DNA from: Eukaryota sp. GEM-RC1 | Lineage: Eukaryota | NCBI GenBank assembly: GCA_040285855.1 | Contig: JAUFOQ010000017.1 | Coordinates: 620,001-684,000, forward strand | Direction of reading: 5' to 3' | Length of the DNA stretch: 64,000 nucleotides | Position numbers and translations under genes: made by a program | The notes under the pieces: generated by a model | What the model was told of the DNA's origin: nothing | Databases searched by the model: none | Seen by the model: only the letters and a program-made list of their open reading frames with translations | Shown here: in pieces, positions 1 through 64,000 of the stretch | Numbering within the stretch: the stretch's first letter is position 1 | Layout: the number at the start of each line of letters is the position of its first letter

Positions 1-188
1 ATCCTCAACCTCCTCCGTCGAGGCCTGTCAGGGACAAGAGAGGGTTCCAACCCCAACCTATTATTCCCGTCCAAGGATTTTATCCTGTCAGGTCCACTAA
101 GACGGGTTCCTCAGAGTTATTCCAGGCCCCTCCTGGACCTTTTCAACAAGGGTTAACAGAAGAGGAACTAAAACGAGTAGAACATCGT

Positions 189-782
189 ATGTTCCCATCA
201 GATCGCCAAATGGTACATGATTTTCTTCATGGAGTCAAAGATAGAACGGACTACCTAAGAAACCGCTATCCTAGACCAGCTCAGGCAGCCATAAGACTGA
301 TAAGGAGACAATTTAACGACGAAGTTATGCCGCTTGAAGGAACTTACACCATCCTTGATGACCGAGGAAGACCCCATACTATCCTGATGGACCCTAGTAT
401 ACCGGAAACCATGATTCCTGTTAAAAAATGCTGGGAAAAGGTCCAGGAAGTATTGACAGGTCGAACTTTCGAAAAGTCGAATTCGGACAAAAGAATTCGC
501 TCATCAGATCACATCTCCTCTCAGCTTCCCGAAGCCATCCAGAGCACCACAACCCCGACTGATGAAGTGGTTATCCAACCCACAGCATTGAAATACCGAG
601 CTCGAGTGGAATATGAAGAAGAACTCGCTCGTAGAGCAAATGCAAATCCGAAGTCTAAAGTGAAAGAAATTTCCGAATTTTATCAATCACCTTCCGATCA
701 ATCAAACCCACCAACTGATGTCCACCAGCTTGGTCTCTCCTTGAGTGACCTTAGCACGACATCAACCTCCCCCTTCAACTGA
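189..782 (+). CDS. Probable N-terminal part of Gag, or an upstream ORF, of the gypsy element
   Basis: 197-aa ORF with the same composition as the element; it overlaps the gag-pol ORF in another frame near C-runs at about 770-797. Confidence 0.5.
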   Translation: MFPSDRQMVHDFLHGVKDRTDYLRNRYPRPAQAAIRLIRRQFNDEVMPLEGTYTILDDRGRPHTILMDPSIPETMIPVKKCWEKVQEVLTGRTFEKSNSDKRIRSSDHISSQLPEAIQSTTTPTDEVVIQPTALKYRARVEYEEELARRANANPKSKVKEISEFYQSPSDQSNPPTDVHQLGLSLSDLSTTSTSPFN

Positions 783-3700
783 CCTCCTTCCCCCCCTGGC
801 TCCGTCAGCATCCAATTCGGTTGTGGAACAACGTTCCCCAATGTCCCATAGTGTTGTCACTTTCCAACAGAAAGTCCCCCTCGACTCTATGAAGAACTCC
901 AAGCTTCAACCCAAGATGCTTTCGAGTTTGAAACCACACGACATCATTGAATTTGCTCAAGACTTCCTTCAATGGAGCGTGATGGACCCTAACCACAAAA
1001 CACCGGTAGGGGCTCCATTCGGATGGCCAAGACATTTTTTCGACTTCAGTCGAACTGCTGCAGCACACGCTGATCCTTCTTACATCCAACGCTTCGTAAA
1101 GTTCGACTTACAGACCCAGCTGTCTATGCAAAAGGAGTGGGATGGTAAGAACCCTCTCACCCTATGGTTAGCTCTCCTCAAGCGTACTCAGTTCCCAGAC
1201 GAGACCACTGCTTTAAATGAGCTGAACAAGATCAAGATGAAGTGGTCCATCACAGACCCTGAAGAGCGATGGAGTGATTTCATATCACGGTTGCACCGCG
1301 TTCTACAAAGAACCCAGGCCATAAAGCCGAAGAATAAGCCAATGACTGCGTTACCAGACAAAGCCATTGTTAAAGCTATTCTTTCGAACATAGGCATCGT
1401 ATCCATCTGGATCGAATGTTGGCCTCTCTACCAAGACTCTCCAGATATCCAAGGATTAATATCCGATGTCAAAGAACGTTATGACACTTGGTGCGAGAGA
1501 TGGAAATCTGCTCCAGCCAACGTGCAGAACGAACAACGAATTGCCGAGATAGCTCATCTTAGAGATACAGCTACTTGGGAAGACCTCCCCAAATCTTGGA
1601 CTTCTCGCCCCCTCATCCCGGTTCAGTCTAGTGAACCCGGTAGATCTCGTAGATCGGCATCCAGCTCCAAGCCACCCTCGAAGAAGCCTCGATCTGAAGA
1701 GAAAGACCCTGACGCCTGTAGATTTTGTGGCGAAAAGGGCCATTCCATCCTCCAATGTCCGGATCCCGAATGTAAACGTAGTGAGCTTCCTTTAGAGCAA
1801 CGTAAGGCCAAGAGTTCCACCTCAAAACCATCTCGTAGTCATAGCAAGAAACACTCGTCCCATAAAAAATCTAAATATTTCAATGCAAATTCAGCACATA
1901 TTAACAGCCTTGTAGATATAGCTGATAACATCACATCTAGTCAATCAAATCCCAGTTTGATTGAAACCAATCAATTCTTAAATCCATTGAGCAACATCAG
2001 TTCTGCCAATGGTAATACGAACTCACAAAGCCTGAATTCCATATTCAGCATAAGTAGTCAGAACCCACTCCCTCTTCTCAGCTGCAAACTGATGATTAAC
2101 GGAATTCCGGTTCAAGGTTTTTGGGACAGTGGAGCAACCATGTCCGTCATCACACAAGACCTGGCTACGAAGTGTAACATGACGCCCGTCAACAAAAATG
2201 TTCGCTTCACATCTGCAAACAATGTTGAGTCCCGGTCCTTGGGTAGCGCCCAGGGCATCTTGACCTTCGACACCAGTAGCATCGCGTACCTAACACATGT
2301 GGATAAGACGTTACCAATAATACCAGGATCCAACAAACTATTATTGGGAATCGATCTGATGAAACAGTTAGGACTACTGACCGAAGACGGACTAGTCATC
2401 CGGATTGACAAGGCCATCCTGGCCACCGTGAACGACGAGTCTGAGTTCGACTCACGTATCATACAACCTCCCCGTAGCCATTCCATTGATAACATTGTAG
2501 ACTTTAATAAACATGTATTCGATTCAGGTTGCACTATCAAACTAGATGATGATAACAGAGCTAAGAGCTTATTGAGCCTGCTTCAGGAGTTTTCCTCAAT
2601 ATTTTCGACAGCTCCTCACAAAGATGGCATCGATTGTCCTCCCATGGCGATCGACTTCTACAATGAAGAGTCCACTGTGAGACGGAAACCTCGACGGCTC
2701 AATCCAATGAAACAACGGATTGCCGAAGAGATTTTTGATGAACTTGTCCGACAGGACTTTGCTGAGTTAACAACTCCCAACGGACAGTTCAGTTCACCGG
2801 TAGTACTGGTGGTCTATCCCGATCAACGTAAGCCCCGCCTTACGGGAGACTTCAGTGGTTCCGATGGAATCAACGCATTGACCCGAGTTGTCGAACCGAA
2901 TCTTCCAAAGATCATCGACATCTTGGAATTTCTGAGCGAAGCTAACTTCATAGCGACCTTGGATCTTCCGAAAGCCTTCTGGCAATTGAACCTCGCAGAA
3001 AAGGACAGAGACAAGACAACTCTAGTAATCCCTGGCAAAGCCATCCGATTTAAAAGAGCTTGTTTTGGACTCAAGAACGTCCCTGCGATATTTCAAAATT
3101 TGATGTATGAAATATTCGACCATGAGGGCATATTCATTTACATCGATGACATCATCATAGTAGGCCGTACATTCGAAGAATTTATGAAACGAATACGATT
3201 CGTTCTGACTAAAGCATTAACACGTAGAGTCAACCTTGGCCTACCCAAATGCAATTTTGTGACAAAGAAACACCCACTAAAGATCTTGGGCAGTAAGTTC
3301 GTTAACAATACACGCAGTATTGACCCGTCGCGTATCACAGCTCTCCTAGAGTTGCCCGTACCAACAACAATCAAAGAAGTTCGTAGCTTCGTGGGTTCGA
3401 TTAACTACATAAAAGACTTTTATTCCAGGTGCGTCAGATCTTCTGGCTCCAATCATAAACTTAGTCAAGAACAACGCTCGTTCAGTAAAATGGACACCTC
3501 TCCATCAATCTAATTTCGAGACAATCAGAAAGAAGATCATCAATCACATGCCTCTCAGTCTTCCAGACAGGGATCAACGCGTGCTGATTAGCGCAGACGC
3601 CAGTGATATCGCTGTAGGTGGTGTCATTTGGCAAGAAATACCTCCTAACGCACAAGATGGAACTCCTTTGAACAACAGGAAAGTTATCCCACTAGCTTTC

Positions 3701-5671
3701 TACAGCAAACTCCTAACGGAATCTCAACAAAACTGGGCAACAATTCAGAAAGAGTTGTACGCTATCGTTCTGATCCTAACAGAATCCCCCATGTCATCAT
3801 TCCTCCTAAGCAGGGACCTAACCATCTTTACAGATCATAGAAACCTCGCTTTCCTCATCTCAGCACCCGAGAAAAACAGAGTAGTCAAGCGTTGGATACC
3901 CATCCTAAGCGAATTCCAATTCTCGGTGATACACACCATTGGAGAAGACAACCACTGGGCAGACATGTTATCCCGAAACATCGATACCTCTCAACCCGAA
4001 AACATAAACCTAGTCACATCTTGCCCCGAGCCGATGTTCTCTAGAGTCGATGGACTATGTCGTACTGATGACGATATGGAATATCAATCACTGACCTCCG
4101 AGTCAATCAACATGATTAGTGAACCATCAATTAGTGAACCATTAATCAACAAGTCAAAAATCTTTGACGCTTGGCTATCGAAGATACGCTCCACACAAGT
4201 AGAAGCCAAGAACAACAACGACGTACTGTTTCAGCATCCCACTGCTGTATACAACGACGAGCTCCAGCTATTCCTAAATAGCGATGGTAAGATCCTCATC
4301 CCTATGAGTCTTCGGAATACCACGATGAACCACATCCACGGTTTTCCTCACGCAGGCCACCCTAGCCTAAGAGTCAGCATTGATCGGCTAAACTCTAGTG
4401 ACTATTTCTGGCCTAAGATGGCCAAAGATATGAAGAAACACTGCATGCAATGTCCAGCTTGTCAAAAGACAGCTCCCCTTGCTAAACTCAAAATCAAACC
4501 ATCAGGTAACCTTTGGGCAGACAAACCATTTGCCAAAATGAATGCTGATACCATTGGACCTTTGCCGACAGACACCTCCGGGAACTGTCACCTTCTTGTA
4601 TTCATAGACTCGTTTACCCGTTATACAGTCTTATGTCCCTTGAAGGAGCTCAATGCCCAAGAAACCGCTCATGCACTAGTGTGTAATGTATGTGCAATCT
4701 TTGGTATACCCCATCTGATTCATAGCGATAATGGCAAGGAGTTTGCCAACCATGTCTTTAATGGCGTGTGTCAGGCTTTCGATATCGATACGGAGAAATC
4801 CATCCCCAGTTTTTCGCAAAGCAACGGATTAGTGGAACGTCGCCACAGAGACATCCTGCAGTCACTAAGAAAGATGCTTATCGATTTTAATGATTACGAC
4901 AACTGGTCCAAGTACATTCCAATTGTACAACTATTAGTTAACACAACTAAGAGTAGAGTGACAGGCTTCACCCCATACCAGCTCATGTTTGGATCAGCCA
5001 CCAGCCCTGGTAGCGACCCTAGCAAGATCCTAGCTTGTCTCTCGCAGGAAAGCCAATCAGAGGATTCCTTCCTGGCAGATTATCAATCTAAAATTCAAAG
5101 AATTTTGAAAAACCGGGAAGAGGCAGAGATCAACCAATCTTCCACTCAACCCGTGATAACTGCCGAACCAACCTCGTCGTCCCGGTACTCGAGTGGAGAC
5201 TTAGTCCTCAAGACTAACTCCAAAACTAAGAAGCTTCACGGCAAGCTCGAAGGTCCTTTCCTGGTCATCGACACGCCCACCGCAAGTTCTCTTACCTTAC
5301 AGAACATTATCACTGGACATCAGTTCAAATCAAGTGTTCACCAATGTAAGAAATACCTCACTGACAAACACCCGTCTGATGAGTTCCACAAAGCAGTCGC
5401 ATCCTGTGACTCTGAGGAAATGATCGTGATTAAGGTGCTATCCCAATCCGACTCACCCTCCGGACCTGTTTGTTCAGTCGTCTGGTTCGATGGTGACACC
5501 ACCGAGGTACCTTTGGATCAAATAAAGAATACGAAAGCCTATTCTGAGTTTATTAAATCTAATCCCTCATATAAGCCGTCTACTAGAAAGAAACGAAGTG
5601 TTCAGGGTAGTACCAGCCGTGCCTCTCCACCTGCCAAGAGGACCAGGTCCTCGAGAAAGGGGAAAAAGTAG
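745..5671 (+). CDS. Gag-Pol polyprotein (zinc knuckle, aspartic protease, RT, RNase H, integrase, chromodomain-like C-terminus); one frameshift at about 3420
   Basis: CRFCGEKGHSILQC (CCHC); FWDSGA (protease); LDLPKAFWQ, FGLKNVP and YIDD (RT); DASD, ELYAI, TDH and ADMLSR (RNase H); HGFPHAGH...CPAC, NADTIG, HSDNG and VERRH (integrase); EGPF; KVLS...VVWFDG..TEVP (chromo-like). Split between ORFs 745-3513 and 3548-5671 by an extra T in a T-run. Confidence 0.95.
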
Positions 5672-5810
5672 TGTTAGTACTGGTACAGTACCCTTAAAAT
5701 AAATTTACTTTACCTTCTCCCATGTCTACAGACAACAGGGAGTAGCATTGGAGCAAACAGTTTTGACAACACATACAACTCGAGCTCCATTAGCCAACAC
5801 TTGTGTTTCA

Positions 5811-6184
5811 CACTCTTCTAAGCTATGTTCGGAGTCACTTCAACACGTGTTGAATGGGGTTTTTGAGAAGTTCAACACGTGTTGGACATGTCATTCTTCT
5901 TTGTCACTTCAATGAATTTGGGTAAATTTCTACTGTTCTTGATAAAACTATATTGATAAAAGGTAGAAAATTAAAGTTTACTCCAAAGTTTACTTAAATG
6001 TATGGATTATTGATGAGCTCTTCATGTTATCAGTTCTGGAATCGTTGAAAATCAGTTCTAATTTATCAACTTGATTCGGGAATAACATGAGTCAAAAAAT
6101 AGATGTATTTTTCTGATGGTTGATCTTAAAGTGAGTTATTCTGTGTTTCTGCTCATGTTGAACCGAACATAGCTTCTAAGAAAG
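5811..6184. mobile_element. Degenerate MITE-like element
   Basis: 13-bp inverted repeat AAGCTATGTTCGG (5820) / CCGAACATAGCTT (6163); internal palindrome TTCAACACGTGTTGAA; begins CACTCTTC like the MITE at 38566. No clear TSD. Confidence 0.4.
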
Positions 6185-6270
6185 TCTTCATATGTGATGA
6201 ACATGACTCTCAAATTTAATAGCCTTATCACATACCTGCTTTTCCACTCCGTTTGCAGCCAGAAATATTC

Positions 6271-8716
6271 ATGTCTGACTCCACACAACATATCGAGCAT
6301 TCTTGTGAAGGTTCTCCCAAGTCAGAAGAAATGAGTGAGAAACCCTCAAGTGGACAGTCTGTCTGTTATGAGTGTGAGACAGCTCCCGTGTCCGTCTTTT
6401 GCTCTGAATGTGGCTTCTCTTATTGTCGTCAGTGTTCTGACGATCTTCATGACAACAATACTAATCGTTCTCACAAAATAACATCTCTGGACACAGTAAA
6501 TCCCAGATCTCTGCCATCAGCTACCATTTCTAGAGCTCCTTTGCCTGCCGATCCTCTTATGAAATCGCCATATGTTGCTAATGCGGCTTTCAATGAACTT
6601 ATAAGTCGTATTACCGAGTTACAAATCAACTTTTCCTTGCATAAGTACCATTCTAATGTTCTTCCATTAATTGGTTCCACTGGAGTAGGTATGATGCTTT
6701 CTCTCTTTTAACTGTAGGAAAAACTCGAACCGTCATTCAACTCACCCGAACCTATCCTTTTGACGACACTGTTTGTTTTTATGCTGCTTTTCCAAGACTT
6801 CAGAATGGTAAAGAGTTAAGTTCTTGGCCCGTATCCACTCATCTTCTAATCACTTGGATGACTGATATTCTCTGTGTAGATTGTCCCCTTGGTCCTTGTG
6901 TTATGTCTGTTGTGCTGTGCCAGATACTGGCACTGTCTATCTTTAAAATGACTATTGTTTCAACATCTGATGATTCAGGTGAATCATGGCTGGATTATCA
7001 CATCACTATCGTGGGCCATTGTCGTGATTTGTTTAGTAAACTTAAGGAAAGTAAGTGTTGGAATCCATCAGACTTTTCTATTGATACAGTTACTAAGTAT
7101 TTAGTTGAAAGATGTGATTTGCCTGAATTTCCCAAATTTATCCTCTTTCTCGACGAAGTTGGCACTCTAATCTCACATGAAGTGACTGTTTTTCCCAAAG
7201 GTTGGAATCTTTATCAAGCTTTAAGACACGCTGCTAGAAACTTGTTTTCTGCATTCATACTGAAACACAAATCGTTTCTCATTGTAGTTTCGGGAACTCA
7301 CACGTCTCTGTCAAGTATTTACCATTTTCCAGTTAGAAGCTCTTTTAACCGTCCTGACGCTCTAGCCCCTTATGTATCCTCCATGGTTAAAACTGGACGA
7401 ACAATTCCTCCTTTAATCGTAAATCCTCAACAGTATAATCCAAATCAAATTATTACTGAAGATAAGACACCAAAAGCATTTAAATATTATTACTCGGGTG
7501 AATACGCTTTTGTTGCTCCTGGTCTATCTCTATCACTTGTTCTTTCATTGAGACCACTTTGGATTAGTTATTTTGTCTCTAATCCTACTTCATTTCTTGA
7601 TGATGTACAAGGAAAAGTGTGGGGAGCATTGAATTTAGTTTCCCAGAAGTTTAGTAATATCTCTCAGGGAACTATAGTTGCTGCACTGTTGTTAATCTTT
7701 GGATCGATTACTGCTGTTCCTGAAAGTGTGTTAAGTCTATTGATCGATTCTTCCTTTGGTAATTTGGAATGCAAATCCTTCACTTCACCTCATCCACACT
7801 TAGTTGGAGGTCAACGGTCTGATCTTCTCTTTTCACCTCTCCCTACAATTGATCCTTTAGTTTATTCTTTTGTTGGTCCGAAATTGTAAAATGGTGCATT
7901 GAATTCAACTCTTTTGATGAAAAGTTAGAAACTGTTGTCAAGTTGTTTTTGTTTAGTGGAATGGATCGAGGAGCTGTAGATCTACTTTTCAAAACAGCAA
8001 CTTCTTGCATCTTTCTATTCTTTCTTGAAAAGGTGCGACCAGAAATTCTTCATCCTCCATTTGGAACTACACGATTAGGTGGTGTTTCCCTTAAAAACTT
8101 GTTTACTTCAAAAATTGATAATTCAAAGAAGCAGTGTTTTACTTGTTTACAAGTTTGTAGTGTCACTGATGGTCAACTGCAAGAAGATCTTGATCAATGG
8201 TTTGTTAATTGCAACAGCATTGTCCCTTTTCCTCTTGACTGGGATGGTCATGATGCTGAGGTGTTAAAGGAAAGTAATGAAGATTCTGAGATTGTCAACA
8301 ATTTCAAGAAGGTTTTAGAAAAAGCTTGGTGTCTTCGTCATTTATTAATGATGCCTTCGAGTTGGTCTGACGTAGATCTGATGATTCCAATGAAAAACAA
8401 TAATGGAAAGATTGGTATGTTGAAGTGTCAGGTTAAATCTCATGCTTTTGGAATGATGTCTAGTTGCGTAGAATTTCAAGTTGCTGGTATTCCATCAATC
8501 TCTGTTGGATGTAGTAGAAAGCCTGTTCCGAGTTCTTGGTTAAAATCTACATCATTAAAGGAACAATTGGGACTACAAGAAGTTAATAATATGGATTATC
8601 ATCAGGTTTTTTTGTTGAATTCTTTTCATTTAACTCATTTGGAGTCTATTTTTAACAAAGCGTATACTCCACACAATGTTTATGAAAACGTCTCCCTTTT
8701 CAATTGTTTAGATTAG
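6271..8716 (+). CDS. B-box zinc finger + P-loop NTPase + PD-(D/E)xK nuclease-like protein (Crinkler/CR-effector-like); 29-nt intron at 6689-6717; frameshift at about 7870
   Basis: CYECETAPVSVFCSECGFSYCRQCSDDLH..H (B-box). Splicing restores Walker A GSTGVGKT. Walker B ILFLDE. C-terminal DVDLMIP...KCQVK resembles a restriction-endonuclease-fold motif. Confidence 0.75.
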
Positions 8717-9023
8717 AGTTGTTCAATACAGTGTTTTAGCTACGTGAGTCATCACTGTTGATTCAACGGACCATTAAAGAATGACAGTCCTTGTGTTCCT
8801 ATCTAAAGTATTCAATCATTTTTCAATTGTTGAATAGGGTAGGATTATTTAACTTTTACCAATTTCATTGGAACTAGGGGTGGCAATATGGACAGTTTTT
8901 AGATTTTTTACAATGTGACAGTTTTGTAACACATTGGGTTTTTGTACTGTTTCTACACAAAAAATGAGAAGTTTTTCGATAAAAAATTCTTTCCGAATCC
9001 AAGCAAAAATTCAAGTTGTAAAC

Positions 9024-9808
9024 CATACTCGGGTATCACACTTTTTTGTGATGTGTTATTTGTGAGTGATTATTATATATACTGCAAAAAGTAACTCACT
9101 GAAAGTAGAGCTTTTGCAACGATGGGGAGAGGTGTTGTACAAATAGTATAAACTATAATAACATAAGATCAAAACGGTTGTTCACTCTCTTTTTACAGTT
9201 TTTTCGACGTCATTTAGAAAATTGAGTCAACTTTATCCAAGACGGTCGTAAATTGATACGGTTAAAGAACACGTTTCACATGATTCAGATTCATCAATGG
9301 TTTTTTGTACTTATCTTGTGTTTCCACAACTACATTGATCAATAGACCATTTACAGTACCTGTAGGATTAAAAAAAACGGGGTTTATGATCAGTCAGTGA
9401 AATAAATGCATTTGCAGAAGTTAATAACTAACAGACACTAACTAAAGTATCTAAACTATGATACTTCTGTCCATCACCGAACAACTTACCTGTGATATTT
9501 GATTTGATTAATTAATGCTACTGTACGTTAGACCTCTCATTAAAATAAGGTGAATAACTTGCGACTTCTGGATACAGTCAACTCTGTTCCTCAATCACAA
9601 TCTATAATTAGAAGGCAGTTCCACATTTCAAAAGCCCTCATATCTATCACACAAAATACTTCAAGTTTGTTTACAGATGGTTGTATTCAGTAAGATCAGT
9701 ATTTTCTGTGATATACCTCAAACATCACACTACGATGTGATGTTGTGATGTGGTATGTGTGAATCACAGGTATCACAAAATGCAAAAAAAGTGTGATGCC
9801 CAAGTTTG
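9024..9808. mobile_element. hAT-type non-autonomous element (MITE)
   Basis: TIRs CATACTCGGGTATCACACTTTTTT / CAAACTTGGGCATCACACTTTTTT (reverse complement); 8-bp TSD TTGTAAAC at 9016-9023 and 9809-9816. Confidence 0.85.
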
Positions 9809-10089
9809 TTGTAAACGTTCTTTTCGATTGTTGGTGGGATATCCCTGAAATTCTTTCGACTGATGGAGACTTAGTGTGAGAAAAACAATATCTGGTTTCT
9901 GTTGGTCCATTTTTTCATACTACATGTACGATTGCCGTAATCACGATCCTTGAAACCACTTTAACTCTACATCACCTTAATTTCTCCCTTGTATATATTG
10001 TAAACCTCAAATTTCGTGGTTAATTGATTGTTATTATAGACAAATCTCTAGTTGATATTTGCGGACTCATATAAGAATGGATTTAAAAT

Positions 10090-10250
10090 AGAATCAATAA
10101 AATAAAACATCGCTGTACAAAAGATCAAAGGCTATGTGTACCCAACCTTCATCTCCAAGAACTTTCCCACCGATGCCCAAATTTATTATGTCAATTAGCA
10201 ATAAGTTGATAAAAATCAGTTGGGCTGCTGACCACGCATTTTATGTCTCT
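10090..10250 (-). mobile_element. Short 3' remnant of an RLE-type non-LTR retrotransposon
   Basis: Shares TGTACCCAACCTTC (GRLGT* on the minus strand) with the end of the fragment at 24832. Confidence 0.4.
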
Positions 10251-10707
10251 TTTTAATCTGTTTTTATTTTGATATTTACTGTTATATTTTTCCTCTTCAA
10301 ACTAATTTTTTCTAAATACAGTGTATCGAAAGAATGAAATTACACAATACTTAATTATGCATATTTTAATTCTAGGTTTGCCTTTGCGACACAGCTGTGC
10401 AACCGTTACACTGCTTGTTATTTCGCAACAATATTCAAGATGATTGATCTAGATTCTTCATTATATCAGTTTTCGGCAACACAACAAATTCATCAAGGAC
10501 ATTCAGTACTATTGCAACCATAAAAGTACAAACCGTTCATAAAAAATGTATCAAATATACAACACAAGTGAGGATTAAGAGACTGAAAGGGCATACTCTG
10601 AATCTAAGAATTCTGCAGACTCAAAGTTCAAATGAGCATTTTTCTCTGCAGAACTGGTAGAAATCAGATATAGAATCATCAATTTTGGTAAATTAGTTAC
10701 TTTTTCT

Positions 10708-11403
10708 CACCTTTTGAGTTGTAATCGTTTCATTACTTATAGAACTTGTATTCATGATGCTGTTAGAGATCAAATTCATGCCATGTGTAAGTCCTACAAA
10801 ATCGAATCTTTCGTTGAGCCACTGTTGAGGTCACTGGAAATCAATAATTCAAAAAATAGTGATTCTGATAAGACTTTTGGTAAAAGAAGGGCTGATATCA
10901 TAGTTCCATCAGTCAACGATGAACTAACCGTTGTTGATGTGATTACTGTGGATGTTTGCAAAAAAAGTGCTTTCAAGGATGCTAAAAATGAAGTTTCTCC
11001 ACTGAATTCTTCAGAACAATACAAGAGAAACAAATATGATGAACCACTGACTGCTCTCAAACATATTAGACATGTTGAGTACAAATTATGTCCTTTTGCA
11101 ATTTCAATTTATGGCCGACTTGGTGGAGATGCTCTTTGTTTTCTCTCCGATTTTGAGAAAGTGGTTAAAAAAGAATGAACAAGAAATTTGATTTCAAATT
11201 TTGGTTGAATCGTATTGTTTTTACAAAATTTAAAACAATTCCTATCATGATTTCAAAAGCTCTATTAGCTCTCAGTGTTTTTTATGAAGAAAAAGCTGAT
11301 GTGAGTTTTAATGGCAATGATTGTTGCTTTAATGATATTGAGTTCTAGTATTTGTGTTTATTTTAGTGTTTTTGTTCTATAAAAGAATTTCTGTAAAAAA
11401 AAA
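10708..11403 (+). mobile_element. 5'-truncated RLE-type (CRE/NeSL-like) non-LTR retrotransposon with poly(A) tail
   Basis: HLLSC...RTCIHDAVRD, EP, RADIIV, VDVITVD, KRNKY and PFAISIYGRLG form a CCHC/RHD-like + restriction-like endonuclease domain; A-run at 11395-11403. Confidence 0.85.
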
Positions 11404-11804
11404 GAATCTGCAATTTATGTTTGAATTGGTAATGACCTATACAACATCGTACTTACAAGGATCAGTAGGACAGAAAACTTATGGTTCAAATTTTGACATA
11501 CCATTCAATGCACATTATTCAACTCAAAAATGCACTTTCATGAGTAGGTGTTTCGCACTGAGAACTTATGTTTGGAAAGAAGTCAAGCATTACTCAATTA
11601 AAAGACAATCCGGTTGGTAAAAACATAAGCAGTAGAGAGAACAAGTAATTGATTGTAAAGATTCTGAAATCAGTTTTGATCTATTTGAATATCCTGAAAG
11701 AAATACTGGTAGACACTTTCAAAACAAGTTGCAAAAGCATCTTTCAATCTCAAATGGTCACCCATATAGTTGTTATCTCATGCATTTTTGATTACACGGC
11801 TTGT

Positions 11805-12120
11805 TGGAGTCATAGCTGTCAAATACCATCAACACGTGTCCTACAATACAAATAGACAATAAGACAATAATACAATACTAGTAATACGTGTGTTGAAGCT
11901 TTTCTGTGTTCTTGTAATTGATTGTTTATTACTTGTATTTTTGTGTTTTCGTGTGTAGTTCAATTTATGCCAATGATCTAAGTTGAACTGTGGGAATACT
12001 GATGCTTCAGTTACTACTTTATTGCAGTGTTCCAAAGAGGAAGAATCACTTCCTTTATCTTGGACATTGTACGCTGGTCACAATTAGTCTCACTCACTGG
12101 TACTAATTTTAATGTGACTA
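11805..12120. repeat. Dispersed ~300-bp repeat, copy A (copy B at about 61093-61360)
   Basis: Alignable blocks with copy B, two of which are inverted relative to the rest. Confidence 0.75.
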
Positions 12121-12161
12121 ACATGTACTGTATTTTGTAGGTTGAACAAAATATCATCACC

Positions 12162-12614
12162 ATGGTCTCTTTCATCTGCGGAACTTGTAATGCTACTGTT
12201 AAGAAACCAAAGGTTAAATCTCACCCCTGCAAAAAGGCCATCTTCTCTTGTTTAGATTGTCAAACGGAGTTTGATTTTTCTACCGTTCACCAACATACCC
12301 GATGCATAACAGAAGCGGAAAAGTATCAAGGTAAACTCTATAAGGCAAATAAGCGTACAAGTAGTGCTGCTACCCCTGCCTCATCAACTCCCTCTCAGAA
12401 ACAAGCAAAGACTGCATCACCATCTCCTACAGTTGCTTCTACTGCTGTTACTAGTAATAACCTTGATGCGATGATTGTGTCCATCTTAAAGGAATCATCA
12501 ACTCCTTTGTCTATGAAAGATCTTAGAAAGAAACTTAAACCTCTTATCAAAAGATGTGTTAAGTCTTCTGAGAAACTCCGTTATGATAACGAGATTGTTT
12601 CACTCAAGAAGTAA
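12162..12614 (+). CDS. LYAR-type C2HC zinc-finger nucleolar protein
   Basis: MVSFICGTCNATVKKPKVKSH...FSCLDCQTEF...HTRCITEAEKYQGKLYK is the LYAR N-terminal signature. Confidence 0.9.
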   Translation: MVSFICGTCNATVKKPKVKSHPCKKAIFSCLDCQTEFDFSTVHQHTRCITEAEKYQGKLYKANKRTSSAATPASSTPSQKQAKTASPSPTVASTAVTSNNLDAMIVSILKESSTPLSMKDLRKKLKPLIKRCVKSSEKLRYDNEIVSLKK

Positions 12615-12869
12615 TCGTTCTTTTCGTTGATCAATTGTTAACTTTAACTGTAACATCGATTACACAATTTACCAAAAATATTTTGAGTTATTTTAGTTTA
12701 TTCTGTTTCTGTTCGCGTAGCATTTGGGAAACGTTGATCTATTAGATATGCATGTAGTCTTTATCTTTAGTAAATTTCGGTATTTAATGTAAATCTAGCC
12801 AGTTGATTCACAGTACACCTCAAGAAAAACTGAAGATTGTGTGTATTGATCGATCAAATTTGCTTCCTC

Positions 12870-13775
12870 ATGACTGTTTTACTTGTCTTTCTAGTTATCT
12901 GTGTCGCTCTCTCTGCCGCTGGTGATGTCCTAATCGGTGTCCCCTTTAATCCTTGGAAGTTTCACCACAAGAACCTTTTCTCCATCAATGTCGCATCCAG
13001 ATCTGTTAAACTTGGTTCAGCCTTCCCTGAAGTAACTGGTGTTGGTGCTGCTGTTATGGATCGTCGTGACAACTATTACATCGCCCTCGGAATGTCGATC
13101 AGTTACAAGCCCATTGCCATGGTCTTCAACTCTTCTAACACTCAACGTGTAGGAGACATCCAATTTCCTTATACACCCAATGATCCCCAAAACTGCCGCT
13201 ACGACGATTACAGGAAACAAATTATCACTACTGATGTCCTTGCCAGAACTATCTGGAATCTGGACTGCTCCAAAGCTGAATTCGAAGAAGTCTTTGCTTG
13301 GACCATCAAAGTAGGTGACGAAGATAAACCCGATCCCTCCATTGAAATGTCCCCTTCCGATCAAAGTGCTATCAATCCCTTCATCAGTAAGTACTACGTC
13401 CAAATGAGAAACAAGACTGAAGGAATCGATTATATCGCAACCTTGAACTACAGAACTAATGAACTCGAGTCGATTGTTCCAATTGACACCAAGACTAAGG
13501 GCTGGTTCTACGCCAATGGTCTCTATGCCTTCTCTACCTCTGGAGATTTAGGTAAGATAGATTTGGCTACTGGAAAGTGGGAGTTTTTGTATCGCTTTGG
13601 TCATCTTCCTTGGCTCGAAACTGTTGACTATAGTCCTGATACTAACACTGTATATGCTTCTTATATGGAGGGTGCAGAGTATTTTGTGTCTGGAATTAAC
13701 TTAGAAACTCTGAAGGAAACTTGCAAGATTAAGTTGCCTGAATCACTTTGTTATCTTCGTGTCAACAATCAATGA
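12870..13775 (+). CDS. Secreted protein, probable beta-propeller fold
   Basis: Hydrophobic signal peptide MTVLLVFLVICVALSA; blade-like repeats (GKIDLATGKWE, YSPDTNTVY, GINLETLK). Confidence 0.7.
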   Translation: MTVLLVFLVICVALSAAGDVLIGVPFNPWKFHHKNLFSINVASRSVKLGSAFPEVTGVGAAVMDRRDNYYIALGMSISYKPIAMVFNSSNTQRVGDIQFPYTPNDPQNCRYDDYRKQIITTDVLARTIWNLDCSKAEFEEVFAWTIKVGDEDKPDPSIEMSPSDQSAINPFISKYYVQMRNKTEGIDYIATLNYRTNELESIVPIDTKTKGWFYANGLYAFSTSGDLGKIDLATGKWEFLYRFGHLPWLETVDYSPDTNTVYASYMEGAEYFVSGINLETLKETCKIKLPESLCYLRVNNQ

Positions 13776-14209
13776 GCGTGATAATTGTGGTTTGTATTTA
13801 TAAAGTCAATTATTGTTTGTTTTTATTTCTACACTTCACGGACGTGTGCAAATGAAAAACTGAAACTCATGTACATTGACACTCTATATAGCGTATGTCC
13901 ATAAAACGACTGTAACCCAGTTGAATGCATATTAATCTATTTCTTCAAGATTAATTATGGTTTTAATTGCACCGAAATGACTGTCCCTGGTTCTCTTGTA
14001 TGACAATCTTTGAGCTACTTGACTTCAAGAGCAACACAGATGTTAAGTCTTTTCTAGAATGTGTTGCACAATAACCAAACACCATAGTATTTTTTTTGAG
14101 AGTACTACAATGGTTCAGAATGTACATGTACTGTACTAGTTCTAGTAAATCTGGAAACATCGGAAAAGAAAAGAAAATCTCTCCTTGATCTTTTCTGTCG
14201 AACTGGACA

Positions 14210-15146
14210 ATGTCACAGCACCAACGTTTCACTCATTTGCAACAACTTGGTAAAGGAGCATACGGTACTGTTTATAAAGGGACGGACACAAAAACACACA
14301 AAGTTGTGGCTTTGAAAGTTATCAACATCGATAATGATGATGAAGGCATCCCTTCATGTGCTATTCGCGAAATCTCCTTATTGAAAGACCTTGCTCACCC
14401 TAACATTGTTAAACTCGAAGAAGTTCTCCACTCTGATGTTCATCTCTATCTTGTCTTTGGAGTATATTGATACAGATTTACACAAGTTTCTTGAATTCAA
14501 CGACCTCGTTCTGGATATGCGTATTATCAAATCACTAATGCAACAACTTCTTAGGGGAATACAGACAGTTCACTCCAACAAAATCCTCCACCGGTATGAC
14601 TTCTCCATCTTTCTCATATCAGTGACCTTAAACTCCCCAATCTTCTCATCAAATTAGATAACAAAGAACCGCAACTTAAAATTGCAGATTTTGGTCTGGC
14701 CAGAGCATTTGGTATTCCCATTAAGAGCTACAGTCATGAAGTTGTCACTCTGTGGTATAGAAGCCCAGAATTGTTACTTGGCTCAACACGATATGGCCCA
14801 AGCATTGATATGTGGTCAATTGGTTGTATTTTTGCAGAAATTACCAACGGCAGAGCCCTTTTTCCAGGAAGAACTGTTGATCAACAGATCCAACTTATCT
14901 TTGATGGACTAGGGACACCAAGCCCGTCGATATGGCCTTCTATCGTCAATCTTCCAAGATATGACGAAAAGATTCCCCTTCTCAAGTGGAAAACCTTTAT
15001 CTGAATTGTGCCCACGTCTAGACGATACAGGGTTGGATCTGCTGAGTCGGTTGCTGACATTTGATCCTTCTCAACGTATTACGGCAGATGAAGCCCTTCT
15101 ACATCCATTTTTGTACAATAAATATAGATCTTCAATTGATTGTTAA
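14210..15146 (+). CDS. Cyclin-dependent kinase (PSCAIRE; CDK1/2/5 family); 29-nt intron at 14594-14622; single-base indels at about 14459 and 14978
   Basis: [36 protein letters not shown] (after splicing), [37 protein letters not shown]. Confidence 0.95.
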
Positions 15147-15204
15147 GAAGATGTACTTCACGAATTATGAGTAAATACTGCGTCTAAACACCTGTCTGAT
15201 TCAT

Positions 15205-15330
15205 AGACATCACTTCACTGACTGCTAGTTGAAAATGTGATAATTGACTGAAGGTTGTGATGTACTGGAAATCAACACTAAATGCTGCCTACTGGTTAAG
15301 GTAGACTAAAAAGTTTGAAAAACTAAGTTC
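15205..15330 (-). ncRNA. Candidate Fanzor omegaRNA (scaffold plus flank-derived guide)
   Basis: Lies immediately 3' of the Fanzor stop. Small stem GTCTAC/GTAGGC. Inferred from known Fanzor/TnpB organisation; boundaries not established. Confidence 0.3.
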
Positions 15331-17337
15331 CTGACTGATCGATCAAAACGTCCACATTTTCTTCACTCTCATCTTCTGCAACGACGTCCTTCTCCTCACT
15401 CTCCTCAGTCTCAAGACATTGTACACAACTAATCTCAGAAGTCATTTGTTCAGATTGGCTTCTGCTGAGAATAGTTGGCCTGGGTAGCCCAGCTAACTTT
15501 GCCTTCATGATTTCCATAATGTTGATGCCTGAATTGAAATCCCTGACCCACATAGTAGTACAATGCTGACACTTGAGCAAACCACACGGTTTCACTTCAG
15601 CACGTTTCTCAAATTCCTCTTCAGCTTTTCTCCACTCTTCTTGGAAATCCATACTGTGTTTCTTACAGTACCACTTCAGCCATTTCTTTTCCGTTTCTTC
15701 TTTCGATGGATGTTCGGATCTGGACATGTGATTCCATGATTGTGGGTATTTTCACCAAATATTCCGCCCTTAGCACACTTAGAGCAACACTTACTAGTTC
15801 GGTACTCATCCACTAGAAAAATCTTGAACCCTGCTTTTCTAAATAGCTTCCTCATTGCTTTTCCTTTAATTGTCGGAATAAAACCTTTAGAGCGAAAAGC
15901 AGAGTCGTTCCAATCACCATAACCGATGAGAACTTTGTTTGGTTCACCAAATTTTTTCTTGAAACGGTTGATCATTTGGTCTTCTCCCCGTTTCTTGTTG
16001 GAGTACAACTGAAGTTGTCTCTTTCTAAACCAAGTAGTACTATACAAATTCCAAGTTCTCAAGTTGAATAATTCTTTTTGATAGATGTACTCACAAAACT
16101 CTTCACGAACACAAGATTGTTTTTGTCCTTGATTGACAGCAGCAGAGAAGAGATTCATTGCATCTTTACCAGTTACATCAAGACAAGTAGTTACGTTCTC
16201 CTTGAGTATAAACAAACTTCTTAAACTTGTCTTTTTCTCTCAGCTTAACATCTTCAGAGATTTGAACTTCAGGTTTGGGTGTTCTGTGGTTTCTTCTGTT
16301 CTTAATTACACGTCCTGATGGCTTTCGTGGTCTTGTGGTTGCATTAATTGTAATTCCTTCTTCTTTTAATTCATTAGCAGACTTTTCTGTGACAGCAACA
16401 ATTGGGGCATACTTATTTGGATCAATGCCCACAAGAGTTCTATCCTTTAGATTTAATTCCTCAATATCGGCATCTGTTAAATCATCCAGATACTTTTCTT
16501 CAGTATGCAATTGAATTGTAGAATATTTTTTTCCTACTAAATCGTTTCGTTGTAATACAAGTGAAACTGAAACACCATCAGTTTGGAGTGAGTTTTTAAA
16601 GGAGTAATTTGCCTTAGTAGATTTGAAGCATCTAGCATCTCTGTTAAGTAGGGAATCCCAAATTTCTGTTCCGTATTGGACAGAACGACTTGTGTAAAAT
16701 GTCTTTGTTTGCTTTTGGAAAATTTTCTCTCCAGCAATCTTGGATTCTAAATCGTGAGCTTCAGACATGGCTTCTTTTTGAAAAAATTACCTAAAACAAC
16801 TTTAGTGTCGACTCTAAAATGCTGTGGAATGACAGTGTCTGTTAAAGGAAGACAATTTGGAATACTGCAAGGATTTCCTCTTTCATCAGGTTCAGCTCTA
16901 ACAAGTTTTGTTATAAAAATTGCATGAGACAACAACTTCATTGGATGGACCTTTTGAGAATAGAATAAGTTTTTATCTTTGACAAATAATGACGTAAAAT
17001 GACTTTCCAGATATTCTTTAAAATTTCTACAAATATTTCTTTCAGGATTTTCAAATAAGTCAAAATTGATTTCAGAAATTTTACAATCAATAATATTTTC
17101 TCTCAACAGTTTAAACTGGGTCAACAATTCTTGTTTTTCAATCGCATGGTCTTTTAACTCTGTTATTCTCGACTTTTTATTCAAACAAATGTTCATGGCA
17201 CGGAAAATGTATTCATGAAAGTGCATTTTCAAATGAGTAGCATAATTTGCACGTACATGTCTTGAATGGTATTTCAAAATTTGATCCATCAAAGTGTAGG
17301 AGGGAGCTAGGAAATCGAAATCATCTTCAAATTGAAG
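15323..17337 (-). CDS. Fanzor1-type (eukaryotic TnpB) RNA-guided nuclease, REC-RuvC-zinc-finger part; in four frame segments
   Basis: QILKY...NYATHLKMHF; SLQTDGVSVSLV; RuvC-I LVGIDPNK; FRKRQLQLYSNKKRGEDQMINRFKKKFG; GYGDW; rearranged RuvC-II FLVDEYRTSKCCSKC; GLLKCQHCTTMWVRDFNSGINI (zinc finger + RuvC-III); GLPRPTILSR tail. Confidence 0.92.
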
Positions 17338-19335
17338 CAGGGGTCGGGAAAAAATATTTCTATTGCAATATTTAAATATTTTTCATGAAAAATATTTATT
17401 TTTTGTACACGTAGATAAAAAATATTTATTTTAATCTTTTGCAATACTGTATTTATTGCAATATTTATTTTTTGGAGTAAAAATAAATGATTTGTTGAGA
17501 TGAAGAAAATGATACATAACAGAAGATGTGAAGTTCATTTCAACTATTCTCTTCTTGCTATGTCTCTCAAGCCTAAGGATACGGCCAAATTCTACTTTCG
17601 GAAGGTTACTCCAACCCCAAACAACTGCCCTGAACACAAAGAAGCTTGGCAATGTCGTCTTTGTCCCAACATGATCCCCCTGTATATTCAGCCAAGAACT
17701 GGATACTCCAATTTTATGCCACACGTACACAAATGCCACCCAAACTTCAACGAAGAAATGATCGCCGCCAAAAACAACGCAACCATCAGTCGATTCTTAA
17801 CACCTGTTTTGCCAGACAAGCCGCACAACATTTTCCGATGGCTGGAATGGTGTATTGAGAATCAAATGGCATTTACATTTGTTCAAGATCCAGTGATTCA
17901 AAAAAACTGCAATCTTGACCCAATTGATGTTAAGACATTGGTGAAGTACATGAGACTCTTGTACACCGAAGTTTGTGCTAAGGTAGCCCAGTTGTTGCCT
18001 GAGGAATTTGGACTGATGTTTGACGGATGGAAGCACCCAACAGGAACCACAGAGTTCGTTGGGATGTTTGCGTGCTTTCCGCAGAAGAGTAGACCAGTTT
18101 TACTATCTCTGTTTCCGTTCGAACTGGACGAGGTTTATGACGAGAGCAGTCCATTTAAATCATCCAACGTTGTATTTGGTGCCGAACAATACAAAGAAAA
18201 TATCGCTATTGTGTTGTCAGCGTATGACAAAACTGTAGATGACTTACTGTTTCTCGTTGGAGACAGCTGTGCTACCAACACTCGTCTTGCAGACATACTG
18301 TGTATACCTTTGATTGGTTGTGCTTCGCATAGATTTGCAAATGAAGTCAAGAAATTTTCTGGTGATTTAGATCCCATTTTGAAAGACATTGATGATCTTT
18401 TCACTCAATTGAGACATATCAAAAACACTCTCGTTCTGAAAACCAACACTTCCTTGAGACCTTTGAGGCGGAATTCTACAAGATGGTGGTCTACCATTGC
18501 TATGTTGAAGAGATTTTTTCAATACATTGATAGAAAGTCCTTTGATCTCTTTGACGAAAGTGTCACTCAATTTGTCCCTTCTTTTTTTGAACAGCAACGT
18601 TTGAAAACATTGATGAAACAATATGAAACTTTTCATGTGCCCACGCTTTATCTTCAGCGGGAAAGCATTCCTTTACATCAAATTCACGCTTCACTGGAAC
18701 TTTTTCATCAAAGATTTCCCACCATGAATCAATACACAAGCTATCCTAGCAGTAAACAACACAGCCCTGTGTTTGAATCTGCTATCATCAAAATACTAAA
18801 TGGTCATGAAGACAGACTCTCAACAGCTGAACAAACCAGTGTTGCGTCCTTTCTTAAAGAGGATGTGGAAGAAACCGATATTGAAGAAGAGGATGGCGGC
18901 AATGACGAAAGTGAAGAGTCAGATGTTACCAATTTCGAAGGTGCACTTGATTCGATTGGCCAACCCGACAAGCCAACCAGTAAGTACATTGATTTGAAGT
19001 GGATTCCAGGTACTTCTAATGTATTAGAACGATTGTTTAGTAGGGCTAAGCATACATTAGGAGATTACCGATGTTCTCTGTCAGATAGCAGTTTAGAACA
19101 GCAATTGTATCTGTTGTACAACAGAGATCTTTGGAACGAAGACGATGTAAGAAAAATTATTTCTAAAAGACCCTAAAAGAGGAAAATTTTGATACTGTTA
19201 TATATAAAATATTTAAATATTTATTGCAATTTTCTACTTATTGCAATATTTATTTTTTGAGTATATTTTGAAAAAATATTTATTGGGCAATAAAAAAATA
19301 CATTATTTTATTTAAATATTTTTTCCCGACCCCTG
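17338..19335 (+). mobile_element. Autonomous hAT DNA transposon (1,998 bp) inserted into the Fanzor gene
   Basis: Perfect 22-bp TIRs CAGGGGTCGGGAAAAAATATTT; perfect 8-bp TSD AATTGAAG (17330-17337, 19336-19343); AT-rich subterminal repeats. Confidence 0.96.
17500..19176 (+). CDS. hAT transposase (BED-like zinc finger, DDE, dimerization domain); start may be the ATG at 17560
   Basis: WQCRLC...SNFMPHVHKCH, FDGW, VGDS, GCASH, TRWWS, SNVLERLFS; uninterrupted 558-aa ORF. Confidence 0.93.
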   Translation: MKKMIHNRRCEVHFNYSLLAMSLKPKDTAKFYFRKVTPTPNNCPEHKEAWQCRLCPNMIPLYIQPRTGYSNFMPHVHKCHPNFNEEMIAAKNNATISRFLTPVLPDKPHNIFRWLEWCIENQMAFTFVQDPVIQKNCNLDPIDVKTLVKYMRLLYTEVCAKVAQLLPEEFGLMFDGWKHPTGTTEFVGMFACFPQKSRPVLLSLFPFELDEVYDESSPFKSSNVVFGAEQYKENIAIVLSAYDKTVDDLLFLVGDSCATNTRLADILCIPLIGCASHRFANEVKKFSGDLDPILKDIDDLFTQLRHIKNTLVLKTNTSLRPLRRNSTRWWSTIAMLKRFFQYIDRKSFDLFDESVTQFVPSFFEQQRLKTLMKQYETFHVPTLYLQRESIPLHQIHASLELFHQRFPTMNQYTSYPSSKQHSPVFESAIIKILNGHEDRLSTAEQTSVASFLKEDVEETDIEEEDGGNDESEESDVTNFEGALDSIGQPDKPTSKYIDLKWIPGTSNVLERLFSRAKHTLGDYRCSLSDSSLEQQLYLLYNRDLWNEDDVRKIISKRP

Positions 19336-19640
19336 AATTGAAGTCTCCTTGTAGACAATTGCATTTCTTTGTGAATCCGATGCAAAATTGGCCAGTACCA
19401 GTTCAAACATAAATGGGACATTCTACATCTCATATCAACCAGCTCAGTAGAGACAATTCCTCTTTTAGACTTCGTTGTAGAGTCCTTAGTGACAGAGTCA
19501 GCCATTTCTTCCTCTTCATCCTCGCTTTTTTCGTAGAGTTCATGCATTTTTTCATCACACTCGTGTTGATTGGAATACAGTAACAGTTTCTCTCCGTTTT
19601 GACAAACAGACCACCATAAAGACTCTAGAACCTTGTTTTT
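19336..19640 (-). CDS. Middle segment of the exonuclease-Fanzor gene, 5' of the hAT insertion
   Basis: Open frame KVLESLWWSVC...MHELYEK...STRRLQF, which joins in frame to EDDFDFLAPSYTLMDQILKY once the hAT element and one TSD are removed. Confidence 0.8.
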
Positions 19641-20953
19641 TCTTGAAGAATGTCCAAGTTGGGTAATTCGTGAGGTTTTTCATTTATTTGACGATCATAT
19701 TCATCAATAAAGAATAACTTTAAGAGCATTCTACCTCTGGTATTGATTCTACTAAAATTCTTTCCAATTCTGCGAAATTCATTAAGATCAGATTGTTGAT
19801 TTTGGGGATTGGGATCTTTTAGAATTTGACGAAGATCACATTTGACAGATTTAACAGCAGGAAGAAACAACATTGTTTGCAGTTTTTTATCTAAGAAGAA
19901 GTCTACTAAGTGACGACATAATTCAACATCATTAATACAATAACAAGCAAGAGACGTACGGTCCTCATCTGAACCATTCCACAAACGTTCAATTTCTTTT
20001 AACTTGGCTAAAGTAGTTTGATTTCTTAGCACTTCATAACCTTGACTCTTGTACTTAGTTGTAAGACGAAGTTTCTCATCTTCAGATAAAAGATCCAATT
20101 TTTGAACTCGTGAACCTTCAAACAGATATGAAACAACATTTTCCAATGATCTACCTCCGGGAAATGTATAAGTAGAACGTAAGAGTTGATACAAATCGAG
20201 AGACCAAATAGAAGCAAGATTTGACTTCTTAGCCCATCTTTGAAAAAACCACGGACAACAAACAGAACCTTCACCCAGTTTAATTAAGAAATTGATTTCC
20301 ACATCAAGCAGTTGACATCGACGAATAATAAACGGCAAATCAAATGAATTTAAATTGTAACCACAAATGAGTTTTGGCTTTTCCAATTTCAGGAGATGAA
20401 TAAATTCAACCAACATTTCCTTTTCATTTTCAAAATGAAGAACTTCAGCATTGAGATCATCAGTAAGAACTGGCTTAGAAGTCAACAAGAAACTCCTTGA
20501 CTCTTGTAAAGGATGTTCAAAAGTATTTACAAGTTGGATTCCAATCTGGATGATTGAATCATTTTCAAAGTCAGGTTTCAACTCATCTGGTTCTTCAGAC
20601 AATTCAGAGATTGGTTTGGCTTCTGAATCGAGTTCATCGTCTGCAGCATCTTTTTTCTCCGAAGTTTTAGGGAGTTTTACAGTATGCAATTCTTTTGCCG
20701 AAAGAGATTCAATGTCCAGAAAAAAATATAACTCCTCAGCTTCTAGAAACTGCAAAGGAGATTCGGACAGTTCAGTTTTCTTCTTATGAGCAGGTTCTGT
20801 ACCAAGACTTGAAAGACTCAATCTTGTACTGAGGGGATCAGAATTGGGATTAGATTGTGGACCTGGATTGGATTCCACATTACCATCAGACGTAAGATCA
20901 ATTTTAAACTGCAGTCTGCAATCAAAACTGACAGAAATTTGGAAAAACGACAC
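19625..20953 (-). CDS. 2A-like peptide + PolB-type 3'-5' (DEDDy) exonuclease fused to the Fanzor1 N-terminus
   Basis: DLTSDGNVESNPGP; ExoI FLDIES; IIQIG; FENEKEMLVEF; ExoII GYNLNSFDLPFI; LDLYQ...SLENV; ExoIII YCINDV. Then, in the same frame, SVKCDLRQILK...SRINTRGRMLLKLFFIDEYD...LP, which resembles Fanzor1 N-termini. Confidence 0.85.
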   Translation of the reverse strand: MSFFQISVSFDCRLQFKIDLTSDGNVESNPGPQSNPNSDPLSTRLSLSSLGTEPAHKKKTELSESPLQFLEAEELYFFLDIESLSAKELHTVKLPKTSEKKDAADDELDSEAKPISELSEEPDELKPDFENDSIIQIGIQLVNTFEHPLQESRSFLLTSKPVLTDDLNAEVLHFENEKEMLVEFIHLLKLEKPKLICGYNLNSFDLPFIIRRCQLLDVEINFLIKLGEGSVCCPWFFQRWAKKSNLASIWSLDLYQLLRSTYTFPGGRSLENVVSYLFEGSRVQKLDLLSEDEKLRLTTKYKSQGYEVLRNQTTLAKLKEIERLWNGSDEDRTSLACYCINDVELCRHLVDFFLDKKLQTMLFLPAVKSVKCDLRQILKDPNPQNQQSDLNEFRRIGKNFSRINTRGRMLLKLFFIDEYDRQINEKPHELPNLDILQEKTRF

Positions 20954-21823
20954 TTCAACAAAATTTCACCACCACCACTTTCAAAACCACCACCACCACC
21001 ACCGATCCACTGAATTTAACAAGGAGGCAAGTTTGGGGGCTGGAAAGCAGTGTGTTGCCCTGGTGGTTCTATCACCATGCTGGGCATGTAAAAATAATAG
21101 GCCTGACTGCCAAAAACAACACACATACTCCCATAAAAAACCCTCGACTTCGAAAAAATAAAAAATTTGGATTGAATTGGATCAATGACCAAAAATGCCT
21201 TCCTTGGGGTTTTGCTTGAACAATGATGCCTTTGAATAGCATATTGCCGCCCGGTCCCACCCAGGCTGTATGGATACAAGATATCTACAGAAGTTGCTTC
21301 TGTAGAATTCCACCTGATTTGATAGGATGACTTTCCCACCAAAAACAGGCCTCTCATAGCCGTCGAATCAATGAACATCGACACGTGAGCAAAAAAATGG
21401 ACCATTTTGTGGGTTGTTGGTATTTATAGATGTGTCTACAGTGTCATGTCAGTCAAGACATTTATTGACGATTGTCTTCATTTTTCACTTTTCAGTGTCC
21501 TCTACATGGACAATTGTCATAAATTTGTTCCTTTCAGTTGTTCTTTAAACAATTCACATCTTTATTCTCTTCACACTTTCCTTCTCAAGATGATGTATAA
21601 AGATTCGTATTGGTTTTCTACACACACTTTAACCAAAATCACGCTACAAATGTCCCACTTTCTTTCTTTTTCTGTTCTTATCCTTTGTTTTGATATAAAT
21701 AAAAGTATAATTGGGCGCGGACACAATTTGGTCTCTTGTGATGTTCGTTTAAAAAGTCAATTGTTCTTCATTGCTCAACTTCTAGTAAAAGAATTGGTTC
21801 CTTTAAACACTCTACGAATCCAT

Positions 21824-22624
21824 ATGACAAGTAAACGATCAAAGTACACACATGAAGAAGATTGTCTCTTGTTACGGTATCTTTATCAAGACTTAAAAGG
21901 CGCTGGAGGTTTTGATTATGACCTTCAACTAGGAGGCAATGCCTACTGGAAAGACCTCACTAAATCTTTACATGGACAAGGGATGCTCATAACTCATTCG
22001 TGGCAGTCCATCCGTACACACTTCACCAAAATCTTAAAACCATACTTTGACAAGGGCAAGTTTCCCCCAATACATCTCCAACATCTGCTCCTCAATCTCT
22101 ACAAAAGAAAAAGAAAGAACCCCTGAAACTTCCATCTTCTCGTTCTACACCTGTTTCAACTAGTACCACCCCTACTTCTACCACCATTGACACCTCAGAT
22201 TTGACTACCTCTCAGCAACTTGAATGTGATATTATCAGCAATTTGACAGGTGCTTTCCAACCAAGAAACGCCAGCTCTGATCAATTGTCTGATCAAAGTA
22301 GTTCTTCCCCAAGTTCCTCTCCAACTCCTCCTTCCTTTGCCCTACCACCGTTCCCTGATACTTGTAGCTCTCCTTTAACGCCAGATGCCTCTCCACCAGG
22401 AGCCTCTACTCTAAATGAGCATCCCAATGTCTTCTCGTCGTCCTCTCCTGAAAAGAACGTAGTAATAGTGAGACAGAAGAACCGGACATTCAGAATCAGC
22501 TACATCGAGTACTTTCAGAGTATACAACACCTAGCTATCTGAAGAGACTGTCTTCTAAAGTTGATTCAGTTGAGAAGGTACGGAAACTTCAACGTCAATT
22601 AGATGAGTTTCTAGAATCAGTTTA
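21824..22624 (+). CDS. Rap1/TERF2IP-type Myb-domain protein with S/T/P-rich tail; frameshifts at about 22110 and 22500; end approximate
   Basis: RSKYTHEEDCLLLRYL...GGNAYWKDL...THSWQSIRTHFTKIL matches the Rap1 Myb pattern (FTxxDD...GNxxWK...HSWQSxxxRYxKxL). Confidence 0.7.
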
Positions 22625-22859
22625 GATTGATTAATCGACAGTGTGTTTTATCACTGCTATCTAGTTCTTGTATTGAGTACAATACTCATGTTATTGTTAT
22701 GTTTAGTGAGTTGTAGATCTTTAGCTACTACTAGTAGTTGAAGTTTCTTATGTGTCTTTTTACTTTTATATTTTTTGTCTTTTCGCTTGAGTTGACGTTG
22801 ATACTGTTTGTTCTTGTATTTTAGTTAGTCATTTTTTAGAGATGTGTATGAAGTATAGT

Positions 22860-23551
22860 TGGGGATGGACTTCACTCCACTCGTAGAAATTATAGAACTC
22901 CAACTCGACTTCACTCCAAACAATAAAAATCAGAAGTGAACTTCACTCCAACTCAAGTCACTTGTAGACTTCACTTCACACAAGCTTGTTAAATTTTTGT
23001 CTTTATATATAATTCCTCTCATTTGACGCTTTTGGCACTTCTTCCAGGTATACACAACGGTCACTCAATGTGTTACGATTCGCACTAAAACACACACTAT
23101 TAGATATTTACTGTGATGATGTCATCGCATTGAGTCTTTTATATATTTATGAAAACTTCAGTCGGATGGTTACTAAAGAGAGTTTCAAAAGTAATTTCAA
23201 AAACTGTGTTCAGAATTTGGTGAGAAGTTTAAACAGGTCTTCATGGACGATAGTTTTAACTTTTTGATCTTTTAAGCGAACGCATAGATAAATATATTTC
23301 CTTTCTGGTCAATGATAACTACAAATAGTGTAACTCCCCTTAATATAGGTGTTTTTTGTGAATTATGTACAATACTTACGTAGGAATGCTAATGAAATAC
23401 AATGTAGCAAGTTTCACTCCAACTCGACTTACTCGTAAAATTTTGACAGAACTCCAACTCGACTCCAACTCGTAGAAATTTGCAGTGAAGTGGAGTGAAG
23501 TGGAGTTTGGAGTCTTGGAGTAGAACTCGAGTGGAGTTTTGCCCAACCCTA
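22860..23551. mobile_element. hAT-type MITE
   Basis: Imperfect TIRs TGGGGATGGAC..ACTCCACTCG / TAGGGTTGGGC..ACTCCACTCG; 8-bp TSD AGTATAGT (22852-22859, 23552-23559); subterminal ACTCCAACTCG repeats. Confidence 0.85.
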
Positions 23552-23898
23552 AGTATAGTTAATGTGATTTTAAATCATTTAGTTAAGGTCAGCTTTCAGT
23601 CTGGTTTACCCGAGTCTATCAGCTCAAACCAATTTGTACATATGTTTGCTGCATACCGATGTAGTGTGGAACGGATTGATGTACATCCCAGAACGTCTTC
23701 CATGTCTAGATCGATGGTGTTTGTTGTTACAGTCAAGTCATTCCTAAAACGAGGAGTATCAAATTTAATAGTAACATAGGGGTTTCTGGTCATTGAACAC
23801 AACAGTAGCAGTGATTTGCTTTATTTGGTCAAAAGACAATCCGTACATTACTAGGTTCGATCCAATATAGCCAACAGACATTTTGACGTCTACAGTAT

Positions 23899-24546
23899 TT
23901 GTCTACTGGATATCCGCTATTCCGCTCCAATATCTTTACCCAACTTAAACAGATGAGTTCAACAACCGTTGATGGTCTTACAGATGCACATATCATTGGG
24001 GTTTTGAAAGAAAACCCTAATCTCATTCTACAGGGAGTTGTTGACAATGAGTCTACTCCTACTGGATCCATTGCAAAATGTATGTAGACATAGTTTCTCA
24101 CTCTAGATATGATTGAGACTGGACATTACAACGTTTTCCCTGTTAATCGAACATTGGATCAAACTTACTCTTTCTGTGGTCGAGAAACATCAAGATCACT
24201 GGAAGAATTATGCTCAAAACATCCAAATGTAACGTCCAATGCCATTTTTTGTATCTTGGACTGTGAACGTTCGTCTTTCCAATCTCTCGTTAACCATGCT
24301 CGTCGTTCTAATATTCCTGTTCTCTGGGTCAATGAAAATGTGGCATCCGTCGAAGACAAGAAATTTCTCTCTGAAATTGTATCTCAAAAGCAGTTTGACA
24401 GAGTTGTGATAGACAGAGATATTGTGAAGGAATTCCGTAGACTGTTATCCACTTCCAATAAGAAGCATACGCAGGGGCTTGATACCACCCAACAAGAACA
24501 CGCAGTTGGTATTTCTAGGGAACCTCGTGTCAGACAACACAAATAG
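23899..24546 (+). CDS. Hypothetical protein (spliced; probable intron at about 24080-24106; 5' end uncertain)
   Basis: Two consecutive coding-like ORFs separated by GTATGT...CTCTAG; no recognisable family. Confidence 0.45.
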
Positions 24547-24831
24547 TTTTAGATCAAATATGATACCTTCAGTAGAAAGGGAAAGGGAATTTTATAAATG
24601 AATTATAATGACTACGTAACTATACTAATACCTGTGGCTAACAAATAGATAATATAGGTATTGTACATGTCTTGTTCAATTGTCCATTAAAGCTTGCATT
24701 GGATCCGTACGAATCATGTCCCGTCAGAACAAACAACAACTGTTTGTATCAGCCGTAGTTGGGAAATACACTTTGTGTATTGTGTGTATTTTTTGGACTT
24801 GATTTGAATTTCTAAGAAGACTACTAATATA

Positions 24832-25500
24832 TTATGTACCCAACCTTCCTACAAAAAGATGAATTTGAAAAAACAAACAAATAATACTAAGACTGAATTC
24901 AAACGACTTCATCAGATTCGGTAACAGATTCCACTTTTCGACATTAACCTTCACACCAAACTTGTACAATTTCTCAACTATTCTAGAGAAATAGAAAGGC
25001 TTGCTCCGATATATCGAAAACAGAATACTGTTTTTCCATTTAGCCATTCTATAGTTACACTTCTTTTCTTTACACAGTTCTTTGAAATCCTTGAAAAATT
25101 GATCACCAGCGGGACTACTCGATCCAAGAAGAGAAAAAAGCAAAAGGTTGAAACACAAACTTTGTACTATGAGTTTCGGAATAATACTTCTACTTGAGAG
25201 TCATACCTGGAAGGTTTGAGCTTTTTATGCAGCTGCAAACGGATTAAAAGAGGAATCTAATATTCTACCAACACAAGAATTGTTACAAACATCTACTGTG
25301 GTAAAAATCCAGTAATGACTGACCCGATTTAAGCCACGGAGTATGAAGATCTCCTCTTTTTGATCTGCAAATTCATCCTCTGGAATGTGAATCAAAACTG
25401 GTTTAACTTTAGAGTGAAAGCCATGCGCTATAAACAAATTTCAATTTGTTTATGTATTTTTGTCTATTGTCAGGTGATTGGTATAAGATGCAATTTCCCT
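24832..25500 (-). mobile_element. Degenerate RLE non-LTR retrotransposon 3' fragment
   Basis: FHSKVKP, TVDVCN, FNLLLFSLLGS...FFKDFKELC...WKNSILFSIYRS, homologous to the fragment at 10708. Confidence 0.7.
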
Positions 25501-26209
25501 CAAATTATCAACCAGTGATGCGAAGAAATTAATTTAAATTAAATTATTAATTCTTGGCACACTCAATAAATGTAAATTCATGTGGCCTGCAATTCATAGA
25601 TTGTAATTCTCCGATCCCACAATTAATTCTATAGTAGCTTTTCATCTGTAGTCAATTGTACTGAATTCAGTACAATTGTCTTATGAGAGTTCTAGGTCAC
25701 AATTGATTTGAGTACATCAAACTACCAACAATGCGCGTTCTAAAGATGGAACAATTGCTTCGTGAGAGAACTCAAAGATTCTCTTGGTTGCCCCAGGATG
25801 ATATTACGATTATAATGACCCAACAGTCAATTCTATTGGCCAGCTGTGGAGTTTTTGCGTTTTGAATCTCGGACATCAAGCATTTTTTGACGATATCTGG
25901 TGTTTGCTGATCGTTAGCAGTCCAGGTTTGAATGCTTCCACTTATGTACTATCAAACTATGTACTTGTATGGTTCTCATAAGCACTAGCTGATCATGGTT
26001 CGACACATGTAAAAATGAACAATGCCTTCTTGTTGATTATTGGGGAAGATGACATAGTGTGGCTGACAGGAAATTATTAAATTAATTCTACTAATTAGTG
26101 TTTATTAATTTTAATTCTAAGGTGTAACAATTTATTAATTATAATTCTAAGTGGCTGGAATTAAATAATTCTCAGGGAATTAATTCAATTAATTATAAAA
26201 GAAGCAAGA

Positions 26210-26410
26210 TTTTATGTTATCAATTAACGAAATACAAACAACTAGTACTTAAAAAAATTAAATGATCCACATCTACTCTTGAACCACCACGATTCAATTT
26301 TTCCAGAATACGATTCAAATACTTGGGGAAACTTCTATATAAGGAAAAAACAATGCGATTGCGCCACAGAGACTGAAAAATTTTTTTCCTGTGGTCACGG
26401 CACAACTTTA
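26210..26410 (-). mobile_element. RLE non-LTR retrotransposon 3' fragment
   Basis: WRNRIVFSLYRSFPKYLNRIL; nucleotide-level homology to 61520-61690. Confidence 0.7.
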
Positions 26411-26731
26411 AAAAGGCGGCAAAGAAATTTTGGCTAAGACTAAGAGTCCCGCTTTTTGCGCTTTTTAGAACGATATTTCTTCAAGCGCTGCGTCTTCATT
26501 TGTTTCTCGTTTGCCAAGAAAATTTTGTTTTAATCTTAACACCAAAAGACACTCTATACTTCCAGTCAACTTCCATTAAAATAGAATCATTTACGGCCAG
26601 TCTGTTGATTCTTGTTGTAGTCTGTAGTCTACATGGAGTTATTCTGTGGTCTGCTTTGCAGAAAATTTGATTCTATTTTGGCTGTTTTATGAGCCAACAC
26701 ATTCAAAAATTCTTTCCCTTTTCTTTCTCCC

Positions 26732-27230
26732 ATGAATCCTTATTTAGCGTATACTATCGCTGCAGCAGCATTGTTCTTGACGGCATACATTCCTTCTCCT
26801 GCCATGAAAAATGTCAAGACAGAATGGTATCAATGCATAAAGTTGCCGATTACGCCTCCAAACGTTGTTTTCCCAATAGTTTGGACGATTCTTTACGTTA
26901 TCTTGGCCATACTGCTTGGACGTGTTTTGACAATGCCTTCCTCAAGAGAACGCACAAAAACTATCTACATATTTGCTGCCAATCTTGTTCTCAACATACT
27001 CTGGACATACTCTTTCTTTGGGCTGAGTTTCATTTTTCTGGGATACTTCATTGTTCTATTGATGATTGCTTTCGGAATTAGGCTCTTACTTCAGCTCAAC
27101 ACTCTTTTTGATACAGAAAACACGTATTACAAAAATCAACTTAGGTTACTTTGTTATTCCATATCTTGTCTGGATATCTTTTGCTAGTTTTATTAATCTT
27201 GGTGTTGCATTGTTTAGGCGAGAGTGTATA
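26732..27230 (+). CDS. TspO/MBR family membrane protein; C-terminal frameshift, end approximate
   Basis: WYQCIKLPITPPNVVFPIVWTILY and NLVLNILWTYSFFG are TspO signature motifs; five hydrophobic segments. Confidence 0.88.
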
Positions 27231-27244
27231 AAATTACATTAATT

Positions 27245-27430
27245 CTATGGGGAAACAGTTTTATAATAAGTCTTTCAACCAAAGTTATTGGACGAACAGA
27301 TTGGTATTTTCTGTTTTCAAGGCTATTCCTCAGAAAAGAAGTCTGATGTCTTTAGGTGACTATTACAGAGAGAAGATTTCTGATTTCTTGTCTGTAGGCA
27401 AAAGAGATTTTAAAAATATTACCTTATGAA
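27245..27430 (+). mobile_element. RLE non-LTR retrotransposon 3' fragment
   Basis: KSFNQSYWTNRLVFSVFKAIP, the same C-terminal helix seen in the other copies. Confidence 0.6.
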
Positions 27431-27612
27431 GAGTAGTTTTCTGCTTACTGTATTTAATACAGCAATCAGAAAACTACTCTACAGTGTATTATCTCTTTAG
27501 CAAGACCTAATTATTGCAACAAATCTATAAATTATATTAAATATTCTAACGGGAAATAACGGTGTGAAAGCTAAGCTAAGCACAGAACAAAATTAGTACA
27601 GTTGGTAAAAAC

Positions 27613-27686
27613 TGCTCTGTACAGGGGTCGAACCTGTGACCTTGGCGTTATTAGCACCACGCTCTAACCAACTGAGCTAACAGAGC
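27613..27686 (-). tRNA. tRNA-Ile (anticodon AAT)
   Basis: GCTCTGTTAGCTCAGTTGGTTAGAGCGTGGTGCTAATAACGCCAAGGTCACAGGTTCGACCCCTGTACAGAGCA folds as a canonical cloverleaf. Confidence 0.96.
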
Positions 27687-28146
27687 TTACCGGTAACTTA
27701 CTCAGAACATTCATGTACAATAATACTGTCGCTATATTTCTTTTCAAGAAAGAATGTGCTGAAGTACACAGAAGTGATTCACCACCACTACATTGTAGCA
27801 ACTCAACATTATTGCACTAATCCTTTGATGTCTTTGTTATTGTTCCGGGTAACCAAAATAACGTACTGTAGAGGAATATTAAATGGAGATTTGACAGCAA
27901 GTTCGTAAAGCGCACCAGTATCGAGAGAATGATACTGTGTAATGAACATCAATTAGTGTGAAATTATGCCCGAACTGACAACAAAAAGGTTGAAGGTATG
28001 TGTGTGGAATGTGGTGGCCTTAAAGCAATGGAAATGGTCATTAAATAAGTAGAGATGCTTTTCTGTAGGAATCCACGTCACTTGTGTGCTAAAGGGGGTA
28101 ACTGGTCAAAAAGAAACGTGTTGTCATTTTCTTGTCTTCATTTCAC

Positions 28147-29245
28147 ATGACCGATAACCAAGAAATGAACGAAGTTAAAGAGCCCATCGTACAGGAAGCG
28201 ACTGAACAACAGTCTCATGAGGTTACTGTGGACGTTGAAAACAATACCGTTGAAGCCACCACTCATAAGGCCGCAGATGAAGAACCGCCATCTAGCTGGC
28301 TTGCAAACTATCATCTTCCTATTGTTGCCATTTGTATGGGAAGTGGAGGTGCGGGCCTCGCGCTTAAAAAAGACCGCCCAAACTATAGATTGGTGGCCTC
28401 GCCTTCCAGCTGACATTGTGTTGATCACTACAGCAGTATTGTTCGTCCTGTTGTCTCTCATCTATTTGTTCAAAACGATCCTCCACTTTGATGCTGTCCG
28501 CACTGAATTCTACCATCCTATCAAGTCGAACTTCTTCCCTGCGTTCTCTATCATTATTTTAATGCTCGGTCTGGGTGCGCTCGATACAGAATGGAATGAT
28601 GCTGCTGAACCCATGTTCTACGTTGGTTTAGCTATCCAACTTCCACTAGGTCTCCTCCTCATGGTCCGATGGATCACCAAGACAGTTCAAATCAAAATGT
28701 GCAACCCAGCTTGTCTCATTGGCCCTGTTGGTATTCTGCTTGTTGGTTTAGCCTTTGCCCGTATCCATGTAACAGAAATCGCGTATCTGTGCTATTCCGC
28801 TTCCCTCTTTTGGTGGATTATGATCTTTGCGCAATTCCTCCACAGACTGTTATTCATTGGTTTGTTACCCGCTAAGTTGATCCCCATGTTCTTCATTCTC
28901 CTCGCTCCTCCAATGATTGCCACTGCCTGCACCTATGAACTCTTTGGGGACACTCCCATGGTCTATGTTTTCTATAGCATTGGTTTGTTTTTTGCTTTGC
29001 TTCTCGTTTGGATGACACCATTGTTTGTTAAGGCACTTAAACATTTTGAACTCACTTGGTTAGCCTTTGTATTCCCCTGTGCAAGCTTTGCCATTGGTTC
29101 CATGGAGGTTTATGGATTGACAGACTCAATGTTTTACGGTGTTATAGCGTGGTTTGGCTTAGGACTTTCTCAACTTGTTTTCGCCGGGGTTTCCATCGCG
29201 ACTTTGGTCAATGTTATCAGAGGCAAGGTTTTCCTTCCAGAATAA
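28147..29245 (+). CDS. TDT/SLAC1 family (TehA-like) anion channel/transporter; frameshift in the A-run at about 28366-28371
   Basis: ICMGSGGAG, EFYHPIKSNFFPAFSI, FILLAPP, WLAFVFP; about 10 TM helices. Confidence 0.9.
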
Positions 29246-29572
29246 TTAGGTGTACTTTAAGGTCAAGTGAAGGTTCAACTGGATGACTGTTTTAAATAAA
29301 TTTAGTAGTTATTAATTGATCATTTGCATTCTGGGTTGGTTATCAACACTGTCCGCAGCATATTTTAAACATCTGGAACTGGTCGCAAACATTGATCTTT
29401 CATACGTACGTATACACTCAATACACCAATTAATGGTTAGTTTCAATTTTGTCAGCAGTTCATTATTGATTGGAAAGGAAAAGCACACCATCATCTAGAT
29501 TGATTCATCATGATTCAATCCAAAAGGTAATTTCGACTCCAAGATACAATACTTTTATTTAAATTGTCTGAT

Positions 29573-29752
29573 CTACGTGAGTTTGGAAAACCCCTTCTTT
29601 GTTGTGTCTTTGACTGCAGATGCTGCCATCTTTGAACCAGAGGCTACCTTTCGTCCTGTTCTTTTCAGTATGGAAGCTGTGCCATGTAAAACCTGAGACG
29701 TCTTCTGTTTTGCAACTTCAGTTTTGGTTTTGCTTGCGGATGGAATTGGCAT
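29573..29752 (-). CDS. Putative 59-aa basic small protein
   Basis: MPIPSASKTKTEVAKQKTSQVLHGTASILKRTGRKVASGSKMAASAVKDTTKKGFSKLT; coding-like composition in an AT-rich context; below the ORF-track cutoff. Confidence 0.4.
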   Translation of the reverse strand: MPIPSASKTKTEVAKQKTSQVLHGTASILKRTGRKVASGSKMAASAVKDTTKKGFSKLT

Positions 29753-30497
29753 TAGAAAAGTACTAATGTGAAGTCCTCCTGGAGTTCGTAAACTCTCTCT
29801 TAACTAAGAGATGACTTCGCTTGTCAAGTCACTTTCTAAGGATAATGTCAACGGTTGCTTTGATCAAAACAATTATTAATAATAAACAGTCCGTTGTACA
29901 ACATAATAACTAATTCGTCGAAATACATCGTTGAGACTTAACATGGTCTTATACATATGTAATTACTAGTATCAAGGTCCAACAGTTAAGGCCAAATTTC
30001 CTTTCAAAGTTTCCAGATTGGATGAATGTTGAATGTAACAGTTTCGGGCTGGATCAAGATCATGAAGCTGACATTACTTCAATAAAATTTGCAGTGTTCC
30101 AATACTGTGTTACAACAACCTCCAGTACATATTGCAATAGTTGTGATTAATATCAAGATGATTTTAAATTCCTTTTGAAAAACAAGTATTCTTCATCAGT
30201 AGACAGCAATGGGATATTCATTTCAAAGAATTCCTATTATTCCTTCAAGAACGGTCGCTACTCAAAAAATAGCATTGTAATCAATTTACAGATACTTTCG
30301 ATTGGAAGTTTCTGAAAGAAAAATAGGAACAATCACATTGCTTTAGCATTACTGCAACAAAAGAAATTGAAGCACTAGATTGAACATGTGTGTCTTAAAC
30401 TGATTGATGGATGAATTTATAGCTTCACAAGTCGATCTTAAATAAACATCATGTTAGAGCAAGCACAAACGGAAAAGAACTAGAATCACAAGAAAAA

Positions 30498-31238
30498 TTA
30501 GACTAAAACACTATCAATAAGAGACTTCCTCACAGAGGAAATCACGTCACCAGGATCACTCTTACGGATCTTCAAGACTCGTTCAATAACAGACAGTTCT
30601 GGGGCAGTCGTATCTAATCCAGTGAAAGCAGTCCAATCATTAGCAACCAAACCAGCTCCAATGACGTCAGAACCCATATTCACTGTACCGGCCATTAGTG
30701 GGACCTGGATGAGGGTAGATAGTTCGTTGAGTTCTTGAACAGAAACCATAGGATGTACTATACCACCTTGATTTGTGAAAACACAATAGGAGCCAACTAG
30801 AGCTTGACCACCAACGGCTTGGCGGTAAACTTCTACGCCTAGGACGTCTTGTATTATTTCTTCTGTTTCTCGGTCTATGTCAGCGTGAACAAGTGCAACA
30901 TGGTCATTGCATGAGATGATGTTGCCCAGAGCAGAAAGACGTTCTTCAACACGTTGAACTACAACTTCCTCTGGTAGAGCGTTACGAAGATGACGAAGTT
31001 CTTGGTCAGTAGTGGAACTTGGGACTATTAATCCATTTTTGTTACCGGCAGTCATTCTACCTACGATACGGGTTCCACAAATTGTCGTATGGACAACAGG
31101 GATATCTTCAGAAAGCTCAGACTCAAAAACAGAATAGAAGTTTTCACATGTAGTGACACCAACTAAACAGTACTTGTTGGTAAGACGGGAGAAGACACCA
31201 ATATCGTTACTGTTCTCAAATTGAAGACGGGAAGCCAT
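30498..31238 (-). CDS. EIF6: Eukaryotic translation initiation factor 6
   Basis: [26 protein letters not shown]...[10 protein letters not shown]...[19 protein letters not shown]; full length, 246 aa. Confidence 0.98.
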
Positions 31239-31270
31239 GTTTCAAGTTATGCAAAAAAAGTTGTTTTTAG

Positions 31271-32281
31271 ATGAATTCTCCCAGCCTGCTCCTTCACTTC
31301 CCTAAAATCGAACACCATGTTCATCTTAATGGAACAGTTTCTGAAACTACTTTACTCGAACTAATCCAATCTAATGACACTGTTGACCCAGGAGTACAAC
31401 TTCCTGTCGGTAGATCTTTATCAGAATGCTTCTCAGTTTTTGATGCCATTCACAAAATCACACTCACTGCCGAGACAATTGTCAGAATTGCTAAAGAAGC
31501 AGTTGAATCAGCGGCGTTACACAATGTTATACACCTTGAACTACGCACCACTGCTCACTCCAGACCGTCAATGTCTTGCTACGACTACTTGTCTGCCGTC
31601 ATTTCAGGTATAAACTCATCCCACTCTAAACCCCCTTCTATTGTACTAATTCTTTGTCTTGATCGAGCTAAACCTATTCCCGATATTTCTGAGTGGTTTG
31701 AACTGATAGCTCTCATAAATAGTGAACACGATAACATCATTCGTGGAATTGATCTTGCTGGCAATCCTACAAAAGGAGACATCACGTCATTCCTACCATT
31801 CTTCCAAAAAGCAAAGTCTCTTGGATTATTCACTACTATGCATTTCGGAGAGGTCTCAAACCAAAAAGATAAGGAAGTTGCCCTGGAGTTCTGCCCTGAT
31901 CGCTTTGGTCACGCTGTACTAGAAGGAGAAGCTGCAGTGAAGGCCGGAGTTCCTGTAGAAGTGTGTTTCTCTTCAAATATCATTACCAAATCCAGTACTC
32001 CTCAAACCCACCCTGTCCACTTGTTTTTAGAACAGGGTCATTTGTTCTCTATTTGTACTGATGATCCTGGAGTTTTTAAGATAGATTATTCAATGGAGTA
32101 TGAGCGGGTGTTTGAGAGTTTGGGGATTAGTCTTGATGAGTTTGGATCGATTGTTCGTAGGGGCATTGAGTTTAGTTTTGTGACAAGTGAGGAGAAATCT
32201 AGACTATTTGAAATATTTGATAAGAAATTATTGGAATTTATGCAGTTGCAAGAGTTGGATTCCAACAATACAAAATGTTGA
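31271..32281 (+). CDS. Adenosine deaminase-like protein (ADAL/MAPDA type)
   Basis: PKIEHHVHLNG, LELRTT, GIDLAGNP, HFGE, RFGHA, EVCFSSN, CTDDPGVF. Confidence 0.92.
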   Translation: MNSPSLLLHFPKIEHHVHLNGTVSETTLLELIQSNDTVDPGVQLPVGRSLSECFSVFDAIHKITLTAETIVRIAKEAVESAALHNVIHLELRTTAHSRPSMSCYDYLSAVISGINSSHSKPPSIVLILCLDRAKPIPDISEWFELIALINSEHDNIIRGIDLAGNPTKGDITSFLPFFQKAKSLGLFTTMHFGEVSNQKDKEVALEFCPDRFGHAVLEGEAAVKAGVPVEVCFSSNIITKSSTPQTHPVHLFLEQGHLFSICTDDPGVFKIDYSMEYERVFESLGISLDEFGSIVRRGIEFSFVTSEEKSRLFEIFDKKLLEFMQLQELDSNNTKC

Positions 32282-32406
32282 TGTTTTAAATAGGTTTAAT
32301 TTGAATGTTTTCAGATGAACAAATGAATCTGATACAAATAGTGATATCATTTTCATTCTACAATAATGACAACTAAATGTAAAAAAATGTACAAATAACG
32401 ATACAC

Positions 32407-33624
32407 TTACACTGAAATAACCCGATCATTTTTGAATTTTTCAGAATTATTTAAAAACAATTCCAAAAGTCGACCTTCTCTCACTTGAGCTGCATTACTC
32501 CTAATTCGATCTTGCCTAGATATCAGTTTAGCTCTTAGTGATGAGGCCAAATCTCCTTGGATAACTTCCGACGGTAAACATTTACTGAAAGCTGAAATAC
32601 CATTAACTAGTTTTAGACTGTGAGCAATCACAATCAAGAACCAATCATAACACAACTGAGGGTCTGAAAAGTAGAGATCAAATATAGCAGTTGAAATGTG
32701 ATAGATTTTGTTGGTATCAAATTTAAATGTGGCAAGACTGTTATACAAGTGTTTCATGGTCTGTGCAAGTCTACGAGCTCCTGAAAACTTTTTAAATATT
32801 TTTCGAAATATGAATTGAGGAACATCCCCCTTTGCAACTTGCACAATTACAACTCTCAAAGCCATTGCTATCAAATCAGGAGTAATCGTTCCCCAATTAT
32901 TCCTAGTAGCCGATAAACACAAGTAGAGCTCAGAGTCATCAGGATTCGACAGAAGTTGAGTGAGAACATCAGAAATATCAAAGTTTGTGTGGTGGAGTTC
33001 TAAATGAGAGAGAGAGGAAAAGTAAGTGGAAACACCAGTCATTCGCTGGTTAGGAGGAGTCTTGATGATGGACTGAAGGCCAGAGAGATGAAGACTGTGG
33101 ACTTCGGAGGAGTGATGACGATGGTGAGATGTAAGTAGTCCTGCAAAGACTCCTAGTTGGCATTCTTCAAGTCTAACGGAAAGAGATGTGGAGGAGAAGA
33201 TAAGAGGTGATGTGGGAATGGTTGTGGGAGAGGGAACGGTCAGAGGAGAAACAACGCGTGATAGTGCAAGTCTGGCGAACGTAGTGTTACTTTTGACGGT
33301 TTTCGTGACTGTTGAAGTACCGTAAATGATTGAAGATAGTAGAGGGGGAGGTGATGTAGACTCGATAACTACTGGGACAGAAAAGCTAGCATATGCTCGT
33401 GTTTTGAGAAGGTTTGAGATTTTGGGAGTTGTAGAACGGATATATATGACACTTTTGTACTGTCCCGTGGATCCATTAAGATAATCACAAAGAACATCCA
33501 TTGAAGTATCTTTATCAACAAAGTCTAGAACATATCCACGGGAAACGATATTCGAACGCAAGGATTGTTTTGACCAATATATATGTTTCTTATAACCAGA
33601 CTGCAAAAACTGGTGTAGAGTCAT
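32407..33624 (-). CDS. Hypothetical protein (405 aa)
   Basis: Long uninterrupted ORF starting with ATG; no confident motif. Confidence 0.65.
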   Translation of the reverse strand: MTLHQFLQSGYKKHIYWSKQSLRSNIVSRGYVLDFVDKDTSMDVLCDYLNGSTGQYKSVIYIRSTTPKISNLLKTRAYASFSVPVVIESTSPPPLLSSIIYGTSTVTKTVKSNTTFARLALSRVVSPLTVPSPTTIPTSPLIFSSTSLSVRLEECQLGVFAGLLTSHHRHHSSEVHSLHLSGLQSIIKTPPNQRMTGVSTYFSSLSHLELHHTNFDISDVLTQLLSNPDDSELYLCLSATRNNWGTITPDLIAMALRVVIVQVAKGDVPQFIFRKIFKKFSGARRLAQTMKHLYNSLATFKFDTNKIYHISTAIFDLYFSDPQLCYDWFLIVIAHSLKLVNGISAFSKCLPSEVIQGDLASSLRAKLISRQDRIRSNAAQVREGRLLELFLNNSEKFKNDRVISV

Positions 33625-33695
33625 TCATTCAGTAGGTGAAAGAGCAGATTGGAGTTTTGGAAATTGAGACTTGAAAGCTCAAAAATCAGTTATCA

Positions 33696-35051
33696 ATGCC
33701 CCCTCATCTCAAGATTGCTGTAATTGGAAGTGGTCCTAGTGGCTTCTATGCCGCTGAACATCTTCTCAAAAACAAAGACATCACTGTCCAAGTTGATATT
33801 TTTGACAAGGAACCCACACCCTTTGGATTAGTTCGGACTGGTAAGTTGAACACCTAACACAAACTCACTAAAGGCATAGCCCCTGACCATCTCAAAATCA
33901 AACAAATTGTCCGTAACTTTGAGAAAATAGCCAACTCTCCTAACTTACGCTTCTTTGGTAATGTTGAACTCGGGAAAGACATCCTCATGGATGAGCTTCG
34001 TCAAATGTATCATTCTGTTATACTTGCTACTGGAGCACATCAGTCTCGTCCGCTAGGAATTCCCAATGAAGAAAAGGTGTGCCAGTCTCTACGTGTTATT
34101 CGCTCTTGGAATGATATTGAATCTGTCAACCCTATCAAATGTATCCTCAACTCTGAAGAAATTGTCCTTATTGGCAATGGTAACGTCTCCTTAGATGTGG
34201 CTCGAATTCTGTTAAAATCTCGTGAAGAGTTAAGAAGCAGTGAACTATCAGAAAAGGTATTGGATGTATTGGATTCTTACCATGTAAAGAAGATTAAGAT
34301 AATTGCTCGCAGAGGCCCAGTTCAAGCTGCGTGTTCCAACAAGGAATTACAGGAACTAGTTGAGCTGCATGATGTCAGTGTTTATGTAAATCCCAATGAT
34401 CTAGTGTTTGACCAAGCAGACCAGGAATTAATTGAAGCTGATACATCTCTTCAACGTAAAGTCGACCTCTTCAAATCTTACTCTGAAAGCAGGGAAGTAA
34501 AGGAGAAACAAATTGAGTTTCACTTTTGTCTCACTCCTAAATCTCTCCAACTTGATGATAATGGAAGAATTACCGGTCTCGTCTGCATCAAAAACACAAA
34601 GGAAGGTTCTTCATTTATTCCTTCAAATGATACTGTTGAGATTTCCTGTAACTCTGTTGTAAATTGTTCTGGTTTTGTCTCACAAGAGATACCCGGAATT
34701 CCTTTTGATAATCGCACAAAACGTTTTCCTAGCGCTGATGGTAAAATCATTGGTCTAGATGGTCTCTATGTTACTGGCTGGTCAAAGAAAACTACTGGTG
34801 TCGTGGTGAAGTGTAAAAGTTGTGCTAAAGAAACTGTGAATACCATGTTGAATGACCTTCCAAACTTGCCTAAACCATCTAATGTGGATGTTGATGTTGA
34901 ATCGCTTTTACTTCAACGATCTGTTTCATTTGTTACATTTGATCAGTGGAGAGTTATAGACAAAATTGAAACTGACTTAGGTAAAGCTGTGGGTAAACCC
35001 CGTGTGAAGATGAGTAGAGACGAAGTGTTAGCCAAGCTTTCTGAGCTTTAG
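33696..35051 (+). CDS. Adrenodoxin reductase / FprA-type ferredoxin-NADP+ reductase; 33-nt intron at 33841-33873
   Basis: [72 protein letters not shown]...GKPRVK. Confidence 0.93.
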
Positions 35052-35319
35052 GCACTGTACTTTTATAAATCTTCAACTGTATATCTTCTACAACTGTTAA
35101 TGTGTTGGGTAGGTGCTATTATAGCTTTAATGCTTGTAGTATCATATTTCGAGGGGAATTGACGTGTTGATGTATCCTTTTACTGAAGCAGATCTGTTAA
35201 GTCTCCAAGGAAACAGAAGTAATGATGGAAGACTGGACAGTCATTAACTACGCTTTCAAAAATAGTGATTTGACTGAGGTACTAGTAGCTATATTTATTT
35301 GTTTTTATTCTTCGACCTA

Positions 35320-35557
35320 ATGAGCCCCCCTCAAAAATGCCATCGACAGTCTCTGGGCCTATTTCCGGCAAAACGAAACCTGTGACCCTTCGATTCTATC
35401 ACGCCGTTGTCGAGACATTTTACTCCACCGTCACCACGACGAACGGCGTTTCCAATCTCTAATGATCTATCTGGATCAACTGAAGTGTTCACATCGACCT
35501 AACAAGCAAGCCGCTCTTACAATAATTAAAAATGAACTTGACATGTATTGCAAATGA
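35320..35557 (+). CDS. Small protein, paralog of 36494-36739 (one extra C in the C-run near the start)
   Basis: AIDSLWAYFRQNETCDPSILSRRCRDILLHR...FQSLMIYLDQLKCSHRPNKQAALTIIKNE aligns without gaps to the 36494 ORF. Confidence 0.65.
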
Positions 35558-36493
35558 TTACACATCCAGAAGCAATACCAACAATACCGGACATCGCTGG
35601 TAACGATAACAAATCTATTTACCTCAATTATAGCCTATGTTACTGGGAAATCCTGAGATTTACCCGCCATCATTGCACTGTGATTGATATCGAAAATGTA
35701 GAGCTACCCTTCTGATAATAGACCCTTAAATTGGATCAGGTAACCCATCCGATCCTTCTCTATGCTCCTTAACTTTTCCTACTTAATGCTGACTCCGACT
35801 TATGATTCAATGTCCTCTGTTTCTCGGCCTGACATTAGACTCCAAATAAATGTAACTTTGCAAATTCTAGGTTTGCTTTAAGAGTCTTTATATGTATGGA
35901 CAAGCGAGCAACAGAACAGAATATCGGATCGCAGACTAAATACAAAACATTAACATGGTGTTTGTTTTAGATTAAATCTTAAAGAACTAAAAGTCAATCT
36001 TGGTTTCTATTACTTTTGCAACAGACTCCTACAGTATTTTTGGCTCCACAACTAAAATCATTGTAAAGAATGTCTGCTGTTAGTAGAACTAAAAGAAATA
36101 CTAGTCGTTAATAATGCCATATCAATCTTTGTACAGTAGTTGGTAAGCACATGCGACTTCTGAAACAGGTCAGATTGACGTTAACCCAGTCTTAGAGTAT
36201 AGTAGTCAAGTTCAATCTGGCTTTGGTAGCTGTAGATGTAGACTGATAAACTGTATACAGTTGTTCTATATCCTGTGGTCAGTTGTTGATTGTCCAAACT
36301 ACAATACATGTCTAGGGTTGTACTGAGAAATGGATAACAGCATGAAGGAACGTTCAAGAAGACGATGAGATGTCTGTGGATGAAAATTAACTTTGGATGT
36401 GTAGTAATTGCGTGACAAAACGCTTGAGTTGAAGCTCAGGAAAAATGGAAGTTAGCTTCTATAAATGGAAATGATTAATCTTCGTCGACTTTT

Positions 36494-36739
36494 ATGTGTA
36501 CTCTCTCCAAAGCCATCGACAGTCTGTGGGCTTATTTCAGAAGCACCAAAACATGTGATCCCGCTACTTTGTCACGATACTGTCGTAGAATTTTAATCCT
36601 ACGCCAGCGAGACGAAGTTCTCTTCCATTCCTTGATGCTATATCTAGGCCGTCTAAAGTGCTCGCAACGACCTCGTAAACAGGCGGCTCTCACGTTCATT
36701 AAGTGTGAATTCAAGGGGAATTTGGTTGATGATCTATAA
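36494..36739 (+). CDS. Small 81-aa protein of unknown function
   Basis: AIDSLWAYFRSTKTCDPATLSRYCRRILILR...FHSLMLYLGRLKCSQRPRKQAALTFIKCE; protein-level conservation with the upstream paralog. Confidence 0.7.
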   Translation: MCTLSKAIDSLWAYFRSTKTCDPATLSRYCRRILILRQRDEVLFHSLMLYLGRLKCSQRPRKQAALTFIKCEFKGNLVDDL

Positions 36740-38119
36740 TGTTTTCGAGCTCTTCTGCATCCTTGACAAAGTGACAGTCATGTTCAACCGAATGGTTGGT
36801 CCAGCTAGACCTTGTGATTCTCTTTCAGTGTTACCATCATGTTCGTGCGGCACTTTTGCCGGAACTATTGGCATTACAGTGACCTTCCCGTAAGTCAAAT
36901 TATGACTAGTTCAGCACACAGGCGTTATCGGTGTGAAACAGTTCATTATAGTTGTTCTTTGTGGATTATACTCATGAAACGAGTTCCAGTCCAATAAACG
37001 TTGTATTTAGAGCTTGATTTGACACATCTGAGTAATAATGAACACTAAATTTAAATTTAGTCGATCAAGGACACAGATCGTTTCAGTTTACGGAGTTAGT
37101 TACCTTGGGCAATAATGAAATCAGGTATTACATCAAATCATTTCCAAATTGAAATTGAACCTGTATAAATGGAGATTTCTAATCTTTGAGCAACTATGAA
37201 GCCTACTCACCGTTTTTGTCAATAGTAAGGAACTGGAATAAAAGTATCGTTTGTATACAAATGTTGATAAAGTGATTAACAACACCCCCTAACACATGCA
37301 ATAATTGAAATTGAACATTCAAATTTTGATGTGCAATGTATTTCTACACTTTGAAAACATTATTTGTTTGTACCAGTATGTACATACATCAAATGTGCAA
37401 CATCAGCAATTTAAAAACTAATCTTATTGTTGATCGTCTGTCGTCCATCAATCAAAGCATTCAAGGCTTGAATTTCAAGCGAGTTGAACGTCAACACTGG
37501 AGGTTTTCTTGTGAATCATCAGTGGAACAGAAAATGATTATGGTGTAACGAATCATGGTCTCACTAAGTTCCAACTTATCATTTGATCTAGAATTGTATT
37601 ATTGTTCTTTTGATAGACTCTATCTGATTTGATCATTTGGGTATATGACATACAAATCAAAACAAGTAGGTTGGAGTAGAGGGACTCAATCATAGCAACA
37701 ATGAATGAATTGTAATGGTTTTTTTATATAATTGCAATATATTTTTCGGTATCCCTGCTACAGTGTACATACATCTATCATCAATATCCCAAAATCCAGA
37801 TTGCCTAAAATTGTAATGGTTGACAGCTGTATGTGGGCGCAAGTGTTGTCGTGGTTCTAGTTGAAATGACTCTAGTTGCTGACAGCTGTACAAGATATCA
37901 TACAGTACCTGTTACAACGCAGGAGATTCCAAACCCCTACATCATTTTCATATTAATGACTGAATGAAAACAGACTGTGATACGATGTTAACAACAGTGG
38001 TTTCTAGTTTCGTATAGCTATCCATCCTTTACAATATACACCCGAAAAATGTGGAAGAAGTTGTATAATAGTAGGACAGAAAAGAGAGATGAACACCAAA
38101 TTGGTTTCCAAAAATAATT

Positions 38120-38192
38120 CTCCTTCGGTGGGGCTCGAACCCACGGTCCCCGGGTTAGAAATCCGATGCGATTCCAACTTCGCCACGAAGGA
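38120..38192 (-). tRNA. tRNA-Arg (anticodon TCT)
   Basis: TCCTTCG acceptor stem, GCGA/TCGC D-stem with A20, loop TTTCTAA, GTGGG-TTCGAGC-CCCAC T-arm; A31-C39 mismatch. Confidence 0.88.
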
Positions 38193-38565
38193 ATTCTGCA
38201 AAGAAAGTCAGATACTGGTGGGCATTTTGATAGCATTGAAGATAACATTTTCACTATTTTTCTGGCAATAAATCTCCTTTTCATGCGCTCAAAAGATTCT
38301 CCTTCTGGGGTCAATGGGACTCTGGTAAAGTTTTTCTCCGCAAAGATGGCTTGGGCGGACATAGAAGAGCTAAGCACAGTACAAAACATCAGTGTCAGCA
38401 CGACCGATGCTTTAAGGTTTGTACAACAATGTACCAACTAATTCCAGACTTTGTACAGTCGTATCAGACTGACAAGCCATGTGCAAATAAAATGCTTGGA
38501 CGTACAGGAGGACCTGATTTATTGAAGGATAAATCGAATAGGTCAGATGGACCGAAATAGTACTA

Positions 38566-39779
38566 CACTCTTCACAACAATTGGTCTGAATTCATAATTG
38601 GTATGAATCACTTATTGAACTGAATCAGACTAATTATTGTTTGACCACTTTTGGAGTGTGCAATATTTTTCAGTCAAATTGTGTTATACATTCCTTAATT
38701 TCAGTTTTTTCCTAGACACTTTGGTTGAATTGACTTATACAGCCCGTGTCATCCATTTTCTAGCACTTGCTTGAAAGACAATTCGGTAACTAATCAATTT
38801 TGAAGAGGTATTTCGATAGCCGATCAGTCCTGTTTCCAAATTTCTTTGGTCTTAAACCACTATTTATGATGCAAACAACGATTCTGATGTACAACATAAC
38901 ATTTATGAAGACATAACATGATTTGATGATCAAGATAATTTTTTGTGTTTGGGACCTATGTTCAGACTAAAAATGAATAATTTCTGTAGCCTCTTTCCAT
39001 CATGTGGTCAACTGTCATAAGTTTATTCATTTAAGATCAATTATTCACAACAGTTTACGTGATCAATGTTTAGAATTGTTTAAGAGTAATGGTTTTCATG
39101 GGAAAATCGAACCAGTTTTAAATAGTTTGTCTGACTCAATTCTGAGAGTAAGAGCAGAGGTGATTTGCTTGGTCCTTGGTTGTCCTCTCAAGAAATAATT
39201 ATGTTCTTTACTAGGGTTGATACCTGTAACTCAACTTCTGTTAACAAAATTTTAGACGAAAACTGTTCGGCTCTTGAAACTGAAAGGAAATAATTTAATC
39301 GTTATGGCGAATTAACTTCCGAGATGAATTCTCGCCGACACAATCCTTTTGTTTTTCATCCTTTTACTATTTCTCTTTATGGAGAGTTTGGTTGCTTCGG
39401 TCGACAATTTCTCACAGATTTCGGCAAATTGTGTAAGCAGTATGGAAAGAATTTTAATGAAAGTTACTGGAGAGGAAGGTTGTCGTTTTCCCTTTTCAAA
39501 GCACTGTTTAGGTATTTTGATTCGTTTTGAACCGTCTCTTTTCATTGAGATATGAATTTGAGATGATGTAGAGGTATGTGTATCTCATTTGTTAATATCG
39601 ATGATAGTTTGTATTTGTAAGAGTAAATAAAAGGCGTTTTTTATATGAAGATTCATAATTACTCTGATTCAGACTAATTTTCCCAGTCATTAATTAGTCT
39701 GAATCATCAATTATTGTTTGGTACTATTTCACTGGAAATTCATGGATAGTCCGATTCCGACTAATTGTTGTGAAGAGTG
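38566..39779. mobile_element. Tc1/mariner-like MITE carrying a nested RLE retrotransposon fragment
   Basis: TIRs CACTCTTCACAACAATT(G/A)GTC flanked by TA on both sides; subterminal CAGACTAATT repeats. Confidence 0.8.
38995..39632 (+). mobile_element. RLE non-LTR retrotransposon 3' fragment
   Basis: HVVNC..RSIIHNSLRD...KIEP...RAEVI; PFTISLYGEFG...WRGRLSFSLFKA; ends at AATAAAA. Confidence 0.8.
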
Positions 39780-40213
39780 TAGTAGTTTTGGTTGAATTGT
39801 ATAGTCTTTGCAATCTGTAAGACAGTTTCTGTTATGATCTGAAGAGATCTATTAGCTCTCAGAACATTCAAGGGAATGTGTATTTGTGAACACTTGCTAT
39901 TCTTTCCGAACTGCGGTTTATATCATTCTTGACCAGATAGGATTCATTTGTTTATTGTCAGAATTATGCACCAGAAGAAGAGTGTCTCGCAAAAATTTTA
40001 GCTTCACAATACGAAGTACTCGTCAGTTTACAAGAAAACAAAGACACAAATTCGATCTAAAAAAAGGAGCAAGTACATGTAGATTAATTAAAATGTATGA
40101 CCGATAAGGAGCTTATTGCTGAAAGTAGCAGATATATCCCTCTAGAATGGAAATAAAGGCGCCATCATAGATAACACCGGCTTAGTGATGACTGAGTAAA
40201 TCATATATCAGAT

Positions 40214-40899
40214 CAGGCTTCACTAATGTAGTCCGAAATTCAAAATTAAAGTAGAGTAAAGTAGTTTACTTTACTTTAAGCGCTACTTTACTTTCACTTT
40301 AAAGTTACTTTAAGGCCATTAAAGTACACCTGATCTCAATCGTCTTTTCAATAGTTCTTGTAATAAATATCCGTGTTTAGTTTCCTCTTTCCATATATAT
40401 TCATGTCTTCACTTCCTTCCGAAAATGGAGGTCAGTTTGTCAAATTCTTGAAGTACTATCAAGAACTTGTGCTCGGTTCTACTGCAAGCTCTGTGGGACA
40501 ACTCACTCGGTCAACAGATGGAATATGGAGGGGCACTATGTTCCAAATCTTGTACCCAAAAGATCCGTTCAGCTTTGCTCTGCCATCAACAACCCCAAAA
40601 TTTTGGCCAATATATCTGCCATAACTTCCTACTTAATAAGCCATGCCAAATCTAGAAAAAGTCATTCCATGTTAATATTAAAAGACAAGCACTCACTTGC
40701 TTGGACTTTAATTTTTGTAGTTTTTGGTGAGTTTCTACAATAAAGATGGGGTAATGATCGCTTTTTTTGGACATCTGTGATCACCAAACCAACATGAAGT
40801 TTTGTTACTTTACCCATTTTGGACGTTTCAGGTAAAGTAAAGTAAAGTGAGAAAGTAAAGTAAAGTGACTAAAGTACTTTCTCACTTTAGTGAAGCCTG
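40214..40899. mobile_element. hAT-type MITE
   Basis: 13-bp TIR CAGGCTTCACTAA; 8-bp TSD TATCAGAT (40206-40213, 40900-40907); GTAAA/TTTAC subterminal repeats. Confidence 0.9.
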
Positions 40900-40937
40900 T
40901 ATCAGATTAGTCAACATTTGAACTTCTTTACTTGTTC

Positions 40938-41204
40938 ATGAACTACCTCAATCATCAAGTCTTGGTTCTGACTACAGATCACCGTATCATTTGTGGTAAA
41001 TTTGTTGCTTTGGATTATCTTGGTGATATCGTTCTCTCAACTGCCATTGAAGCTGTTGCACCTCAAGAGGTTCGTACCAATCCAGATCTTTTGAGTAGTG
41101 TTTCAGTAGATGATCTATTATCCAAAGAAGTCCACTGTGTTGCTATTCCTCAACAATTTAGAGTCAAAGTAATTGCCCTAACAAATGAAGATATCCTCTC
41201 TTAG
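40938..41204 (+). CDS. Sm/LSm-domain protein (NAA38/Mak31-like)
   Basis: YLNHQVLVLTTDHRIICGKFVALDYLGDIVLSTAIE (Sm1 motif) plus a C-terminal Sm2-like strand. Confidence 0.8.
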   Translation: MNYLNHQVLVLTTDHRIICGKFVALDYLGDIVLSTAIEAVAPQEVRTNPDLLSSVSVDDLLSKEVHCVAIPQQFRVKVIALTNEDILS

Positions 41205-41245
41205 ACCAGTTCTCAATAGATGTCCTTCACTATATCCTTCCATCT

Positions 41246-42926
41246 ATGTCTGTTGTTGACGTCGAAGACTTCCTTTGCTTCCAATGCCCTCGTGCAGAAT
41301 CAAGTCAGTATTGCAAGAAGGTCATTGGCCTATGTGGTAAGGATGAACAAGTCCAACATCTAAATCGTAACATACTAGCTTCTCTGTTGTCCATTTCCTT
41401 GCGAATTCAACTAATCGAACATCAGTACATTGATCTTCCCGATCCCATCCTTTACGACTTCTTCTATTCCCTTTCTCTAGTTCCCGTCTCCCAGAACTAC
41501 GATCCTTCCCTTTGTCTCATTGCGCTGTCCAAGCTTGTTGCCGCTCAAGAGTTTCTTGATGACGTCATTGAGAGTCAGGATCTTTCAATTCCACATTCCT
41601 TCATTTATGATTGGGATATCGGCTCATCCATTTCTGATCAACTTTCAAATGGCGAGTCCTTTAATTCTTCGTTCTTCTTCTCTCACTTCAAAAATGAGTC
41701 AACAGCTGCCCTATTTGAGTTTTGCTTAACTCTTGTGCTTCCCCCCTTTGGCTGGTGTTATTCTAGGTTGTGGTTCTTTTGATAACGAAGATGTGCTAGC
41801 TGTTATCCAGGTGATTGCAAAGATGGCTGTTCTTCTTGATCATGTCAAAACGTCACCAATGAAAGTGATTGAGCTCATAAAGGAGTTAGGATCAGTGACT
41901 TTTACCATTTTGACACTTTTTGATGAAAATCAACGACTTTCCTTTGGTGAGCCCACTCCAATCACAGTCAAAATCAATGAGAATCGTCCTGGATCAGCTG
42001 TATTAGTTTATGGTGACAATCTTGATGATTTGTATTCAATATGTGCTAATTTGCAGGGTAAATCAACTATATACACTTCTGGAGATTTGTTGAAAGCTCA
42101 TGCTTTTCCAGAATTTCAAAAATTTGACAATTTGGTTGGTCATTATTCAGATATTTGGCAAGACCAACGTGTTGATTTTGATAACTTTCCCGGTCTAATT
42201 ATTCTACTCAACGGCCCAACTTTACCTACTCATTTAACTGAAACTAATTATTCCGATCGATTAATCACAGCAAAATCATGCGGAATTCCAAAAATCACTC
42301 ATTTATTAGATGATAACGGAATCCTAGATTTTTCCTTTTTTAACCAAGTTGTTATTCCAGGTTTTGATCCCCTGGCGCATGCTTCTTATAATCCTTACTT
42401 GTTACATACCGGGTTTAACTGGCACGGTAGACTTCGAGAGTATATGCCAGAGTTTGCAGAGTGTTTTGTTCAGAAACAATTTGAGAATATTTTAATTATT
42501 GGCGGATCTGAAGGAAATAATGCTCGGGATGAGTCTCTGTTTATGAAGTTTTTCAAAAATCTACCAGAAACAACTCTAGTATTTACTTTTGGATCTGCAA
42601 AGTTTCGCATACTCTCTGCACTTCCTCATTTAACCACAGATTTCTCCATCTCGAGGTTATTTCCAAGGCTAATGGACTTTGGCAGTACTGAAGATGTATT
42701 CTCGATTTTAAAAGCTCTTGAAACATTCTCTAGTACTTTGAGAATTCCAATGGAGTTGCTTCCAGTTACGTTTGTTATTTCCTGGTATGATTCCATGATG
42801 GTTGTGCCTTTGTTGAGTAAGTTTGATATCAAACGGGTGTATATTGAACCATGCTTGCCAGTGTTTTTCTCGCAAAACACTTCTGATCTTTTGTCATGAA
42901 CTAGGACTTGGGATATTAAGAAGTGA
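41246..42926 (+). CDS. Divergent hybrid-cluster (prismane) protein homolog; frameshift at about 41745; end approximate
   Basis: CFQC...C...GLCGK (cubane motif), SFGEPTP, YTSGDLLKAH, LVGHY..WQDQRVDFDNFPG, RLMDFG, LPVTFVISWY, collinear with HCP. Confidence 0.85.
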
Positions 42927-43117
42927 ATAAATGATGTTAATACGAGTTTGTCCTTTGTTACAGTTTTGCATTTAATCTGTACAACCAGGTTCAACAAAGA
43001 GAATCTATTGGTGTGAATGATTAGCAATTGCCAGCTCTAATTAGAAAACGGCTATAACTGGAAACTTATTTTAGAACAAAATGAACGTAAGTGATCAAAG
43101 AGTTGTTCAGAGTCTAA

Positions 43118-44648
43118 GTGATACCATCGAGTCTGTATCAAGGTTCAAAAATTTCGCTAATTTTAAAGTGTGAGTATCATCTACATGCCTCTGCATCAGT
43201 AGCTGGAGGCGAATTTGTCATCACATCTTTTGCGGAGCATAGTTGCAGACGTCTCACAACTACCACTACTGTCAGAGCCAAGACAGCTGGAAGGTCTCAA
43301 ATCGATGTCGCCAGTTCTGCTCCTCTCTCACCTACTTCTCTTTCTATTAGGGCCAAGGAGGCATTAGGCGTTAGTATGACTCCAAGTAAAGCATTACGAG
43401 CTGTCAGAGAGCAAGAGAGTCTGCTATTTGGAAACGCCGATGAATCTTATGGCTTACTTGAACACTATATCTCTGCATTGCGGGAATCCGATTCTTCTCA
43501 CTGTGTTCATCTTGAACACAAGAAGAACTCTCAAGGTCTCAACGAGTTTGACCGAATTTTCTGGGCATACGGTCCTTCTATTGAAGGTTTCCAAGCATTG
43601 TAGGGATTTTATTACTGTAGATGCTTGTCACATCAAAACGATCTATAAAGGGCATATGATGATAGCTGTGTCCTTGGATGCTGAGGGGCAAATCTTTCCT
43701 GTTGCATTCTCCATCGTTGGCGGTGAAAACTTGGCAAATTGGCGCTGGTTCCTTGGACTTCTGAAGAATGTTGTGGGAACTCGTACGCTAACTATCGTAT
43801 CTGACAGAAATCCGGGACTTCAGACAGCACTGGAAGAGCTCTTTGGCCATTGTAATGTCGCTTATTGGTTGGAGCACCTCAAAACAAATCTTAAGAACAA
43901 CGCAGGAGCACGAATTTGCCCTCATCTCAGAAAAGCTGCTGAATGTACGACTGAACAAGAACTAGCGGCTGTTTTACAGGAGATGAAAGAAATCTTCCCT
44001 AAAGGGTTTAGCTATCTTGATAAGATCGATAAGAGTAAGTGGACAGATCTCTATTTTTTAGGAAGAAGGTACGGTCACTATACATCTAACATCTCTGAAA
44101 GTCTAAACGCTTGGATCAACAGTGAGAGAAGGATGCCGGTAGTTAAAAGTATGGAATGGATTAGAAGAAAACTGATGAAATGGTTTTACGAAAGAAAGAA
44201 GAAAGCAAATGCGATGAAAGGATTGCTTGTTGATAGCTTGGAAGCTATTGTAGCCAAAATCGACGACAAGGCCAGAAGACTCGAAGTGCTGGCTAGTAGT
44301 GATGTGATATTTGAGGTACTTAGCACCACAACAAGAATTGTGAAGCTGGAAGAACAATATTGCAGTTGTGGCCAGTGGAAGAGGTCTGGAATTGTTTGTG
44401 TTCATGTGCTTGCTGTGTTGTTGCACCAAGGATTTGATTTCGTGAACTTTTGCGAGCCCTTCTTTTTGACGGAAAAATACTGCGCAATCTATGAGAGAAG
44501 TCTGATGCCAGTTCCTTGTCGTGAGGAATGGTCAATCGAGGACCTAGAACAGCCCGTTTTGCTTGGTTTACAACCACCTCAAGGAAACAAGCAATCAGGT
44601 AGAGGTCGGAGACAAGTAAATCGACGAAGGAGATGGAGTGAAAGATAG
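43118..44648 (+). CDS. Mutator/MuDR (MULE) transposase with SWIM zinc finger; frameshift at about 43590
   Basis: ITVDACHIKTIYKG, DAEGQIFPVAF, NWRWFL, IVSDR, TSNISESLN, CSCGQW..GIVCVH. The CxxH motif reads WLEH. Confidence 0.9.
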
Positions 44649-44889
44649 TAACAGGATGGTAGTGTTGCTTTTATTGTACATAGTAAAGTTGTAGTCTCTA
44701 GCATGTTGGTTCTAGATTTGCAATGTAAGTACACATCATGTACTTTCTTCGCAAGTGATGCAAAGAAACCAAGTTGACATTTGTATCAGAAAGGTTGGAT
44801 GGTTCACCGAAGTGAAGTGATCTTATCCACGTCTAGTTTTGAACTCTCTCTCAAAAACAGTGTTTAGAAGTGAACAAACATCAACGTGT

Positions 44890-44942
44890 TGTGTCTATTT
44901 TTGAACGTGTGAGAATGAAGTGTCTATTTTTGAACTTGTCCC
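44890..44942 (-). repeat. Probable right TIR of the Mutator element
   Basis: Reverse complement starts GGGACAAGTTCAAAAATAGACAC with an internal repeat of GTTCAAAAATAGACAC; no matching left TIR found. Confidence 0.5.
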
Positions 44943-45115
44943 TTTGCAAAAAATAGTAGGGGATGAATCCTCTTATTATACTAGTACTCCACAAGTATCA
45001 ACTAGTTGATGTATTTGGACTTAAACAACATGTCAGATATTGATAACCTTTAAGTCAGTTTGGATTTCGGTATTCGTTTTACTCGACCATAACTATTATA
45101 CAAATGACTGTCTAC

Positions 45116-45604
45116 CAGTGTTCGAAATTTCCCACGTGTTTTTTAAAAGACACCGTGTCGGTGTTAACACGCGTGTCCACACGGTGTCTTTGATGTGTCT
45201 TTTGGGTGTTTTTGCGTGTTTTTCCGAAAAAAAATTTCTGATCCGTAGTGCAGAGTTTGAATATATAAACATCTTTTTGGGCCAATTCTTGCCTCATTCT
45301 AACACCCCGTCACTGAATCTTGGATTCTGTGGTTCTGTTTAGTTGAATTGGTGTACTAGCTTTGTTTGACAGCTCATCATGTCAGTATTTTTGCCACTTT
45401 TAGTTGGCATTGTAGTCTACTGTGGTATAGCATATAGAAAAACATTCAAGTCGAACAATACCGAGGGAAATAAAAGGGTACTTTCGAAGTTTTCTAGGTT
45501 TTTTACAGAAAAACACGTCCACACGGTGTCTTTTTGCGTGTCTTTTTGCGTGTTTTTGAAAAGACACCGTGTCCAAACGTGTCCACACGTGTCTTCGAAC
45601 ACTG
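45116..45604. mobile_element. hAT-type MITE
   Basis: 11-bp TIR CAGTGTTCGAA; TSD CTGTCTAC / CTGTCTAA (7 of 8 match); repeated GACACCGTGT / ACACGGTGTC motifs. Confidence 0.85.
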
Positions 45605-45919
45605 CTGTCTAAAATGATTCCTGTTCTACTAAAGCGGAATTTTTGAAAAGATTTAAAACTGTTCAAACTTTCCACCTCCGATATGTTGTGTACAATGTGT
45701 CCTATCAAATGACATTGTTGTCTGGTCTTACACTTCTTCCACATCGCTGTCTTATTGGAGTATCATTAACCCCTACAAATTTTGCTCTCCTTATAAGTCT
45801 CCATACTGATCATCGCACCTTCGTTGACAAGTTGGAAGATGCAATAAGATACATCACATCGAAATAGACACGAAATCAAATCGAAATTGACACTTCTTTT
45901 TACGATACCTTTCGGAGGA

Positions 45920-48900
45920 ATGACTGCATCTGAGCGTGATTCACGAACCTGGATTACTGCTCCTCATGTTCTAGTATCAGATCGCTCCGATTTCGATCTC
46001 TCTGACAAAACCCCTTCTTCTATTAAATTCAAACGAGATGCAGACAATAGTGTGTCTTCAGGATATGAGTGTTCATCTTCATCCAGTGATGTCTCCGAAT
46101 ACTCCTTCTATGTGAACATGCTCCCAGACAAACATTCTACACCGTTTCGATCCCTCTTTTGTGATGCCAGCTCATTTTCCCAGGTCAACAGCATCCATGT
46201 TCTTGTCAACGGAGTCCGACACCCCTTAGTTCACTATAAACATGATATTTACCACTGCAATATCTTCTTCTATCCAGGTAGCTATACTATTTCCTTCTTT
46301 GTCAACGATGAACCTTTCATCAACCCTCTTTACACCGTTGATCAAGAGAGACACAACGTCTTTTCTTCAGACTTCTTGTCTCGAGATCAGATCTATTACA
46401 ACTTCTTACATTTTGTCTTTAGTCCTCTCTGTCTCACCACTGATTCCTATCTTTTCAAACACATGGAATATCGTGAGATCCGTGACATTGCAGAATATAG
46501 GGAGAATACAAAAGAAACACAAAAGGAGTACATTCTAGACTTTAAATACTTTTCCCCCATTCTAGAAGATTATGGTCTCATGTACGCGACTGCTGCTGAG
46601 CTGGCAGAAGATTCCTTTTGAAGCTTTTACCTAATAATTCTAATGAGTGCCGTATTGGTATCCACAATGTTTGGGTTGATACTACAGAGAAAAGAGAAGC
46701 CGTCCATAAAAAGGACTTTAAAGTACTTAGGAGAAGGGAAGTTCGAGATTTGTATGCTGAAGTTTATCCAATTAATGATGATCCTTCTGAATTAATTAAA
46801 TATGTCCGTGCAGAATTTAATGCTAAAGACGGCTATGTTTTCTTTAAGGACGGAAGTTTTCGTGTAATTTTTCTATTTAATTCAAATGATGATGTATCTG
46901 CCTTTGTTATTGATCCTTACCTGATCTTTAATGATCGGCGTTATTTGATTACTAGAGATTTCTTCAGTGATGACGTTTGTGATGACGATGTTGACATTCT
47001 GGATGATAGTCGTGACCATTATACTACAATTGAAGAACAATTAAAAGATATGATTGATTCGCCCATTAAAATTCCCCCTATCAGATCAGTACAAGAAGAA
47101 TATGCTTTATCGACGGAAGCAACAATTGCCCATATTTTTAAAATATGATGAAATTTTGGACAGAGTGGATTCGGAGAGAGTTTGCGTCTTAGTTGGATCC
47201 ACAGGTTGTGGAAAATCGACACAACTCCCAGTCTATCTTGCTGAGCTCTACTCTAATTCAGGAAAGAGGATAGCAATCACTCAACCTTGTGCTCTTACAA
47301 CAATGACTATTTATAATCGAATTTCTATTGAATATAAAGGTTATGACGGAGCTGGCAAACCAATTTATTCAAATTATGTAGGATATTTAACAGAATCTGG
47401 CAGTCAAGATGGCTCCCAAATCATGGTCATCCAAGAAGACAAATTGTTTTCTTATGATCCACTTCTTTCAGAGTTTTCAGTTTTAATTATTGATGAAGTT
47501 CATATTCGTTCTGTATCAACTGACATTATCCTTGGAATTGCTCGAGATATTCTCAGTAAGAGAGCTGACTTTAGGGTGGTCATTTGTTCAGCCACAATTG
47601 ATACTTCAAAGTATATTAATTACTTCTTTGGAGATAATTCATCAATTCTTCCAATCAGTGTTCCTGGACGTTTTTATGACGTGCGAGTCGTCGAGAATCC
47701 TGTTGACCCTAATTCCCTTTGCGTTCAACTACATCTAATAGTTAAGGAAGCTATAGTCAATCCTGCCTATTATGAAGACGGTGATTGTACTGGTCACGTG
47801 TTGGTCTTTGTACCAAGTGTAGAGTCAGTCGGTCAATGTATGAGTCTTTTTAAAAATGCATGTAAAGGATCAGATGAATTCAATAATATCATTTGCAAAC
47901 CACTTCATGAGAAACTCAGTTATAAGGTCTACATGTTACAGCCGTTATAAGGTCTTCTCTCATTGGGAGCTTTAATCACTGCTATTCTGTCGACAAATCA
48001 TCCTCTGATTTTAGATAAACTGGAGTTCTATGAATGTTTTGAACCAATCAATAGTGATTTGATATCACTTGTTCTCATCTTTCAGCGTTTAGTTAAGCTC
48101 AAAGGTGTTAAGTTTCCAAATTCGGTCAACAAGAACGTTTTTAGGTCCATTAAAGACATGTCCAAATCCATTGATTCTGCTTTTTTAAAGATCAATGACT
48201 TATATGAACTCAACAAAAATATTTCACTTACGCAACTGTCTTTTGATGAAAACGTTATTCCTGTAATTAACAAATGTCTTTTAGCTAGTTTTGGTAATAC
48301 CATGTATACTAATATCCCCCACGTCAGCAATGTCTTGGTTTCTAATGACCAGAAATCAGTTTTACAAGTCCATCCTGTTTCTTTCTTTCTTTCATGATAA
48401 TTCTTCTTTTTCACTGGACCCGTGCTTGCTTTGGGATTGGAAAGACTAGGTCCTGCTACGTCAGTAAGGATCATTCATCCTATTGATGACGTTGACGGTG
48501 TTAACACTGATTGTGATGATCATTTGAAACAAGTTCTGCTTCTAAAAGACGTTAGTCCATGGATATATGGAGAATTTGCAAAGTGGTGGAGTACCTTGAA
48601 TACTGGTATTCAACTATTTTATTCAGACCGTTCTGTAATTGGACTTTTTCCCAAGCAGAATACTATTTCATCAATCAGTGATCGTCAATTGGAGCAGTTG
48701 GTGAAGCAATCAAAACAACAAAAGATTGAGCTGATACAAAGACATCAAAGTCAATCAAAATCTTTGATGATTAGAAATCACGAGGTCGAATTTTTGTCTG
48801 GATTAACAGTGTCAAATATTGAACTAGATGGGCCTTGTATTATTTTAAGTTTTTCAAAATTTCAACTCATAGATTTTTGTGATGATGTTTCAATGACTAG

Positions 48901-51900
48901 TCAACGATTTAATGTTAGACACAAAGTCAAACAGTTTATTGTTGACATCATTGGTTACTACCTGTTCAATCACATCAGTCAATCAGGGTCAAAATCAATT
49001 AATATTCATCCTGAGGGACCGAATTGCTGGTCAATGCTTCCAGCAGTTTTGTTTGATGGTTACTCTAATGGTGTTGATGATCCTGTTTTAGTTAGGGTTA
49101 ATTTCCCCCAATGAAACCTTGGCTTTTCTTTGAAGTTTGTCACAAGTTCAAAGATATTGGAATATTCTCTCACAAGACTACTAGTCCTTTCGAATATTTA
49201 AATTCTTCTAGATCTCTGCATATAATATCAAAGCCCGTTGGTTCCCTAAAACACGGCATTCGATCACACGTCAGCGTCTGGAAACCTGGTCACGTTACCA
49301 TTGAGGGTCACCAATCGGTCATTAATACCAAAATTGATGAAATGAAACCACGTATGATTCAATATCACTCATCCAATTCACCAGACAATTCTTTTGTCAC
49401 CCGTGCCACAATCACTTTCGATGACGAGGATATATTGTCCCCTTTGAGTAACATGCCAGTCGGAGAGTGGCTTAAGCAGAAAACCAATAGTGGCAGCATC
49501 TAATCTTGCATGTCGGATTTTTGACTATGAACCGGTAGCTTTGGCGGTGAAGTTAACAAATGGTTTTGAAGAAAGTGTAGTGGCTAAATTAGCCGAAAGG
49601 AATGTTGAAGCCCTGTTTGGATCTTGGGTTGATGATGTGCACGCGTTCTTTGTCCTTGCTGACTTAAATGAATTATTACAGGTTGAATCTGCGTGTGAAT
49701 TGAGTGAAGTTATTGCTAAACAATACGGTTGCTCCCTTTTTATGAAATCTTCAGACTTTACATTGTACAAGTTTACAAAAGAAGTTCCAAAATTTCACTT
49801 TTTTAAAATTCTTCCATGTGATACTAGTAGTTCCATCACATCGGGTTTTTTGAAGCTTGTACAACCAACAAAACTCTCTGAAAAGGCATTTGCTTGTGAC
49901 TCCATTACAATGGGCTGCATCTTTCGTTTACTGCATAACTCTCTTGAGGAACGTTGTTTCTTTATTACAATTCCCCCCTTCTCAAAGGGCTTTGTTTTTA
50001 GAAGAACCTTCAAAATTCCAAATATTCATTGAATCTCAAAGTTTTCCCACTAATTTAGGCCATGATGATGTTCTTAGGATGACCCAATTTTTGAAAGAAC
50101 AAAACGTTGTCAGAATCTTGGTTCATGATTTATTCATCAATTTTCAAAAATTAATTGTTGATTTGGTTCGTTTCTTTTTGCAAGCAAACTCTACAGTTTC
50201 ATTAAATGTTGTTGAGTCTTGTGTCTTTTGTCATCAGTTACTTGATCAAATTAATTCTCGGTTTTCCGTTTGTGATCACGTTTTTGTTGTGATTGTTTGA
50301 ATACTTATGTAAAGAAATGTCGAAATTCAACAGTTGCTCTTTCTTGTCCAAAGTGCACTCTTTTGATCAATTACAATGATTTAAGTCAAAATATCATAGC
50401 ATCAACACTTTCTAAATCTTTGGAGGTTCGGTTAGGCAAATTTTCAAAAAAAAGTTCTTCAAAAATTTCATTATGTTTGAATCCCGATTGTAAAACTCTA
50501 ATTCCTAATGTTTATGGTTACGTTTCTTGTCCTAATTGTCTTCTACCTCAGTGTAATAATTGTGGTTGTATTAACGATGATCGGCATTTTGGTTGTCCCT
50601 GTGATTTGTACAGACTTTCAGTCAATTTTGATTGTGGTATAGATCATGATAGTCTCATCAGTTCTGCAAGAACTGCAGTGAGTCACGATTTTATTGTTGA
50701 AAATTTTGACTTCAAACAATTTCAAAATTTTCAGAACTCTCCAATGTTTGTATCATTTTCAAAGACACTCCGCTCTTGTAGTCTTCCCAAGGATTCCGTT
50801 TTATTTGGATACATTGGTGTTGATTCTCCTGAAGAAATACTTTCTCTTGGGGCATTGCCACCTACTACTTGTATGTACTTTATTCTAACTAATCATAGTG
50901 TTTAACAGGGGGAATTTACTTCTGCAAAACTCTAAAGTTTGCTTTGGGTTATTACAATAATCCTCGTTATATCTTGGTTTTTGCTTTATATCCACATGCT
51001 GCTTACTTCTCTTTAAAACATGAATGGTTTTATGTATTGGATGATTCTGCTCCGGTTCTGTATTTCCCAGTACTGTTCTTGAAACAAAAGATTGATTGTG
51101 ATGATGTGAGTAGTTTCCTTCGATCAGGCCATGGAACTGTTGAGTCAACATCAATTAAAGAAAACCTGGATAATTCAATTTTTCTTCAGAATTCTCCAGA
51201 CCAACCCGTTTTTAAATGGTCTTGGGTTCATCATGATCACGTTACTTTGTTTGATGCCCGTATTTCTAGATTTTTAGAAACAAAATTTGGACTTTTCAAA
51301 TATGAAAAAACCAAATCGTCATTTATACTGGATATTAATATTTTCCAAAGTTCCCATCTGGGGTGTATAATTGACTTCTGTTCGATGACAATCACATGTG
51401 ATAATATTTCTGTAACTCTTCAAAGAGATTGTGTTGTCGAGAATTGTTCTGAAATTGAACATTATTGGTTGTATTTTTCAGATGGCTTTTGGAAATCTTT
51501 TTCGAAAGAAGATAATGATCAATTGAATTTAAAATATTCTGATTATTCTAAAGACAGATCCTTTTCTTGGGTTGAAATTCTTCTTGATTCCACTAAACAA
51601 TCCTACATTGTCGACTTTTCCGCTTTGTTAATTATCCATAATTTTTCCCAAATTTTATTTCTTAAACGAGTGTCCAACAATGAACACTTTCACCAGAATT
51701 TTTACTTTCCGATTCAGTCATCCCTACCTAAAGGCATCAATTATTATATTAAAGCAGTTAGTTATGATTTACAAAAACTTATTTCTGATTTAAAAAATTC
51801 TAACCAACACTATGAAAATCATCATCTTTTTCACTTTACGTTTTCGGAAACTGAAAACAAATTTTGTTTAAAAATTAAAATATGTGATGAAATTCATCAT

Positions 51901-53238
51901 ATTATTTCAGTAATTGTTGCTGGTGCTATTCGAAAATTGCAGTATTTAAAAATTTCTACTTTTGTAGAAGAATCATCTGACGACATGACTTCCCTTCTGA
52001 TTCACAATCACCGATTGTCTAATATCCTTTGTGGAATTGAACCAATCAAATTTGATTCGAAACAGAGCGTTATGGCCATGATTGCTCATATTTTGGTCTG
52101 GAAGTTAGATTGTGTAATATACGGTGGTTTTATTAGAGATTTTCTTTTAGCTAATGCTGAAGCGCGTGATATTGATTGCATGACCCCCACTGATGACGTC
52201 TTCAATCTAACAGTTGACAGATTCTTGGCTGAGGTGCGCAATGTATTTTCAATTGTAGAATTTAAAAAAATTAGGCAGAACAATCCAATTTGCACTAAAA
52301 CTTCCTTCTGTATTGGTGATTTTGCTATAGATGTAGACTTCACCCGACCTTCAGGCGGTTTCATCCATCCTCAAGCTTCTCCTCCATTTGTCGAAGCTGA
52401 CGTTTCCAACTTCATTATTTCAAAACAAGAATTATTAAGTTTTAAGATCAAAACTGCTCAGGAAAACTTTTCTCTTGATTCAACTCTTCGACATTGCTAC
52501 AACAAGGAATACGTGTTTTTCTATGACTTAGCAAAATATCGTGAAATGGCTGTTCCTAGATTAGTTAAACGAATTAAATCTGGTTGGAAATGTTTATCCG
52601 TAGTTCCTGATGATTTTAAATCCTTGTTTGGTGAGAAACTTGATTCTTTATATGATCCAAAATTTGAACTTCCACTGATTGACGATCTTTGGTATTGTAG
52701 ATGTTTGGCATCTATTTTAGACAAAGTTCGAAACAACTTTATTGTTATCCAAAATCTGTTACAGAAGATTTCTGTCACTCATTGCAATATTGATGCTATT
52801 TTTATTGCCTTGTCACCAGTTTTTCAACGGAAGTCCCTTGAAAACACGTGTTTGTTTGACTGGTCAATGTCAATATTTAAAGATTTGAAAGATCCCATGT
52901 GTATTCCAATCAATTGGTTTTGTTGGGCCTTTACAATCTTAAACAAATACTCTTTATTACAAGATCTTCAGTTTTTTGAAGATAACTTCGTTGCTGTCAT
53001 TAATGACTTTACCTTTTCTTCCATCAACGATTTGCCTTTATTTTCTCCTCTAATTTTTGAAAAATTCTGTTTGGATTTAAGGTCAGATTATGGTTCATTT
53101 TTGAAGAAATGTCTTATTGGTTCTTATAAACAATTGAACTGTTGGGACAATGACAGTTTGCTCACTTGTTTACACTTTTTGAATATTAAAATTTTAAAGG
53201 GTAGAACCTTTCATGCCCTTAGAAGGATTAACACTTGA
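45920..53238 (+). pseudogene. Large multidomain gene in many frame segments: CBM48-like, DEAH helicase (partly deleted), RING-IBR, degenerate PARP/ART-like, two WWE-like domains, nucleotidyltransferase
   Basis: GSTGCGKSTQLP, AITQP, DEVH, SAT, VLVFVP (motifs V/VI absent); C/H clusters at 50220-50600; WSW..FD and WLYFSDGFWKSFS (WWE-like); IYGGFIRDFLL...RDIDC...VDVDF-like NTase motif. Confidence 0.7.
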
Positions 53239-53464
53239 TACAGAATTTGTTTTATGTTTGGTCAGTCTTTTCATTTTTAAATAGTTACTTATAACTAGAC
53301 CTTGTTCTTCTTGAATTAGAAATTCCTTTAATCGTTGTTGTTTTAATTCAGCTTCAATGATTGTCTGTAGTGAAGTTTAACAGAGTGTTTAGTTATCTAT
53401 CTTAAATCTGTAGTTTTGTTTATTTAGAAATAACATAACGCCTTAAATTTTTAATTTGTATACA

Positions 53465-53496
53465 AAAAAAAACGGGGTTTATGATCAGTCAGTGAA
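53465..53496. repeat. 32-bp dispersed motif, identical to 9370-9401
   Basis: AAAAAAAACGGGGTTTATGATCAGTCAGTGAA occurs at both sites. Confidence 0.85.
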
Positions 53497-54107
53497 GTGT
53501 GTATACAACGTTACTATCAAAAATGGTCTCAGCAAATAATGTTAGAACTTACTATAAGATGAACTTTCTAAGTGCTCTTTGTCCCCTTCAATGTCAAGAT
53601 CAATATTTTAAATATGTCCAGTTGACAGCAACAATTTATTCACCATGATTTTGAGAAAAACCACCATCATTATTACTTACTTTGTTGATCTTTTTTTTAT
53701 TTTTTTTATTTTTTTATTTTAAAGAACATATTTTATTGACAACAACACTAAAGTGTACATACATCTAATAATCAATATCCTCAAAGTCCAGACTGCCTAA
53801 CTGGAAATTTTCACCTACCTTATCCTCAATCTGTTGATCAGATAATGATAATTGGAAACATGCCATCATCTCTTCAAAAATATACTCTTTTAATTCGCCA
53901 TATTAAAATTCAAAAGGTTCGAATACCAATGTACTAGTACTTCTTTTAAAAGCAAAAGATGACAATTGATGTTGGTACAGTCACAAACGATAAGATGCTT
54001 CAACACAGATAAATTATGACTCTGGGTAAATGTACCACATATTCTATTTGTTTTCTTAAATGAGACTCTACATTATACTTATATTGTGTTTATTAAAAAA
54101 TTATAAT

Positions 54108-57020
54108 TCACAAAATCATGATCGAATCAATCAAGAAAGAAATTTGCTTCCCAACCACTTTTGAACATCCAGATGCTGTTAAGAAAAGTACAATTAAAAA
54201 TGAAATTAAAATTGAACACAACCTACATTTTGCCTAGTACTATGAGTTCTTGAAGTGGTTGATCCTGTCCCAAAGGATCCTTCTTCATTATAACCCCAAC
54301 CAATCACCATCCCGTCATCAGAGTCGACTCCAAGAGCATGATAAGCATCAGCATTACAATTCATGTCGTTCAAATTCTCAATCCCAGTAGAAGTTCTAGT
54401 CATTGAAGTGGTTTCAGAGCCCAATAGTCTATAAAGATCACTGGTTCCTCCTCCTAGAGTTAGAAAATTAAATACAACAAACCCTCAACAGTTTGACCAG
54501 AGGTTAAAATAAGTGATACCGTAACCCCAGCATGTAAGCTTAGTGGTTCAGAAGTGTAAGCAAATCGATCTTTTGCCACGTTGTCAGAAGAAGTATCTCC
54601 CGAAACCAATTGACCATCATCTCCTTTTCCTATAGTTAGTTAATTAAGTCTTCACAAACCCCACGAGTAGAAACGCCATTCTGAATCCACTTTTCTTATC
54701 GCAATGCTGTATTGGTTTCCAGCAGCAATATCATAAACATTGTCAATATCTTCATTGACAATAAGCAAAGTAAGTCTCTGTACCGCTCTCCAGTCATTAC
54801 GGTCAGTGTTACTTCCATCTCCTAACTGTCCCATGGTATTACCTCCTCTTGACCAAACAAGCCTGGATGATGTTAGAATCATTAGATGATCGTATCCAAT
54901 AGCAACTTTGACCACAGGATCGCTACGAGTCCAATGCTCAGGTGACAAGACGTCACTGTCAGAAGACCAGATCTGATGTTTGTGGTTCCTCCCCCACACA
55001 CAGAGAGACGTTCCGCCTTCAGTAACAGCAGCAGAGCTGTCAAATCCAGCATAGACTTCAGCAATGTCTGAAGATCCACAGCTATCAATGACGTCTACAA
55101 ATTGGAACCTGTCAGATGTATGACCAATGCCTAATTGACCTGAAGTTAGCTAGATTCTTTGAAAGAACAAACCGTAGTTATTACGACCAGTAGCACGAAC
55201 CTTACCATTAGTCAGTAGAACTAATGTATGATAAGTCCCAGTGGCCACAGACTTGACATTATCCAAGGTAAGAAAAGGAATAGACTTTGAAGAGGGCAAT
55301 CCAAGTTGACCGTAGCCTCCTGCTCCAAACATAAAAAGAGATCCAGCTGAGGACAAAACAGCAGAGAAACGTTGTCCAACGGAAACTTTGGAAACACCAG
55401 TGAATTGCGAATCCCTAAAAGAGGCGGTAACTTCCACAGTTTCATGAATAGAAGCTCTTGACAGTGTTATGTTCCATTTACCCTCAGTAGACTTCGCGTC
55501 AATCATGTAAAGCTCATCATCGACTATTGATTCAAGAAGCTCAAGAAGAGCACGTCGCCGTTGAGTGGCTTGAGTGTAGGCAGAGTTAGCAGAGATGCAT
55601 TTAAGCTCATCATTGTGTTCGTGCTGTTGAATCTTTTGTTTAATATCCAGCAAATCTGATTTGATTTCTTCAGGGTCTACAACAACAATTGTTACATCAA
55701 ACGTGTTGCTTTCAGAAGCAGTACCTTTGGAAATAGTTACTCTAAACTCATAATCACGTATGTGTTCAACAATAATTTCAAAGTCGTAAAAATCGTTGAA
55801 TATTAAAACATGATTAACATGATCATTCATTGGAGTTTCATAATCAGAATCTGAAACTTCCAACTCAATAGTTTTTGATAACTCCACATTCAACAAGTCA
55901 ATGGCTTCATCAACTGCTAATTGGTTTTCATAAAGAAATTCAACATCAAACACGTGTTCTTCTTCATAGTGGTTTAAGGTCAATGTAAGTCTAAAGGTGA
56001 TCAAATCTCGAACATGAGTAACAGTTACAGAAATGTCGTCAACAGTTTCCGATAAGGGCAAAATTGATTGAATCGTGTCAACAAAGTAGAGCTCAAGCTG
56101 CTGAATCATTCTGATTCCGTAAAAGGATTGATTGTGAACTGAAGTGATGACAAGTAATGATCCTTGATTTGCTTCATAACAATTGATACTTGTCCACGAT
56201 CAGACAACTCATAGTCAAGATCCCTCAGAGTGACTCTGTCCTGAACAGAAAAACTAGTTGTTGTTTTCAGAGTAACAGTATAGCTTTCGGAAGTTGAACT
56301 GTATCGAAGAGTGACGTCGATATTGAGGTGGTCTAGCTTTGACTCGATAAAGTCCAAGACGGCAACAGTTTTATCTTCTTGAGCATAGGACGGGACACTA
56401 ATAGAGCTGCCCTCTAAATCTGCAGTGATGTTGATGGCTTCCCTTAATTCAGAACGTGATGAATAGAGGGGAAGGACAATGAGAATCAACCCAAGGAGAG
56501 TCAAGAGAGCAGTTGCAGATCCAACAGCAGGCCAAAACCAGCTGGAATACTTCTTCACTTTGTCAGTTACTGAGTTCAACAGATGGGGGTCAATGGCATG
56601 GAACTCTGTCTCTTTCAAATTCCCACTGGAATCATTGGAGGGTTTGATCAGACCAGAACCTTTATTGTTGTTAGAAAAGGATTTGGGTCCATCATCAGAT
56701 GGTGATTGCCAAACAACAGGAGGAGAGGTGGTAGACGAGGTTGTTGGTTCTGGATCGTAGTCCACTGGAACTACCACTTCAGTAGTAGAATGGTTGAGAT
56801 CTAAAGTTGTTGAGGGTGAAGAAGGACTATCCCCATTCTGACAAAGGGAATCATCCGGTTTTATCTCTGGCGAGTCTTGTTGCATAGAAAGGTCGGAATC
56901 AGATAGACCATCTCCATTTCTGGTGGAATCCAGAGCATGAGAATATGTATCCACAGGTTCATGGCCAGATAGTGGATCTGCAGAAGCTTGATTGGAAGGT
57001 GATGATGATGGAGAAAGCAT
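54108..57020 (-). CDS. Type II membrane protein with extracellular RCC1-like repeats; several short introns and frameshifts; ancestral start probably 57560
   Basis: Low-complexity N-terminus; TM segment WFWPAVGSATALLTLLGLILIVLPL; RCC1 repeats (VSVGQRFSAVL..GGYGQLG, VATGTYHTLVL, GGNTMGQLGDG); introns at 55140-55172, 54630-54659 and about 54454-54482. Confidence 0.8.
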
Positions 57021-57025
57021 GTCAG

Positions 57026-57552
57026 TGTTTCCACTAAGCTAATAGCGCTATTAGCTTAGTGGTAACAAAAGTTTGCTGGTGCCCTTCGTCGGGTCTTTCT
57101 TATGCTACCAGCTTAGCAGTACCTCCAGGAAATAGCTCACCTCTGTGTGGTCCATGTTTTAGGACATACTATTACTTGTTCGACCTCACCCGGACTCGAA
57201 CCTTCCGCCTTCGAAGAGCAGCAAACCTTTTGGTTATTCTTTCTGGAAGTTGAAGTGGCACCTTGTCATCAACCTTAGTAGATGGATCTAAGTGGAGATC
57301 GTCAAATGAAAGTGGACGGGAAGCGCGTTGTGGATTACCAGCAAACTTAGTTTGCTGCTCTTCGAAGGTCGAAGGTTCGAGTCCGGGTGAGGTCGAACAA
57401 GTAATAGTATGTCCTAAAACATGGACCACACAGAGGTGAGCTATTTCCTGGAGGTACTGCTAAGCTGGTAGCGTAAGAAAGACCCGACGAAGGGCACCAG
57501 CAAACCTTTTTGTTACCACTAAGCTAATAGCGCTATTAGCTTAGTGGTAACA
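57026..57552. mobile_element. Foldback, Ginger-like MITE with ~200-bp TIRs and 42-bp terminal palindromes
   Basis: TGT...ACA ends; 4-bp TSD TCAG (57022-57025, 57553-57556); arms 57026-57226 and 57350-57552 are near-perfect reverse complements. Confidence 0.88.
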
Positions 57553-58003
57553 TCAGTCATCAGCAAAAAAACTGTTTGCTCACAATATATTTCCTACATC
57601 CAGTGATAAGTACAAGAAACCATTGATGGCTCTAAAACATGTAACACATGTTGATTACGAATTATGCCCTTTTTCTGTTTCCAAATATCAGTGAATCTGT
57701 AACATTATTGAATCTTCGGATTCATATATTCTCTTTAGTAATATATTTCCTACATCCAGTTCAGTAGTGAAAGTAATTATCTACTGTTCCTCTCGTCTTC
57801 TTTTTTGAAATTGTGATTTTCTAAATGATGTTAAGAATTCAACTTGATTGCTCACTCAATAACCCTATGAATAGAAACATTTGCACATATTGTTATAAGG
57901 TATTTCAGTTTGGACTATTTTTCAAAAGTAAATAAACTGAATTTTGTTTAAAAAGTGTAGAAAATGACAAGAACAAATAACAACAAATTTACATCAAAAA
58001 ACC

Positions 58004-60120
58004 TTACAATTTCGTTATAGAAACATGCCCAAATCCTAAAATCCTTATATCAAAAGATCCATACTGATTCAGCTCATAAGTACTAGGAACTATCATATAA
58101 TTACCAACTCCTAAAGTGGCACGCAGAACATTATGCTGCTCACGATAAGTTTTTGTCTCCACAATATTTAAAAGTTTTGTGGTCCTTTCTAATCTAGTGC
58201 TGTTATCAACAACCTTTGCAATCACTAGCCCTACAAAAGTTCGTGGTACCTCAGTTGATAGATAGACCTCAACATCACATTCAGAGGTCACTTTAAGGGA
58301 ATATTGTGGATTTCGATGCCAAATCTCACTGCTTCTACGTCCTCCCGAGCTGATCTCTCCCCAATTTCCAGTAAAACTTCTAACAACAGGCGCGTGGGTT
58401 AAGTCCTTCAATGGACGAAATACAACAGGGCAAGTAGCAGAGACTGAGATGGAATAAGAAGAATAGGAAGAAGTTGCAAGAACATCAACAACTACCGTGT
58501 ACTCGGTAGTAGCATTTGGAACTTCTATTTTAGTCAACGAGTGGAAAGAGTTTGAGTAAGATCCGGTAGAAGTGAACTTAGAAGACTCGTAGAAACAAAT
58601 TCTACGTTTAGAATCTTCCAATGGTGAGTCATCAGTGGTATCACATGACGTGCGCATCACGTGGATGGTTGAAAAGAGATCAGCAGAGGCTGGGAGACGA
58701 TGACGTTCTAATAGAATCCAAATATCTTGAGTTGCAGATTTTAAACCTTGGTCACCACAAGCTCTTAGTAGAAATTGAGGTCGTTCAAAAGAGGAGGATT
58801 TCCTGTAGATTCTGTATGAAGTGTAGACATTGGAATAGCAAAATGAGTCTCAGAAAAATGACTAAACATTTTGGACACATCCCAAGATAATGAAAGAGTA
58901 TCAAAATATCTAACAAAATCTTCACAATTCAAGACAAATAATCCATCATTATTTTTGCCCCCACTTCTCCAAGGATTCATTAAAGTGATTGAGTTGGTAT
59001 GACAGTCAAATTCCAAAATTGCGTAACAATGATTACTCTCAATCAATAACGTTGAATCCACGACAGTTTCCTGTGATGCGCTGGCAGTTGCTAGCACCAC
59101 GCCTTCACGGAAACCAAATGAGATTCTTGGAAATGATGACGTATTGTCATTGGATTTAAGATCTGAGATCACTTCAGGAGTCCAACCGATTAAACAATAG
59201 AGATCAAATGAGCTTCTTGAACCTGGAAAGTCATAGCTTGATTGATTGGTGAGTTTCAAAAACGCCTTTTCAATTATTGGAATCATTAAAGAATAACAAT
59301 CAATAGAATGCGAGGTTAACAACGAAGGCGATCTTCTTGACGAAAAAGGAAGGAAATCATCAACGATTACTTTCCGTTGAATTCCGTTGAACTTCAATCG
59401 CACACAGTATTTTCCACATTGATTGAAAATGGCCATACCATTAACTTGAGGATAAATCAAATTCGAAATCAAATTATGCCTAAATCTAACTTGATGATTT
59501 GCTGCAACAATTAGGGACGCAATAAATGAACAATTAGGGACACAACCCTGTCGTATGTTCTCGGGCTTAATTGAATGGGCTATTTGCTGGCCTTGTTTGA
59601 AGCGGAAAAGGTCGGCTGCTCGTCTCCAGGACTCGAATACAAGAGTTTGGGAAGGAGAGAGAGTGAACAGACCATCGGGATCAGTGAAAGGGATGTTGGA
59701 AAAGGTATCACCTGCATCGAGGTTAACCCAGGGCAGGATAGTGGAGTTGTGTATTTTAGAGGCTTTAGAGAGAACGAGAATCTCATCTTTTGATAAGGCT
59801 TTCCTAGAGGAGGATTTACCGGAAGAGCTTGGGGCAGTGTTTAGTAGTTCGATTCTGGAACGCAGTTGATCACAGAAACGTAAGAACTCGTCCCGTCTTA
59901 ATGAATGTGGTGCATCCTTCAAGTAAGCTTGATAACAACGAATGGCATCTGCATAGTGTTGGATTGCTTTAGGAAGGTCCTTTTGTTCTTCTGAAGTAAT
60001 GCCATGGTTCCAGAATGTCTTTGCCATTTCTAGCTTTGTGGGTTTTTTTGGAGCGTTGTCGAGGATTTTGGGATAATCAGCATAGTGATATATGGGCGCT
60101 TGATCACGTCCAGTAGTCAT
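58004..60120 (-). CDS. Calpain-7/PalB-like cysteine protease (MIT + CysPc + domain III repeats); frameshift at about 58770
   Basis: MIT-like AIQHYADAIRCY; catalytic QGCVPNCSFIASL, HCYAIL, NPW; IEKAFLKL; SGGR...NPQY and YMIVPSTY in domain III. Confidence 0.92.
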
Positions 60121-60319
60121 GTGAAAGTTGAAGGGTTAAGATTTATTTCTTTCGAACTTTTAATTCCCTTTTGAAAATGAAATGAGTACTAAAACCATCC
60201 AACTTACTACATATACTATCGATGTAAGTGATTAACATTCATCACCTGCTCACCAAAACCTTTAGACATCATTTACATTGAAGGGTAACATCGTAAAAAG
60301 CATAACAAGAATTTAAAAC

Positions 60320-60923
60320 TTATTGCGCAGTCCCAATAGGAACTAACAAAACGGGATGTTCACCAGGATTTAATCCCAATAGATTCTTCACGTCGTCATC
60401 ATGAAAAGCACCAACATCTACAGATCCCAGACCTAGAGATACTGCCTGTAGAGCAAGATTCTGGGCTGCATGACCTACCTCGATGAAAGTGTAATTAATT
60501 CCACGTTGCTTGTACTTTTGACAAATGTCGGTGTAATCAGCAGCAAACAGTACTACAGCGGGAGCTTGGGACACAAATGACTGGTCGAGGGCAGCTTCCT
60601 GTAAAGAATGGTTAAAGAGTCCTTCCTTTATAAGTGATAGAGTGTGGCTAGAAGATGAGTATCGATAAACTCCAGGAATTAAGGACTCCACTGACTGGAT
60701 AATTACGATGAGTTGCAAGGGATATACGGCACCAGCAGAGCACACTATACGCTTTCCAGGTCTAGTATCGGAAGCCCCTTGAGCAGCCCATAATAATTGA
60801 CTGAGAGCAACAAGACTCAAGGGTGTGGAGTGAAAGTTTCGTACACTACAACGATCCCTAGCAATTGCTTCCAAATGAAGTGACACCAGAATATCGTGGA
60901 CATGGTAGTTGAACAAGAGACAT
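60320..60923 (-). CDS. SagB/ThcOx-type nitroreductase-family flavoprotein; frameshift at about 60875
   Basis: MSLVQLPCPRYSGVTS then LEAIAR.RCSVRNF, LSQLLWAAQG, SAGAVYPL, EVGHAAQNLALQAVSLGLGSVDVGAF. Confidence 0.92.
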
Positions 60924-61092
60924 TATGAAGGAAAATTCTGCATGTCAATTCACCCTGGGGTTGTCTCTGGGCCATTACCACAAAGCTGAATAATAGCAGT
61001 CGAACGATTCCATGTGAGTCAAGCTGGGTTTGTCTCCTGTATTTAGAAGCAGCACTAGCTCAACCATGTTTTTAACAGTTTCTATTTTTATG

Positions 61093-61360
61093 ACCATGGC
61101 TGTCAAACACAAGCAACACGTGTTCTAAAAATACAACAATACGCACGAAAATACAAAAGTAAATGTAATAAACAATCAATTACTAGAACATAGTAAAACT
61201 TCAACACGCAGAGTTCAACTTACGCCAATAAGTTGAGTTGAAATGTGGGATTATTACTTTGAAAAGTGATTCTTCCTTTTCTTGGAACAATACATTTCCA
61301 TCATGTACACTGCTCACTGGTCACAACAATTAGTCTCACTAGAAACTAATTTTCATCTGA
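61093..61360. repeat. Dispersed ~300-bp repeat, copy B
   Basis: Homologous to 11805-12120, with two internal segments in opposite orientation. Confidence 0.75.
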
Positions 61361-61479
61361 CCAAATTGGCCTCCAATAAGTAGAAAATGAAGTAAAACAT
61401 AAGTCAATCTCAGTGTATTTTCCACTGAGACTATAACCAGTGCAGTATCCAAAAATACCCAAGGTTGCAACAATAAACA

Positions 61480-61700
61480 AATATTACTGCAATGTATTGC
61501 AAAAAATTTATGTTATAAATTAACGAAATAGAAATTGAATGATCTACATCTACTGTTGAACTACCACAATACAATTTGTCCAGAATACGATTCAAATACT
61601 TTGAGCAACTTCTATATAAAGAAAAAACAATGTGATTGCGCCAAAGAGTCTGATTGAAATTTTTCCTTTGATCACCACACAACTTTGAAAAGACATCAAA
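61480..61700 (-). mobile_element. RLE non-LTR retrotransposon 3' fragment
   Basis: WRNHIVFSLYRSCSKYLNRIL; close homolog of 26210-26410. Confidence 0.7.
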
Positions 61701-62193
61701 GATTTGGCAATATATTTACATATGCTGGACTGCCATTTTGTTTATTTTTACAGTAATCTATTGTGAAGTGATTGACGAAATACAGTGTAAAGTGATCGAT
61801 TGGAGGTTGCTGAGGACCATAGAATTCTATCTGAGCCTCTATGCCTGAGCTGATGGAAATTGATGTTCACTACTTTTCAACTCTTTACTTGACACGATTT
61901 GCTCTCCCTAGTATGACGGGAAATCCATCTATTCTGTTGTTGTGCAACAAAAATTACTGCAAAGAAGTATCTTCAATCAGATTAGTATTCACTACGGAAT
62001 GTATTGAGCTCCTTTAGGAAGTTGACGAGTTTGATGAACATTAGCTGTTTCATAAAAAGTGGTAGAGCTGTTATTGTCTCATTATTGACATAGAAACTAA
62101 ATTGAACTAAAGAATATTTATTGACAATACAAAAATTAATGTATTGTTTTCGACAACAATACCAATATATTTATTTCTGTCAAAAACAATGAC

Positions 62194-62257
62194 AATAATA
62201 TATAATATATAATATATAATATAATATAATATATAATAATATATAATATATTAATAT
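62194..62257. repeat. AT-only low-complexity tandem repeat, (TAATATA)n-like
   Basis: Direct reading of the sequence. Confidence 0.85.
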
Positions 62258-62758
62258 TCATCGAAAACAATAAAGAAATATGTTTATTGGTGGACTAAAG
62301 CATTTTTGTTTGTTAATTTAAATAGATTCAGTTTAACTGGTTTAAATTGTTTGTGATGGTCACCAAAACAACTATCAAGTTGTAACTACCATTTCTCAAT
62401 CAACTGTTTTTGACCGTTCACAAATCAAATCCCCCGCAATCTCATGTGCACATACTTACATAGTGACATTTTCCGAAAGATTGCTATTTGTTTTACAGTT
62501 GATGGAACATCTATACTTCCTACGTGAAGAGGAAATTTTCGAATCGCTGCAGTCGTGATTTTCATTCAAATTGCATATAAATTAAAGAAAATCAAATTAA
62601 AAAGGGGTAATTCTCGTCCATGTGGACAATTTAACTTCTTTTGTTTTCTGATCTAGTATGTATTAATATATTGTTGCAAATAAACTCTAATGTTTTTATA
62701 TAATTAAAATAATAATGAATTTTTGTATTTTCTTGTTACTTCTCACGATTTGTTCACC

Positions 62759-63400
62759 CAGGCCCTCTCATAAGATAATTTAAAATAATTTGAACATCAA
62801 ACAGTGCCAAAAATAAATGTGAAATAAATATAATTAAAACAAAATAAAACACAAATATAAGCAAAATATTATTATACAAGTCTTAGTTCAAGTCATGGTA
62901 AGGGAAACCAATTCAATGGACAGTTTTTGGCTCGTCTAATCATATATGACCCATTACTTAATATGATTGCACCAATATTGTCATTTCATCAAGACCCATG
63001 AAGATCGAGCAGCATTTTAGTTGCTATAAAGTTTCTTTCGTTCACTCCTAAAGAATAGATTGGATTGTATGAGAAAACAGCTTCATCAACATCTACTAAT
63101 CCGTTGTAGGAAATTTTGACAATTTCATTGAATTGAGCACATTCTTCGTTTATATTGATGATTCTGACAGCACCAGTTGGCACGCGTTCATTTTGACTAT
63201 GATCTAAAAGAGAGTTTTGAACTTAGATTGAGTAAAAAGGACCTCAAGTGTATGGATAAACGAAAGAGATTTTATTTATATTTATTATTATTTTGTTTTA
63301 TTTTGTTTTATTTGCACGATCGCCAAAAAGGCTCAAAAATAAATATAAATAGAAATAAATAGAAATAAATAGAATTTATATTTATTTATGAGGAGCCCTG
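62759..63400. mobile_element. hAT-type MITE
   Basis: TIRs CAGGCCCTCTCATAA / CAGGGCTCCTCATAA (reverse complement); 8-bp TSD TGTTCACC (62751-62758, 63401-63408). Confidence 0.85.
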
Positions 63401-63431
63401 TGTTCACCACTCCTAATGTTATCTATTTCAG

Positions 63432-63725
63432 GTATCACTGATGATGATCACCATCAACTATGCAAAGTTTGACGCCTTCTACTACTTGTTTAAGGGTGGG
63501 CACAACTTTCTGTCCACAGAAATGGACGTCTTCTATTCGTCAACAGACAACAATACCGTGCCCAATTTGTTCTATCTCTTCACTACTAAATTTAGAGAAC
63601 AATTAGCAAGGGTTATTAGCAAGGTTATGGAAAAGCATCATCCTAGAACATCTTTCAATCTTTATGACCAAGTGGTTGCTTCAATTCCAGAATCCTTGAG
63701 AGAATGGTGTGTACAGGGGGTATGA
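63432..63725 (+). CDS. Coding-like exon of an unidentified gene
   Basis: TTTCAG acceptor just before 63432 and a 94-aa ORF with coding-like composition. Confidence 0.35.
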   Translation, partial: VSLMMITINYAKFDAFYYLFKGGHNFLSTEMDVFYSSTDNNTVPNLFYLFTTKFREQLARVISKVMEKHHPRTSFNLYDQVVASIPESLREWCVQGV

Positions 63726-64000
63726 AGCGGTCAAAGGACTGTATTTTGAAGCATCAGGTGACTATTATTACAGTGGAGTCTATTTCATAAACTTTTACGA
63801 TAACAACCAAACTGATGAAGCGGTTGCTGCCTGACAGATTACTCAAGAGATCGCTTTTTTTAGTAACTCAATACTGATTAAGATTACAGCGCTTTAAGGA
63901 GAATATCTTGAAACCAGTAAGCTATCGTAAATTAAAAATTTCAAAAATACACAACTGGCTTTATCATTCTCTCAGATCAATTAATGCAAAGAAAAGGAAC

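Follow-up and report, generated by a model that had tools for sequence, protein, structure and literature searches.

The window, i.e., the whole 64,000-nucleotide stretch analyzed (Eukaryota sp. GEM-RC1, contig JAUFOQ010000017.1, positions 620,001 to 684,000), carried a disrupted member of a gene family present in multiple copies in Skoliomonas-type protists; the family joins a 2A-like motif and a PolB-type 3'-5' exonuclease to a Fanzor1 nuclease within one reading frame (Table 1).

Table 1. Features of the broken fused gene and its surroundings (positions within the window)
Feature	Position	Strand	Content and support
Interval expected for omegaRNA and element end	15147..15322	(-)	Fold z +0.3 to +0.9; no Rfam match
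Second CxxC, RuvC-III, acidic tail, stop	15323..15688	(-)	RuvC-III D at 15541-15539; profile E 1.4e-16
RuvC-II (GYGDW, shifted catalytic E), first CxxC	15690..16185	(-)	E at 15807-15805; profile E 1e-42
Fanzor WED and RuvC-I (GIDP)	16187..16801	(-)	D at 16423-16421; ends at deletion near 16186; profile match, comparison with P0001
Fanzor REC/WED region	16802..17337	(-)	Continues the frame of 19344-19650 when the hAT is left out; profile E 5.7e-25
Nested intact hAT transposon	17338..19335	(+)	22-bp perfect TIRs; 561-codon ORF 17491-19176; 8-bp TSD 17330-17337 and 19336-19343
Fanzor REC region and acidic linker	19344..19650	(-)	After -1 break in 19625-19679 overlap; frameshift-aware alignment, open frame
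Fanzor1 start (first WED strand and first REC helix)	19688..19867	(-)	Same unbroken ORF as the exonuclease
PolB-type 3'-5' exonuclease domain	19900..20740	(-)	PF03104 (DNA_pol_B_exo1) E 1.8e-18 (Pfam search, ORF 19625-20965); human Pol delta E 1.8e-9; catalytic columns; fold Z about 12
Exonuclease sites	ExoI D/E near 20716/20710; ExoII D near 20341; ExoIII Y/D near 19942/19930
2A-like StopGo motif (NVESNPGP)	20858..20899	(-)	Sole ExNPGP match in six frames of 64 kb
Candidate AUG-bearing first exon	20989..21087	(-)	Used by the gene model of sister copy P0022
Strongly folded multi-hairpin stretch	21215..21360	(-)	Upstream of the ORF; leader RNA or element end as candidate roles

Organization of the locus

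The exonuclease ORF (19625-20965, reverse strand, 446 codons from stop to stop) contained the motifs FLDIES, GYNLNSFD and YCIND and no polymerase domain (PF00136 without match in the Pfam search). The palm, fingers and thumb of family-B polymerases were absent after the exonuclease, and Fanzor sequence began about 10 residues past the ExoIII helix. Residues 367-426 of the ORF aligned to positions 21-74 of a profile built from 94 stand-alone Fanzor1 proteins with 17.6 bits, compared with 2.3 bits for the best of 200 shuffles. The preliminary description of this DNA, which had read an exonuclease ORF lacking a polymerase domain and running on into a Fanzor, was borne out on both points.

The RuvC motifs that it had placed in the downstream segments were all recovered (GIDP, GYGDW, VDEYRTSKCC, two CxxC pairs and RDFNSGINI), with a weak PF07282 match in 15690..16185. 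Skipping the nested hAT element (17338-19343) yielded a single 308-codon open frame, as had been proposed; Pfam matches of this element to the hAT dimerization domain and BED finger were weak. The window copy aligned to the gene model RCL1_003595 over 1,059 residues (41% identity, no stops, three -1 shifts and one deletion). When P0171, an unbroken homolog that the last segment (15323..15688) followed to residue 1474 of 1479, was aligned in a frameshift-aware manner, the -1 shifts fell near 19650, 16802 and 15689, and no stop was seen. Each overlap held a homopolymer run (A6; A5 and T6; A4), in agreement with the three further single-base junctions suggested previously. The fourth junction, near 16180, had been taken for a small deletion; it was a deletion (at about 16186) but not a small one, since it lacked at least about 56 nt present in P0001 (a model of 98% identity) and 40-47 residues present in P0016 and P0171. 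With an intact hAT insertion and a deletion of at least 56 nt, this copy is a pseudogene. At the 19640 junction, inspection by eye showed a canonical -1 slippery heptamer to be out of register.

The 2A-like motif ahead of the exonuclease had been overlooked in the earlier reading of the window. It was canonical in the sister copy P0022 (DVESNPGP), and at the same position the RCL family harbored DVEANPGP and family D DIESNPGP, the D/N-V/I-ExNPGP motif preceding the nuclease in three families. Exact D(V/I)ExNPGP was found in P0022, P0171, P0024, P0105, P0180 and P0181, while P0173 displayed DVEANLGP; models from families B and C, which begin downstream of its place, carried no such motif. By its C-terminal D(V/I)ExNPGP pattern it qualifies as a putative StopGo peptide. 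Proteins of non-LTR retrotransposons are likewise described with a D(V/I)ExNPGP motif close to their N-terminus, but the fused protein has no reverse transcriptase or APE domain, and in the window copy N replaces the first D. Further 5', the candidate first exon was 97% identical to residues 1-33 of P0022 (tblastn) and contained an in-frame stop in the window. The sense strand of the multi-hairpin stretch folded with z -5.3, a stability reached by 0 of 200 shuffles, and the other strand with z -1.8; the stretch is not a tRNA and had no Rfam match at E<=10. A degenerate hammerhead, weighed by eye at this hairpin cluster, was unsupported.

At the other end of the window copy, positions 15150-15480 gave neither a folding signal nor an Rfam match for an omegaRNA. 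No terminal repeats or target site duplication were found between the 5' and 3' zones of the window element, and no transposase within it.

Relationship to Fanzor1 and to PolB exonucleases

In the AlphaFold model of the fused protein (pLDDT 76, pTM 0.70), residues 305-1171 matched residues 18-633 of SpuFz1 (Z 23.7, rmsd 3.2 Å over 561 residues), aligning 561 of its 590 residues, and the top seven structure matches were all Fz1. From its first WED strand through to its end, the fold resembled SpuFz1 (8GKH/9CEZ), PpFz1 (9CF1) and GtFz1 (9CER) with Z of 20-24, and displayed the expanded REC/WED of Fz1 rather than the compact form of Fz2/TnpB. Like Fanzor1, the protein has the RuvC-I D, a RuvC-II E shifted to six residues ahead of the zinc finger, and the RuvC-III D. 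In the window these correspond to GIDP, to the rearranged RuvC-II defined for Fanzor1 (G/P at the canonical site; here GYGDW and VDEYRTSKCC), and to a C4 zinc finger (CxxC...CxxC) before RD. All 59 stand-alone rows had D in the columns of D1043 and D1420 of P0171, and the shifted E column was invariant in 59 of 59 as well. For the intact protein, RNA-guided DNA cleavage is predicted. The fused protein differs from Fanzor1 in its N-terminal PolB exonuclease and 2A-like motif, in the length of the Fanzor part (about 900 aa in P0171 versus 600-700 for most Fz1), in an insert of about 75 residues that separates its CxxC pairs, and in that no inverted repeats or omegaRNA were located at the window copy.

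Residues 6-290 of the model matched PolB exonucleases (Z 11.4-12.7), pointing to an RNase H-like proofreading fold; its ExoIII region had a pLDDT of about 60, and the model does not place the exonuclease site with respect to DNA. The order ExoI, II, III is that of family-B proofreading domains (Pol delta, Pol epsilon, archaeal PolB, T4/RB69 gp43, PF03104), from which the fused protein departs by having no polymerase domain. All five residues of the three motifs (ExoI DxE, ExoII Nx3-4FD, ExoIII Yx3D) occurred in P0008, P0022, P0171, P0024 and P0173. As to the donor, Pol delta was the best single-sequence match and archaeal PolB the best profile match, with close scores, and NCBIfam and PHROGs searches singled out no lineage.

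Unbroken homologs and loss of exonuclease residues

Unbroken fused gene models were found in two Skoliomonas-type metamonads: RCL1_003595 and RCL1_003437 (about 1,475 aa), both retaining every exonuclease and RuvC residue, and GEMRC1_003502 (1,182 aa), in which the exonuclease is catalytically dead. Fused copies, for which the preliminary description had proposed a search, exist elsewhere: P0171, P0024, P0173 and P0016 carried the exonuclease and the RuvC core in a single ORF, and exonuclease and Fanzor start shared one ORF in five of the six families. All homologs are automatic gene models, individual ones of which may hide introns; P0016 and P0171 were tiled by independent gene models without large gaps. 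The expectation that both catalytic sets were intact held for the RCL family and, in the window's family, for the exonuclease set.

Family copies were dispersed over many contigs, family B alone encompassing 13 gene models (94-99% identity), and one family additionally has a Ulp1 protease. The five exonuclease catalytic residues were kept in two families only about 33% identical, across two species, while families B, C and D (three of six) had lost most or all of them, apparently once (SH-aLRT 92), and kept the domain, with W..RW and YxFxGGRxLxNV among its invariant non-catalytic motifs. A single origin of the fusion was compatible with both trees, that of the Fanzor part being a quick tree. 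The alignment used had 80 rows; a 108-row version, in which exonuclease-only rows (17% identity) were misplaced, was set aside.

A word-indexed search for relatives of the second half of the ORF retrieved no long relatives among 387 candidates, a limit of sensitivity since an exhaustive search later found them. Pattern scans, which do not show absence, detected none of the family or one ordinary PolB stretch in viral contigs, four PolB loci with no Fanzor inside in metagenomes, and none in prokaryote genomes. In the ESM Atlas, P0171 had no usable match and the exonuclease domain fell into generic PolB exonuclease clusters. No natural fusion of Fanzor to a proofreading exonuclease was found in the literature searched.

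Possible role of the exonuclease in homing

In the reading favored here (probability about 0.5), the intact fused nuclease would cut at an RNA-specified site, and the tethered exonuclease likely removes a 3' tail so that host recombination would copy the element into the break. In Fanzor1 the TAM sits on the flank of the element opposite the guide. The guide is taken from sequence flanking the element past its 3' end, and in the non-target strand the SpuFz1 cut falls after base 16-17, leaving 5' overhangs (PMC10432273); a homing role is described for OMEGA nucleases (PMC13565253). Because of this layout and cut position, cleavage of an empty site would leave a TAM-side end with a 16-17-nt 3' tail mismatching the donor's junction, which would have to go before synthesis could enter the element. 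A proofreading exonuclease about 10 residues ahead of the WED strand could remove it in cis, and host recombination would then copy the element into the break. The 2A motif might release a short leader and leave the nuclease with a defined Pro start, while exonuclease-dead families would presumably lean on the proofreading of the host polymerase.

The five residues kept in the two divergent families count for tail trimming. Against it count families B, C and D, which keep the domain without most or all of these residues, as well as the lack of omegaRNA, terminal repeat, target duplication and transposase at the window copy. Since three of the six families are catalytically dead and have nevertheless multiplied, exonuclease activity is an aid to spread rather than a requirement. 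In yeast, an invading 3' end can lose up to 40 nt to Pol delta proofreading, although a proofreading mutant had no effect in that study's own annealing assay (PMC10868807), which also counts against trimming. A possible parallel is T4 td intron homing, in which I-TevI cuts 23-25 nt from the insertion site and the PolB-type 3'-5' exonuclease of gp43, along with DexA, affects homing and is needed for its efficiency (PMC2988022 and PMC12153337); in T4 the exonuclease works in trans and a protein recognizes the site, whereas the protist protein carries its exonuclease as a fusion and would find its site through an RNA guide.

An error of assembly or gene prediction, or a pair of neighboring genes, is very improbable as an explanation of the fusion. 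All three family-A models do leave the frame at the same A6 run past the Fanzor start, but this break lies about 75 codons inside the Fanzor, so that the exonuclease is fused to Fanzor sequence regardless of it. Five families share this join in unbroken form, and the identical exonuclease-Fanzor order in two species rules out the chimeric assembly that had been considered a possible refutation; the two other refuting conditions, a tail of the ORF that fails to align to Fanzor and parts kept as separate genes in other copies, did not hold either. A mainly non-catalytic domain, which would bind a displaced or frayed DNA strand or dock the nuclease on host replication proteins, with catalysis a leftover in some lineages, is a less probable but serious alternative. 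The inactive exonuclease folds of Pol alpha and Pol zeta serve such roles, and the apparently single catalytic loss, after which the whole domain with its invariant motifs was kept and still multiplied, is consistent with it. The persistence of the five residues in two families so divergent, in two species, makes selection on activity likely.

Trimming of the omegaRNA 3' end to set guide length, one of the two jobs proposed earlier, appears improbable, and processing of cut DNA ends, the other, is favored. PolB exonucleases act on DNA, hence RNA trimming is the less likely of the two. The structural and sequence matches were all DNA-polymerase proofreading domains, none of them RNases, and stand-alone Fanzor1s mature their RNA without the domain (0 of 94 carry it), even though the guide, at the omegaRNA 3' end, needs a defined end (PMC10432273). 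Somewhat less unlikely is that the exonuclease degrades cut ends, with no copying role, blocking re-ligation and destroying or mutating the target (rival elements, viral or prey DNA) in the manner of engineered Cas-TREX2. Engineered fusions raise the frequency and size of deletions (PMC13599430), and 3'-5' trimming would lengthen the 5' overhangs of SpuFz1 rather than make invading ends. However, Fanzor guides come from DNA flanking their own element, so that the site naturally targeted is the empty one, and destructive repair there would eliminate the substrate for homing; no spacer collection was seen.

This lineage bears on the standing question of how Fanzor benefits eukaryotic elements. 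More tentatively, these genes may represent a new class of transposase-free eukaryotic homing elements, in which a 2A-released polyprotein from a structured leader RNA would cut an RNA-specified site and resect its own 3' tail; such elements would need only programmed gene conversion to spread, and their exchangeable front modules (exonuclease, Ulp1 protease) would rewire host repair at the break. If so, this would be the first natural cut-and-trim RNA-guided nuclease. If the 2A motif is active, StopGo-like recoding would reach metamonads as well as an OMEGA system. For genome editing, the family is a natural counterpart of the engineered fusions that change repair outcome (Cas9-TREX2, IscB-T5 exonuclease, as reported), which also tether an RNA-guided nuclease to an exonuclease; the protist fusion differs in being natural, PolB-derived, old enough for six families in two species and catalytically lost in three, and at 1,200-1,360 aa it is not compact. 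Families with active and dead exonucleases form a natural matched pair for testing end trimming as a driver of homing, and RCL1_003595 and RCL1_003437, being unbroken, are directly expressible.

An exonuclease joined to Fanzor1 in the window and in unbroken homologs

The exonuclease ORF of the broken gene matched PF03104 (E 1.8e-18), with no polymerase family found by Pfam search, and was 100% identical, across 96% of the ORF length, to GEMRC1_011931, a gene model from Eukaryota sp. GEM-RC1, which has been described as a free-living metamonad of the genus Skoliomonas. Downstream pieces carried the Fanzor motifs GIDP, GYGDW, VDEYRTSKCC and RDFNSGINI and two CxxC pairs, and a profile built from 94 stand-alone Fanzor1-like proteins (570-830 aa, out of 183 collected proteins) matched five window pieces in order (E 1e-4 to 1e-42). 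The ORF tail scored 17.6 bits against profile positions 21-74 (top score of 200 shuffles, 2.3), so that the Fanzor part started inside the exonuclease ORF, upstream of every break. These results confirmed the observation of the preliminary description, an exonuclease without polymerase domain running unbroken into Fanzor sequence followed by RuvC motifs and zinc-finger cysteines, and supported its interpretation, with the caveat that some families have a dead exonuclease.

Fused copies in one ORF, which the same description had called for, were found by cluster look-ups and an exhaustive search in public gene models of two protists: P0016 (GEMRC1_003502, 1,182 aa) in GEM-RC1, and P0024 (1,473 aa), P0171 (1,479 aa) and P0173 (1,222 aa) in Eukaryota sp. 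TZLM3-RCL. Both the exonuclease and a TNB domain were found by Pfam in P0016, P0024 and P0171. All 13 other models of family B, to which P0016 belongs, supported it (94-99% identity, gaps of at most one residue), P0010 spanning residues 1-458 and P0009 residues 415-1119, while P0171 was supported by all three RCL models (93% identity, gaps of at most nine residues). A fusion arising as an artefact was considered very improbable. All five catalytic exonuclease residues were kept in family A (with the window copy and its sister P0022) and in RCL-1 (P0024, P0171, P0173).

The AlphaFold2 model of P0171 residues 277-1447, computed from an 80-row alignment, reached a pLDDT of 76 and a pTM of 0.70. 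Foldseek ranked seven Fanzor1 chains on top, then Pol delta and other PolBs, and viral structural matches were separate Fanzors and separate polymerases. In VIA-align, model residues 305-1171 matched SpuFz1 18-633 over 561 residues with a Z of 23.7 and an rmsd of 3.2 A, while PolB exonucleases were matched by residues 6-290 (Z 11.4-12.7), in line with the two folds anticipated; about 10 residues separated the end of the ExoIII helix from the first WED strand. By sequence and predicted fold the protein is a Fanzor1, with RNA-guided activity predicted. The best single-sequence match of the exonuclease was human Pol delta (E 1.8e-9) and the best profile match archaeal PolB (7e-11; yeast Pol delta, 2e-9), and since these point differently, the donor may have been of either type.

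The term "exonuclease" was absent from the main texts of Bao and Jurka 2013, Saito 2023, Jiang 2023, Yoon 2023, the 2024 Fz1 structure paper, the TnpB classification paper and the 2026 OMEGA review, and from the searchable supplements of three of these papers (one scanned PMC10432273 file excepted). In the parts of the literature searched, mostly outside subscription journals and outside Repbase, only engineered fusions or unrelated work were found, and the architecture, unrecognised in the preliminary description, was not found in that literature. No paper on Fanzor in metamonads was found in the literature searched, again mostly outside subscription journals.

Exonuclease families and loss of catalysis

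The exonuclease profile matched 27 of the 183 collected proteins and none of the 94 stand-alone Fanzors. Exonucleases of the collected set grouped into six families, in five of which the Fanzor start followed the exonuclease in a single ORF. Most or all catalytic exonuclease residues were lost in families B, C and D, while RCL-2 (P0145) kept ExoI and ExoII in a model that stops short of ExoIII. Among the 150 exhaustive-search matches listed, 8 matched the exonuclease profile, and the 6 looked up all came from the two protists; a further 960 matches at E<=0.001 may include additional, more distant fusions.

For the RuvC-II region, a quick tree with 69 rows and 125 columns placed the 10 protist rows on a single branch (SH-aLRT 98), with A and RCL-1 separate from B and P0004/P0183, the latter two placed by that region and carrying no claim of fusion. 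A tree of the exonucleases, likewise a quick one (21 rows, five PolB outgroups), split intact from dead families with a support of 92, to be read with a long-branch warning. Both trees are compatible with a fusion and a catalytic loss that each occurred once.

Proposed role of the exonuclease

In SpuFz1 the 3' flank was reported to supply the guide, with cuts after base 16-17 on the non-target strand and after 20-21 on the target strand (PMC10432273), and OMEGA nucleases were reported to be homing enzymes acting at empty sites (PMC13565253). Given these properties, a Fanzor cut at an empty site would leave on the TAM-side end a 16-17-nt 3' tail mismatching the donor junction, which a tethered proofreading exonuclease would strip. 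Proofreading exonucleases are among the enzymes that take off such tails: td intron homing, with a nuclease cutting 23-25 nt from the insertion site, is affected by the T4 polymerase exonuclease and DexA (PMC2988022, PMC12153337), and yeast Pol delta can resect up to 40 nt of an invading end, although the proofreading mutant had no effect in the annealing assay of the same paper (PMC10868807). The off-site cut and the exonuclease effect are features of T4, to which the tail trimming proposed here is likened. A predicted RNA-guided cut followed by removal of the 3' tail, aiding homing, was given a probability of about 0.5.

The strongest result against tail trimming was the spread of three families despite a dead exonuclease domain, which supports instead a role in non-catalytic binding, possible but held with little confidence. 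Destructive processing of the cut ends was judged unlikely, and trimming of the omegaRNA by the exonuclease less likely still.

The element, its decay and neighbouring loci

Features of the window
Feature	Position	Strand	Details
Gypsy-type LTR retrotransposon pol	745-5671	+	encodes protease, RT, RNase H and integrase; frame changes once near 3413-3513
Second Fanzor remnant	10541-11809	+	of the same Fanzor; diverged, 70-77% nucleotide identity; split by insert between 10676 and 11403
Insert ORF	10636-11178		resembles a non-LTR restriction-like endonuclease by eye; no Pfam match
CDK-like kinase gene	14189-15146	+	by eye
Nested hAT	17338-19335	+	22-bp perfect terminal repeats, 8-bp TSD, 561-codon ORF
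Exonuclease ORF	19625-20965	-	FLDIES (ExoI), GYNLNSFD (ExoII), YCIND (ExoIII)
2A-like motif	20858-20899	-	sole ExNPGP across six frames of the window
Multi-hairpin fold	21215-21360	-	sense-strand z -5.3, five hairpins, one perfect 10-bp stem
Rap1 Myb-domain gene	21389-22126	+	PF08914
Imperfect inverted arms	22848-23563		36, 31, 17 nt, of CACTCCAACTC-like units ~600 nt apart
tRNA-Ile(AAT)	27613-27686	-	tRNA gene
tRNA-Arg(TCT)	38119-38193	-	tRNA gene
MULE transposase	43118-44648	+	SWIM finger, in two frames

The 2A-like motif was canonical in P0022 and occupied the equivalent position in RCL-1 and family D, and no in-frame AUG lay upstream of it in the window. N-terminal 2A-like motifs are shared with non-LTR retrotransposon proteins (bioRxiv 10.64898/2026.06.17.732966; PMC12338488). 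In family D (P0105, P0179, P0180, P0181), a Ulp1/C48 protease domain separated the 2A from the exonuclease, which is dead in that family; as a deSUMOylase-type module on a Fanzor, it could change repair at the break.

The multi-hairpin fold, which may be a leader for translation, a ribozyme or an end of the element, was equalled in stability by none of 200 shuffles (opposite strand z -1.8; 2 of 80 random windows below -3) and had no Rfam match. An RNA fold scan gave no signal in the 3' interval after the Fanzor stop, and neither terminal repeats nor a transposase were found at the window element. Its position between the Rap1 Myb-domain and CDK-like kinase genes leaves less than 180 nt for its 3' end.

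The hAT is intact and probably a recent insertion and, as proposed earlier, skipping it with one TSD copy restored an open frame (308 codons). Frameshift-aware alignment to P0171 residues 282-1474 gave 41% identity over 1,059 residues with no stop. It placed -1 shifts near 19650, 16802 and 15689, where each overlap contains a homopolymer run, in agreement with the three breaks first read at such runs. The fourth break, near 16186, was a real deletion as announced but not a small one, at least ~56 nt missing relative to the 98% identical model P0001 and 40-47 residues relative to P0016 and P0171. Assembly error is plausible at the -1 shifts, because the assemblies were built from Illumina-corrected Nanopore reads (bioRxiv 10.1101/2023.05.03.539051) and break sites differ among family-B models, but it is less than established, since the same A6 run is the frame exit in all three family-A models and the hAT ORF crosses eight homopolymer runs of at least 5 unbroken. 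With the deletion and the hAT insertion, the window copy is a pseudogene irrespective of reads.

The second Fanzor remnant had neither a hAT nor a detectable exonuclease part. Elsewhere, P0010 (GEMRC1_007297, a family-B exonuclease) adjoins P0001 (GEMRC1_007298, a Fanzor), whose C-terminal part is 98% alike to the window and N-terminal part about 52-70%, possibly a nested or recombinant element. The inverted arms are possibly a MITE, and action in trans is possible for the MULE transposase family.
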